Below the pieces are notes generated by a model that saw nothing but the letters and a program-made list of their open reading frames with translations, was not told the DNA's origin and searched no databases. The translations under genes and the position numbers were made by a program. A stretch of DNA of 64,000 nucleotides from Amphiscolops sp. MND2022 (taxonomy: Eukaryota). The stretch is taken from positions 20,958,001 through 21,022,000 of the forward strand of contig OZ076409.1 of the NCBI GenBank assembly GCA_964187785.1, given 5' to 3'. This document shows, piece after piece, positions 1-64,000 of the stretch; within the stretch, counting starts at the first letter, position 1; the number at the start of each line of letters is the position of its first letter.

Positions 1-3000
1 TTTGTTTTTTTTTTGCGTACTATTTGCCATACTGTTTTTTTTTACAAAACTAGGGTGGCAGAAACTATTCCGGTGCTCAGCGGGTGTCTTGTTTTAAAGT
101 TCTGTGTAAATTTTATATTATCTTTCAATTTTCTATTCATATTTTCTAATTTAGTTGTTGCTGTTGGTAACGTTTTCCTTACCTTCTTTAAAATCCTATT
201 AAATTTTTTCTGGAAACATGCGTGTATTGATAAAATCTTACAAGATCGTTCTCTGTTCCAAGATCTTGGCAAGATATTCATGGAAGGTCAATACAGTTGT
301 CTTTTCTGATCCTAAACTGCGAAGACGTTTTCAGAATGGAGACTACGGAAATGGCTAAGCTTTATTTTTTTCCAAAAAACCACAAAAAATTAGCTTCAGA
401 GTTATCTATCATTCCCAAGCAAAGTTTTTTCCTACCTCTTGGAGACTTTCTATACTTTTTACGCCTGAAAAAAGCCCTAGTAGTCTTGTCACAGTGGAAA
501 CTTTGTCATTTCAATAACGTTTCGGAACAAGATTTTACCACTAATTTGGTCGAATAGAATCTAAAATCACCATATGCTAGTTGAATGAAATCTGGAATCA
601 GCGTAATGCGGAAAAATATATAAATCAATTTTTCCGAGGTCCTTCTCTCCATTTCATGGCTTTCTGAGGCATTACTACATTCTTTTTGTTCGCCAAACCA
701 TCTCTTTTCTTGTTTCATTGTAGACAAGCCTGTTCCTTGCACGTGCACGGTGCCCGCTCGTTAGCGCCGAAAATATTTCAGATGAATACAAACTAGGGTT
801 TCCCAAGACTTGGATAGACTGCTTCAGGATTCCCACGGACTGTCAAAAGCTGGCCGAGGACTTGGAAGGCCTGTAGAATCATTGGCAGCCACTAAAATCA
901 GAGTTCGTTGGTACGAGTGACAGGAACGATAAAATGTTGCTTCTGACCTAGAGGAGCGAATAACGTCTAACAAACAACGTCTAAAATTCGATCTTTTAAG
1001 TAGGGAATGAACATGGTAATTCCCATTTTGCAAAAAAGACGTTTTTCTTACTCGCCCCTTTTTATGGCTCAAAATTTCACTTTTAAAAGCTCCCTTCGTG
1101 GGTTTGGAAAATTTAGCAAAATAACTAACAAATTCTAGTCAAGACTAGCAGCAAAGAAATTTGATCGAAAAACATAATATTTAACAAAAAATCCCACATA
1201 GGTTCCTTGCAAAGTTGAAAGGCTTCGTTTTGATACTAATCTTGCAATTGTTCAATTTTTTAGTGAGTTTTGTCAACGTAACCAAATACCCGTATCAACA
1301 TAAGTTGATCATTTGAATACAAGCTACAAAATTCCTAGAATGAAACAAGGAACTACACTGTGAAGCAATTGAAGCTTGTAATTTTTTAAAAAGCTATTTT
1401 CGATGCAATTGTTTCTTTTATGTTCAACTTTTGTGAAAATCCCACTCTTTCCCCTGAAATAGACGAATACGACAGAATATTTTTAAAATCTTTTTCTATC
1501 CTTTATACTTGAATGCGAAAAAGATGTTTGACCTGATGTATCAATAAGGCTATTTTCAGCTTCTGAGCCGAGACCGATTTATGAAACGTCAGTTCTCATA
1601 AAAATTCTGCTAATATTAACAGTGAGAATGTTTGAGGTTAGATCAACGGGGAAAGGAAGATAATTGTATTTCCGAATATCTTTTATAAACTTGCGAGTAA
1701 TCAATTTTTCAGGAATGACGCTAAAGCTTGCTACGTGATATCGGTAAATTTTGAATTCAGCAAATCAATGATGAAAAGTGACGAAAAAGGGATGCTATGG
1801 TTAGAATGACAACAGTTACATTTAAGATGAGACATTAAGAAATCACAACTATATAAAACCCGATCTAGAGAAAGTATACTTGATGAGATAAATCGATTTT
1901 CGTGGCAACCCTCGAAACACTTTTTTTTTCGAGATTACTGTTGCTCTGTTACACACTATGACGATTGTGCTTCCAAACATGCCGAACGGTGTGTCTTCCA
2001 ACGTAGTAGACACCCATAAGGCTACAAGGATTGAAAAGGCTTTGCACAAGGCTCGCGTTGAATATGGGCCCACATTGGCATGCACACAAGACCTATGAAA
2101 AGCTTAAGAGATACAGGTTACTGCGGCGAGATCTGACAAATGGTAGAAATCGTGGGACAAAAAAAAAGTTTTAAAGCGAATAAAATTTTCTCTGGAATCT
2201 TATCACAAAATCTTTAAACATTTTTTTAAATTAAGGGTCAATACCTCCGTAACAGAAACTTCTCTACAGAAATAAAATTCGTTTTTAGAAACACAAGAAT
2301 CATAAAAATTCGCAGGGCTTCTGGTTCTTTCGATTCATATGACTTTCACACTAAATGGCTAAAATTAAAGGCCTGAAATTGACCGAAAATAAACAATGGG
2401 CTCTCAAATTTATCATGTTTCAAGATTCTGTCGCAAAAAAAAGACTTTCAGACAGAAAAATGAAAAAAAAATCGCGTAAACCGTGCTGGGTCGAACCGGA
2501 GCGCTTTTTGAACTACTGCCTCCTGCTGAGTAAATGCAATACATTTCGGATATAACCTCAATTATTTGGATGTAGCGGAATATTGTCGAAACTCCGCCTC
2601 CCCCTTAGTAAAGCACAAAAACTTCAGATATAACCTCAAAAAATGGATGTAGCCTGCTGGCCCAAATTGGAGCGATTTTTTCCAACGTGCGCCTCCTTCT
2701 CAATAAAACACTATTTACTTCACATATAACGTCAAACATTCGGATCGAATATAGTGTGCTGGGACAAGTGGTATATCTCAAGAATTTAAAATGTTGTAGA
2801 ACTTCGGAAGTTCGTTGGCATTGAGAAAAAAGCCTTTATAAAAATTGCCCTTTTCATTCTAAAAAATTGAAAAGACAACGAAAAGCCGCTATTTTTACTT
2901 TAAAACGCTGTTGATACTTGTTACTTGGTTTTCAAGGAAACCATTCTCATAAAAAACCCGAAAACTGATAAACGAGTTCGAAATTTGCATAAATTTACGG

Positions 3001-3980
3001 GACATGTGTTCACATCCTAAAATGACACGAAGTCACCGGATTGGGATCATATACATACACTTTAAACATATTTTTTTTCGAGATGTTAGACGCTCAAAGC
3101 TCGGTGATGTGACATTCGGGAATGAAAAAATTTCTTACCTTAACTTAAAACTTGGACAATCCTCCAAATATTGCAGAGTGCCGAAAAAAAAACAGGCGCA
3201 AAGAAGTTTTTAATCGGCTCTTTTTGTGTACAAATGCCCTGCTCCTACAGTGAATTGTTTTCTTTTTTTCTCCAGACAACAAAACTCACATTGAAAGGTC
3301 CACATTTTACAGAACTTCTCTAGGCCCACCTTACTAGGAAGAAATCGCGGTTGCTCTTTTGTTGTTTAGGCACTATGAGACGTTTTTGCACATACTCTTG
3401 ATGTCGACCAAGGGTCCCCTCTTAGGTTACTTTGAGTTTTTTCTACAACAAAGTGGATAAAAACAAAGACCTAAAGGTCCCCTCTTTTGCATTTTCCAAA
3501 AGCTCTTTAATCGAAGTCCCATTTTTGCTTTTTGGCAGAAACAAAGCGATTTGTATGCATAGAGAACGTTGCTCGTTTTTTGGCACAATTCAACTAACTG
3601 AAGATTTAAAGATTTAAAACTGAAGAAAAAATTTTAAAAAATTTTGTGGGAAAAGTATTTCCGATGCTTTTTTTCCAATTTTGGTTTCTTAAGTAGTTCT
3701 GAGAAAAAACTTTTCGACGTGGCCTTATTGACTTTTTTGATCCTTAAAAACGTAAAATGCCATATTATTGACAAAATATTCCAATCTTTGTTCAATATTT
3801 GAACAACTCGGAGAATACGAAAATTCAAAGAGTTCAAAGATAAAACAATCAGCTTTTCAGCATACAGTTCGAAGGAGAACCTGTTTTTTGTGGTTTCGAT
3901 GCCATGCATGAATTGCCCACAAAATATCAAGAATAAAAAATATTATCATTTGTTTGTGGGAAACTAAATTTTTCCAATAA

Positions 3981-4369
3981 CCCTAAATGGACCATGGACG
4001 TATTCGTCCCAGTGCATTTCTGCAATTTCAGACGATATTACATACCATTATATGCCTTTTCACGGAAAATTGACAAGTTGTCTTCAAGATCATAAAAAGC
4101 GGGGCCAAAAATTCAGAAACAAATCAGCGCAGATTTTCTGTTTTTTTTTCAGTTTTCGTTTATGGTCAAAGTGGCCATAGCATGTTTTGAAACAGCAGTT
4201 AAAAAATAAAAGCCCAGCAGTTAAAAAATAAAATTGAAAGCCCTGGTTGTCTTCTTTCGAACGCGCTATAAATCGTTTGTCGAACTTGAATAGTTTAGGA
4301 TATAGTGCGGTTTAAAGTTTAAGCACCAGATGGTTGGATAAATCTGGAAATTTAATTGTCCATTTAGGG
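3981..4369. mobile_element. piggyBac-like MITE
   Basis: 12-bp perfect TIRs CCCTAAATGGAC (3981-3992) / GTCCATTTAGGG (4358-4369). Right flank TTAA, left flank ATAA (1 mismatch). CCC termini plus TTAA target are piggyBac hallmarks; no ORF. Confidence 0.7.
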
Positions 4370-6448
4370 TTAAAATGCAAATAAACGTAGTACTTTTGTA
4401 CAAAGTGTGGACGTTTTCGTGGCTTTGCAATTCCCCATTTTTTGCTTCAAAAGACTTCATGTTTTGGTGATGCGATTTTTCTGGTGATAAATCTGAACGC
4501 AGCAAAGTCGAACTTCGTAGTTTGAGCTGTCGTTTACGGGTTTCTCAACTTATTTGGGGTGTTTCCGTACGTGAGAAGATCCACAAGCATGAAAGCAAAT
4601 CATTCAGCTAAATGTTCCAGTTTTTCATCGAGAAAAGGTAGTTTTTTATTGCAAAGTGTGTAAAAGGACTAGATTATTTATGTTTTTGAAGACTTGGTTG
4701 TAATTAAGGTTGTAGGATTTCATCTCAAAGTTGGATATGATGAATAGAAAAGTATAAAGTTTTTCGTTTTTCAGCCTTCTTCGCTTTTTTTGATTGTCTC
4801 GAGCTGTCGCATGCGGTATTAACTTACCTCCTGCGATATTAACTTGTCTTATTGGACCTTCAGTGTACCTGACTACAGCAAACTTTTACACGTAAGTTAC
4901 ATGTTTCGCTCTTGAAGTAGACGATTCATTTGTTTAATAATTCGTTATGGAACAATTTTCAGACATTAGTGGACTTGAAGTCACTTCGACTACAAAGACT
5001 ATTGTGCGACGCAAACTATAACATTCAACTTCATAGTTTTGTACAATGTTTTGTACAATTCATATTTGTACTTTCAGTCGTGTAAACTACATTCATTTTG
5101 ATATGAAACAGCTCATTGTGATTATTTTAGCATGAAAATTGTAGAAAATTGTGATCAAACTAATAATGTCAAAAGAATCGCGTTCGAAGAAACCGGCGTA
5201 TTAGCTAGCTCGACGTGCGGTCTTTTGGAATTATTAAAAAGAAAATCCGAAACGCTCTTGTCTTTAGTCAAATGGACCACTGGTCCAATAATTTTACAAG
5301 AAAGTGCTGTTAATATGATATTTATTAAATGTAGTGTTGAAAGTAAACAATTTCATAGTATTTCCATGACCTTTGATGCCGCCCTCGTCTTTTGTTTTTT
5401 TTTATGTAATTCCTTCTTCTAGCTGTTAGATAATCATGACATGTCATAGTGACACTATATACTTGGAGTTCCTTTTAGTAATATGACACCCATAATCATG
5501 CGTGTCAAGCACTGTTGACTATATATAGACGGACGCTGAGTCTGCGAGACGACAGAAGAATTCTACTTTTTTATCAACCATTCGCTATTTTGTTACTACT
5601 GTTCTCATTCTTAATTTCATAACTCAAGAATCTTCAATTGCTTTCACTGTTCAACAAACTCACTGTTGAAATAATTTTTTTGTGATGTTTTCAACGAGAG
5701 GCAGAAAACAAGAGGAAAGTGTCACGCCAATGAGACCTGGAGTCAGGTTGAGAAAATATGAATGTTGATAGGATACTACGGAACGAAATAGTTCAAAATG
5801 AGTACTCTAGCAAAATATTAAAAACGGACCTACTGTCCAATCAGCCACATAAAAGCAAAAATTCTAACACAGGGGAATTCTAACACAACATCATTCCATA
5901 GACTCACGTTAGCCTGAGAGAACTCAAAGAGGGATTTAGCACAAAAGTGGACTTTCGGTCCGTGGGACTACACAGGAATAACGAAGGTGAAATGGACTGC
6001 GGAAAGCGTCAAAAAAGGACATCAATTGATAATAATTTTCGTAACTCTGCTCGAGATCAAGGATAACCCTCTCCAGAGTTACGACACGAGCTTTAAAATT
6101 TTTCGTTGTTAAAACAGTTTGGAGCGGAAAATATCCCGCTGTTCAGCAGGCTTCTCGTAATTTGTATTCAAGCCAAAAAAAGTTATTGCTGTAATTTAAT
6201 TTGCACAATTGGTAGATTAATCGTATAATATTTGCCGAATGACGTCACAGGCAAGAACACTAGATATTTTTTCCTATTCAAATTACTGCCAAGTTGAATT
6301 TCCAGTTGGAAAGTTTAAAAATGGGCAAGCAAATATTGTCCTAATTGTGACCGGTAACTACTTTTCCCATTTTCGCTCTGTTGATTATTGAGCTTTTATT
6401 GTGAAAATAGTCAATTAGTCATGTTATTACAATCATTGACGTCATCAG

Positions 6449-6476
6449 GTGATCCCGAGAGGAGGAAATTGGAAAG
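6449..6476 (+). CDS. Candidate 28-nt micro-exon (VIPRGGNWK), possibly of the LDLa gene
   Basis: ttgac...catcag acceptor and AAG|gtaacc donor. Read phase 0 to phase 1 it joins the 11533 exon in frame. No homology support. Confidence 0.25.
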
Positions 6477-6941
6477 GTAACCTTTAGAAATCCAGAGCAA
6501 AAACGATTGTTTACACAGTTTTACATCAGCGGAAATGTCCGTGGTGCTGAATGTAAAACACCAGAGGAAATTTTATTCAAATTGGATGGTTGTTTGAATG
6601 AAAATGTAGGTAAAATCGAAAGTGCAAGATTTTAAATCTACAAAAACCTCTTATTTTTCTTATAAGTAGAGAGTTTCACTAATTATATTTTATGACGAAC
6701 GAATGAACGAACAATTTGTCGTCAACGAAACTATAAGTTAATTTTTCCTGAAGAGCTTAGCTTGTTATTCGACTAAAATGTATTGAAAAATCCATTTGGA
6801 TGATTAAGGGAGAGATGCATTTTATAATGATGAATCATCGCAAGAAATCTGTTTTTTTTTCAACTTTCTGAGAATGAAAAGTCGTTGTTTCAGTGTTTTA
6901 AATTTCGAACTTGAGTTTTAAATTTTATATTTAGTCTACCC

Positions 6942-7016
6942 GTCCGTGTTTAGTCCACTTGGTCTACAGTCTGCTTCTGAAGCAGGAGGCTTCGGGTTCG
7001 AATCCCGCTCAGGACC
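6942..7016 (+). pseudogene. tRNA-derived sequence (pseudo-tRNA or SINE head)
   Basis: A-box-like TAGTCCACTTGG, anticodon-like stem tctgc-TTCTGAA-gcagg, T-arm cggg-TTCGAAT-cccg. Acceptor stem pairs poorly. Confidence 0.55.
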
Positions 7017-7219
7017 AAAGGTTTTTGTTTCCAAGTCGAGCAGCAAATTAGCGTCTTCTGAAAACATATAAAAGTGAGGGCTGTACAATGGCGTTATCAT
7101 CCCGAGTTATTTATTGACATGTGGATTCAATTTTTCAGTAGGTAACTTCAAATATCGAGCCGAAAAAAATGTGAAGTTTTTGCGTCATCAAAAACCGGTC
7201 AATCGATCGACCCTAATCT

Positions 7220-7547
7220 AAACAAGTCGGGAACGGCCCAGGGCCTCGCTCCACTTAGGAAATCCTTTGGTGAGCTGAAAAGCATTTTCTAGCAGTTGCA
7301 CAGAGACAAAAGACTTCAAAGGAGAGACCCATTTGGTCTTCTAGCTTTGTAGTTTGTCCTAGATACATGGTCTTTTAGACTTGGATTCGAACCCACACGC
7401 TAAAATGGCCTGGATAACGCCTCCTTCCAACCGTAGATCTCTTATATAAATTTATAAAAGTGGACGTTTCGAGACGAGCTGAAGAGAATTGAAAATATTC
7501 ACCGTAAGGGTCTGCTTTTTCCAATTGAAAAAAAGCACCGACCGAAA
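7220..7547 (-). mobile_element. Diverged Helentron-associated (HINE/DINE-like) non-autonomous element
   Basis: Reverse complement ends in GGGCCGTTCCCGACTTGTT and begins with a degenerate GGTCGGTGC sub-TIR, as in the family copies at 10321, 16707 and 40565. Confidence 0.5.
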
Positions 7548-7617
7548 GCCGTAGCTTTGCTGATTCAGGCTCGGCGAATGATTGTCAATTTGCGAATACT
7601 CAAATCCTAGATGAGTC

Positions 7618-7778
7618 TAGTAACCAACAAGAACATAGGTTACGTCATCATCGGAAAGTATTTAGAAATAGTTAGAGAAAAACTAGAAACGAGCACTTGA
7701 GTGCTCGTTGCTAGTTTTCCCATAACTACTCCTAAATCCTTTCCGAGGATAGCGTAACCTAGGTTCTTGTTGGTCATA
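7618..7778. repeat. ~160-bp imperfect foldback palindrome
   Basis: Arms ACCAACAAGAAC...GGTTACG...CGAGCAC and GTGCTCG...CGTAACC...GTTCTTGTTGGT around a 4-nt TTGA centre. Confidence 0.85.
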
Positions 7779-9156
7779 GATCTGAATTAACAGAAGCTCA
7801 TGTGGTGACAACTGATATGGAACGAGTTTTGCCTCTCGTTATTGAAATAATTGGTGACAAAAACAAGTAAACTGAACAAAATTGACAATGCATCAAGTAA
7901 CTGGTATTGGAACATCCGTTTTCTTGATCTCAAGTTGTTACTTTACCTCATTTTATGCAATATGAGTAAACATTTATCGCATATGTTTATATTGTTGTAG
8001 AAAATTTAAATAGCCATGGCGGAGAGAAATTCCCAAGGATCTAATTCTATCAGAAGAAAATTGGTGAGTAAGTTCGGCTATTTCTATCGTGTATGCAAAA
8101 TCTCTACCGTTGCTCAAGTTATTCGGCTCTCTTGAATTGACTAACAAAGTTGAAGTTATAATCGAATTACTTTTTATAAAGAAAATCAAATCTGGTTCTT
8201 TAGCAATGATCACTTAAAAAAAACAACTAATTGCGATTCTGCCAACTGTGCGGTAATGCAAAATACAAGTTCTTGACTTGTAGAGTTTCGACATCTAGCT
8301 CACAGTGCTAGTGACGAACCCGTTCTTTTCGCTAGGCCAAGTTTCTTGGCCCCTTGTAGCTCTCCAACTCGGTTGTGTCTATACAGTATATTCCAAATAC
8401 GCCTAAGTTGTATTTATTCATCGCGCGTGTTTCGGGTGGTTTCATCGTGACATTCTATCATACTTGACGTTTGCTTTTATAATTACTATTCTTTTTATGG
8501 CATGGCGAGTCATGGTCCAATTAATCTTTCATGTATAATACTTAGGCTTGGTAGGTGAACCTCTTAGGTAAGTTCTATGGACTGTCCATTTCCCATACAT
8601 TATCTGACTTCTCCTCTACTCTACGACGAGTTCATAGGGGGTCGACCTAGGTAACTTCCGGTGCTAATAGCTCGGAACTGGGGATCCTGGCTCGGTTCCG
8701 TTTTTATAGGCGCGTAGCATAAAACTTCATGTCTCTACGATCAACAGTCTTCGAGAAAAACCTGACTGGGGGTTTCGATTTGTGATGTTTGGTTTTTCTT
8801 GGGTCTTAGAATATTTCCGCTCAAAAGTGGGACAGTTGGGCTGGGACGATGAACTGATCTCTTATTGAATTGCCGAATTGCGAAAATGTTTCAATGATTT
8901 CATTTTACAGAAATTTGAAAATGGGTCGCATCCCTAAAGTTAATCAAATCAGGCAGCATGTTCAGAAGTTGTTCGATCAGTTTAGGTTTTGATGGTTGCT
9001 TACAGATACGAGAACTGAGGCAATATTCCAGTCTCAGCACACTGGAACTATCCTACAAACATGTCAACTTGTGGTCTTGCAGTTTAACTAAAAAAATTCT
9101 CGCTTTCATGTCAATTCCTACGCTTCTAAACTAGTTGAAACAAAACGATTTACTAT

Positions 9157-9277
9157 CATTTCACCCCTCGTTCATTTCGCTCCATATCGTTTCACCTCAT
9201 AATCACTTTACCCCACGTTCATTTCATCCCACTTTCAGTTAACCCCACGTTCATTTCATTCCACGTTCATCATCTCC
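9157..9277 (+). repeat. Minisatellite, ~16-bp unit (TCATTTCACCCCACGT-like), ~7-8 degenerate copies
   Basis: Visible tandem units such as tcatttcacccctcgt, tcactttaccccacgt, tcatttcattccacgt. Confidence 0.75.
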
Positions 9278-10320
9278 ATGTATTGAAGCTCTCAAAGCGT
9301 CTTGTTCTAATTCGGTATATACCAACACGCCTTTGAACTCAACTATTTCGGTCTTCGATTGACAGCCTCGTTGTCTTAGCTTTAGTTTGATCGACAGCCT
9401 ATTTTTCAGTTTCAGACGAGCGGTTCACAGATTTCAGTCTGAACATCAGACAACACTAACAACCAAAACGAATTCCTGTTGTCAATCGAATTTGAACACA
9501 TCAAAAAAACGAATACAAAAAGATTTTAAAAATTCGGTCGCTTTAAAGATGAGTGGGGACTGACTGACACAAATGACTGCGTGTGTCAAAAAGACATCAC
9601 ATTTCAAGAAAGTAATGCCGACTAAACATGACAACCGTTCAAGCTTCATCCGAAAGCTTAAAATGTAGCAATAGATGTAAATGCTCCTGAAAGAAAATTT
9701 GAAGAGACATCCATGAGAATTTTCCTCCCAGTTTCCACGCATTTCCACCTCTGGAATTGGGGAACCTCAAAAATAACGGGAAGGAGAGTATCACGCCCTG
9801 ATTTTCGTGTCCAGTTTTGTTTTAGGCGACCAAACTGGGATAGATTTCCGAGAAAAACAAATATTTATAATAAATCACATCATGGATAGAAACTAAGTTT
9901 TAATACCTACGTACACTAATTGAGCATACACAGCTACTAATGAGTTTTAGACTGAAAATTGGACGGTGAACCTCAGAAATGATAAGGACAGGTTCTGTTT
10001 ATGGGATAAGGCGATGATTCTCTGGACAATGTCGTCGAGGTTAAAGTATCTTTCACGTCACAAATTAGGTTGACTAGACAAGGATTTGAGAAATCGCATC
10101 TTGAGCGGCGACTTCCCTTTTCAAAGCTGCAATCAGCATCTAAATGATTGGATTTGTTTGGTAAAATACGATTAGATACAGAAGCTCCATAATTCCACAC
10201 TGTTAGTGGGTTCGGCGAGACTTGTGGAAGCAGCTCGGCTCTGGTGGGGATGGAAAAGCGGTCTCCGGTGGCCTTTGAATATGCCTAATTAAAGTAGTTT
10301 CCGATTCCTCGCAGTCTATT

Positions 10321-10864
10321 TTTAGTCGGAGCCTTTTCCCTTAAGGAAAAAAGCCCGACTATTTCAGTGGGTAGTTTTTTCTTTTTCAGCTGACAATCTC
10401 ACTCTGAATGGTCCACTTTTTACAATTTTCATGATCCACTAACTGCCACACTTGTAAATTCTACTGGCAGTTGGCATAGAGGTTACGGCTTTTTTGAGGT
10501 CTGCCAAGCAGAAGGACGTGGGTTCGAGTCCAACCTTGACCAAAAATTTTTTTGTGTAGGTTTTTTTCGGCTTTGTGATACTTTTTTTTGCAATTTTTTT
10601 TAATGTCTCCAAAGGCCCTCCCCTTCATTTTTTACTATTTTGCAAAAAATGCATGTTCAAAAACCCCCAAAGGCTCCTCTTTTACATTTTTCGGCACTAT
10701 GCGACTAACCGGAGACCAAAAAAAATTCGAAAAAAAAATTCGGAATTCTTTTTCAATTTTTTCCTCACGCGGGTACTGTAGAAGAGAATACTTGACACAT
10801 TGAAGTCCTTTTGCTATTTTTGAGCCTTGGATATGGCGCCGACTTGGGCCGGTCCCGGCTTGTT
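10321..10864 (+). mobile_element. Helentron-associated (HINE/DINE-1-like) non-autonomous element with internal tRNA-like A/B boxes
   Basis: T-rich start, AGTCGG sub-TIR with nearby partial IR CCGACT, 3' GGCGCCGACT sub-TIR, GCCG-gtcc-CGGC stem-loop, TTGTT end. A box TGGCATAGAGG (10472) and B box GGTTCGAGTCC (10521). Confidence 0.7.
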
Positions 10865-11532
10865 TCCACTTAAGCCACATCCAGTTGTTGGACTTCGCAA
10901 ACCTCAGCTAAGTATTCTACCAGTAACAAGAAGGACCTTTTTTTCGAATGGCTTGTTCTGGGAGACATCGAAGGGCCGAAACCACCTTTTGTGTGCTCAC
11001 ATATACTTTCTTCAAACCGATTTCGACAATTTCTCTGTTGAATTGAAATAACAATTGGACATTGAATTGTAACAATTAAGGAAAAGTACCTTTCAAAGGT
11101 GTTCTTTCAAAAGGGACCTGCTCAGAAACCAGAGATAAACAGCTGGTGTCGGAATGACGAAAACTGGGTAAAATATAGTCCATCAATAAACTATATGTTC
11201 TTTCTGTCGAAACAGTATTTGAGTCAGTGAAAGCCTAATTATCTTTGTGCGAATTTAGTGTTACAAACGCTTCAAGAACAGTAGTGTAGCTGGTACTGTA
11301 AACAACAGGAAAGTGTTTGTGAAGAAAAATAATGTTGGTTCTGTAAGTTACTGATTCCCGAGACTCTTGTTATAAATCTTAGCAAGTAATGTATTAAAAA
11401 ACTCGAGAGGTTTGTGTGAACAAAAAACGGGATGTTATGAAAAGTTTGAAGAGTAATCATGAAAATGTAAGATTTTTCAAAATCTTAGCAAGAGTTCCAA
11501 GATATTTTGCACTTATGTAACTTCCGTTTCAG

Positions 11533-11691
11533 GTTGTTCGTCTAACCGGGATTCGTCAGTCGGTAGCAAGAACAAGAGCAAAGATGTGTTGCATGACGAG
11601 TTCCAGTGCAACGATGGGCAATGTATCCCCCTCAGTTGGACCTGTGATGGCTTCTTTGACTGCTGGCACATGGAGGACGAACTCAATTGCG
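11533..11691 (+). CDS. LDL-receptor class A repeat exon (internal, phase 1-1)
   Basis: tttcag acceptor and gtaagt donor; 159 nt. Translates [33 protein letters not shown], with the canonical LDLa Cys and D/E pattern. Confidence 0.9.
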
Positions 11692-13123
11692 GTAAGTTTA
11701 CACTTCCTACCGCGTTTTTCCATTCATGCGGCATGCTCCCAATGTAATACACACCTTCATTTTAATCGCATCCTCTAATGAGATACAAATCATCAAACTA
11801 AAACCCCTCCTCCGATACGTTGCATTGATCTTATTTTATTCTTCAACAACTCGTCACTTTTTCGTTTAATTTCTTCAACTTACTACGTCACTTAGCGTCG
11901 AGTGTATAATTGCAAAACACATTCATATGATCCATTTTGAACATCTGAGCATTTTCGCATTCTTACTGAACTAAACCATATGAAAGAATTCCCTTTGATT
12001 GATTCGCCACATTGATAGAATAATTCTTGAAAATAGTCATCGTTCCTAAAAGTCCGTTATTCTAAAATGTATTTTTGGAGCAACGTGGAAGCGGATAACT
12101 TCTTCGGCACTAAGCGGCTGTTTTTAAATTTCTTGAAAACGTGTCATGAACTAATTGAAAAACTTTCCGCTTTTTGAATCCTGGGCGGGCGCCATTACCA
12201 AAAAAAGCCTGGTACGTACTGAGGATCAACAACGAATAAGCCTGTTTTGCCTCGTGAGGGTCAATTTCGCGAACGAGGGGGTTCCGCTTCTCTTAGATGT
12301 TCTTCAATTAGACTTAGTCTGTGTAAAATCAATAGAGAAGCACTGCATGGCTGCCCACACAGCACACCAGCTAGCGCTCTGGGTACCGCGAATAGTATAC
12401 CGTTTCCGCGTTGAGTGAAGCATAACAGATGTTAAGTGAATCGTCTCGGCTTTCGTTCCAAATTTTCAGCCAATCATCGGCCACCACAGTAAAAGTGCTT
12501 TACAATCAGAAGTCAAGTGAACAATATCAGCATCCAAGTGAGTTAGCAAATATGAATTACCAACGACGCTTTCAAATTTAACAAACGCATCAAAGAATGC
12601 TACATGTACACAAAATCGTATGCGGCGTTCGCTTACACTTTCATTCAAGCTACCATTTTGTTCACATTAGTTGAGATTTGCTGTAGCAAGCTAATCAATT
12701 TCTATTGGTTGTGCATTCAACATCTGATAAGCTTCATTTAACGCGGAAACGATGTAACTAAGGAAGTTGAATCATTACACGAGTTATCACCACATGAGGT
12801 AGCGTCTTGTTATCCAACCTTAACAACATTCGATACATGTACTCAATGTGGGCTCGAACCCCGGGCTGGCGCCTGAAATTTTTGTGGCGGACAATAACCG
12901 GGTGCTTAGCGGGAGTCTTGTTCATATTCTTCTGTTTTGTAAATGGCGGGGATACCAAATGAGCTATCGACCATCTCGTCTGTCGTCGAAGTTTTCTGAT
13001 CCGATTCTTCATACCTGAGTGGTGTCTCGCGGTCTCTCGGTTCTCAGCCTTTCTTTAGGTCTCTTGGAACCTTTAAAAAATCGTACTTTTTCAATTGTTT
13101 TATCCCTGAAGGGTAAATCCCTT

Positions 13124-13209
13124 AAACTTTTCCCGGTAAATTTGAGCGCATCGATAAAAGTGGGAATTCCCACTTTTATCCAGGCGCTCAAATTTACCGG
13201 GAAAAGTTT
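13124..13209. repeat. 86-bp loopless near-perfect palindrome (intronic)
   Basis: AAACTTTTCCCGGTAAATTTGAGCGC-atc-GATAAAAGTGGGAATTCCCACTTTTATC-cag-GCGCTCAAATTTACCGGGAAAAGTTT. Confidence 0.9.
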
Positions 13210-13841
13210 TAAAGGCAACTTCTCGGTCATAAATTCATGCAATTTATCAATGAGTCGATCCTTACTCAGACATCATTTTAGCGACGTGGGCATTATCAAT
13301 GATCTTGAACACTATTCTTGAACACTAGTTATCGAAACCGTAAAGAATTGTTAGGCGTTGTGATTGACAGATGTGTTTCATATGTGTCCCTTGGACATCC
13401 CCGCAGATAAAAATGTTTTTTGATGTTAACTATCTACACTTGAAGTGGATGCGCGTTATGGGAAATCAGCAGCTAGATCAATCATAAAAGATTAGTTCAT
13501 CTTTGAGTACTCTAAGTCAATTATATACATTTTCTATTTTGTTCTCAATCCTGGATCAATCATATGTTTGACAGGGGGAAAGTGTACTTCAGCCTCCAAC
13601 GAGCGTTCAACTGATGTTTTTTCGACGAGTTTTTCGCCATTTTTATATTCAACGTTACTTTTTGGCGAGTTGATTTTTACTGTTTTTCTAAATTTCTCAC
13701 AATGACCTAATTGCAAACCATCAATGGTCAATTTTACGACACCCTTTAATGATCGCCGATGCACCGAAGATGAACCCATTAAAGTAATTAAATTTGTGGC
13801 GATTCATTTAACTCTTGGAAAAAACGGATTTCAGATTTATG

Positions 13842-14132
13842 TTTTTTCAGTCGGCGCTTTTATCAATAAAAGAGCCCGACTATTACAGTCACTCGTTTTT
13901 TTCGTTTTGTTTAAGACAGACTCGAAGCGACGAACGTTAACGTTCAGCTAAAGGAAACTAAACGAAACGCATCTAAGTTATTCCAAACCCCCACCCCTTA
14001 TTCCAGTCCCCCTTTCGGTTTTTTTCGGCACTGTGCGATTTGTTCTCTAAATTTTTTTGTCTCCAAAGGGTCTGCGCTTCGATTTTATTTGAGCCTTAGA
14101 TATAGCGCCGACTTGAGACGTTCCCGTCTTTT
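13842..14132 (+). mobile_element. Short HINE-like copy
   Basis: AGTCGGCGC...CCGACT at the 5' end; GCGCCGACT plus AGACG-ttcc-CGTCT stem-loop at the 3' end. Confidence 0.7.
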
Positions 14133-14618
14133 TTATATTTGCAACTCAAACTCAAAAATGCGATCCTTTAGTTTCTATTGTTCTATGGGCAATCCCTTTT
14201 TGATTATAATTGTTTCCTTTTGTTACCAAAATTTTGCGATCGATCTTTTTTGCCAACTTTTGAACTTAACTTTCAATTGGGGAAATGAGAAATGTACAAA
14301 AGAGTGCATTACGATACACGTACCGATAAGCTGCATTTCAGTCAAGCAGGGTAATCTGTGTAATCCATAAAATGGTCATTCAGCGTAAGTTAGTCAAGAC
14401 GGTCTATGCTTCAACGGTGTAGCTGTGTCAACGCGCGTAATGGAAAATAGTGTAAGCTAGTCAAAACACGTAGTTAGTGAAAAGTGGAAGTTAGTCCAAA
14501 AATACTCTTTTTCGTAAATCAGTCAAAACTTTGACTAACTTCCGCTTTTTGCAAATTGGACTTATATTGAAACACGAATCTGTGGATCATTTATAAAGCA
14601 AAGAACATTTTGTTCTAG

Positions 14619-15046
14619 AATGTTCGGCAGACGAATTCCGCTGTCAGCATGGCGGGAAATGCATCGGCGTTTCTCACTTGTGTGACGGGATCATGGACTG
14701 CTACAGAGGAGAAGACGAGCACTCAGAAAACTGTGGGGGGTCATTTGGGGGAGCCAAGCTGTCAGATGCAATCAACTGCTTGCAAATACAGGACCAGGGA
14801 GGTGGTGACACTGTAAGGTCCATCGACAGTCGGTCAGTGGAAGTACGAGGTCAAACTGAGGTCAAGGTTCAGAACGAGGGAGACAAGCAATCAGGAAGCG
14901 TGTATCCCCAAAATAGCAGAGATAGCGAAGAACTGCTAAAGTTGTGTCAATCATCAGATTTTGTTATTGGTTCGAATAATGTTATTTCTTTTACCACAAA
15001 TATAGCTATCATTATTTTCCTACCTTTGAAAAATCTGATTTTTTGA
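14619..15046 (+). CDS. Terminal exon: LDLa repeat, spacer and hydrophobic C-terminus (GPI-anchor-signal-like)
   Basis: ttctag acceptor, in frame with the 11533-11691 exon: ECSADEFRCQHGGKCIGVSHLCDGIMDCYRGEDEHSENC...VIGSNNVISFTTNIAIIIFLPLKNLIF*. AATAAA at 15047-15052. Confidence 0.8.
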
Positions 15047-15302
15047 AATAAATTTTAGTATGTTAGGTTTTTCTTGGAATTCGTTAGAATCCAAACGAGG
15101 TAAGTGCAAAGGCACCACACTTCTGCCAGACTTGAGATTGTCAAAATGTTCCTCAAATTACTTTGAAAACATGAAGTTTTTTTGCGGAGCCTAATACACT
15201 CATTGTTGATGTCCAAGCAAAAATGATTGATGATTTGATCATTCTAAGATTCGGGCTCACTAGTTATTGGTCTATCAAAATTGCAAAACGAGGTGTAACG
15301 TC

Positions 15303-15463
15303 GGACCATGTCATCTACCCCAACACCCCCCCCCCCCCCAACAGATACAACTTGTTGGGAATTCCCCACCCCCCAACACGAAAGCACATTATGTTCTTGA
15401 ATAAAAATTTTTCATTAACAAGAGATTATATGAATGTATATACTCTCTCTCTCTAATGTATAT

Positions 15464-15543
<80 letters not shown>

Positions 15544-15898
15544 AGCAGAGGATTGCCTCTGCCTCTACAATTGTTTGGACACTTCAGGTAAAAAAAAAAT
15601 TAAAAAAAATACGAATTTTTTTTGATATTATTGTCCAAAATAGCAGAAATTCACATTTGGAACAAGCTAAAATAGTATAAAAAGACCACTATTTCAGCGC
15701 AAATTTTCTCCGCGGTAAAATCTAATGAGCAACTTTTAACTGACAATCAATGTAATGGATAAGATTATGTTGGCATCAATTATTTTATTGGACCAAAATT
15801 CCAACGCAAACAATGTCGAGATAATGGTATTTGAATCTTTTGTCGGTCCCCCCCCCCCTCCGCCGCCGTTTGGGGGGGGGGGGTAGATGACATGGTCC
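15303..15898. mobile_element. Merlin-like MITE
   Basis: TIRs GGACCATGTCATCTACCCC / GGGGTAGATGACATGGTCC. Perfect 8-bp TSD GTAACGTC (15295-15302, 15899-15906). GG termini with an 8-bp TSD fit the Merlin superfamily. Confidence 0.8.
15466..15541. repeat. (CT)n microsatellite inside the MITE
   Basis: Pure CT run. Confidence 0.95.
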
Positions 15899-16706
15899 GT
15901 AACGTCTAACAACCGATTGCGCTCAGTGATTTCAAGTATAACAGCTAGTAGTTCCGGTCATCGTGCCTGCAACTTATTGTGGCGATCAAATTTGGCAGAC
16001 ATGCCCATGCCAGGTGAAAAGTTTCAATTGAACCTATAAATTGAACTTGTTGCAGAAAGACTGCAATTCATGACACCAAGTTGTGAGCGTACTTTAGCTT
16101 GAATGATTAACTGTGAAAAACAACCGCCCTAGTTGAGACTGCTGGAACATTTTACATGCTGGAAGACTGCATGCATGGTAATTTTTTGAAATAAAACTTT
16201 TTTTGAAATGTTCTAGACATACATAGCATTTTTCACCACTGCAATAAAATTTGAAAATAAATCCCACTTCGTTACCGACACGATCACTTTGTGTCACTTT
16301 TTGTTTTCTCAACTACTCATCTGATGTGATCACTCAACAAGTCCGAAAAACCCAAAGGATGGACGCTTGTGTTACATAGAGTTTTCTGCTTCTAGTAAAA
16401 TAGCCCATTTGGTCTCTTTGGGTACCATTAAAAACTGAAGCAAACACTAACACGAACAAAGTTGAAAACAAAACCGTAAGAGTGGGAAGTGCTTTTTTCT
16501 ACAAAATGCGCCGAATAAAACAGCGCCTCCACAGACATATAAACACTAACTAGTACACCCTTCATACATACTAGGTTTGAAATTAGCAGTTCGAAAACGA
16601 GTGTTGTTGGCTCGGCTTCTCTTCCAGGCCACATCTGATTTTTTTAAAAGTCAATTTGGATGGAGAACAATTTTCTTTGTTATGTACATTTCATCGAAAA
16701 ACGTTA

Positions 16707-17453
16707 TTAGTCGGCGCTTCATGAAGTGAAACGCGACTATTATAATGACACTTTTTTTTCTATCCACACGAACTGACCAAAATAGTTCTTAAAAGTTCTA
16801 CAAAATATTATTGCACCAAATTGCACTATTTTGGCCTAGCGAACTGAACCAAAAAGGTTTTTCCTGTTTTTCCGCGTAACATACCATACCGTGCGAGACC
16901 AAAGGGTCCCCCCTTTCATTTTTTTTCGGCACTGCGAGACGTTTTTTTCGAAAAAAATATATTTTCCCCAAAGTGTCCCCCCTTCATTTTTTTGCTGTTT
17001 TGGGTCAGAATGGATGTTGGAAAATCCCAAAGGGTCCCCCTTACAATGTTTTTGGCACTGTGAGATTTTTTTCCGAAAATAAAAATTTTTGCCCCTTCAA
17101 TTTTTTTGATGTTTTGCGACAGAATGGATGTTGAAAAACCCAAAGGGTCCCCCCTTTCAGTTTTTCGGCATTGTGAGACTTTTTTTCCTGAAATTTGTTT
17201 TTTCTCCGAAGGGTCCCCCCTTCAACTGCGACAAAAATGTTGACAATTTCGGAAGTGTCCCCCTTTTAGCGCGCCAGGGGCTTGCGCTAGCGGGCCCCGG
17301 TGCACCACTCGGTCCATTTTTTTGAGCCTGTAATTTTTTCAAAAAATTTTCGATTTTCGAGTACTGTAAAAGAGAATATTTGACACTTGGAAGTCTTTTT
17401 GCTATTTTTGAGCCTTGGATATGGCGCCGACTTGGGCCGGTCCCGGTTTGTTT
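16707..17453 (+). mobile_element. HINE-like element with central tandem repeats
   Basis: TTAGTCGGCGC start; internal repeats containing AAAGGGTCCCCC...TTTTCGGCACTG; GGCGCCGACTTGGGCCGGTCCCGG end. Confidence 0.75.
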
Positions 17454-18017
17454 TAATAATTCAAAGGGAAAATATAGAACTTTGAAAACGGTTAGATTTT
17501 AATCATCGTTTTTCAGTGATTATAATTTGGACATAAAGTCTATGAGATGAAGCGCATTTCTATTGTAAAGGACGTAATTTAAATTATCATGAAGCTCACT
17601 TTAAAAAAAAACAAAACATCGAAACTAGTTCGAATTGAATCATCGCTTTCTATTTCGGATATAATTCGGATATAACGTCAAAACACTGCGTATTTTGAAT
17701 GCTTTGTAAGATACATCAGAGAAGGTATTATGACGATTCAGTTTTAAAGAATACAAAACTTCGAAACTTGTTGATTTTTAAGTCTTGACTTCTTCTTTGC
17801 AAGTGTTTCAACTGGCTTGATTCGAAACCCACCTGTAAATGTGGTAGAAAATAGGGAAATAGAAAATAAAGTATATAGTAGAAAAAAAACTAAAAAGTGG
17901 TCAATTTCAACTTCTCAATTGGATGAAAGCGTCGGTAAAACCTAGTGGACCGAGCGATTAATTTTCCTGTGCCATATAAGAAGTGAGGGCCTATACCCCA
18001 GTCGAACTCCCATACAT

Positions 18018-18240
18018 TTCTTGCAAGAATCTTGCAGAAGTGGTATATATCAGACACTATCTGCAAGAATCTTGCGAGAATCTTAGATTTCAGACAAACC
18101 TGTCAGATTCTGGCAGATCAGACATTTCTGGCAGATTCAGACGTTTCTTGCAAGATTCTTGCAGGTCAAGACATTTCGTGCAAAATTCTTGGACGGATCT
18201 TGCAAAATAATGTCTGAAAATTGAAAGATATTCTGCAAGA
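18018..18240. repeat. Degenerate tandem array of CTTGCAAGA/CAGATTCTG units (dispersed family)
   Basis: Repeated ttcttgcaagaatcttgc motifs. Similar CAAGATCTTG(G/C) motifs at ~235-280, ~11480-11500 and ~43925-43990. Confidence 0.55.
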
Positions 18241-18271
18241 AAATGTCTGGAATGTACGGAAAACGTCGAGA

Positions 18272-18520
18272 TTGTTTTTTTTCATTTTTACCCCAAGAAT
18301 ATGTTCGAAATGAATGTAGATGTCTCGTATATAAAGTCGCACGGACTTAAATGTGACCGAAAATGTTGAAATATGATTTGTTCATTTTAGAACAACTAGT
18401 TCTAAAATAAACAAATCATATTTCAACAACTTCAGTCACATTTAAGTCCGTGCGACTCTATATACGAGACATCTACATTCATTTCGAACATATTCTTGGG
18501 TTAAAATTGAAAAAAAACAA
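18272..18520. repeat. ~250-bp foldback palindrome
   Basis: Arms of ~120 bp (CCCAAGAATATGTTCGAAATGAATGTAGATGTCTCGTATATA... and its reverse complement) with few mismatches around a ~5-nt centre (AGAAC-aacta-GTTCT). Confidence 0.9.
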
Positions 18521-20078
18521 AACCGGTAGTACCGGTTTTGGGAGCTGTACGTTTCCCACGATGGTGACCTAGGACAGCCGCTTGGGCCGTGTCCTAACTA
18601 CCACTATAGTAATTTATTAGGAAGTTGAGTATCTAAAACCATAATGACCAAGCTCTCTACCTATTTCAGCGTGAGAAAACTAACCTAATATTGAAACTGA
18701 AATTGTTATTTTAGTCATTTTTCTTCTTTCACACTACAGTTGGACATCACTCTAACGAACTATCGCTACGACGTTTTTCCCGTAATACAGCAATTTGGTT
18801 TTCAGCCAATCACAATCGAGTGCACACACAATGATTCACTATACCGAGAATCAATCCATGATCATGGCAAGATAGCCATGGATGTTAATGTATGAAAAGT
18901 CAAGATGCCATGGATGATCATGAATGAGCAGCTATGAGGCCATGGATGATTTTGAATTAAGCACCATGACCAAACATGTATTCCATGTTTTAGATATTAA
19001 ATTGGGGCCCGACTATCCATTTAAATCTTTTTATCTTCTTGACTGTTCACCTGAAACAAAGATGTCCTAATACTGGATTTGCATTGTGAGGCTTTCTGCT
19101 AGTGTGGCATCAATGAGCCACACGTGACAGGACCCACGACAGAAACGCGACCTTTATTGGGCCCCACAAAGTAAAACCACAAGAAATTGAAAAAATGCCA
19201 AAACCTGTAAGAATAACAAACTGGAGTAGCAAATGAAAAGAGAAAAATTGGGATAGCAAAATCATAGCATATCTGAAATAAACCAAATAATGATAATTTT
19301 TCCAATAATTAGGAATCTGGGTTCTAGGAAAAACATCTATTTTTCCAATGTAATCTCATGAAAAAGCCATGATCACAGGTGAAAAGCCGAGAAGGAGCCA
19401 CGATTGTGAATCGCGGGGTAAGCTTCCCAAGAGTTACCGATGAGATTTTCCCAAAAAGCAGCGGTAAACAGATGTCCGACTTTAATAGGTGATTTTGATA
19501 TAAGTTTACGCAATTGTTTTTGACGATATCTATCAATTGACTACACCTGTCTACTACTCATAATTCGAAATAATATGACCAGGGTTGGTATATACAGTAG
19601 CATTCTGAAACATCGCAACTCCATTGCAGAAAATGGCGAAATTCATAATGAACTATCTCGTATACTGTCACAAACACGAACAATTGTCAGCTACAAAAAG
19701 TTCTTGAAAACATTTCTAGTATACAAAAGTGTTTTGTTTGAAATTAATGTTTCAATATTAATGGATATTGTCGGTAATCGCTGTAAATATTGTTTACAGT
19801 GGTGTGAAGTAAGAAGGCGACCTAGAAATTTGATGCGCTTTGCAAAAGCTTGATTAGCTAATAGGGTCTCAGACAAAATACATAACTTGAGAAAGTTCAG
19901 TCCAAGGGCTTTCAGCTGATTGATTGACGTACCTAAAACGATGCCTCAAAACCGCAAAAATTGTTTTTTCAAATGATAAAACTAAACTTTCAAAATCTTT
20001 CTGTTTGTAAAATTTCCATAATAAATCAACGGTTTCCCGAATTATCATTCGATAGAATGACTGAGGATTTATAACAAT

Positions 20079-20846
20079 AAAAGTCCGGGTCGGCCGAAAA
20101 AAGTCAACAGAAGAACGGAAAGAATTGTGATTCAGGCTTTGAAAAAGACGCTTTTCCCAACAAAAAATCCTAACAAAACGACTTCTGTACTAGTTATGTC
20201 AAGACGATATTGATCAAATATAGGCCTTCGAGCGCAAAGATATGAAAAGAAACCCTGCATTTCTGGGCCAAATTGACATCAAAAAATGACAAAAAATGTT
20301 GATCGAAAAGAACGCCAATTCCTGGAAAACAGTAGTTTGTTCTGACGAGACTATGCTTGAACTGAACTGTAAAGGGAAGGATCTTGTGAGACGACCCAGA
20401 AAAACTTGAACAGGAGAAACGATATTTTTCTCGAAAACAATTGATGGTTCGGGGATGTGTTCGATCGAATGGCGGTAGATTGCCGATGCCTATAAAAAGC
20501 AAGGTGGATTCAGATGAATACACCAAGATTTTCAAAAATCTTGTTATAGACTTCCTTTACATGCATGAACCCTTCCAACAAGACAACGCCTCAGCCCCCA
20601 CAATGATAAAAAGCAGAAAATGGGAAAGTGTGTTCACTTTACAGAAAAATGGCCTGCACAGTCCCCTGATCTCAACATTATCGACAATTTGTGGAGTGCT
20701 CTGAAGAAAAACGTCTGTGAAAGACATCCGGATACCCTGGAAGAACCCGAAGAGTTCTGATTGAGTGCCTAGTGAAACTTTACGACTCAATTCCTCGATT
20801 ATTACAGCTACTTGTTGCAAAAAGAGGCTATCCGACGAAATATTAG
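20079..20846 (+). pseudogene. Tc1-like DDE transposase remnant
   Basis: Fragments in shifting frames: KSPGRPKKV, SDET, FQQDNA, WPAQSPDLNIIDNLW, GYPTKY*. Confidence 0.85.
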
Positions 20847-20949
20847 ACTTTTTTCTACCTAATGGTATGTTTTTTTCCAAATTCTCCCAAATCTCTACAA
20901 TCTTCATCCACTTGACTGTTTTAGTTGCTTGACTATTTTAGTTACTTTT

Positions 20950-21207
20950 TGTCACGAATGACTCAATGGACTTTATGAATGAGTTTATCAATGGACTTCT
21001 CATTTCAATCAAATTCAAGATGACCTTCTCATTCACGACTTATTCACTTTTTTGGTTCTACTTTGCCTTGACTGGTCAGACATTCCTTGCTCTCAATGAA
21101 TTATGGACATTAGTATATAGACTGAATGTAACAAACTATGATGAATGAACGTTGACATTACTGAATAAACGCAAGAGATTTGTAACTAAACCCACTTTTT
21201 TTTAACA
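20950..21207 (+). repeat. BEL/Pao 5' LTR
   Basis: TGTCACGAATG...TAACA; about 13 substitutions versus the 3' LTR by manual count. Confidence 0.95.
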
Positions 21208-21221
21208 TGGCGCCCAACGTG
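21208..21221 (+). promoter_or_regulatory. Primer-binding site, tRNA-Lys(CUU) type
   Basis: TGGCGCCCAACGTG directly after the LTR matches the known Lys1,2 PBS. Confidence 0.9.
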
Positions 21222-21493
21222 TTCTTGGCCCGAACCTACGAAACAACCCCGCAAATCCATTTTGCTCTGCAAAGAAACTTTTAGGGGATAAAATTGAGAA
21301 ACATTTTTCAAATTTGTGTTTTGGTATTTTCTGAGGGTGTCTAGTGAGCAAACTTCACCACAGTCTAAATATCCATCACATTTGTCTAAATTTCTTTTCC
21401 AACACGTCCTTCCGCCTATTATTCTCCGTTCATCCGCTCTTTACTCAAAAAGAACCCAATTCAAATCGACAATTTATTTGAAAATACAAAACG

Positions 21494-24400
21494 ATGCCAA
21501 AAAATAGTTCTAAACCCAAACCAACACTCGCTCTTCGCAATTTCCAGTTTGTTCAGATTCGCCACATCCACCGTCAAATCAAAACGGCAGTTGATAACCA
21601 GGACACTTTCTTTTGCATCCAAAAAGACGAAAGTGATATTGAACGTCTTCTTTTAGACGCCCTCGATTCCACTACATACTTGATTGACAATGAGCCTTAG
21701 GACACCACAGCAGAACAAATAATGAATGGTCTCATCGATCTCCAGGATGAATCCTACGCTGTGATGAGACTCTTAAAACAACCTCAGCTTCAGAATACCA
21801 CGATAACTGGGAGCAATTCTCCATCAACCAGCACTGCAGTAGCTCCCAACCCACAGTTGTCACCGCATGTAACAACTGGTTCATCCGACAACAGTCCGCA
21901 CCCGTCTCTGCGCAAGGATGTCCAAACGTGAAATGCGAGTTGTCCGAAGTTGAAAATTACTCCATTTGACGGTAACCTAATGAACTGGAATCTCTGGGTC
22001 GGTTTATTCAAAACCATGATTGATAGTAATCCACTCCACGATGCTGAGATGACACACTTACAAACGTTGACAGTCGGTCGTGCCAACGAAGCAATTCGCG
22101 GCTTCTCATGTAACAGTTCAATGTACCAGGCTGCTTTAGATGAACTTGAACACCGTTTTGAACAGCCTGACATATATTTCAACAGTTTCTTCGACAAATT
22201 ACGTACTGTCAAAACTCCAAGTTTCCAAAATCCACTAACATTTGTGGAATTCTCCTCGTTTGTCAACAACTTAGGAGAATGTTTCCGTCATTTGAGTTTT
22301 GTGAACGATCCGAATTCGACAATTTACACTCAAATCGCAGCTGATAGGTTGTCGCTGAAAGACCGCCTTCGTTGGAACGAATACATTGTACAAAGTCAGA
22401 TAACAAGTGTAACTCTGTTCGATTTCAACCGATGGTTACGACAGTTTGCACTAGCTTGCGATCGGATGCCAAATGTGACACAATCCTACCGCCCCAGCAA
22501 CAATATCGACGCCCGTCCTCGTCATAGTGCTCCGTCTAAGCGACCTGACCAACCTAAATGTCCACTCGATAACCGAAACCACTACCTTGGACATTGTGAA
22601 ACCTTCAAAAAGATTTCCGCTGGAAGTAGAAAAAAGCAATGCTTGGACCTGAAACGTTGTTTTAACAGCTTGCTCATACAGTAAAGGAATGTAAAAGTCA
22701 ATCTCGATGTATATCCTGCAGTGGTACGCATCATACATTGCTCCATGAGCCTTCATCATCCAATGAGAAACAACATCCTAGTCAGTCGCTAACTACCACT
22801 GATAGCCACAACGCACCCAAAGGAAGTAAGGCTTCACAACTACTTCAAGTGCTACCCGTATCTGTAAGTTCGAACGATTTTACGCTCAACACGTACGCTC
22901 TGCACGACATGGGTAGCACCTGCAGATTTCTTCTTCAGGACTCACCCGACAAATTTAATCTTACTTCTCGACTAGCGCAACCAGCCGAGCATATATTTGT
23001 CAAAGGCATTCATAAAACCGTGGAACTTGAGGTACACCCAGTTAGCGTTCAAGTCAAAGGTTTCGCAATGGAGTCCCCCGCCACTGACATCAACAACTTA
23101 CTTTTTGTAAAAACTCTGAAGTTCGATCACGCATCGCCCGCAGTTTTGTACAATTTGTGTGAGAAGTATAGCTATTTGAACGATTTCATATTTCCATCGT
23201 TTTCCGACAATCAAATCACTATGCTGATAGGAACTGACAACTTCGATTTGATAGTGCCAACTAAAGTTCTCACTGGTCCTCCAATTACACTTAAAGCACT
23301 TGAATGTAAACTTGGCTGGAGCATTTATGTACCAAACAATATCAACACGATTTGCACTTCATCAACGACACTTCACATCTCAGTCCAGTCCGAAGATGAT
23401 AAACTGTCGGAATTAGTGTCCAGTTGGTGGCGACTAGAGTCACAAGCCACTTCTCGGGAATTAGCTCCATCCAAAGATGACCACCGCGCCCTAACAATAT
23501 TGGAAAAAACGACCAAACACGTCGATGGTCGTTATGAAGTTGGCCTTCTATGGAAGGAAAACGTTGCATTGCCAAATAATTATGCCGCTGCTGTCAGTCA
23601 CTTCATCAAAACTAAAGAGAGACTTGACAAAGACGAAAAACTATTTGAACTTTACTCAAAAATATTTTCCCACGATTTTGAACGAGGTTTCATCCGCAAA
23701 ATTGATCACATTGATATACCTCAAACGGGTTGGCTGCTATCAGAACATCCAGCAACTAATCCCAAAAAACCGGGTGAGGTCCGCAGAGTTTCGAATGCTG
23801 CCGCGAAATACCAAGGTGTTTGTCTAGATGACATGCTTTTAACAGGCCCTTATATCCTTGCAAAATTAGTATTCGTGATATTCAGGTTCCAGGAGAAACC
23901 AGTACCAATCTCTGCTGATATCGAAGCTATGTATATGCAGATTTCAGTTCACCCAGAAAATAGAAAACTCTTACGATTTCTCTGGAGGAAAGACGAAGCT
24001 CAAAGGTACGAATATATTCGACATATTTTCGGGCAAAATGTTCACCAACTTGCGCTAACTACGCGCTTCAAAAATGTGCTTCAGATCAAATGGAAATTTA
24101 TCCAGCTGTTCACTGAACAGTTCTTGAAAACTTTTACATGGATGATTTGTTTCTTTCAGTTGACACAATAGACGAAGCAAAGTCTGTTATCAAGGATCTC
24201 AGAAGTGCTCTGCGACATGGAGGTTTCAATTTAACAAAAGGGTTCAGCACTAACACATATGTTCTCAACTGTTTGCCGAGCGATGGACTTAGAGAGCCTC
24301 CAGACAAACAAATTTCACATAACCGTGTACTTGGTGTGCCTTGGAATTTAAACGAAGACACGTTGAGCTGAAAACTGACTCCGATGAACCTCATCAGATG

Positions 24401-26189
24401 TGACATGACAAACACAGCTATTGCAGGCAATTTCTTCGATTTTCGATCCTCTCGGTATTGCAATCCCTGTAACTATCCGACTTCGGATGATATTGCAAAC
24501 TGTTTGGCAATCGGGAAAGACATCGGACGAGCCCTTGTCGGCTGAAGCGTTTCCCAGTTTGAAACAAATTGCCTCTGAATTGGTCTGCTTGCAACCGCTA
24601 GCAATACCGCGACATTATTTCCTTAGCGACAAACAGTCAGTAGACCTTCAAGTGTTCTGTGACGCCTCCTACGCCGCTATATGTGCTGTTGCCTACTTTG
24701 TTCTCAATCAAGGTGAGATTCGTTTTCGGAAAAGCTCGAGTCGCTCCCATTAAACAGCAAACTACTACGAAACTTGAATTGCATTCGGCACTTCGAGGAT
24801 CACGTGTCTCAAAATTTATCTGTCGTGAGCATCGCATAACTTTGTCTCGTACTTTGTTTTGGGCCGGTAGTACTGTTTTGCAATGGATATACGGTTCCGT
24901 AATCGACAGCAAATTTTCGTTGCCAACCGAAGGGCCGAAATTCTTGAAACATCTCAGTCCTGCCAATGGCGACACGTGCCTGGAATTTTAAATTCAGCTG
25001 ACGATGGTACCCGTGGGCTCAAAGTTTCTGATTTTACGGTCTCCTCCCGTTGGTTTACTAGACCTAACTTTAGTGCAAAGAAAGAAATCACTGGCCGGTA
25101 AATAACATTCCAACTGCAGGGAAACTCAGGTATTGTTTTTTGCCAATGCAGACTCTAGACATTTTCCAGAACCATTTTTTATAGCAACCGTTTCTCTAAA
25201 TGAAATCGCTTCCTCAGATGTTGTGCCTTTGTTCAGAATGCCATAACTAAACTCCGAAAAACTTTGTCTACGGCTGCTACTGCTCTCACCGCCACTGATA
25301 TGCAGAACTCCCGCATCATTTTATTTAAGATATCTCAAGAACAGACTTTCCACAAAGACATCCAGTCGTGGAATCCATTTTCCCTTTGTTCGTCGGGTAA
25401 CCGCTTGGTAAAACTCTCTCCTTTTCTTGATGAAAACGGATTACTTAGATCACGCAGTCGCCTCGCGAACTCCCAATTTGACTACGCGGTCAAAAATCCT
25501 ATTATTTTGGACGCGAAGTATCCACTTGTCAGACTCTTGCTTTTTCAAACGCATTGCGACAACCACCACTCAGGCGTTGAACATACTAGAAAAACCCCTC
25601 AACTGCATTACTGGGTTTTTTCTTGTCGCGCTGTTCTCAGGCAGGTAATAAATGCTTGTCATGCTTGTCGACGTCAGAAAGCCGCCGGTCTTCAACCTCA
25701 AATGGCAGATCTTCCCATGTGCAGGTTTCCTACCGATACACCTTTTCTGTTCCTTCATTGTGGTCTGGATAGTTTTGGTCCCTATCCAGTTTTCAAAAAA
25801 TCCATGGATCCAGTGCATCAGAAGCGCTCTGGACTCTTGATCACTTGCTTGATAACCAGAGCGGTCCACGAGGAATTAACATACAGCCTGCCTGCGGACT
25901 CCTTCATAAATAGTTTCCGACGTTTCGTCTCTCGTCGAGGATGCCCTGGTAGCATAAAGTCTGACAGGGCCACCAATTGTGTGGGTGCTAACAAAAGTTT
26001 GAATGAAGCCATCAAAGTCCTGATCTCCACCGATATTGCCAATTTTTTTTTGCAGTCAAGGAAATTCATTGGGAACTCAATCCCGCCTCAGCACCATAAT
26101 TTGGCGGTGTTTAAGAGCGCCTGATTCGATCATTCAAAGACTCTATGTCGTCAGTCCTTGGCTCAAAAACGCTGACAGATGAAATTCTT
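21494..26189 (+). pseudogene. BEL/Pao gag-pol, copy 1 (truncated within integrase)
   Basis: Gag (PFDGNLMNW), Cys/His knuckles, PR (YALHDMGS), RT (ADIEAMY, YMDD), RH (FCDAS), IN (HHSG...CHAC, GLDSFGP, SDRATN). Many stops and frameshifts. Confidence 0.9.
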
Positions 26190-29100
26190 TTTCCAGTTTG
26201 TTCAGATTCGCCACATCCACCGTCAAATCAAAACGGCAGTTGATAACCAGGAAACTTTCTTTTGCATCCAAAAAGCCGAAAGAGATATTGAACGTCTTCT
26301 TTTAGACGCCCTCGATTCCACTACATACTTGATTGACAATGAGCCTTAGGACACCACAGCAGAACAAATAATGAATGGTCTCATGGATCTACAGGAGGAA
26401 TCCTACGCTGTGATGAGACTCTTAAAACAATCTCAGCTTCAGAATACCACGACAACTGGGAGCAATTCTCCATCAACCAGCACTGCAGTAGCTCCCAACC
26501 CACAGTTGTCACCGCATGTAACAACGGGTTCATCCGACAACAGTCCGCACCCGTCTCTGCGCAATGATGTCCAAACGTGAAATGCGAGTTGTCCGAAGTT
26601 GAAAAAGACTCCATTTGACAGTAACCTAATGAACTGGAATTTCTGGGTCGGTTTATTCAAAACCATGATTGATAGTAATCCACTCCACGATGCTGAGATG
26701 ACACACTTACAAACGTTGACAGTCGGTCGTGCCAACGAAGCATTTCGCGGCTTCTCATGTAACAGTTCAATGTACCAGGCTGCTTTAGATGAACTTGAAC
26801 ACCGTTTTGAACAGCCTGACATAATTTTCAACAGTTTCTTCGACAAATTACGTACTGTGAAAACGCCAAGTTTCCAAAATCCACTAACATTTATGGAATT
26901 CTCCTCGTTTGTCAACAACTTAGGAGAATGTTTCCGTCGTTTGAGTTTTGAGAACGATCCGAATTCGACAGCTTACACTCAAATCGCAGCTGATAGGTTG
27001 TCGCTGAAAGACCGCCTTCGTTGGAACGAATACATTGTACAAAGTCAGATAACAAGTGTAACTCTGTTCGATTTCAACCGATGGTTACGACAGTTTGCAC
27101 TAGCTTGCGATCGGATGCCAAATGTGACACAATCCTACCGCCCCAGCAACAATATCGACGCCCGTCCTCGTCATAGTGCTCCGTCTAAGCGACCTGACCA
27201 ACCTAAATTTCCACTCGATAACCGAAACCACTACCTTGGACATTGTGAAACCTTCAAAAAGATATCCGCTGGAAGTAGAAAGAAGCAATGCTTTGACCTG
27301 AAACGTTGTTTTAACAGCTTGCTCATACAGTAAAGGAATGTAAAAGTCAATCTCGATGTATATCCTGCAATGGTACGCATCATACATTGCTCCATGAGCC
27401 TTCATCATCCAATGAGAAACAACATCCTAGTCAGTCGCTAACTACCACTGATAGCCACAACGCACCCAAAGGAAGTAAGCCTTCACAACTACTTCAAGTG
27501 CTACCCGTATCTGTAAGTTCGAACGATATTACGCTCAACACGTACGCTCTGCTCGACATGGGTAGCACCTGCAGATTTCTTCTTCAGGACTCAGCCGACA
27601 AACTTAATCTTACTTCTCGACTAGCGCAACCAGCCGAGCATATATTTGTCAAAGGCATTCATAAAACCGTGGAACTTGAGGTACACCTGTTAGCGTTCAA
27701 GTCAAAGGTTTCGCAATAGAGTCCCCCGCCACTGACATCAACAACTGACTTTTTGTAAAAACTCTGAAGTTCGATCACGCATCGCCCGCAGTTTTGTACA
27801 ATTTGTGTGAGAAGTATAGCCATTTGAACGATTTCATATTTCCATCGTTTTCCGACAATCAAATCACTATGCTGATAGGAATTGACAACTTCGATTTGAT
27901 AGTGCCAACTGAAGTTCTCACTGGTCCTCCAATTACACTTAAAGCACTTGAATGTAAACTTGGCTGGAGCATTTATGTACCAAACAATATCAACACGATT
28001 TGCACTTCATCAACGACACTTCACATCTCAGTCCAGTCCGAAGATGATAAAGTGTCGGAATTAGTGTCCAGTTGGTGGCGACTAGAGTCACAAGCCACTT
28101 CTCGGGAATTAGCTCCATCCAAAGATGACCAACGCGCCCTAACAATATTGGAAAAAACGACCAAACACGTCGATGGTCGTTATGAAGTTGGCCTTCTATG
28201 GAAGGAAAACGTTGCATTGCCAAAAAATTATGCCGCTGCTGTCAGTCACTTCATCAAAACTAAAGAGAGACTTGACAAAGACGAAAAATTATTTGAACTT
28301 TACTCAAAAATATTTTTCCACGATTTTGAACGAGGTTTCATCCGCAAAATTGATTTACCTCAAACGGGTTGGCTGCTACCAGAACATCCAGTAACTAAAC
28401 CCAAAAAACTGGGTGAGGTCCGCAGAGTTTCGAATGCTGCCGCGAAATATCAAGGTGTTTGTCTAAATGACATGCTTTTAACAGGCCCTTATATCCTTGC
28501 AAAATTAGTATTCGTGATATTCAGGTTCCAGGAGAAACCAGTACCAATCCCTGCTGATATCGAAGCTATGTATATGCAGATTTCAGTTCGCCCAGAAAAT
28601 AGAAAACTCTTACAATTTCTCTGGAGGAAAGACGAAGCTCAAATGTACGAATATATGCGACAAATTTTCGGGCAAAATGTTCACCAACTTGCGCTAACTA
28701 CGCGCTTCAAAAATGTGCTTCAGATCAAAAGGAAATTTATCCAGCTGTTCACTGAATAGTTCTTGAAAATTTTTACATGGATGATTTGTTTCTTTCAGTT
28801 GACACAATAGACGAAGCAAAGTCTGTTATCAACAATCTCAGAAGTGCTCTGCGACATGGAGGTTTCAATTTAACAAAAGGGGTCAGCACTAACACATATG
28901 TTCTCAACTGTTTGCCGAGCGATGGACTTAGAGAGCCTCCAGATAAACAAATTTCACAAAACCGTGTACTTGGTGTGCCTTGGAATTTAAACGAAGACAC
29001 GTTGAGCTCAAACCTGACTCCGATGAACCTCATCAGATGTGACATGACAAACACAGCTATTGCAGGCAATTTCTTCGATTTTCGATCCTCTCGGTATTGC

Positions 29101-31307
29101 AATCCTTGTAACTATCCGACTTCGGATGATATTGCAAACTGTTTGGCAATCGGGAAAGACATCGGACGAGCCCTTGTCGGCTGAAGCGTTTCCCAGTTTG
29201 AAACAAATTGCCTCTGAATTGGTCTGCTTGCAACCGCTAGCAATACCGCGACATTATTTCCTCAGCGACAAACAGTCAGTAGACCTTCAAGTGTTCTGTG
29301 ACGCCTCCTACGCCGCTATATGTGCTGTTGCCTACTTTGTTCTCAATCAAGGTGAGATTCGTTTTCGGAAAAGCTCGAGTCGCTCCCATTAAACAGCAAA
29401 CTACTACGACACTTGAATTGCATTCGGCACTTCGGGGATCACGTATCTCAAAATTTATCTGTCGTGAGCATCGCATAATTTTTTCTCGTACTTTGTTTTG
29501 GGCCGGTAGTACTGTTTTGCAATGGATATACGGTTCCGTAATCGACAGCAAATTTTCGTTGCCAACCGAATGGCCGAAATGCTTGAAACATCTCAGTCCT
29601 GCCAATTGCGACACGTGCCTGGAATTTTAAATTCAGCTGACGATGGTACTCGTGGGCTCAAAGTTTCTGATTTTACGGTCTCCTCCAGTTGGTTTACTAG
29701 ACCTGACTTTAGTGCAAAGAAAGAAATCACTGGCCGGTAAATAACATTCCCACTGCAGGGAAACTCAGGTATTGTTTTTTGCCAATGCAGACTCTAGACA
29801 TTTTCCAGAACCATTTTTTATAGCAACCGTTTCTCTAAATGGAATCGCTTCCTCAGATGTTGTGCCTTTGTTCAGAATGCCATAACTAAACTCCGGAAAA
29901 CTTTGTCTACGGCTGCTACTGCTCTCACCGCCACTGATATGCAGAACTCCCGCATCATTTTATTTAAGATATCTCAAGAACAGACTTTCCACAAAGACAT
30001 CCAGTCGTGGAATCCATTTTCCCTTTGTTCGTCGGGTAACCGCTTGGTAAAACTCTCTCCTTTTCTTGATAAAAATGGATTACTTAGATCACGCAGTCGC
30101 CTCGCGAACTCCCAATTTGACTACGCGGTCAAAAATCCTATTATTTTGGACGCGAAGTATCCACTTGTCAGACTCTTGCCTTTTCAAACGCATTGCGACA
30201 ACCACCACTCAGGCGTTGAACATACTAGAAAAACCCCTCAACTGCATTACTGGGTTTTTTTGTCGCGCTGTTCTCAGGCAGGTAATAAATGCTTGTCATG
30301 CTTGTCGACGTCAGAAAGCCGCCGGTCTTCAAACTCAAATGGCAGATCTTCCCATGTGCAGGTTTCCTACCGATACACCTTTTCTGTTCCTTCATTGTGG
30401 TCTGGATATTTTTGGTCCCTATCCAGTTTTCAAAAAATCCATGGATCCAGTGCATCAGAAGCGCTCTGGACTCTTGATCACTTGCTTGATAACCAGAGCG
30501 GTCCACGAGGAATTAACATACAGCCTGCCTGCGGACTCCTTCATAAATAGTTTCCGACGTTTCGTCTCTCGTCGAGGATGCCCTGGTAGCATAAAGTCTG
30601 ACAGGGCCACCAATTGTGTGGGTGCTAACAAAAGTTTGAATGAAGCCATCAAAGTCCTGATCTCCACCGATATTGCCAATTTTTTTTGCAGTCAAGGAAA
30701 TTCATTGGGAACTCAATCCCGCCTCAGCACCATAATTTGGCGGTGTTTAAGAGCGCCTGATTCGATCATTCAAAGACTCTATGTCTTCAGTCCTTGGCTC
30801 AAAAACGCTGACAGATGAAATTCTTTTGACAGTTTTTGCTGAAGTCGAAAGCTTTCTCAACGCACAACCTTTGACGTATGTCTCTTCTGATCCCGAAGAT
30901 TCTGAGTCACTTACCCCTAACTACCTTAACAATTTTTTAAGGAAGACCCGAGTTGAATGCTCCTCTTGGTATCTTCGAAGTCACCGCTCCTTTGACCAAA
31001 CAATGGCAAATACGCTCTCAAATTGTCATCCTACCTTTGGAACCGCCTACTGAATGAATTTGTGCCTTCCTTGCGCCACCGCACAAAATGGACAAACAAA
31101 TCAGGTAATTTGAAACCAGGCGAATTTGTTTGGATTTTGGAAGATTACACACCTCGTTGCACTTGGCCTGTTGGTCGGATCGTCAAGCCTTTGAATTGTG
31201 ATCGGAACGACCAGATCAGAAAATATGAAGTCAAAACGAACAAGGGTAAAAGGACAATGGCTACTGTTAAAATAGCCCCTATTTTAGCTAAAAATAATGC
31301 CATTTAA
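26190..31307 (+). pseudogene. BEL/Pao gag-pol, copy 2 (to the integrase C-terminus)
   Basis: Direct repeat of copy 1 at offset 4649. PR YALLDMGS; ends in the Pao integrase tail (WNRLLNEFVPSLRHRTKW...WPVGRI). Confidence 0.9.
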
Positions 31308-31416
31308 ATAATGTTCACTCAAATTACATCATCGTTCCATTTCGTTATCACTGTGTTGTTCACGAACTCAACGTTACATAGTTTGTATCACTTCAAGTTT
31401 TTGTTTTATGATCAAT

Positions 31417-32020
31417 ATGAGGTATCATACCTTCAAGTCTTCCACGACAAAGAATGTTTTGATTTCGGATTCTCAAGCAAAGTATCTTTTCTTCCAAAAT
31501 TTCAATATTTTATCAATTCCTGGGGAGGATCAAGGACGTTTGGTTATTTCTAAGGTCTACCGGTGAAAATGTATTAATAGTTCTGTTCATTGGAGGAAAT
31601 GACTTTTTCGAGTTCCAAAGACTTTCCGGGATTTCCTCCCAGAGCGCAGCTGACCAACTCAGTGAACTTGCTGAACATTTGAAAGAGTTATCGAGTAAAG
31701 TCTTCATCATTGGCATTCCTCCTCGAATGAATCAACCTGAACGCTCCCTGGCAGTCAACAGTCAATTAGCTGAAAAATCTCTTACTACAACTTCATGGCA
31801 ATTCCGAGGAATATCAAGTTCTATTTACAATTGTGATATTCACACAAAATCAGATGATGTACATCTTATTGAGAAAGGACTGAGCGGTATCAAATCAATT
31901 TTGAAGAAAAAGATACTTAGAAATCGATTCAATGCAGTTTTGGACAATGTTGGTCATACAAGTTTATTTGTATGTTCAGGGAAGTGCAAATGTGGATCTG
32001 CAAGAGCTTCTTATTGCTGA
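31417..32020 (+). pseudogene. SGNH/GDSL esterase-like accessory ORF of the BEL/Pao element (one frameshift at ~31525)
   Basis: Joined translation shows all four blocks in order: NVLISDSQ, ILSIPG.RIKDV, VLFIGGND, KSDDVHL. Confidence 0.75.
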
Positions 32021-32059
32021 GTCAAAGTTTCATCAATTTTGAGACTACTTACTGCTTTC

Positions 32060-32196
32060 TTCAGCCCCGGTACTTTTTTAAGTCCCTTGGCTAAACTATC
32101 CGCAGTTCTTTCAGCCCCTGTACTTGTTTTAGTTCCACTGGCTGAATTATCCGCAGCTCTTTTCAGCCCCGGTACTTTTTTGAGTTCCACTGGCTG
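32060..32196 (+). repeat. ~51-bp tandem repeat (~2.7 copies) in the BEL/Pao 3' UTR
   Basis: TTCAGCCCC(G/T)GTACTT...TGGCT(A/G)AA(C/T)TATCCGCAG repeated. Confidence 0.85.
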
Positions 32197-32379
32197 ACCG
32201 CAAACTTTTTCTGGTAGTCACATTGCTGATTAGTTAACATTACAAAATACTGGTTAAAACTTTCGATTTATTCCATACTTTGATACGTTAAATCCAGTAA
32301 GTTACGTTTCTATTCCTCAGGAGAAAGTAAACGGCTGTTTACCCGTTTCTTTGACTTCGCAGAGCAAAATGGGGACCGC

Positions 32380-32637
32380 TGTCACGAATGACTCAATGGA
32401 TTTTATGAATGAGTTTATCAATGGACTTTTTATTTCAATCAATTTCATGATGACCTTCTCATTCATGACTTATTCACTTTTTTGGTTCTACTTTGCCTTG
32501 ACTGGTCAGACATTCCTTGCTCTCAATGAATTATGGACATTATTATATAGACTGAATGTAACAAACTATGATGAATGAACGATGACATTACTGAATAAAC
32601 GCAAGAGGTTTGTAGTTAAACCCACTTATTTCTAACA
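32380..32637 (+). repeat. BEL/Pao 3' LTR
   Basis: Matches the 5' LTR; preceded by purine-rich AGAGCAAAATGGGGACCGC (PPT). Confidence 0.95.
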
Positions 32638-34385
32638 CTTGTATTTAATATTGCGTTAAACTAAGGAGGAGGCAGATGTTCGACAAAAGCGCTCCCATTT
32701 GTCTCAGCAAGCTATTTCCGAACTTTTGACGTTATATTCGTAGTTGATTGTGTTTTACTACGGAGGAAGCGGCGCTTCGAAACAATTGCGCGATATCGGA
32801 ATTTTGACGTTTTATCAAAAGTAAATTGCGTTTTAACATGGTATATTTCCGATTAAGTGTTTATTGTTAGCCATTTGAAGGCGGAAAATATCACTTGGGC
32901 ATTAGTTTAGATATGATTTGTTTTATTTTTGATTTGATTTCATTGCAATAAAATTTAGTACGGAGTCGCTTTCTTTCTTCACACCACTGTGCAGTGCATC
33001 GTTGATAACAAAAACCCTGTTCCTTTAATTTTTGAAAATTTTTTTGGAACTGTGCAATTCGTGTCAAAACAAAAAATAACACGTCTTAGCCACGGAGTTA
33101 GTCTATATATTTGTCCGTCAGATTCGCAAACGTAATTATCGTTCGAAGTTTTCCGAAGGCGTAATATAATGGCTCTGTAACTTTGAAATGTTTCTGCTTC
33201 CTTTTAAACGCCCACCTTGATACCCGTTAATGAAATTGTAAATAAGCAGATCACCAAAAGATTCGATTTAAACCCACGCTGTAGTTTTTTTGAGAATTTC
33301 ATAAAATAATCGGGAAGCGGCTGCTGTGATAAATTTTTCCATGACGTCATGTATAATAATTCGATTTAGGCAAAATCTCCTCACTCAATTTCTTCCTCAG
33401 TTTAGCGTGGGAAGAGATATAAAACAACAAAGAAGACCCTTTGATGACTACTTGAAAAATTCACGTAATATTATTCAAAATTGATGAATGGTTCCAATGA
33501 TCTTTGAATGCTTAATAATGATTGATAGACACGATTCAATAATTGGAATAGAATACAAAACACTAATATGTTAATCCCAGGGTGAAGGAATACCAATTCG
33601 CACTATTTTTTCAAGGTTTTCATTCAATTTTTATGGAATTAAAAACATGACATTAAAACCTTGTCGATTTCCGCACAAATACATGTTTGTGTTGAAACAA
33701 CCCTTCAATGCCCTCGCAAACATTAAAGTCTCATGATTCGGTCATTTCAATAAAAAAATTAATTAATGAAATAAATATAGGTGCATTGTTGCATTTTTAT
33801 AAACAAATAGTTATTTGTGATAGAAAGATTTGTATCAATTTAGTCTTTTCAGTGGAAGTAGAAAAGATCAATTGATCAAATCATATCAAGAGTTTCTACG
33901 AGTTATTTGTGCAAACTTGGATAGTTCTTCTTTGTGCTTTTTTGTGGTTCAACAATAATGGAAACTGATCAATTTTTTGTTTCTTTACTCAAAATGTTCA
34001 ATTAGTAAATGGTCTGACTGTTTTTCTTGCAACGATTTATTCTCACAGAATTTTTAATTTCTTGTTTTCATGATTGTGATTTTTTCCAATAAGAAATCTT
34101 TTCCATTCTCTTTCCTTGAGATTTTCACATTTGTAAAAGATGTACAAAACCAAAGGGTTCTACTTGGGAATCATTTTTCGGAATTGCGTGACATTTCGAA
34201 AATAAAATCCGTTTCCCAACAGATTCTCACTTTGGTTTTTTGATGTTTTCAGTTACATAAAAGCACAAAGAGAACAGATTTATAGAAAAATTTTGTGGTT
34301 TTCAGTTTGTTTTCACGAAGTCTCCTGAATGTGGGGAATAGAAGAATATATGTTTATTGTGTTTTTGTTTGTGGTGTTGGAGGCC

Positions 34386-34572
34386 CTAACTGACTTCTAC
34401 CCCTCTTTTAGGTATGGTGCTGAGGTCCTGCACTACTCTGGGGTTGGGTTTGGGCATTTCCAGGGCCGCACTCAGGGTGCCTTGTCGAATGAGGGCGTTG
34501 ACCAAGGCCTCTCTGTTCTCTTCTGACGTCACGTTCGCTACTTCCAACTCCAGAATTTGGTATTTCGTTTTG
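34386..34572 (-). CDS. GTPase-like gene, last exon
   Basis: ttgcag acceptor; phase 2 matches the previous exon; (S)KTKYQILELEVANVTSEENREALVNAL...VEVS*. Confidence 0.7.
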
Positions 34573-35418
34573 CTGCAATTGAAAAATTTACAGTGCTCCT
34601 CACAACAGAAATTGAAACGAAGTTTCACTATTTCCTTTTGAGAAAAATTTTTTATTTTATAATTTACTCAAAGAATTGTTTATTCATTTGAAAAAAGAGT
34701 TTGTTTTTTGAAGCACAAATCTTTAATGATTTTGTTTTTTAATTTTTCATAGAAAAACATTGTTTTGAAGTTCAAGTGAACTCTGCTGTAAATACTACAC
34801 TAGCAGACCTAGGAACGGGAATAATTAACCCTAAATAGCCTAGCGGTACTTTAAAGCAGCCTACCTTTTTCCTTTTTTCAATTTTTTTTCCGTTTTCCCA
34901 GCAGCCCATATTCTTTAGCATAGCTTTTATTCAACAGTTTGTTGGTACCGTGTTTGGTTTGAACGGCAAAAGCATTAGCGAAAGTATAATGTTCTCCAAA
35001 GCTGACAAAAATCGGGGTTTTCTTGTTGCTATGGGATTTTCAAAAATTTCAAGATGATTTTTCGAAAATTTGCAAAAACGTGCAAATCAAATAGGGCTAA
35101 GATCATCTCGGTTGCCAATCATGTTAAGTTACTTGCATACTGTCCCACGTTTTGAAACTTTAGCGCATTAGCATGAATAAAAGGCTAGCTTGAATATACT
35201 AAATTATTAAATTGTTTCAATTCTCAGGAATATAACTTTCGAAAAAATTTCTAAAGCTAAAAAACATTCATAAAAAACACTGATAAAAAAACAAAAAATT
35301 TTCTTCGAAGTTCTAGCAATTTAGCCTCCTTTTTTTCTTCTTCCCAGGGGTACATCCATCTATTTCTTTAATGACCTCACGTTAAATGTGACCAAAAGAA
35401 TGTAAGTGACGGTCTCAC

Positions 35419-35614
35419 CTGATGATTTGGTCGTACTTGATCTGGTGACGGGCGCGCATCTTGTCGATGGCAGTGGCGGGGGCACTCTTCTTGGGCACCC
35501 CACAGTCCTTTTTGTTGTACACTATCAGCAGAGGAGGCACTTGATCCAACTTCTCGTGGAACGGGATCCACGACCGCGCATTGAAGTCCTCCAACGTCTT
35601 GGCAGAACTCGCAT
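35419..35614 (-). CDS. GTPase-like gene, exon with the G4 motif
   Basis: atgtag acceptor and gtgaga donor, phase 1-2; DASSAKTLEDF...PLLIVYNKKD. Confidence 0.8.
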
Positions 35615-36250
35615 CTACATAATCAACAAAACATTTTTTTAAATAAAAAAACACAAAACATTCGGTAGAATATCATTTCAGTCGTAAAAGGATCTAATAC
35701 ACTTGTAAATCTATTTAACATGAATATGTGGATGATGCCACAATCATTAACCGATACTGTTTTTTTCATTCCCCTAATTGTTTTTTAGAAATACTTGAGA
35801 GAGGGGAATGCTTTCAATGATCATGTGATTTTGATGAACCAGGTTTTTGGACCTTGCGTCAAGGTGATTTGATCACGGCAATATTAAGGTTAGTTAATAT
35901 CTCTGTTTTGACAGTTCTAAAACAGACCTTCGAATAGTTCCATTGCCCAAAGTCTTCTAAAATCAAGGCATACCCTTTAAAAAATTATGCCTCTGAAATC
36001 ATAAAAAGTATGTAATTTTGTTTTACAGAGGCAACCAATCAAAGTTGCGTTCATTTGTGCGGCTATTGAAGAATTGTAACTCGGGAGCAGTCTGATGTAG
36101 CTCCATATGTATTTATTCTCGCCTGTCATTAATTATAGTTTTTTCTACTGAGATTTTGTTGATTGGTTACTACGACTTGTATGAATGATCAATAGAGATT
36201 AAGATGAAGAAGAAAGTTGCTGAAGGTAAGAAGTAAAGTGTTATCATCAC

Positions 36251-36457
36251 CTAGGAAGATGGCGATGGCGTCTACATGCTGTATCATGTTCATGATGTCC
36301 TTCTCACTGCGCATGTCCATGTCTGGCTCCACGAAATGCACCTTCACTGACTTCTCCTCCCATTCATACTCCTCCTCCTCAAACCTCTTGTACGCAATGT
36401 CCACAGAGTTCCTGTGCAAGAAACATTCATCCATGTTGCAGTTTTCTTTGTAAGGAC
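36251..36457 (-). CDS. GTPase-like gene, internal exon
   Basis: atgcag acceptor and gtgatg donor, phase 1-1; ...YEWEEKSVKVHFVEPD...VDAIAIFL, joining in frame to DASS. Confidence 0.75.
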
Positions 36458-38150
36458 CTGCATGCATGTACATACATCTACATACAAGTAGAATCCTCAT
36501 GTTTTTTATCTACGCATGTTCTAAAACCATCACGTTTCTAACTGCGCTAGACAATCAATCGTTATCAGCAGCAGGGGACACACTAACACACATCAATTGA
36601 CTCTCTTCGCCCCGATTAGGCATCAATAACAATCGAGCCAATTCAGGCTGTGTGTGTTGGTACCTTAGAGAGACCTTTAGAATTGCGTTTTCTTTTTTTT
36701 TTAATGAGTGCAAAAAAGTTTCAAGAAAGTTTGACAATTTTCGACGAAAGGAGATTATTTTGGAAGATGTGAATAAATAACAACGGCCAGAAATCCTCGA
36801 AACACCATTCCTGTGATGATTCAAAAGAAAGAAGTAGCTATTGCTGTCCCCTTACTGGGGAAACCACAGAACTAGTATCCGGACCCTGTACAAAACAGCT
36901 TATTTTCAAAACCATATGAAACAGCTGGTCAATAACGAAGTCAAATTTCTATTTTTAAATAAAGGAAATCTCAAAACGATGACGAGTAGCCGTCATTATG
37001 CTTATGCAACCTTTAGAGAGAAGCGATCATGTTCAATATGAAATGAAAACGCTGAAAATTTGAAACGATCGTGGCGTCGAAGCGTTTTGAAATACAATTA
37101 AAATATGATAATAAAAAGATAATAAAAGATGAAAATAAATGATAATAAAAGATGATAAAAAACTTAAATACTGTATCCGAAGTGAAAATATCCAAGAGAA
37201 CAAAATATCCTTAGTTATCATAAATTATTATTCTAAACTGTCCTAATTGTTGGTTGTTACGCATTTGATAAGACTCGCGAAGGAATCACATGTTTTGTCT
37301 TTTTGGTTTCTTGGTCGTTTGTGGTTAGAGTACCTAACTGAAAACAAGGACTTCGTGAGTTCGAAACCCGGGCCTTACTGATCTATGTTAATTTGATATT
37401 TCTAGTTTTCATCTTGCAGAGGTATAGAATATCAAACCTACAAAGAACCAAATTCAGTTTTTTTCGGCAATATGCGACTTCTTTGTGACACCCTGGTGTT
37501 TTTGTTGTCCTATGATATAAAGTTCATCTAGGTGCGCCAAAGGGATCCTTTAATTCTTGTACTGTCGTAACAAGCATGTCGTGTTACTTCTTGCACATCA
37601 TCAATTTCATGGGCGTTTCCCATCGATGAACCCTCTCCTGAAGGTATTTTTGTATTCGAACTACAAGGTCCCAAGTGAGGCTGTGCACCTTTGACGACAA
37701 ACTCTCATTTAGCCTCAGTATTTTTCGTTGTCCAAATTCAGTGTCTTTGAGTCTCTTAGAAACTTTACTCTCAATTTTGTTTGTTATATCTTCAAAGTAT
37801 TTCTCAGACAAATTGGAGTTCTCGGCTTAGAGCTGGTTACTAGGCTCATTCTCATTTCTGCCTTCCTCGGGGGCGACTTTTGTGCATCTGTAACAACCAA
37901 AATTGACGTCAGCAAAACGTTGACAAGTTTGGGTAAGCGAATTTTTCAATTTGCAGCCAATAAAAACACGACGTTGACTTAACGTCAACACCTGGGATTA
38001 AAAAAGGATTAAAACGATTGATTAACCAATAAGAATGGAGGGATTTATCCCAACATTTTCCTTAATCCTAACTAATCCTAAATTCATTGTGAAATAACCA
38101 ACAGTGCAAACCAGCAATCTGCCGACTTACAACCGCCGCTGCAAAAAAAG

Positions 38151-38890
38151 ATGAGCACCTACAAAGGAGCCTATGAGCTAGTCGACATTTCGTCGAGCGA
38201 TGAAGAGGGAATCCTGGAAAGAGCGCCCACCCCTCTCCCGAGATGCGAGATTCCGAATTACCGTGTAGTACTAGAAGTTCCCCGTTCTCCCGCTGAAGCC
38301 ACGGTAGGGGATGAGAATATTTCGACTTGTCGTTAGAATCTCTGGAATCTGACTGCAAAAGAACGAGATTAAATCTAAGCTACGAATCTATCAAATCTGA
38401 AGTTTCTCCCGAAACGGAACTGGCATTTGAAAACTTGCGAGAAGAAGGGCCCTCAGATAGGCCCGAGAGCCCCGCCGAGAGCGTGTGTTCTGATGTGTTC
38501 ATCGTAGAAGAGCCTACCACTCACGAAGAATCCATACCGAGCAGTGAAGTGGCGGCAGAATACCTCGAACGAGTACAACAGGAAGACTCCGACTCTTACT
38601 TCGTCACTCCCCCGGCCCTATAAAGAAGGTAATTTTCCAAATAGCGAGCCCTCTAAATGACCCTCGGGGAAGAAGGCAACACGATCTGCATAACAGACAA
38701 CAGAGCGGAATTGCCCCAACTTCCATTCATGCCACCACAACCTGAGAGGTGTTCCCCCCCACAAGAGTGGCCCTGTCACAGCCCGCTCCCGATCTGGGAT
38801 GCTGCTGCGAACACATTGGAATCGGGACAAGGCACGGTTGCAGCCTGCGATTCCCCAGGTGGTACTTCAGCTGTTAAATTCAAACCTTAG
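38151..38890 (+). pseudogene. Disrupted acidic Ser/Pro-rich ORF of unknown origin, antisense within the GTPase intron
   Basis: Three consecutive GC-richer ORF pieces separated by frameshifts and stops; AATAAA at 38904-38909. Confidence 0.45.
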
Positions 38891-40085
38891 TACTCACTTT
38901 CGAAATAAACTGTGACTGAAAGTATAGAATGTACGTCTATTTTGCGCAAATCTTAAACAAAATGAAAAAAGGAAATTGAATGAGCCATATTGATTTCACG
39001 CATTTCCGTTAAAACGTTTTTGCCACGTCAAGATAAAAACATTCGCCACCTGAAAACTAAACTGAGACGCGTCTTGAAATAAGGATCATAGACTAATCTA
39101 ATCGAAGACTTATCCAAAATCATCTCTGAGAAAGAACATCAATCAGATCTAAAACAGAAAATACATTGAGATGACACACTGAGAGTATTATGCTTCTTCT
39201 AAAAAAAGGTAGCCTAATTGCGCTTTGAACAGCATTTAACGTAGAATGAGGACGATACTACGTCGTTAAATAAACAAAGACAGCGATACATGCAAATATT
39301 ACTGTACTTGTGATGTCAACATTACGCAACTAGGCAGTCGACTCGTTGAAAGTATTACAAATCGGTCGACAGTATGACGTCACTAAATTGGCATCAGAAT
39401 TTCATTCAAAATTACTCGTCAGCATCTCGTCAAACTTGGCAGCTTGCCTAGCTAGCTAAGAAAACTTGTCAACGCTACGTCGCAAATCCATCAAAGTAGC
39501 TGTTCTAGCCCATCCAGAATAATGAAATCAGTACTATTTTAATGAATTTGTTACAAGGAAAACGCTCAGCCAATGGATAGTTTAGTTAGGGAATTAGCAA
39601 GAAACTTGTAAATCCACGTTAACCTGTCGTTAAATCCACGTTTACCTGTCGTTAACCCAATAGTGAGGCTCAATTTATACGGAATTTTTCCTACACATTA
39701 TGCGAATAGAAGTCACAGTTTATACTTGCAATGTGTAATAAATTTATACCAGTATTGATTGTAACATTTATAAATAACTGACGTCAACCGGACGTGCGAA
39801 GTAAATTGTGCATCATTTTGTAAAACTCAAAATGACGACTGGAGTGATGTTTTTCTAAAGATTTGTACATTATTTTGACATCTGTTATTGTTATTATTGA
39901 ACGAACCAAGTTGCTTTTAGATAATAAAGGTTGATGTTGCTAACTGAAGTTTTTGTTGCGTTTATTTTAAAATTGACGTTGTCATTTCGTTGCCTAAAAT
40001 CTTGTTTGATATAATAAATAGCATTGCGCAAATTGTATTTGGTAATTTCATCAAAACAATTAAATCCCTGTTAAACAATGTACAT

Positions 40086-40489
40086 TTTACTCTTCCTAGC
40101 ATCATCAAAAATAGTCATTCTAAGGATTAGTCATAATTTTCTTGATTTCAAAATTCAAGATCAGGCGTGAGTTGTTCACGTCAGCGTCATCTTCACGTCA
40201 ATTTTTCCTACGAAGCAAAGCAGTAAAACAGCGAAAATTTTCTGGTTTGACAGACTGAAGTAATAACTATTTCCTGCTTGGGAGGAAACAAAAGGACGTT
40301 GGAAAGAAATGATATGATCATGGTTGATGACTTATACTAGATTGAACTTGTCGTGCCTCAAAATTTGACAAAATGTTGACGCAAATTTGGGATCTAGTTG
40401 ATTTTTTCATCAAAATTACAGGTAATGACTAATTGCGCGAGGGAATTTAGGAATTTATACGTGACCAAAGGATGCTAGGAGGGTAGAAA
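40086..40489. mobile_element. Possible degenerate MITE
   Basis: Inverted ends TCCTAGCATC / GATGCTAGGA with partly matching flanks; no clear TSD. Confidence 0.35.
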
Positions 40490-40564
40490 AATGAAGGGCT
40501 TTGATTCCTAAGGGTCTCAGTCTTTTCTCACCTGTGAAAACCAGTTGTACTACAAATTCCTTGT

Positions 40565-40960
40565 TTTTAGTCGGCGCTTTTCGAAGAAAAACGCAGACTA
40601 TAGTAGTGACTTTTTTTAAGACCAACGAACTGACAGATTTTATAAATTTTATAAGTTGGCACTAAACCGGCACTAACTAAACTGTGTCACACTACTTCAC
40701 TGCCACTTGGCCACTACGGCTTTTTCGAGGTCTGACAAGCAGAATGACATGGGTTCGAGTCCCGCCATGACCAAAATTTTTTCAAAAAATCTGTTTTTTT
40801 TTAAAAAAATCGGATTTCAAAAAAATTTCAAAAAAATCGGATTTTTTTTTCATTTTTTCCTCAAACGGGTACTGTAGAAGAGAATACTTGACACTTTGAA
40901 GTACTTTTGTTATTTTTGAGCCTTAGATATGGCGCCGACTTGGGCCGTTCCCGGCTTGTT
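40565..40960 (+). mobile_element. HINE-like element with tRNA-like B box
   Basis: TTAGTCGGCGC start, GGTTCGAGTCC at ~40752, GGCGCCGACTTGGGCCGTTCCCGGCTTGTT end. Confidence 0.75.
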
Positions 40961-41255
40961 CAATATAGTTCTCAACTTCGTTGAAAAATGTATCTTGAAA
41001 GTCAATCGAAAAACTTCAAATTGAATCTTTTCAGACAAAATGTCAACAACAAGATGTCAACAGGAGAGCCCCGAAAGTTTATGGGAAGGTTTAGTTTCAC
41101 CAATACTAGTGGAAAAAGTTTGTCATCTAAATCAGGACGTTAGCATTGCGGGACCTTCAAGACCAAAGAATTGAAAACAGCTTCTAAGAAAGTTTGGGAG
41201 CTTCTTTGAAAGAGGAAATAACTTCCGAAATCAAGAGCCTTCTTGTAGAATCCGA

Positions 41256-41262
41256 GGGAGAA

Positions 41263-41299
<37 letters not shown>

Positions 41300-41309
41300 A
41301 AGAGAGAGA
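41256..41309. repeat. (GA)n microsatellite
   Basis: Interrupted GA run; gives the ERERER / SLSLSL ORF segments. Confidence 0.9.
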
Positions 41310-42915
41310 TGTTGAAGCTACTAAAACATTAAACAGGGGAAATGTCAGAAAAAATATCGAAGAAGAAACGGAAAACGAAACTAGGAACTTATACACTCCT
41401 GCTAAATCTGTTAGGATAAATGCAACCCAAAATGTCTGGATAAATGACGCCCCGAGCACGAATCGTAACCGAATCTCTCCTTTGTTTCCTTTTACTGGAT
41501 TTCTCAGGCATTCAGACTAAGAAAAAATGATGTGAGCGAGGCAATAACAAAATTAACGTTTCACTCCTCTTCTCTGGATCTTTCACTAGATCCTTGTAAT
41601 TAGCTCAAAATTTCTTTGCGAAAACAGATAGACAGGATTATTAAAAGTAGAATCAAAGCAACAAAGATTATGCAAACTGAATTAAGTTAACAAAATTATC
41701 AGATTTTATCTGGAACATTTCCACGCAAATTAGTGATTGAGGTCGGTACAAAATAACAGTACTATGTGACGGCAAAACAAAAATATGCCTTCGCTAAAAC
41801 GCTGCATGAACTCACACCTAGTTCAGCTCGATGTGCTTCCGATGCGAGGAATTTCAAATAAGGTACGCTTCCTCGCGATTCGGTTTTCCGATTCATCTGA
41901 CTTTAAAGTAAAAATGGGAATCAACTTCCTACCGAAGCCCAGTTTGGCGTCCAATCTTCGTCGTTCCCCGCCAATTCGTGACGCCGAAGCTGAAGTTGGA
42001 AAAGAAAGTCTGTGAACCTAGCTACTAACGCGGGAAAAATGAATAATCCATCGTCGAATATGTATTTATGAACTCCCCAGTGATAATTATCTTATTTATT
42101 GAGCATTTCTTATGCATATTTAATTTTATAACCGGTGTTTGTCGGGTGTTTCACATCAGGTTTTTCATGCCGTCTTCTTGGTCTACCTCAGGTTAGTTTC
42201 TCTGGTTCTTTCCTCAGGCGTTCTCGTATTATCGTGGTTCTCGCAGCTCTGCGGGTGCTGCGACAGTACGTTTTCAACTGTGTTAAAAAAACTGAGCGAG
42301 ATCAAGGGCTCCTCACAATAACCTTCCGTTGAATTTTTTCTGACAGTGTGGGATTTTTTGCCGAAAAAAAGTTTTCGAATTCAAAATTACGAAAATAAAA
42401 TTGCACAAGAACATAGTTTTTGACGTTATATTCGCTTGCTTTTACATTTTGCCGGGAAGATTATGGGGTTTAACTCCAATGTGGACCTTTGCGTATTTTT
42501 TCAAAATTTAATTTTAACATTACTGTTTTCACTTATAGCACTTATAACAAAAATACCCTATGTCCGAATTCTTGACGCTTTTTCCGAATTGTATTCAATT
42601 TTGCGAGGATTAGGACCAAGGAAAAAATTGGAAACTCTATATGCAGGAAATAGTTTTCAGATTTGTAGAGATTTTTTAGTTTTTAAAACTTTCCATCAAA
42701 CGATCAAGCTGTAAGGTGTCTGATTTTTCCTAGTGTCGTCTTAGCAGATTATACAAATAAATATTGCAGTGCCATTGCGCTCCTTGTAATTACCCTTCAT
42801 TCGAGGCCTATTCCATCAAAACTGACTGAGTTGAAGAAATTTCGTAAAACTCTGAACAATCTCTGAAATGGAAGGCAAACTTTTTATATTTTCCACAGTG
42901 TAAATACATGCCAAC

Positions 42916-43164
42916 CTGTCGTTCAACGTAATGACAGTTCTAGCAATGCCGTCGCTCTTCTGTCTCTTTCTCTCCAATTCGTTGAACTTCTCCTTCAGTC
43001 GCTCGTCCCCCATTTCGTGGAAGAGGGATTGTCTGAAGTAGGTCTTGCCTGCACCCTTCATTCCTGTCAGCATCACTCTCACCTGTCTGGAGCTACTGTC
43101 TAACAGCAGGGACTCCATAGTGCTCGCTATCTTGTGCAGACGACCCTCGTGTTCTCGAGAAGAC
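42916..43164 (-). CDS. GTPase-like gene, P-loop exon (donor site uncertain)
   Basis: gttcag acceptor; VRVMLTGMKGAGKT is a beta-strand followed by Walker A/G1. The donor after 42916 gives phase 2, a donor ~8 nt further gives phase 1; an intervening exon near 36590-36662 is possible. Confidence 0.75.
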
Positions 43165-44184
43165 CTGAACAATCACGCCCTTTCTTATCACATTTTCTAA
43201 CTGCTACATTAGAGTGCACTGCACGTACGTAAACATTGTTATCGAAGGATTTTAGTAAAAAATGATCTTCATAATACACCTTGTTTTATACCTTGTTTAG
43301 GCAAAAATGGAAGTTAAAATCTGCACTATTAGATATTAAGAAATTGAGTCTGCTGAACCAACGAAACTCAGAAGACTTTTAACTTTTTCTGTCAGTCAGT
43401 GAAAATCGAGCTCTCTTCAAGTCATCAGATCTTTGACTAAGGATAATTACAACCTTCACAAATTGCCTACTAGATGAATGAAAAAGGAAAGCATGAAGAA
43501 TTGAATTGACGTTCAGAACCCAACTTGGCAGGTGCTTTGAACTTTTGCAGATCAGCAAATCAGCAAAGTCTTTTTGGTGAAAACAAATCTAAGCGTCTTT
43601 GAAAACTAAAAATTCCTGTTCTTTCGATAGTCACTTCGGGAGCTTGACAGAAGTCAAATGCAATTTTCTCTCGTAACAGACTACCCTAGTTGAAAGTGTT
43701 CGAAACGTTTACATGCTTTAATAGGTTGCAAGGTAACTTTACTAGGCTTTTGGAAGCTGCTTTGTGAACTTTTCATGCTCAACATTTTCATGCTGCGTTT
43801 CAGGTATTTATAAGGATTTCTATACAATTTGGAGGGTTTTCACTGCAGCACCAAAGAAATTATCCAATGTGAAATTATATGAGAAGGTTGACAAGAATTT
43901 TGCATTTTCTTGAGAACCTCGTTAGGAATCTTGGCAAGATTCTCATCAAGAGGGTTAAAAATATGTGCGACTTTGCAAGATCTTGCCGAGAGTTGAAAGA
44001 ACAAAGCTAATGAATGTGAACGAAAATCAACGAAAAATGTCGCCAGCTGCGGCTTGATGATCGTATTCATTATGATGGCGAAGAGGTTCACGCTACCAAG
44101 CAAGCTATCACATTTTGAAATTCAATTTTCCAAAACTTCGCATATATTCAAACTTGCAACATGTCGTTTTGCAACGACGTTATT

Positions 44185-44260
44185 TTTCGAAGTGCAGCGA
44201 TAGTTCGTTAGGCTTTTTAACATGTTAAAATACCCAGCGAAATATCGCTGCACTTCGAAA
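44185..44260. repeat. 76-bp foldback abutting a HINE-like element
   Basis: TTTCGAAGTGCAGCGATA ... TTTTAACATGTTAAAA ... TATCGCTGCACTTCGAAA. Confidence 0.85.
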
Positions 44261-44762
44261 CAAGCTGGGACCGGCCCAAGTCGGCGCCATATCTAAAAAA
44301 TCTTTCTATCTATCAAAAATATCTATCAAAAATAGCAAAAGGACTTCAAAATGTCTAAGTATTGGTGAATTTGGAACCTATGAAATTTTTTTTAAAAAAG
44401 TCTCACAATGCCGAAAAAAACTGAAAGGGAGGACCCTTTGGGATTTTTCAACATCCATTCTGTTGCAAAACTACAAAAAAAATGAAGGGGGGACCTTTTG
44501 GTGGAAAAAAATATTTGAAAAAAAGTCGCACAGTACCGAAAAAAATCTAGAGGGGACCCTTTGGTCTCGTCCGGTATTGTATGTTACGCGGGAAACCTTT
44601 TTGGTTCAATTCCTTGGGCCAACAGGTACAATTTGGCGTCTTCTCAAACTTTTTTAGAACTTTTGGTAGAACTATTTTGGTCACTTCAGGTGGTCTTAAA
44701 AAAACACTGACGAAAAGCCATGACTGTAGTCGACTCTTTTCAGGAAAAGCGCCGACTAAAAA
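44258..44762 (-). mobile_element. HINE-like element (reverse orientation)
   Basis: AACAAGCTGGGACCGGCCCAAGTCGGCGCC at left, GCGCCGACTAAA at right, internal GGGACCCTTT repeats. Confidence 0.75.
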
Positions 44763-44912
44763 CAGGGTACTTTCTGCTGGAAGTGTCAAAATATCTGTAG
44801 ACAATCATCTAAGTATTAGTAACGATATAATATTCCTTTATCTGTAAAATATGTTTTTTTCAAGAGCAAAGTATGTGCTTCGGTGTTGTGGAGGAACAGG
44901 AAAAAGGTGTAC

Positions 44913-44932
44913 CTTGGAGGAATAAGAAACAT
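44913..44932 (-). CDS. Putative first coding exon of the GTPase-like gene (MFLIPP)
   Basis: acc-ATG...AAG|gtacac; its phase-2 end matches the phase-2 start of the P-loop exon. Confidence 0.45.
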
Positions 44933-45772
44933 GGTCCGAAGTGGATATAATTTTCAGAAGTGCGGCCGGAAAAATAAGTGAAACAACATCAGAGAAACTA
45001 GAGAGTTCACAAGAATCACCAACTTTGTGAAGGCTTTCAAAAAAATCATGCAAAAGTTCGAAAAAACGCTGGTTTATCTCACATATAAACTACTGCTGAC
45101 GAACTATTCTCTACTGCAATATTGCTTCTAAAAACTGAGAAATTTGTTCTAGTATTCAAATTTGTTTGTTCCTTGATGAAGTTTTTTTATATTTAATTTT
45201 TAAGATTATTATTTGAACAAATAGTACTATTGAATTTCAACGTTGAACCAAATTTGAACCAAATAGCTAGAATAAGAGGCATTTTGCTTCAGCAACGAAG
45301 AAACGCCGACGCAAAATCCAATTACTCAGAAGCGTGGGAAATTCACAAGTAACGTGGTAAATTAAAATAATGATTTAGATTAATCGAAGATTTGGATGGA
45401 AATTATTCTGGCAAATTCAGAAAGCAATCGATTTTACTTCATATTGGCAATCGAATTCCCTCTGGAAACTGAAGAATTTTGAATAACAAACTACATTAAA
45501 TTGGAAGTACATCATCAATTAAATAGGCTATTATATGATACAGAGCAACTTAACGTTTACCTCGATATACTTTAAATTACTGGGTATTATAATTACTTTT
45601 GTTACATTTTAGCCATCTTGAAAACTAGTTCGATTTTTACCATATCGCAAATATGGTACTTCGGAGCATCTGCATCGTATAAAAAATAACAATAATTTCA
45701 ATACCGGCTTTTCCTAAATTTTCAGTCAGGAAAACTTGTAGCAAAAGTGATCAATAAAGATGTTCTAATTAC

Positions 45773-46486
45773 TGTAACGGCAACTGCCCATGTCAAAATT
45801 TTCGAAGCAAAAATTCGTTCAAATCTGACGTGGCACTCAAACATGCTCCAGACGAAAGACCTGTCAGAAAAGCATATCAGAAATCAGAAATCGCCCCCCG
45901 CGAGAGACGACGAGAAGAGAAGACGTAGAAATCAGTCCCTAGAACACGGTGATGTGCCCATCTTTGGCGTTTACACTACATAGGTAGCAGAAACCTGTGT
46001 TCCAGATGCTCGCCTGAAGATCCTGCGGTGTCCTGTGCGGTGACGAGCGCTAGCGCTGGGAAGCCATGGTCGATTCGTTCCTGTTAGATAACTCAAACTT
46101 CTGATGTTGTTATGCTTATTGTGCTTTCCTTGTTGTAGTAGATTGATTTGCTCGAGAGCTGCCCATTTAACATCTGTAGTTACCCCTTTTGATGTCGATT
46201 TTATCAGATTCTCCAATACTATGGCTCAACATCCTCCTGTTTTCAGCCCCCTTTTTAAAGGCTAATTGAGCAGTGGTCTTGAGACATGCAAGATGCCCGT
46301 TACTTTTAGCAGTTACAGACTAGGACCAGGCCAGAGAGTTTCCAACAAGACGGTTCCCCACCTTGGGACTGGCTCCTTCGGAGGGAAAATGAGCTAGGGC
46401 CGCGGAGATCTAAGTCCCGGATTATATTCGCTGTTCTAGTTCCTCCACTCTACGTTGCGGTTCAAGCGCCAGCGCTTATCGTTACA
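45773..46486 (+). repeat. Gypsy 5' LTR (~714 bp)
   Basis: Terminal inverted repeat TGTAACG...CGTTACA. The right end is inferred because the 3' LTR is truncated. Confidence 0.75.
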
Positions 46487-46501
46487 TAGAACCTCATTTT
46501 T

Positions 46502-46519
46502 TGGCGACCACAGAGGGAT
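46502..46519 (+). promoter_or_regulatory. Primer-binding site, tRNA-Arg-like
   Basis: TGGCGACCACAGAGGGAT resembles the complement of the tRNA-Arg(UCG) 3' end (TGGCGACCACGAAGGGA). Confidence 0.65.
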
Positions 46520-47700
46520 CGTCTTGGGAAGCTTTCCCTAGCGGTTTTTAAAAGATCTGGCCCCCTGGTGATCAGCGCCAAGCCCGTTTCGACTCTGGAA
46601 GAGGAGAGAGAAGCAGAGTTTTACCTTTTTTAGTCGTGTGACATTCTACTGGAACTGGGAGAGGCGTTGAACCAGAGAAAACCCGAAAAAATCACGTTTT
46701 CAGGTGCGAAAATGGTATTTTTAGGTGTTTTGGAAGGAAATCGGTATTTTTGGGTGATGTGTTGTGTGCCCATCAGCGGGTATCTTTTTGCAGGTGCCGA
46801 AGACCGTAGCACGTGGCTACGGGTGTTTAACAGGTTTTGCAAGCTATTTTCAGCCATTTTATGCCATGCAAGAAGGTAACTGGTGGATGGCTGACCATGA
46901 ACCAGCGAGGCGAAGGGGAAGTCAAATTGTGTGTTGCCTACTTTCTACTCCCATTTCTCGTGGAGACGTCCTAGAGGTATGGTTTTTGGTGGACAGCAAG
47001 TGCAATTGCAGACGATGCTAATGGTCTAAACCGCGTGTCTCTATCTGGTCTGGATGTGGAGAAAAAGCGTGGTGAAGGTGCACCCCCTGTGACCGGACGC
47101 GTCGCTCAAATGGCTCATGGTCGGTGAAAATTTTGAAAATGCACCTTTTTCGACGGGGAATCGTTGGTGCAGGTCAGTAATGTTTTATTGTAGATGTAAC
47201 GACACCCAACGAAGTGCTTTTCTGCAAAAAAGATAGCACTTGCGTGAAAAAACCCTGATTTTGCGTTTTTTTTTGGTGTTTTTCGTGGTTTTGAGCACTT
47301 GTGCTCAGCGGAACCAGGAAAACTTCGTGAAAAGTGTTGCAAAAAGCAGCTGCAAGGCTCGAGAAAGCTAGTACGAGGCACAGAAGGCCGTAATTTTGCC
47401 TTTGGTTGTGATAAAAGTGCCGATCTAGCACCAGAAAATTGCAAAAAAGTGGAATTTTGACCAAAAAGGTACCCAGAAACACAGGCGTACACTTGTGTAG
47501 AAGTGTGAAAAAGCAGTGTACGGTGTTTTGTCGAGCGTAGTAAACCCACAGGACACTAACTGTAACTTTTACAGCGGATTCAGGCAGCCTGGGGCTGACA
47601 CGGTGCAAAAAACCGGTAATTTGAGGTGTTTTTAATCATCGAAAGTGCATAGTCTGAAAGTCTTGAGAGTGAAGCTTAGTGGAACAGAGCAAGTCTGAAC

Positions 47701-47974
47701 GCTCTTATTTTCTGTTTTCGCAATAAAAATAGCGCATTGTGGTGAAAACCGCGTGCAAAAACTCCTTTTCAGTGTCGAGAAAAGTTGAAAAACCTTGAAT
47801 TTTAGTTAGTTTCAGGAGTGTCCTAGCACACAATTAAAACCCCCTGGGCACTCTGTCTTTTTGTTAGTCAGGAGCTTTCGTGCTCTCATTTTCTGTTTCT
47901 ATAGTAAAAATAACGCATTGTAGTGAAAACCGCGTGCAAAAATTTCTTTTCGGTGCTGAGAAAAGTGGAAAAAC
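47701..47974 (+). repeat. Two ~93-bp direct repeats in the Gypsy leader
   Basis: GCTCT(T/C)ATTTTCTGTTT...CGCATTGT(G/A)GTGAAAACCGCGTGCAAAAA...GAGAAAAGT at 47701 and 47882. Confidence 0.85.
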
Positions 47975-49194
47975 GCACTGAATTTGATCAATTTTCCACA
48001 AAATCGGACTGTCTCTGAGCTAGGGTCGGGTCATCGATTCCTGAACCCTAGCCAAGAAGTGGTTGAATTTTCGTAACCACCACAATAATTAACGTTAGTG
48101 CCGAAAATTTGGTGGGCGTATCGCTCACCAAGGTCGAGAAAAACTCTCTGACGTTTTGACTGCAAAGAAGCGGCAAAGGACCGAAAAAATCCAAAACTGC
48201 AGGACTGTCGGTGCCTTATATCCAACGGGCACAACAAATTGAGGGTTTATCCCAGTGTTACGGGTAGTGGGGCAACACGTAGGTCCAACTTTGCCTGCCG
48301 TATCACTTTCAGAGGTGATCCTCTTGGCCAATATGTGAAAAAAGTCGTCAAAAACAGTGTTTTTTCGTGTACAACGTACATAGTGGGCCGGAACTTCAAA
48401 TAAGCGCTTGCGCTTCAATTCGACCATATCAGCGGCATTGTAGGTGCCCTTTGGCATAAACTATCAAGTTTGGTGCCGATCTGTGCGATACTTGTCGAGG
48501 AAATAGGAAAAACGCGGCGCCCAAAAAAGTGCGCAAAAAGGCAGTTTTTTCTTAATTTTTCCAAGTAACCCGGGTACCTTAGCCGACGGGTGGGGCTATA
48601 TTGCAGCCCACCATCGTAACTTGTGCTAGTTCCTACGTTGCTGCAGAGAATTTGAGCTTGCTAGCTTTTTCCAGTGGACCGCAATCTTGAAAAAGACGTG
48701 ACAAACAGTGTATTTCGGTACATAGTGGTACCGCACGTCTGTACCTAGGTGAAACTGTGTAGAAGGGGCGCAGCTCAAAACTGTGTTCATTTTCGTGAAC
48801 CTACGCGAACCTAAGATCTGCTGGTCAATTTTGGGCTTGATACAGCGCTTCCAGCGCACACACGAGCCTCTTGAGTGTTGTTGTGCGATTTGTGGAAAAT
48901 CCAAAATTTCTTTGAAATTCTTCCTGTGAGTGACCGGAGACTTTTGGCCCCAAACCAGGTTGATTTACTGACCCAGTGTGCTTGTGGGAAAGCGCTGTGC
49001 GAATTTGAGCAGCCTACGAGCCTTAAAACGCATTTCGAGAAATTTGGGACGTTGTGAAACAGTCAAATTTTTTAAGTCCACACCGAGACGAGCCTAGAGC
49101 TAACAGCGACTCGACAACTCCCGCGTTCTTCGAGATTTCTTTAAAGGCTACGCCCGAATCGTTGACACCTGCTCTGCCATTGGCATCGTATGTA

Positions 49195-51547
49195 ATGGTC
49201 CTACCAGGCCTGGAAAAGCTTGACATGAGTTCGCAGTCATGGGTGACCATAGGATCCACAATGGACGGTTCGCATTTTTCAGACGAAATGTCTGACGAAG
49301 TCACTATCGAGCAACAACGCAAAGAGGAATTGGCCGCCATGGTCCCTCCCTCTGAGGGTTCCGTTGCATCTGGAAGCTCTCGTCGAACCGAGCAATGGGT
49401 CGAAGAAACCTGTCGTGAAAGAACCAATGAAGCAGAAGAGGAGTGGCCCAACTCGAACATGACCAACGAACTTGCAGCTGAGGAAGGGTGCTCTCGCGCA
49501 CCCCTAGGAGAGAAGACGAGCTCCCGCCTACAGATCACGGTGGACGAGGATCTTACGTACACGGGGAACACGAGTTGTGCGAGACCGCAAGGGTCTGGGT
49601 TCACTCGAGGTAACACTAGAGTTTGTGCCTATGGCAAACACAAGAGAGTGCGACCACCCATGATAAATGTAGGTGAACGTCAATTTGAGGTGCCTCGTAC
49701 GAGGAGCGTGGCAGGTTCAGTGGCATCGTCCCAACGATCTTCGGTGTATAAAGCCGCAATATTGGAAGCCCAAGCTGAGACCCAACGTGCCTTAGCTGAA
49801 CTGGCTAGCACTCGTGCTGGGTGCAATGACCAACATCGTGCCATCGCTGAAAATATGAGAACGTTGCAGACAACGATGCAAGAAGGATTGCAGGTCAGTG
49901 ATCAACTGCGAACCGCGCAGAATACGCAGAGTGCTCGCGTAGATGCACTAGGCCACAGAATGGGTGAGATGAATGACCTTTTGATGGCCCGTGAACTTCG
50001 TGTGGAAACCCAGATCAATGATTTGAGTAACCAAATGCACACTGTGCTCAATGCTATCAACATCATGAGGCGCGAGAGGTCCCTCCCACGACAATCTGGT
50101 GCCACTGAAGGTGTGCCAGTCGCGGATTCAATTAAAATTCCGGAGTCATCGCACCTGGGTCGGGCAACGAAACCCGAGCTGGCGAGTGCATTGAAGCCTA
50201 GCACCTCCAAGTCGACGACGCCTGAAACCCGAACCAAGGATCCCGTACTCATCATGGCTGATGTGGAGCGTAAACCTGCACGGGTGCAGGTAAGAGGGCC
50301 CCACGACTCCTCGTCGATGAGTCAAATAACCTCCTCCGTAGTTCGAAGTGCCACCCGAGACCAAGGTGTGGACCCAATGTCACCTATCTATCTAGATACT
50401 TCTACCGAAGTTGACTTATCCTGTACCAAGGCCACACTAGGGTCCCAGACTGATGGAGCTGCGTATGCGACGGCCCCTACCATGGCTTCTGGAACGAACT
50501 CCCTGTATCTGACCGCCGACTGGACAGCCGAGGACGGAATGCCCTCGGGCGCTCCTTGTGCGAGTAGCACTCGCAAGAAAGAAGACATAGCGAACCTCTC
50601 AGTACGAGCCACGCATGGCAGTGACGACGGTACTGATGAAGTGGCACCCAAGGAAGGAGAGGCTGAAGTCATCTCTCCCGAGCAATTGAGGTTCACTGCC
50701 GCCATTTCCAAAGCGATGTCCAAAGAACTAGCACCGTTGCTTGCGGGACGTGACCTGGCTCAAACCAAACCCAGCGTGTATCGAGGCTCTAAGGACGGGT
50801 CTATTGATGGCTGGATCTTAGTGATGCAGCAATACTTGAAAAGAGCCCAAACCAAAGTCTCGGCCGAAGATCGGGCCTGGAGCATTATTGGTCATCTCGA
50901 GGGTGAGGCTCGCAACTACATCATCAACAAGGCTGAGTCTGAACGTGACACCCCCGAAAAGGTGTTCGAGTTGCTATCTAGCCGATTTGGCGCGGGAGGA
51001 AATCGTATGCAGGTGCGGCAGACCTTCCAAAGCCGCGTCCAACAAGAAAAAGAGGACTGGATGCAGTACTTAGACGCTTTAGAGGGTCTCAGGAGCCAAG
51101 GTTTCCCGCAAGAAAGTATCATTACCAAACGCAATGAAATCGTGCAGCGCTTCATGGAAGCTTCATTGAAGGTGTGCGAGATCCAGTGTTGAGGCGTGAA
51201 CTTGCCATAGTATACGCCTCGGAGACTTTTCTTACCGAACCCCCTACCGTAGAGTCCTTGCGATTTACCACACGTCAGCTGCAACGAAATCGTCTCAGAC
51301 CCACCCAACCTCAACAACCCTATGATCCCAGATTAGCCATGAGGTCTAGACCTCATCCTTTCGCACCACTGCCGCCGAACAAGATGATTATGCCGCAGGG
51401 CGACTTGCCACCTCCGGCGCCCCCCAAAATGTCCCAGCTCCCGCTGTCCCAGCTCCCGCCCGAGCGCCGGTAGGTGCTTGTTTTCACTGTGGGCAAAACG
51501 GACATTTTGCTCGCGAGTGCCCCAATCGTGACCAAGCCCGAAAACCA
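49195..51547 (+). CDS. gag: Gypsy Gag: long disordered/coiled-coil N-terminus, capsid, CCHC knuckle; two frame disruptions
   Basis: Capsid-like PSVYRG...IDGW...HLEGEAR...LSSRFG...FQSRVQ. An 11-bp duplication at 51149-51170 and a -1 shift at ~51425. CFHCGQNGHFAREC (51479-51520) is in the Pol frame. Start codon uncertain. Confidence 0.85.
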
Positions 51548-54500
51548 ATGACTGCCTCCGAACCAGAGGGCGTAAAGGTAACCACGGAAGACACGACCGA
51601 TGGCATCCTTGAAGGTCATCCGGGGATCTATCAATGCACGAGCTGTGGACTTTTCGATCAGGCGGAAGTGCAATGTGGTGAGCACTCCCATGCGCCGAAG
51701 CCCAGTGACGAGTTAGCCTACAATCGATGGGCTGAGGTCGAATCAGCTGGCATCGCCGCGCACACCGTACCTTTGGAAGATGACCGTGTGTTGATGCTAC
51801 ATCCAGCGGAACCGCCTGCGTTCCACACTCCGATGACATTCACTTGTGGTGCTAAGCAAGTTCAGACCTGCTTGGAACCCACGACGTTCGACCCGCAAGG
51901 ACGGACGCTGATTTCGATTCACCTGTTGCTGGCAGCTGAGCAAACACGTAGGCCGACGCTAACCCTGGCGAAGCTATGGGTCGAATTGTCTATCCTCTGC
52001 AAACGAAACGAGTTGCCTCGACCGAAAGAATGGTACGCTCCGGGAGAGTCTACGACTCTGACAACATATTCCCCAGTGCCAGTCTGTGCTTCAATGGATG
52101 GAGTGGATATGAAATTCGAAGCCTGTGTGGTGGTGGATGTATTTCCCCCTGGCATTTGTCTGGGTCCCCAGGAGCTCAAATGCTATAACATCAATCATCA
52201 GGAGCCCACCGGTGAAGCGCGTATAGATGAGCGTGCGTCGCTCGTGGTCTCTTTCGTGGTGCCTCATGCAGCACCTATTCCGCTGCGAGGACTGGTGGAC
52301 ACTGGCTCGGGCGTCTCCATACTGACGTTTTCCGCCTTTAACAGAGTGGCAGCTCGAACTGGAACGGTCCTTAAACCCTACCAAGTTGACCTGTACGCAG
52401 CCAACGGGAAGACAATAAAGACCTACGGCCTCGCAGAACATATCCATTTCCAGCTGGGAGGATACGAACTTGAAACGAACTTTGTGGTGGTAGATGACGC
52501 AATGGGTGTGGAAGACTTCCTACTTGGTCGGAACTTTCTCCGCTCCTACCAGGTGTTAGTGGATCTAACATCTATGAAGATTGTGGTGCGAGCACCAGTG
52601 AAGCCTGTGTGGCATCATGCTCACGCACAGGTAGGTGATACTTCGATAGCTACCCCAGTCGTTTTGGATAGTGACTTGGTTCTGCAACCTTTCGAACGTG
52701 CGGTGGCTAGAGCCAAGCTCGTCACCAATGCACTAGAGCCGCTGATTTTTCAAAGCGTAGCGCTCAATGTCTCTTTGTCTGACACTACGTTGCACAATGT
52801 CGTCTTTTTAGAGGACAGCGTGGCCACTGTCAGTGAGACAGGGACACTCTTTGTGAGCCTGATAAATCTCACCAGCAACCCTCAACGCATGCGGTGTGGT
52901 GTACAACTGGGCACCGTAGTACCCATAACGGTAGTATACCAAGCAGTACCTCAGTGTCTGGACTCTCCCACTACAACCCGCACAAAAACTGACGCCGACG
53001 ACAGTCGTGCAAATTTTGTTCATAAAATTTATAGTGAAGTGAATCTGTCCACTACTTCTGAGTTAACCTCTTCTTCAGAATTTGTGTTTTTGTCCTCAAC
53101 TGACCCTAGCGAGGCAGGACTATCGGAGCGCGAAATTCGCAAGCGAACGGACCCAGAGCTAATGGCTCCGATTCCTGGGCCAGAATCTCAGCTACAGGCG
53201 GTTAAGGATTTATGGGGCGCTAGCGCCTGCGAGTCTCTCAGTAACCTCCTCGATGAATTCGATGAGCTATTCATGAAACACAAGGCTGACATCGGTCGGT
53301 GCACTATCGCTAAGCACACCGTGGAGGTGGAACCAGGGGCTGTACCACATCGCGAAGGTGCTCGCCGGATGTCCCCTGAGAAGGCCGAACGTGCCAATCA
53401 GGAGGTGCGGAACCTCTTAGCTCTGGGAATGATACAGCCCTCGCTGTCCCCTTGGGCGAGCGGCATTGTAATGGTGAAAAAGAAAAACGGGGAGTTGCGC
53501 TTTTGCTGCGACTTCCGCCCGTTAAATGAGGTAACCATTAAGGATGCCTATCCCTTGCCCCGTATTGATGAAAGCCTGGCACGGCTAGGCAAGGCGAAGA
53601 TTTATACCAGCATAGACCTTGCTTGGGCCTTTTGGCAAATTCCTGTGCGGAAGGCGGATCGCCACAAAACCGCTTTTGCTTGTGAACTAGGACTTTTTGA
53701 GTGGCGGCGAATGCCATTTGGTATGTGCAATGCATCTGCCACGTTTCAGCGATCAATAGCGCGTGCGCTAAGGAATATTGTCAATCGTGAGGGCAGCATG
53801 GTCATGGCCTACATTGATGATATCGTGATTGCCACAGAGACTGTGAAAGACCATATGGTACGCCTACGTGAAGTCTTTGAATGCCTCCGTGAAGCCGGTT
53901 TCAAAATGCGCGTGGCCAAATGCGATTTCATGAAATCGGAGATCAAGTACTTGGGACGAGTGGTTTCCGCAGAAGGAGTGAAGCCCGACCCGAAAGCCGT
54001 CGTCAAGTTGCGCGATTGGGAAATTCCCCGTAACAAGACGGAGATGCAGAGCTTCCTAGGATTTGCCAATTACTATCGCGAATTCATCCCTTGGCACGCT
54101 AAGCTGGTTGCACCCCTGCACGCCGTCACTGGACTGAATGCCACCTTCGCATGGGGTCCTGAGCAACAAACCGCATTCAATGAGATCAAAAAAGCCCTGA
54201 TCGAGGCAACTGCGCTCGCGCAGCCTGATTCCGAAGGAGAGTTTGTGTTGGACACTGACGCTAGTGCTGTCGCCATTTCTGGTATCCTGCACCAGTGGCA
54301 AGGTCCTCCGGGTGAACGACGCCTGAGACCGATAGTTTACGGTAGCAAGAAGCTCACTACCACACAAGGTAAATACGGAGCTCCCAAGCTTGAAATGTTC
54401 GCCGCCTACTATTTCATAGTGAAAAACCACAGCTATTTATGTCCCCGGAAATTCACCCTGCGGGTAGACAACCAAGCCTTGTCCTGGTTAAAAACCTACT

Positions 54501-57499
54501 CCACGGATCAAGCGCTAATCGGCCGATGGATTATGACCCTGGAGAAGTATCACTTTCGCGTGGAACACCGCCCAAGAACTCAACATCGAAACGCCAATGG
54601 CTTGAGCAAACGAACCAACGAGTACCGATGCCGAGAGAAACAGCTTGCACAGCAGCCAGCCGCGGGCGAACGCTGGAATTTCCTTTCAGCTGACGAATTT
54701 GATAAACTACCCGTCGCCCCATGGTTCGACCTTCAGGGTCGAGTCATCCCGAATCATCCCGAACTACCTGCGCACCTGCAGAACTTGGAGCCTAAGGCTC
54801 CCAACCAATTGCTACGCGTGCTTCGCCGCACAAAACGAGCGAGCAGGAGAGACAGACAAGCGAAAGCATTCGCAGCCCCCTTGCCGCCTCCGCCTTTCCT
54901 TGCTCTGCAACCGCACGAGGATGCCTATCCAGACTACCCTGAGGACTGGATTGATGTCACTGATGAAGCACGCGAAGATTATCTATTACCGACGCATGCC
55001 GTAAATGTACCCTCACGTACCGTCTATGCTATTGCTGGGGCGAATCCTGTTGCGTTGCAAGGTACTCCCTCGGGTGTACGCGACTCAATTATGGCTCTTA
55101 AAGACATCAACACTGAACTTCACGAACATGCTCACACCGTGCATGGTATCAAAGACTTGATCCTAGCCCAAAACCGTGATGTTCATGTGCTAGCACTCAA
55201 AAGGTTGGTGCTAAACGAACCCATCCATCATGACGTGTTTCCCGAGAGCGTGCGTGAGTTCGCACGCAACTACTACCGTCAGAAGAAAACTCTCCTGTTC
55301 ATTAACAAGAATGGTGTGCTTTGCGTACGATACCCTCCCAACCAACGTCCCCTGCACGAACGTCCGTGCATGATCGTCATGCCTCAACTGTACCAGCATG
55401 AGATTTTATTCCGCGCGCATGACGCCATGGGACATCAAGGTATCTCCAAAGTGGTGGCTCGGATTCAAGAACGTCACACATGGCCTGGTATTCGACGCAG
55501 CGTGGGCCGTTACGTTGGTCAATGCCTCACCTGTCAACAGGTTCGAGATAAGCCTGGTGACGTCCGATTCCACCTAAAGAACATTCAGAGCGGGTACTTC
55601 AACGAATTGGTCCAATATGATCATCTGAAGATCTGCCCCTCGGACAGTAATAACACTGGCATCTTGGTCATAATTGACCATTTCTCCAAGTTCGCGGAAG
55701 CAGTTCCCTGTAGTCATCACGACTACGACGCTGTGACCACCTCTCGGTTGCTGCTGCAAAAGTGGTTCGCCCGTCATGGCACACCCACTAGAATGCAGTC
55801 TGACAATGCTCCAAATTTGACAGCTGAGGTATCCAACGAATTCCTAAAAGCAGCCCACGTTACCAAGGTAACCTCTACGGCTAGCCATCCGAGAACCCAA
55901 GGCTTGGTGGAGCGTCAAAACCGGACATTATTAACCCTACTGCGAGTTTTTTGCTCCCGCCGTATGCGCGACTGGGACCAATGTCTTGATGAGGTCATGG
56001 GCGCCTACAACTCTACGAGGCACGCCACCACTGGCTTCTCACCCTACATGCTGACCCGTGGTGTAGAGAAGGCCATCCCTCTCACGTTTTTCTATCCCGA
56101 ATTTGCAGCCAAATCATTCGAGTCGCATGAGGCGTATGTCGATCATGTATTGGCTCGCCAGCAGGAAATACATGACTTGGTACGGCGTAACACGCACCAA
56201 GCCCAATTGCGTCAAAAGTTGAAGTACGACCGTGCTATACAAGCGCGAGCTTACCAAGTAGGCGAGCTCGTCTGGGTATTTTGCCGCTACGTACCGCAAA
56301 AGGGTTCCCCGAAATTGATGCGTGCTTGGCGAGGCCCGCACAAGGTTGTACAAGTCTTTCAGGACGGTCGTGTCTATGTACTAGACACCGGTAAAAAGGT
56401 TCATTTTGAGCGTCTTAAACCGCACCACAGTGGCCCACTTGAACTTGCTACTGCACACACGGACAGTGGTGAGGTGGTGGTACTTATGGACCCCGAACCT
56501 GAACGTTCCGTCGACGTAGTTGATGACGACAAGTCTTTATCGTCGTATAAACCCGAACAACTACTTTCAGAAGCGTCCGATGCATCTTTGCCCTCACATC
56601 GACGTCACTGGATGGACACTCGACTACGCACGAAACTTCGCGCAGGCGGCTCCCGCCCGCATTATCAGCAATTTGACTATTCCACCTCGGGTACAGATGA
56701 CGAACTATCCGATGCCATGTTGCCGATACCTCCTAATCCAGTTGACGAGGATCTAGTGGAGCCTGCGGCTCCTCCGGCTGCGTTGGATCAGTCGATATCC
56801 CCCGCCCGTGTACTACCTCAACTGTTCTCTGACCATGAGCGCCTGCGCTCACCGTCTCCACAGATATCCTCCTCCGAAAAAGAAACATCGTTACCAGGAA
56901 CCTCAGCATCCTTGTTGACGAATCCCTCGCTAACCAATTTTCTTAGTAACTATCCCATATGGCCGGCCGCCCCTCCGATTCCTCTCAAATCTGCCAGCAG
57001 CGACAGCAACGTTCAGCCCGATCTGCCTGAAGTTCCCGAGACTTCGCCAGGAGCGGGGACCGCTCCTTCTTTTAAAAGGGGGAGGGGGAGACCACCCAAG
57101 GCACAGAAGAAACGGCTGATCCGAGCGAAAGCAAAGACGAGGAAGAAAGAAACACCGAGAAATGCCGAAACCGAAACTGCGATACAGGCCGAAACGGAAG
57201 CTCCCAGAACTGCAGAGACGCTAACAGAGGCATCTGCAACTGCTCTTAGGTATCAACTAAGGAGTAAACGGCAGCCGCGCTACAAGTGTGGAACCTGCGG
57301 GCTGCGAGATTGTGTCTGCCTATTAGCTGTGAATGAGAACCGGAGGGTTCCCATTGGAGCCCGGGGAGTTCCTCCGGAAGAGAGAGAAAACTTGGTGTAC
57401 CGCCTCACGGTGCGGGCCGAGAAAACCTACTCAGCTGTAGAGCGGTCCGGAGACCACCCTGTAGACACTATCCTGGAGAAGTTGTCACTCCCGGGGTAG
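51548..57499 (+). CDS. pol: Gypsy Pol (PR, RT, RNase H, integrase, long C-terminal extension)
   Basis: LVDTGS (D at 52298), YIDD (53810), LDTDAS, H-H-CC zinc motif, D-D-E (QYDH, SDNA, LVERQN), GPH (GPY/F-like), KRGRGRPPK; 1983 aa uninterrupted. Confidence 0.97.
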   Translation: MTASEPEGVKVTTEDTTDGILEGHPGIYQCTSCGLFDQAEVQCGEHSHAPKPSDELAYNRWAEVESAGIAAHTVPLEDDRVLMLHPAEPPAFHTPMTFTCGAKQVQTCLEPTTFDPQGRTLISIHLLLAAEQTRRPTLTLAKLWVELSILCKRNELPRPKEWYAPGESTTLTTYSPVPVCASMDGVDMKFEACVVVDVFPPGICLGPQELKCYNINHQEPTGEARIDERASLVVSFVVPHAAPIPLRGLVDTGSGVSILTFSAFNRVAARTGTVLKPYQVDLYAANGKTIKTYGLAEHIHFQLGGYELETNFVVVDDAMGVEDFLLGRNFLRSYQVLVDLTSMKIVVRAPVKPVWHHAHAQVGDTSIATPVVLDSDLVLQPFERAVARAKLVTNALEPLIFQSVALNVSLSDTTLHNVVFLEDSVATVSETGTLFVSLINLTSNPQRMRCGVQLGTVVPITVVYQAVPQCLDSPTTTRTKTDADDSRANFVHKIYSEVNLSTTSELTSSSEFVFLSSTDPSEAGLSEREIRKRTDPELMAPIPGPESQLQAVKDLWGASACESLSNLLDEFDELFMKHKADIGRCTIAKHTVEVEPGAVPHREGARRMSPEKAERANQEVRNLLALGMIQPSLSPWASGIVMVKKKNGELRFCCDFRPLNEVTIKDAYPLPRIDESLARLGKAKIYTSIDLAWAFWQIPVRKADRHKTAFACELGLFEWRRMPFGMCNASATFQRSIARALRNIVNREGSMVMAYIDDIVIATETVKDHMVRLREVFECLREAGFKMRVAKCDFMKSEIKYLGRVVSAEGVKPDPKAVVKLRDWEIPRNKTEMQSFLGFANYYREFIPWHAKLVAPLHAVTGLNATFAWGPEQQTAFNEIKKALIEATALAQPDSEGEFVLDTDASAVAISGILHQWQGPPGERRLRPIVYGSKKLTTTQGKYGAPKLEMFAAYYFIVKNHSYLCPRKFTLRVDNQALSWLKTYSTDQALIGRWIMTLEKYHFRVEHRPRTQHRNANGLSKRTNEYRCREKQLAQQPAAGERWNFLSADEFDKLPVAPWFDLQGRVIPNHPELPAHLQNLEPKAPNQLLRVLRRTKRASRRDRQAKAFAAPLPPPPFLALQPHEDAYPDYPEDWIDVTDEAREDYLLPTHAVNVPSRTVYAIAGANPVALQGTPSGVRDSIMALKDINTELHEHAHTVHGIKDLILAQNRDVHVLALKRLVLNEPIHHDVFPESVREFARNYYRQKKTLLFINKNGVLCVRYPPNQRPLHERPCMIVMPQLYQHEILFRAHDAMGHQGISKVVARIQERHTWPGIRRSVGRYVGQCLTCQQVRDKPGDVRFHLKNIQSGYFNELVQYDHLKICPSDSNNTGILVIIDHFSKFAEAVPCSHHDYDAVTTSRLLLQKWFARHGTPTRMQSDNAPNLTAEVSNEFLKAAHVTKVTSTASHPRTQGLVERQNRTLLTLLRVFCSRRMRDWDQCLDEVMGAYNSTRHATTGFSPYMLTRGVEKAIPLTFFYPEFAAKSFESHEAYVDHVLARQQEIHDLVRRNTHQAQLRQKLKYDRAIQARAYQVGELVWVFCRYVPQKGSPKLMRAWRGPHKVVQVFQDGRVYVLDTGKKVHFERLKPHHSGPLELATAHTDSGEVVVLMDPEPERSVDVVDDDKSLSSYKPEQLLSEASDASLPSHRRHWMDTRLRTKLRAGGSRPHYQQFDYSTSGTDDELSDAMLPIPPNPVDEDLVEPAAPPAALDQSISPARVLPQLFSDHERLRSPSPQISSSEKETSLPGTSASLLTNPSLTNFLSNYPIWPAAPPIPLKSASSDSNVQPDLPEVPETSPGAGTAPSFKRGRGRPPKAQKKRLIRAKAKTRKKETPRNAETETAIQAETEAPRTAETLTEASATALRYQLRSKRQPRYKCGTCGLRDCVCLLAVNENRRVPIGARGVPPEERENLVYRLTVRAEKTYSAVERSGDHPVDTILEKLSLPG

Positions 57500-57570
57500 C
57501 GAAGGCCCCTTGTCCTAGGTTTAAGGAGTGGACTAGCGATGGAAAGGGCCTGGAGTTTACCCTGCCCACG

Positions 57571-58620
57571 GTGTTGCCCCCTGTGCCCAGTAATATTGCG
57601 TTTGGACCATTCAATTTTGAAAGGGAACCTGTGCAGATGGCCCGATGCATCACTGCCGACTTGTTATGCGATAAGTATGGAGTCCAGGTGGAACCAGGAG
57701 GGGTATACAGCCCGGCTCCTCACTGGTGGCTGCTGGTAACAGCTCCACGAGTGGAGGCGATGGTGGAACCGTTGAATCTGTTATCCTGTCAAGAGAGTCT
57801 GAGGACCCTCACCACTGTGGACTTAATACTTTGCTTCCATATCATAGACTGGTACCGAGGCAAGATGAAGTTTGCATGGTGGCTGGAATTAATTATCACA
57901 TGTTTCGCCACCTATCCCAGAATTCGACTGTTAGACGAGTGGACTCACACCTTCGAGATCCCCCTGTTCCCCAAAGCCGCCCTGGAAACTTTAGATGCGT
58001 GGGTAGAGGCCGGCAGCGACAATCGAGCGATGCCCCGCTCAGTGTGGCAAGACCTGGCTGCAGTCCAAGGGCGTACGCCTCGCGTGTGTCTGCCCTCCGA
58101 CAATGGTCCCGGACGAGAGATTGTTTACCCGGGAGCCCTGTATCCGAATTCCGCCGAACATGTTTCTTACGATGAAGCTGATTTCTTGCAGGTTGAGGGC
58201 GACATAGTGTTAGCATGCCCTGCTGACCTAAAAACCAACTCTGCCTCCCTGCGATATGTGCTGCGGGAGTGCAGCATGGAAGATGTATTTGCCTTACGAC
58301 CTAAAGTGGGCGAGATTCTCACTATCCCGCCTGATGTGAACCCCAACCCTAATCAAAGTATTCACCTGTTAATAGTCCGTGCTAACCAGCGCGCACCGCT
58401 GCTGACCGATGACTACTTGCGCTGCATGACGTACTTGATACAGCGCCTGATAGACAAAGGATCCACACGGGTCCACTTACCCATTCTGGACCCCGAGAGA
58501 CCGGCTTTCTCGTTGGTCAATCTGTACCATACTCTAACGAACATGTTCGAGGGTACTGGTATTCGCGTGGTTTTGCATAGCCGCGTATATGTATCGATAT
58601 TAACTATAGGGCTGGAGTAG
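57571..58620 (+). CDS. Tandem TARG1/Poa1p-like macrodomain ORF, probably the Pol C-terminus via a -1 shift
   Basis: Two units follow the TARG1 motif order: MARCITADL / VLACPADL, PGGV / KVGEI, WLLVT / HLLIVR, FHIID / LPILD, CFATYPRIRLL / MFEGTGIRVVL. The frame is open from 57337, overlapping the pol stop. Confidence 0.65.
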   Translation: MLPPVPSNIAFGPFNFEREPVQMARCITADLLCDKYGVQVEPGGVYSPAPHWWLLVTAPRVEAMVEPLNLLSCQESLRTLTTVDLILCFHIIDWYRGKMKFAWWLELIITCFATYPRIRLLDEWTHTFEIPLFPKAALETLDAWVEAGSDNRAMPRSVWQDLAAVQGRTPRVCLPSDNGPGREIVYPGALYPNSAEHVSYDEADFLQVEGDIVLACPADLKTNSASLRYVLRECSMEDVFALRPKVGEILTIPPDVNPNPNQSIHLLIVRANQRAPLLTDDYLRCMTYLIQRLIDKGSTRVHLPILDPERPAFSLVNLYHTLTNMFEGTGIRVVLHSRVYVSILTIGLE

Positions 58621-58883
58621 CCTTATCATTTTAGTTGTCCCCATTTTTCCTTTGCCCTCAGTCTTTGTAACAATTCTTGTAACAACCATGGAAGAGTCTT
58701 GAAATGCTCTCGAGATGTTAATTTGTCATGTTGTTTACTCAAAGGTTTTGTTCTAGTTCGTTAGTTAGTTAAAGTTAAATTTTAAGTTTGTAGTGGCCCC
58801 CTTACGGAGCCGATGTTGCGTTGCTGCAATTGAGGGACGAACCGGCCCACGGCTCGCTCCAGAAAGAACTTGCCCCTGTAAGC

Positions 58884-58903
58884 CTAACAGTGGTCCTTTT
58901 TAG
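58884..58903 (+). promoter_or_regulatory. Putative branch point and 3' splice acceptor for the downstream ORF
   Basis: CTAAC...CCTTTTTAG ends 12 nt before the ATG at 58916. Confidence 0.5.
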
Positions 58904-58915
58904 ACCTATGCATTA

Positions 58916-61900
58916 ATGGCCCATTGCCCAAACAGTTCAGCGCCTGCAACAGGGTCTAGTAGTGCAAGGCCCCAGGAATCTGCGCGAGCGCAGAGGGTCA
59001 ATCAGGCCCAATATGTCGAAGAGAGGCTGCGGGACGGTCTTTCGCCAGTAGCCGTAGCTGGGGTGGCTGCCTTACTGACCCAGCTTGAATCGATGCAAAT
59101 GCTGCCAAATGCATCCTTGTCGATCACTACGGAGGTGGCAGGCTATCGTCGCACCTTGACGTGCACCAACAATGCCTGGGATGGGCACGACCTGACTCAC
59201 CAGTTCTTGGACGAAAGATCAATCACAGTGCATGGCCCCAGCCAGGGCACCAGATTCGAACAAGAAGCATCACTGCGTATGATGCCCGTCAACGTCCCAT
59301 CGCTGCCTTCTATTTCGGCACCAAATCCAGTGCAGATGACGCCGTATTCTAGCTCGCTTGCTTATGGGGCACCATATGGAACCCAGGCAACGATGACGCA
59401 AAACACTACCAATCAATCAGCCTCAAGTCGGGAGCCCTCGGGGTCCCAACTGCCATCAGTGCCTAATCTAAATCTTATCGGACGGAGTGCCAGCGAGCAA
59501 GCGGTGATTGTGGCCCTGCAGGCGGTCGCCAACTACCCCAACTCCTCTGACTTCGTTCGTGCAGTTGAGCAAAGGATTCCCGGATTGGCACACTATTTGC
59601 AAGCCGCAGCTCAGCCCTCGGGCTGTGTCACCCCACCCACCACCCTAGCCGAAGCTGTGTCTATGGAAGCAGAAACCACGGCTGGACCAAGCACCAGCGC
59701 CATAACATATCCCCGTGAGGAAACTGGACGGAAGCGACTTACTGAGGAAAACATCGTCGCTACACGCCATAATTCCGTGACCGACAGTCCGACCAGTCGT
59801 CCCCCTCCGGACAAGCGAGCAGATGTACCCCAGCAATCGCAAATGAAGAGTGTAGTGGTCGTGAGGCCTCCATATCGCGTCGGCCACCTGGGCGTAGGCG
59901 CGCCTCAAATGTCCATGGAAGAGGCCATCAACCGCTACGGCAGTGTGGATGCGAATCCTGAAACGAATCCTGTGCCCTTGGGCACAGGCTCTGCCAACAT
60001 GTCCCTGGAGGTGCCCGAGACTGTCGAAGAGACCAGCCCTCCCGCCTTTCTTCCCCCGTCAGATGATGTATCCGGCTCCGTGGTAACTAGCGATAGTAAA
60101 CGCATCTGGATGGCAGCAGAGTGTTTGCACCCGAACACATGTGCGATTAGAAGGAGAGCACCGCCGTCGGACGCCGAGCAAAGAGAGGTGAGCAGAATCA
60201 CCATTGCGGCTCAAATAACTCGATCGCTACGTGCCCGTGATGCGGACCTAAGTGAGCAAGCCTGGGAACAGCGTGCTCGAGAGCAACTGCCCGCCACACC
60301 CAACAACTACATGGCTCGCCTGCAGCACGACCTCACCGAGCAATTTCCCGCCAGGTACATATTGCGCGAAGGAGAAACCTGGGAGGCAAACGCCCGCTAC
60401 GCTCGCAATATCAGGTCAATGAAGCCCCTCTTGAAAGCAGCTCTGCAGCGTGCGCGCTATTGTGTAGCGGTAGATTCGACATTCAAGAGTGATCTGCCCA
60501 TCGATAACCTTCTGCCCGATGTGCTGGTGTTAACAATGCCACTCTCCCGCTTCGCCGAGGTCGCAGAGATGGTCGCGGTTATGTACGACCCAAACCTGAG
60601 AGGGTCCCTAAGAGAGCCGCCCCCGCGACGTGTAGTCTTCACCAACTTGATCGACCACATGGCTTGTGAAGGACTGCTACACAACCTGGATGCCCTCATG
60701 GCAGATACCCGTAGACCTGGGAATGTGGCGACCTTAGTAAACGTTGTTGCGGATGCAATGGAGCGTGCAGCAGGGATCCTTCGGGGTCGTCTGGGAGCGC
60801 TCGCGCTCTTTACATCCCCGCCGGGATTCATGTATTGGCAACGAAGCTTGCAGCAGTTTGTGTACATCTTGTCTGAGGTATGCAAGGCGCGCCGAATCGA
60901 GTTTGCTATATGTGCGCCAAATCTTCGGGTTGATCGCGGAGACCTACGCCCCGATGCATTGTCATACCCTGCCTTCTTTGCTGCTGTATCAAGAGTGCTA
61001 ATCACTGTGGAACGATCGGGAAATGCACAACTGACTATCGACGATGCCATACTGTTCGACCATGGAATGTGTATGGGGCGAATGGCCTTCGACTTGGACG
61101 GGAATCGCGTCATGCGAGCATCTAACATGAGTGAGCGAGAGGCCGTTCGACGCTACAACTGGCTGGTGCGGAAAGACAAAGAGATTCCCGTACGAGCAGA
61201 GCTGGCAGAGCTCGTGAAGGAAATTGAAACATGGCCTGCCACACGCACGGTCGGAAGGACCATTCCCCAAATTCGGTTTGCCGCGGGAATAGAGCCTGTC
61301 AAGTTGCCCGTGGGCATGAAGCGGCTGTGGAGGCGACCAACTTGAAGACTGCAGTAGATGCCGCCGGATTAACGTATGCCGAATGGTATCAGTCCAGATT
61401 CGTGGACAGGACCTTGGCCGAGGTAGCTCAAGAGCTTAACTGTCCCTTGGAAGCCTTTTGCAACAGTCTCGGACTAGGCTGGAACATCGACGTAATAGCC
61501 TCTGAGTTCTTGCTCACCAATGTGCAGACTGACAAATTGTTGGAAACCATCGGCGAAACTACTGTAGGAGAGATGTTAGCGCTCGCGCTAACCATGGGCC
61601 CGACAAAGTTTGTGGCAGGTCCCCTGGCTATGTTAGTCGAGCTGGTAGTATCCAGTGATCTAGTCACCTTTTACAGCTACCTGATCCTCGCGCAGGGACA
61701 GCTACGCAGCCTAACTCGATGGGGTCACCTCCTAAATTCCAAGGACCAGCAATATTATGTCACCCAGCTGGAACGCATGCGTGCGTCCCTCCAACATTGG
61801 TTGTATTCCACCCTAGTGTTCGCCTCTGGCTTGTTCGTAGGCGTGGATCAATCGCAACCCCTCCACAATTCCGAGCGTCAACTCCCTGCGGAAACGGCGG

Positions 61901-63189
61901 GATTTCCTATGCCCCAGCAAATCGCCGATTTGACTCTGGCCGAAGTGGAGGACTTCGTGGCCGTTATGGCTTCCGTCCTGGCCCCAATCTTCGGTGCGGT
62001 CGGTGTGTGCCGGTATCCCACCAAACCACTGGCGAGAGCAGTGCAGGTGCACATGGTCTCCTTCTGCACCTATCTCCAAGGCCGCCCCCCACTGACCTAT
62101 CAGCGCATCGTGCAGGCCGTATTGAGTGGCGAGGTGCCGCATGGGTATACCACCTTGAAGTCGGAGAAACAGCTGGAAGAGAACTTGATGGGTCTGTTGC
62201 GTGCCCGCACACGAAAGGCGTGCCCTTTGACACGAGAATACGGCCAAGTCAACTGGTACTCCGCGCCTCTCAGCCTGAATGGAGTCCCCTTTAGATTCCC
62301 TTGGTCGCAGGAGTTTATACGCAAAGTGATCCGTGCCAGCACTAGTGCTGGTCCACCAATAGATCCCCTGTACGCCTTCAAGTGCATCACCTTCCCAAAT
62401 CACTACTGGAAGGAGCCACTGGGATGGCCCAGAGCAAAACCCGTTGGTCGCGCCCCTGAAGCCTTCAATCGCCAAATCCAGTATGTTGAATTGGCTCAGA
62501 TCCCAAATTGGATTGAAGGAGCAGCTCAGACTCGTCAGAGGAACCTGCAAAGACGCGTGACTCCGTTCCCTAGAAGAGCTGCCTGGAGACCGCAGGCCAA
62601 GATGACGATGTCAGGGGATATGTCCATCGTCCAGCACGATGAGATCAATTCCGTGCTAGGCCCCGAAGCCCGCGCAGAGTGGGAAGGACATTGCTTGGAG
62701 CTGGAGAATGCCAGCTTCCCAAAATGGAAGCGAGCTTGCGAGCTCTGGAGTCAGCCTGGCTGGGTCTCCAAACGAATATCCTTGGCCGTGGAGAGTAGAG
62801 CTGAACTCGAGAGACAACAGGCGTTCGCGCCTGCCATGCTGGCACCCACAATGGCCATGTCATTAAGTCAGCCCATCGACCGGCCCGTGACTCTGGATTT
62901 GCCTACCCATGTTCTACAGCCAGAGCCTGTGAGTCCACCATCGACACAGGCCAGTCCTCAGTCATCGCAACCCCAAACCGGAGAACACGCCGCTGAACTG
63001 ACCCCTAACACTATCCTGGTGCAGCCGATCGCCGATTTAGCGCTCCCAGAAGACCTATCAGACTCGGAAACAGTAGTTACTGTGGTTCCTGCTCAACGTA
63101 GAGCGTCAGTTGCGTCGGAAGATGCCAGCAATCCAGGAACTCCCGATGATGCCATAAAGAATCGAGCTCGACGCAGCTCAGCCCAATAA
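58916..63189 (+). CDS. Large accessory ORF (~1,420 aa when one -1 shift at ~61320 is corrected) with a degenerate SGNH-like domain
   Basis: The 809-aa and 652-aa ORFs overlap and join as ...PVGMK/AAVEATNLK. Motifs CVAVDS, VLTMPLSR, VVFTNLID, LFTSPP, DLRP. AATAAA overlaps the stop. Confidence 0.75.
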
Positions 63190-63945
63190 ACCCTGCCGCC
63201 AATGGGAGCGTTCGCGCTCCCTATAGACTCTAAACTCCGCCGAAACTGTGCCTTCAAACTTATCGCTTTAACCGGTGCTACCCGTACATGGTGCAATTTT
63301 TTGTTCATAGTTATTACTTAGTTAATGTATTGTTAGTAATGCGCTGGGAGTACGGCCAATAGAGTGCGCCTGCCCCAGCTGCTTCGCCTACAAAAGTAAA
63401 CAAGAATCTATTACCAAAGAGAAACTGCTATTTTTGTTGCGCGCCGTTCGCGGTGTTTTTGAGTTGCCATAGCCAAGAAAAAGTCTTAGCCTTTTAGTTA
63501 CGGTTTTTGCTGTTTTTCCTTGTGTTTTGGTGTTCAAGCATCTTCTATCGACTGTCTAAGGAGTAGCCGAAGCGGCGCCCTCCCAAAAGAAGTTTTACGT
63601 TGCCCGAAATTGACCGAAAACTGTAAATGTCAAGTTGCATAAAAAAAGGAGATTTTAGCTGACCTTGGTCGCAAAAGAATTTTTAGCGAAAACTGCTTGC
63701 CCAAACGAGTTTTAACCGACTGAAAACCTTAGCTCTCGAGCTGGTGCTAAAACCTCGTTTGCATTTTTGTAAAAAATACTAGGCAGTAAAATTTTCCTTG
63801 AAAAAAACCGCGAAATTTGCCAAAAATAGTTGCTGAAAAACAAGGACTCGTCCTTGTCCCCTGTGGTGTGGATGATGGTTCCCAGCAGTCACTGCGATGC
63901 CGTTTCCAGACGAGGCCAGATGCCGCTTGCCAGGAACGACAAGCC

Positions 63946-64000
63946 AGAAGCCCGGGGAGTGATGTAACGGCAACTGCCCATGTCAAAATTTTCGAAGCAA
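63946..64000 (+). repeat. PPT and start of the Gypsy 3' LTR (from 63963)
   Basis: AGAAGCCCGGGGAGTGA followed by 38 nt identical to the 5' LTR start. Confidence 0.9.

Follow-up and report, generated by a model that had tools for sequence, protein, structure and literature searches.

The window analysed here, a 64,000-nucleotide stretch of Amphiscolops sp. MND2022 contig OZ076409.1 (positions 20,958,001 to 21,022,000), ends inside an LTR retrotransposon whose parts are collected in Table 1. A distance of 18,190 bp separates the two LTR starts (45773 and 63963), which are identical over the bases comparable within the window (38/38), as had been reported in an earlier inspection of the letters alone (the sequence-only reading); extension into the adjoining stretch, the check proposed there, recovered the full 3′ LTR and target-site duplication (TSD), and the predicted length of ~18.9 kb became 18,905 bp. 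The left flank ATTAC, put forward as the TSD, had to be shortened to the 3-mer TAC. Over the compared span, the 5′ and 3′ LTRs show 708 identities, 5 mismatches and 1 gap. The leader, anticipated at ~2.7 kb and measured at 2.74 kb, includes a 93-bp direct repeat (47701-47793 vs 47882-47974, 85%) and gave 0 matches in an Rfam search. Both long frames came close to their estimated sizes: about 3,130 codons for ORF1 (~3,100 for a Gag-Pol(-macro) region); and 1,426 codons for ORF2 in an unbroken sister copy (~1,420). The windowed copy itself is broken: frameshifts interrupt ORF1 at three places (near 51.1, 51.4 and 57.4 kb) and ORF2 at one (near 61.3 kb). At 58908-58918 (ATG CAT TAA TG), the stop of a two-codon upstream frame overlaps the ORF2 start codon, an arrangement that possibly serves translational control.

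Other features of the window include two head-to-tail degraded BEL/Pao-type copies about 4.65 kb apart (about 21800-30800; DUF1759 Gag at 26581-27330, E 3e-10; reverse transcriptase, RNase H and integrase remnants recognised by eye), as fits an animal host; an exon-like frame encoding a cysteine-rich repeat of the LDL-receptor class A type, also recognised by eye (14597-15046, + strand), which suggests a host gene; and a short frame with a P-loop-like GMKGAGKT motif (42816-43172, − strand). A 185-codon frame (31463-32020, + strand) with a GDSL/SGNH match just under the cut-off (PF00657, E 1e-4) and a DxxH-like DDVHL motif probably derives from another mobile element; PF13472 matches number at least 39 in the genome, several of them belonging to multi-copy groups.

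Table 1 Features of the LTR element and its flank (window positions).
Feature	Position	Strand	Remarks
LTR element	45773 to 677 bases beyond window end	+	18,905 bp; terminus CGTTACA, then TAC
Left TSD	45770..45772	+	3-mer TAC, repeated directly after 3′ LTR
5′ LTR	45773..46486	+	714 bp, TGTAACG...CGTTACA, 7-bp terminal inverted repeat
Non-coding leader	46487..49224	+	LTR end to ORF1 ATG at 49225
Primer-binding site	46502..46518	+	complementary to 3′ end of host tRNA-Arg(TCG) gene
Candidate splice donor GTGAGT	48926..48931	+	sole GTRAG within first 3.6 kb
ORF1	49225..58620	+	single-frame Gag-Pol with C-terminal extension of about 750 aa
Capsid-like region	50797..51123	+	weak PNMA match, E 0.0011, under cut-off
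Zinc knuckle CX2CX4HX4C	51476..51526	+	PF00098, E 2e-06
Aspartic protease (DTG)	52280..52543	+	PF13975
Reverse transcriptase (YIDD) and RNase H	53474..54550	+	without tether domain
Integrase	55382..56440	+	HHCC, core, GPY/F-type motif (GPH)
AT-hook-like RGRP motif and conserved CxxC-x4-CxC motif	57074..57319	+	integrase tail; AT-hook-like motif weak, E 0.3-0.9
Folded domain 1 of tail, likely degenerate first macrodomain	57394..58071	+	score 33.4 vs <=19.4 in 30 controls
Predicted macrodomain, ALC1/TARG1 class	58147..58590	+	fold search and profile alignment
Candidate branch point, pyrimidine tract and AG acceptor	58884..58903	+	12 nt upstream of ORF2 ATG
ORF2	58916..63189	+	1,426 aa in unbroken copies
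Likely SGNH-hydrolase-fold domain	60443..61030	+	ORF2 about residues 510-705
Helical domain, confidently predicted	61283..61840	+	ORF2 about residues 790-975
Purine-rich PPT-like tract	63941..63962	+	abuts 3′ LTR
3′ LTR start	63963..64000	+	715 bp in full; remainder in adjoining stretch (to L001:1178)

Between the LTRs, ORF1 encodes protease, reverse transcriptase (RT), RNase H (RH) and integrase in the order required of Ty3/Gypsy elements (Metaviridae), and TG..CA termini, primer-binding site and polypurine tract are all present. Ty3 is the best relative with a solved structure in the PDB (RT-RH, E 3e-66; integrase, E 5e-30), reaching 227 bits vs 159 for caulimovirus-type and at most 130 for retroviral enzymes among solved retroelements. 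The integrase motif WRGPH aligns to YVGPF of Ty3 and is retained in the five families shown, and the zinc knuckle (CFHCGQNGHFAREC) has the spacing CX2CX4HX4C. The likeness to Ty3/Gypsy elements thus spans domain order, YIDD, knuckle, GPY/F-type motif, TG..CA LTRs and tRNA primer site, whereas a 3-bp TSD (the typical length, 4-6 bp, is not part of the group definition), a size of 15-19 kb, a macro-fold integrase tail and a 1,426-aa non-env ORF2 set the element apart from typical members. With the structural tests in agreement save for TSD length, the mode of action predicted from the sequence is of the Ty3/Gypsy type.

The family to which the windowed copy belongs (family A) was sampled with an LTR probe (2,035 candidates in the genome; the 40 scored were 98-100% identical) and with a 601-bp ORF2 probe (898 candidates; the 40 scored, 99-100%). 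Twenty copies were compared: the windowed copy, nine from LTR pairs and ten chosen for a long ORF2 frame, which biases the sample towards ORF2. Between the two LTRs of a copy, 0-7 of about 714 sites differ, and the copies are on average 2.5% apart from one another, bearing out the youth claimed at first reading. ORF1 is unbroken (3,194 codons, stop to stop) in one of the 20, the others being interrupted at scattered, copy-specific sites; two of the first ten have an intact ORF2. Divergent homologues used as probes recovered sister families (17 elements in seven families; 37 elements in eight families overall), whose RT-RH is 73-93% identical to that of family A and whose ORF1 is one frame of 2,999-3,292 codons (interrupted in one F copy) with the common tail at its end. 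Families B, C, F and H measure about 19.1-19.4 kb with ORF2 present (28-42% identity), against about 15-16 kb for families D, E and G, from which ORF2 is missing. All eight have TG..CA ends, with LTRs of 714-773 bp and an internal part of about 13-18 kb across the clade; the primer site corresponds to tRNA-Lys(TTT) in families B-F and to tRNA-Arg in families A, G and H (3,087 exact matches in the genome). This is a young and very abundant clade of 15-19 kb elements. The claim of a complex lineage also held up, the cargo being heritable: region 57500-63900 is retained in 20/20 family A copies, the four sister families with ORF2 share the layout, and the divergence of the ORF2-bearing segment keeps step with Pol. 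The cargo has very probably been under purifying selection.

The lineage extends to other assemblies, since some database homologues find only distant best matches in this genome (P0096, 49%; P0383, 55%, an outgroup lineage absent from it). No relative was confirmed in a scan of JGI metagenomes, and IMG/VR gave one weak match of 29 residues. Several further observations concern individual copies and families: copy L012-L013 has identical LTRs yet many internal breaks, which suggests defective copies mobilised in trans, or assembly errors; in families D, E and G (L048-L055, L060-L065) about 1.1-1.3 kb follow ORF1, without an ORF2 remnant by tblastn; the first family G copy examined gave no zinc-knuckle match; and five family G matches at 14.0-14.2 kb spacing (G000:C1:34053825-34111528) suggest a head-to-tail array of elements. 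The tRNA-Lys(TTT) genes, which fit the primer site of families B-F, form a long tandem array with a 193-bp unit (L078-L083, G000:C7 from about 5.22 Mb); their pattern has 922 matches genome-wide, mostly in this array among the matches listed.

The macro part suspected at the end of Gag-Pol was supported by fold search: the second domain of the tail is predicted to have the minimal macro fold, and the folds nearest to it are those of the active hydrolases TARG1, DarG and Poa1p. Searches with the tail found nothing over the cut-off in Pfam, nothing at E<0.001 among PDB sequences, and only sub-0.9 leads in the ESM Atlas, among them a Macro cluster at 0.86. In the profile alignment (alignment A3, built from 53 fragments out of 150 listed and from 8 genomic frames), the position of TARG1 Lys84 is Arg and the Gly-rich phosphate loop has become D-P-E-R; the absence of the Lys84/Asp125 dyad and of the Gly loop lowers the reading as a TARG1-type enzyme, not that as a macro fold. 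Unlike TARG1/DarG (ALC1-like) and the macro ORFs attributed to fish ERVs in the available text of PMC4977317, this domain is fused in frame after the integrase and likely occurs in tandem. Because the tail occupies the position of the chromovirus chromodomain, we lean, with slightly less than even confidence, to a non-catalytic chromatin tether rather than an ADP-ribose hydrolase: the AT-hook-like motif, the Cys motif and the tandem macro folds would, chromodomain-like, hold the intasome on target chromatin without hydrolysing ADP-ribose. The main rival, which we hold to be rather unlikely, is counter-defence in the style of viral macrodomains, the tail binding or removing ADP-ribose marks (signals of PARP/sirtuin silencing or of repair) on the protein, RNA or DNA of the element through non-canonical residues. 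Such a role would suit the kinship with active hydrolases, the retention of the tail in all eight families, and the first-strand Asp (D307, 31/33 rows) with an Arg and a Glu invariant or nearly so; SCO6735, in the available part of its description, is active although it has neither of the TARG1 catalytic residues (PMC5087735). It sits poorly with the exchange of Lys84 for Arg, with an identity to TARG1 of 12-13% only, and with an acidic D-P-E where a Gly-rich loop would bind the diphosphate.

Downstream, ORF2 had no Pfam match over the cut-off, no PDB sequence match at E<0.001, no lead in the ESM Atlas and no Foldseek match of the whole model at E<=0.001 in PDB or BFVD (about 40% of this model is under pLDDT 50); a profile test against the SGNH proteins of the genome was not significant. 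The likely SGNH fold retains D-S-T in block I (xDST, S521 in 21/22 rows) and has N577 (25/25) x x D580 H581 in the region of block III, where the GxND register is ambiguous; the DxxH of block V is replaced by xxxR-P, with Arg in 22 rows at a position placed by eye. ORF2 also has one or two modest hydrophobic segments. It likely serves as a non-essential accessory protein whose SGNH fold has been disabled; as three families are without it, it would be an optional accessory, binding lipid or RNA. By analogy with other ORFs at the env position, it is probably translated from a spliced subgenomic RNA. A close to even chance is given to the SGNH fold acting by lipid or RNA binding without catalysis, in which case it may aid particle localisation or transport and could be lost or supplied in trans. 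Among TG..CA LTR elements, bdelloid rotifer Vesta is known to have the same fold at its env position, with intact catalytic residues and a dUTPase (PMC5408684), whereas the present fold has Arg at the His position and is embedded in a 1,426-aa protein; with the Oskar OSK domain, as far as described in the available text of PMC4754038, no sequence similarity was established, and RNA binding is putative here. An unlikely alternative makes ORF2 an env substitute for cell-to-cell or soma-to-germline spread, by membrane binding or by non-canonical lipase activity (Ser521 together with a conserved N-x-x-D-H motif). Its env position and acceptor-like site, the GDSL third ORF of Vesta, a hydrophobic segment near residues 1016-1050 present in each of families A, B, C, F and H, and the liposome binding of the ZfL2-1 SGNH domain (available text of PMC3905857) are consistent with this; nevertheless, ORF2 has no internal furin-type site, no env-like match or fusion-protein fold was found for it in BFVD or PDB, and three families with near-identical LTR pairs dispense with it.

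At the TG..CA boundary, the flanking 3-mers are identical in 18/20 family A copies and in 5/380 cross-paired control flanks, with 0/20 identical at 4, 5, 6 or 7 bp. Across the eight families, the TSD is 3 bp in 34/37 elements and 4-6 bp in 0/37; the left flank of one of the three misses is the 3′ internal end of another copy, and the remaining two are possibly recombinants. The centre is A/T in 30/34, and a symmetric target preference chosen post hoc, A at −4 and T at +4, is seen in 14 and 13 of 18 family A copies and in 4 and 7 of 16 others. Because the TSDs are 3 bp, the integrase would cut host DNA with a 3-bp stagger. According to the available text of Kojima 2025, a 3-bp TSD marks Troyka vs 4-6 bp in other LTR elements, and Troyka elements end in CG..CG, their LTRs measure 100-400 bp, their internal part does not exceed 7.7 kb, their knuckle is spaced CX2CX8-10HX4C and a GPY/F motif is absent (PMC12440569); Gong and Han 2024, likewise seen in part, add an (I/V/L)ADD RT motif in Troyka/Kuafuorterviruses (PMC11673190). 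The present clade resembles these in its 3-bp TSD, single Gag-Pol frame, domain order and want of a tether domain, but differs in TG..CA ends, LTRs of 714-773 bp, an internal part of about 13-18 kb, CX2CX4HX4C, GPH and YIDD. Membership of Troyka was rejected on five tests, and since the clade departs from Troyka in each of these six traits, the short stagger would most simply be independent of Troyka.

The sequence-only reading had held that animal Gypsy elements are usually far smaller and carry env or nothing after pol, which needs qualifying on both counts: planarian Burro/GYPSM1 exceeds 30 kb with its LTRs (available text of PMC6431247), and Vesta has its GDSL/SGNH third ORF (PMC5408684). 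The host-interaction role which that reading gave to the captured domains is likewise putative. Size alone is not new, given Burro, which is likewise giant, present in thousands of copies and built as a fused polyprotein with accessory domains; these are its own (BIR, MATH, BCL2, ankyrin and in-frame env), and the text available to us mentions no macro or esterase domain (PMC6431247). Identity with Burro was set aside on that description, no BIR, MATH, BCL2, ankyrin or env Pfam match being found in ORF1 or ORF2. To judge from the searchable literature, neither a 3-bp TSD joined to TG..CA ends nor the union of this pair with macro and SGNH cargo seems to have been reported, no other 3-bp-TSD Gypsy being described in the open-access text to which the search was confined. 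That the clade already figures in Repbase, GyDB or a genome paper, with 3-bp TSDs in TG..CA Gypsy known there, gains from the relatives in other assemblies, and seems improbable to us: the 2025 Repbase-based paper, in its available text, treats the 3-bp TSD as the mark of Troyka (PMC12440569), no description was found in the open-access literature searched, and 0/40 of the ORF2 cluster members read are named. Far less credible still are a boundary error (shifting the 3′ end in by one base gives a 4-bp match in 6/20 copies, an A-rich chance rate; the terminal A also closes the 5′ LTR at its inner edge in 20/20, and 18/20 copies match at 3 bp) and a nested insertion or one-off capture of 57500-63900, which its presence in every family A copy, and divergence in step with Pol, exclude.

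Taken together, we read the element, with a probability of roughly 0.6, as a disrupted member of a young Ty3/Gypsy-type clade of high copy number, with 3-bp TSDs, a likely macro-fold integrase tether and an ORF2 that is likely a disabled-SGNH accessory. Reverse transcription primed by tRNA-Arg would take place in a Gag particle and be followed by integration, as known for Ty3/Gypsy, with the macro tail and ORF2 likely helping in targeting and transport. More speculatively, the clade may be an undescribed, multi-host one with a Troyka-independent 3-bp stagger, a targeting tail of a new macro-fold class and an Oskar-like SGNH pseudo-enzyme steering particles. TSD length is a readout of how far apart the two integrase active sites lie on bent target DNA, and a shorter stagger demands sharper bending (available text of PMC4422553). 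A Ty3-like integrase with a 3-bp stagger would offer a close natural comparison for how the intasome sets active-site spacing, and Troyka would not be identifiable from a 3-bp TSD alone. TSD settings of 4-6 bp are common defaults of LTR finders, and finders so set would mis-bound these numerous elements. The tail may connect macro folds with the integration of retrotransposons, and the clade offers a natural with/without comparison for ORF2.

Follow-up and report, generated by a model that had tools for sequence, protein, structure and literature searches.

Unrelated retroelements have captured SGNH esterases again and again, for reasons that are not understood, and most of the described cases retain the active site. 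In the bdelloid Vesta LTR retrotransposons, ORF3 is a GDSL/SGNH protein with invariant catalytic residues and with no transmembrane segment or coiled coil; an auxiliary or membrane role is proposed for it (PMC5408684). The ORF1p esterase of ZfL2-1 binds anionic phospholipids and liposomes, not oligo-A (PMC3905857). The OSK domain of Oskar resembles an SGNH hydrolase that has no catalytic residues, and it binds RNA (PMC5785220). A different kind of novelty is found in the Cer1 element of C. elegans, where CERV, a novel protein translated from a spliced mRNA, is reported as needed for gRNA export (PMC10309623). In the open literature searched, the bdelloid paper was the only one found to place SGNH domains in LTR elements. 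The families treated here may already be catalogued in Repbase or Dfam.

The window, which is the whole stretch of 64,000 nt analysed from Amphiscolops sp. MND2022, contains an LTR element of 18.9 kb whose last gene is the accessory ORF considered here. A first-pass annotation had drawn attention to this ORF as a non-env gene in the env position. The ORF is real; it follows the pol frame and precedes the 3′ LTR (63963). The parts of the element, all on the plus strand, are these:

45770..45772 (+), 3-bp target-site duplication (TAC), the second copy directly after the 3′ LTR, beyond the window.
45773..46486 (+), 5′ LTR of 714 bp, TG...CA, with 5 mismatches and 1 gap against the 3′ LTR.
46502..46511 (+), primer-binding-site-like TGG motif, 15 nt past the LTR, its spacing identical in sister copies and families.
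49027..51192 (+), gag, with a weak PNMA-like capsid match (PF14893, E 0.0012, under the cut-off), broken from pol here.
51350..57499 (+), pol, in the Gypsy order (CCHC, protease, RT, RNase H, integrase), from the domain search.
57337..58620 (+), conserved C-terminal extension of Pol, an own frame only in the window copy, from comparison of copies.
58884..58903 (+), CTAAC branch-point-like and TTTTTAG acceptor-like sequence, 12 nt 5′ of the ATG.
58916..63189 (+), accessory ORF in place of env, 1,426 aa when unbroken, with a frameshift near 61,320 in the window copy.
58973..59230 (+), conserved N-terminal segment, residues ~20-105, 43-80% identity between families.
After the N-terminal segment, up to residue ~390 of the accessory ORF (+), low-complexity region.
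60431..61075 (+), alpha/beta domain, residues 506-720, likely an SGNH-derived pseudo-esterase, from models, profiles and conservation.
61303..61803 (+), all-helical domain with the HTH-like TLAEVAQELNC, from the model (pLDDT 52-87 by blocks).
61834..62778 (+), conserved C-terminal region, net basic (+9), from conservation, the model being of low confidence.
61954-62010 (+), internal hydrophobic stretch inside the C-terminal region, from hydropathy.
63943..63962 (+), polypurine-tract-like sequence.
63963..64000 (+), start of the 3′ LTR (715 bp, its end beyond the window), from sequence and sister copies.

The TG...CA LTRs, the gag gene and the order of protease, RT, RNase H and integrase are those of Gypsy elements (Metaviridae), and the named RT relatives come from frogs and fish (38-42% identity). 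Together with a putative Bel/Pao-like element, also present in the window, these relatives point to an animal host. Gag, pol and the Pol extension form one continuous frame in four of nine fetched copies; in the window copy the reading frame is interrupted where gag meets pol, ahead of the Pol extension and inside the accessory ORF. The extension (57337..58620) is without a Pfam match or a PDB sequence match and may carry a macro-domain-like pattern. The family is young, because the LTR pairs of its copies differ so little: besides the window copy, the eight other copies having both LTRs show 0-3 differences. It is very abundant and recently spreading.

The target-site duplication is 3 bp in all 27 insertions whose ends are both clear (9+8+4+2+4 over five copy sets; one tandem pair, one mutated end and copies with an end beyond the fetched stretch were left out of the count). 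The usual length in Gypsy is 4-6 bp, and in one survey the 108 of 43,226 maize elements outside the usual range are ascribed to recombination or mutation (10.1101/137141). The present lineage does not share this 4-6 bp trait. Its membership in Gypsy stands nonetheless, because duplication length is a typical and not a defining trait. No LTR family with a regular 3-bp duplication was found in the open literature searched. A duplication of 3 bp throughout the clade points to an altered geometry of the integrase. Annotation filtered on duplication length would miss such elements and, if the reading of a 3-bp stagger is true, a large share of genomes of this kind is under-called by the standard LTR finders.

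A short deletion near 61,320 splits the accessory ORF of the window copy over two frames, 58916-61345 and 61228-63189. It is not a chance frame, since a search of its own genome (1.07 Gb; 3,217 candidates, 132 of them scored) gave matches that were 97-100% identical in 132 of 132 cases, with an open frame of 1,420-1,431 codons in 68 of them (exactly 1,430 in 47). The ORF is thus conserved among the copies of its family, and an unbroken natural copy of 1,426 aa served as the query for searches and folds. Its homologues form families of about 80%, 50% and 41% identity, all mapping to the same genome, and the most distant family retains ~32% identity in the SGNH-like domain. The gene keeps its position in five related families, down to that ~32%, and in 16 of 16 copies fetched for synteny (seven of the 41% families, four of the 80% and five of the 50% family) it lies 3′ of the integrase and the Pol extension. 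The earlier question of whether homologues always sit inside Gypsy elements can be answered with yes, wherever the context was fetched. In the representative search, of which the best 150 of 794 matches were covered, fragments filled the list and masked distant matches.

Selection on the ORF is strongly purifying. In pairwise comparisons, both within the family and with the 80% family, the SGNH-like part has a dN/dS of 0.02-0.07; the values are 0.02-0.29 over all regions with measurable dS in close comparisons, with the maximum in the low-complexity ends; between families dS is near or at saturation. The SGNH-like part makes up 15% of the protein and is its most conserved region between distant families (52%, vs. 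40-43% in the helical and C-terminal parts). A Pfam search with the window ORFs and 16 aligned members placed no family on the accessory ORF, a PDB sequence search with the protein gave no match, and no relative of it was met in metagenome and viral contigs. One match to a tobamovirus-like capsid protein (E 0.022) was rejected, as two repeats each gave E ~10.

Is the protein a divergent envelope glycoprotein? Its place in the element, an env-like acceptor and one internal hydrophobic stretch would suit an envelope. The N-terminus, however, is not hydrophobic, which fits the lack of a signal peptide stated in the first-pass annotation: the best 19-residue Kyte-Doolittle window is -0.64 (first 25 starts; hydropathy only). 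Values of -0.64, -0.54 and -0.44 in three families indicate proteins without a signal peptide, and in a fourth (one 41% family) the frame continues 5′ of the acceptor as a hydrophobic extension. The claim that there is no clear C-terminal anchor was right about the C-terminus, which is polar and rich in Pro, Ser and Thr, but it overlooked the internal stretch, which covers residues 1016-1034 of the unbroken copy (KD 2.28); in the 41% families it is weaker (KD 1.7) and rich in Pro. By hydropathy, then, the accessory protein is one without signal peptide or C-terminal anchor, and its predicted alpha/beta and helical models have no clear match among fusion proteins. A captured host retrocopy with no function for the element fares no better: the retrocopy test turned up no named homologue and dN/dS far below 1, and synteny is kept family-wide. 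Both ideas are largely refuted and we give them next to no weight. The protein appears, as proposed, to be a new accessory protein that is neither an env product nor a host retrocopy.

In six of seven loci an acceptor-like pyrimidine run followed by AG is found no more than 20 nt from the ATG, such motifs having a background of 0.5-1.4 per kb. The first-pass annotation had overlooked this motif, as it had the gene-less subfamily, the tandem SGNH domains of the sister clade and the 3-bp duplications. In the most distant family the acceptor was not found next to the first Met, and a strong splice donor common to the families was looked for and not found; because of these two results we go no further than to infer, from the acceptor motif, that the ORF is likely read from a spliced subgenomic RNA.

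The motifs quoted in the first-pass annotation are all where it had placed them: CVAVDS at 60461-60478, VLTMPLSR within 60521-60550, VVFTNLIDH at 60632-60658, LFTSPP at ~60806-60823, DLRP at 60941-60952 and TLAEVAQELNC at 61411-61443. A model of the domain by itself (226 aa, 56 sequences, pLDDT 65, pTM 0.67) predicts five strands in beta-alpha order with a core pLDDT of 75-96; a larger model (900 aa) has pLDDT 43 overall and ~70 in two domains. A wide structural search with the 900-aa model put SGNH/GDSL hydrolases at ranks 3-12 (Z 5.2-5.7, rmsd 4.8-8.0) and OSK at rank 24 (Z 5.0, rmsd 6.4, 148 aligned), where Z < 8 may mean just a common arrangement. At ranks 3-12 the alignments run end to end, model residues 138-306 on whole chains. 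GDSL or SGNH is named in the title of 10 of the 50 rows, three of them among ranks 3-12; we take 16 more of the 50, including OSK and the other seven of ranks 3-12, to be SGNH proteins as well. A structural search of a viral library named SGNH/GDSL in 6 of 50 rows. CgnD, at rank 2 in two structural lists, is called a hydrolase in the accessible text, in which SGNH/GDSL wording does not occur, and was not counted.

With the domain-only model, TIM barrels lead the list or share the lead (top Z 8.0, rmsd 7.2), the SGNH proteins 1bwp and 3p94 having Z 6.0 and 5.8. Three Foldseek searches with the predicted models gave no match at E<=0.001. The degenerate SGNH fold of the first-pass annotation is thus likely but unproven: the low-Z list is crowded with SGNH proteins, but no match reaches E<=0.001 and TIM barrels tie. 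Compared by HHalign with intact SGNH domains from the same genome (22 of 30), a first, shallow profile stayed within the shuffles, while a deeper one scored 19.6 (shuffle maximum 19.1) with blocks I-III in the right register. By HMM the intact SGNH domains of that genome were not detectably related (E>=0.087), and the domain profile against PDB sequences gave nothing useful. Overall, and counting the sister clade treated next, we consider an SGNH origin of the domain likely, with the fold unproven.

Support of another kind comes from a clade that is sister to this one by RT (98/93 support; 57% identical); it was sought in the same genome and not found there, and it comes from another genome. 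Two of its proteins carry a homologous domain (profile probability 90%, score 43, vs. 9-26, maximum 25.8, in 60 block shuffles), and by HMM among 120 Pol proteins the E-value is 3e-4 for one and 4.3 for the other, the link consisting of these two sequences, which are apparently internally rearranged. The homologous domain reads FAG[IM]NDH, the block III pattern, and has the block II Gly in one of the two proteins (P0317). Upstream of it lies an intact SGNH esterase (PF13472), with GDSL, GTND and DGIH in P0261 and only the DGIH end in P0317. The second domain compared with the intact SGNH set scored 13.1, not above shuffles. We infer that the accessory domain goes back to the downstream member of a tandem pair of SGNH domains such as the sister clade has.

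These data also bear on the view that the domain is not SGNH-derived, its motif spacing being incidental, or that the protein serves as a protein-protein scaffold, e.g., a suppressor of host silencing. There is no significant family or fold match, and TIM barrels tie. In the 41% families the ORF core is 41% identical where RT and integrase are 87% identical, a far faster divergence, and host-facing proteins often diverge fast. On the other hand, the end-to-end alignments are enriched in SGNH proteins, GxND is present in the homologous domain of the sister clade, and none of the pairwise tests gives a region with dN/dS close to 1 or higher. We regard this view as rather improbable.

What became of the catalytic residues? 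The block I nucleophile is kept: Asp-Ser is present in 10 of 10 alignment rows covering the site and aligns with GDS, the Gly being replaced by a hydrophobic residue. The block II Gly is absent, its position in the alignment being taken by Leu, Cys or His. VVFTNLID had been read as block III; its place does align, but its Asn falls on the Gly of GxND, so that the block III Asn is lost as well (NxxDH aligns with G[IM]NDH, with Asn at the Gly place and a hydrophobic residue at the Asn place). In block V, assigned by spacing in a region of low confidence in both models, the proposed change of His to Arg holds, Arg-Pro standing for His-Pro, and the Asp is not kept in distant families. Because the block II Gly, the block III Asn and the block V Asp and His are not kept, the domain, if it is of SGNH origin, is very probably not an esterase. 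The catalytic set being lost, we class it as a likely pseudo-enzyme rather than an SGNH hydrolase, in agreement with the original suggestion of a pseudo-esterase.

If the domain were instead an active hydrolase or acyltransferase, its rewired site would rely on the retained Ser together with the Asp-His that follows block III and looks invariant. The set DS, NxxDH, PPG and RP is indeed kept across families down to ~30% identity, in the best conserved part of the protein. Yet the residues missing from blocks II, III and V are those just listed, and the sister clade has a separate, intact esterase upstream. To us such an enzyme seems quite improbable.

The locus can now be set beside the described systems. 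It shares with the Vesta LTR retrotransposons an extra ORF with an SGNH domain in the env position of a Gypsy-like element, but it differs from Vesta ORF3 in that the catalytic residues are lost and the domain is only 15% of a multi-domain protein of 1,426 aa. In carrying an SGNH derivative without catalytic residues it is like the Athena-L Penelope-like elements (PMC5408684), which belong to another retroelement class and are likened by description, not by sequence. The esterase of CR1/L2/RTEX ORF1p (ZfL2-1) is likewise an SGNH module in an accessory or structural protein of a retroelement (PMC3905857); it is active, with a strongly conserved site, and is encoded upstream of pol in a non-LTR element, whereas the accessory ORF is degenerate and downstream of pol. 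OSK, which is in our structural list, is an SGNH-like fold that lacks catalytic residues and serves in binding; it is part of a host germ-plasm protein with LOTUS, and the accessory ORF has no LOTUS or OSK Pfam match. Planarian Burro is also a large, very high-copy Gypsy element with extra domains, but it exceeds 30 kb, has other cargo and carries an env-like sequence inside ORF1, no esterase being mentioned in the accessible text (PMC6431247). CERV is likewise a novel non-env protein of a Gypsy element, with a spliced mRNA.

CERV and OSK suggest another function, that of an RNA-binding pseudo-enzyme like OSK or of a CERV- or Rev-like exporter or localiser of the unspliced genome. OSK is the precedent for an SGNH-like, catalytically empty domain that binds RNA (PMC5785220; rank 24, Z 5.0), and CERV that for a protein of spliced mRNA needed for gRNA export (PMC10309623). 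The protein itself has an Arg conserved at the His position, a conserved, net basic C-terminal region and HTH-shaped helices. The HTH-like TLAEVAQELNC does have a helix-turn-helix shape in the model (pLDDT 68-81), but no Pfam match; the all-helical domain spans residues ~799-965 of the protein and was barely covered by the wide structural search. Against RNA binding, the SGNH-like domain is net neutral (23 K+R, 23 D+E), and the basic runs of the protein are short, none being conserved as a clear NLS.

A family at 73% RT identity bears on the same question. Eight copies were fetched. The gene is present in four (two of them unbroken, with a frame of 1,450 codons) and absent from four, in which the 3′ LTR follows 1.28 kb past the pol stop and the frames have ~3,000-3,120 codons. 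In the gene-less copies gag-pol is intact and the LTR pairs are 99.9-100% identical. The accessory gene is dispensable in cis, given this one young subfamily without it. Secondary loss is the simplest reading and is preferred because the gene occurs both in sister families and in the outgroup clade; it is possible that the gene-less copies receive help in trans. CERV is required for gRNA export, whereas the accessory gene is missing from a young subfamily, the two being alike in kind and not by demonstrated homology. The intact gag-pol of these copies weighs against an RNA or export function, trans help being possible, and we hold such a function to be unlikely, if still a serious contender.

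We prefer, tentatively and at a little short of an even chance, the view that the protein is a pseudo-esterase adaptor that binds lipid or membrane and is made from spliced RNA in place of env. A spliced subgenomic RNA would give a soluble accessory protein; its likely SGNH-derived domain, having lost the catalytic set, would bind lipid or membrane in the dead pocket; and the adaptor would position the Gag particles of the element, taking the place of the envelope. The models for this are the ZfL2-1 esterase and the role proposed for the bdelloid ORF3 proteins. The least certain point is the ligand, for which membrane is preferred over RNA because of the behaviour of the ZfL2-1 esterase and the neutral charge of the domain. 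In a bolder and improbable version, env has been exchanged in a Gypsy clade for a soluble adaptor of the SGNH pseudo-esterase type, which arose when a captured esterase was duplicated and the active copy lost. This adaptor would carry particles that have no envelope across membranes, or along them, to germ or stem cells; the clade would have an integrase with a 3-bp stagger, so that LTR finders under-call it.

The families form a natural series: the sister clade has an intact and a derived domain, five families have only the derived one, and the young subfamily has no gene. With such a series binding could be told apart from catalysis, and the part played by the SGNH module could be put to the test.

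The accessory ORF is absent from a young subfamily (copies L094-L097) that has intact gag-pol and near-identical LTRs. An out-of-frame ATG, lying 8 nt 5′ of the ORF start, between the acceptor-like motif and the start codon, is common to three families (58908-58916 in the window; copies L046, L056 and L062).

SGNH and SGNH-like domains occur in other elements. In the sister RT clade, from another genome, an intact SGNH esterase is followed by a derived SGNH-like domain, and the clusters of this clade have thousands of members. In the Amphiscolops genome, an unrelated repeat family, its integrase 27-31% identical, carries an SGNH esterase with intact motifs shortly 3′ of the integrase, and there are several further repeated SGNH families (L072-L093).

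Sister-clade proteins: P0261 1314-1487 and 1790-1855, and P0317 C-terminus, tandem SGNH region
Genomic copies L064, L066-L071, L075, L086, L088: unrelated repeat family with integrase and SGNH esterase

Pol has a conserved extension, 41-86% identical between families and weakly matched in the sister clade. It had no match in Pfam or among PDB sequences; its last ~150 residues have a pattern that may be macro domain-like.

57337-58620: C-terminal extension of Pol, 3′ of integrase

Target-site duplications were 3 bp long in all 27 insertions with clear ends, over four groups of families; the usual range for LTR elements is 4-6 bp (10.1101/137141).

45770-45772, with L013: 3-bp duplication of the window element
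L015-L029, L038-L045, L059/L058, L061/L060, L102-L105 with L094-L097, L107-L136: other loci of 3-bp duplications

The leader of the window element (46487-49026) is 2.5 kb long without a long ORF, and leaders are conserved in blocks between families (72-84%). A TGG PBS-like motif stands 15 nt from the LTR (46487-46511), as in sister families; this distance is usually 0-3 nt.

47701-47974: short direct repeats within the leader

Elsewhere in the window, two decayed copies in tandem (20950-32637), spaced ~4.64 kb apart, are presumably Bel/Pao-like, judging by ORF pattern. There is also a 122-bp inverted repeat (18272-18520; arms 94% complementary, spacer 5 nt).

10561-10864, 16920-17452, 40830-40960, 44425-44490: dispersed repeat family
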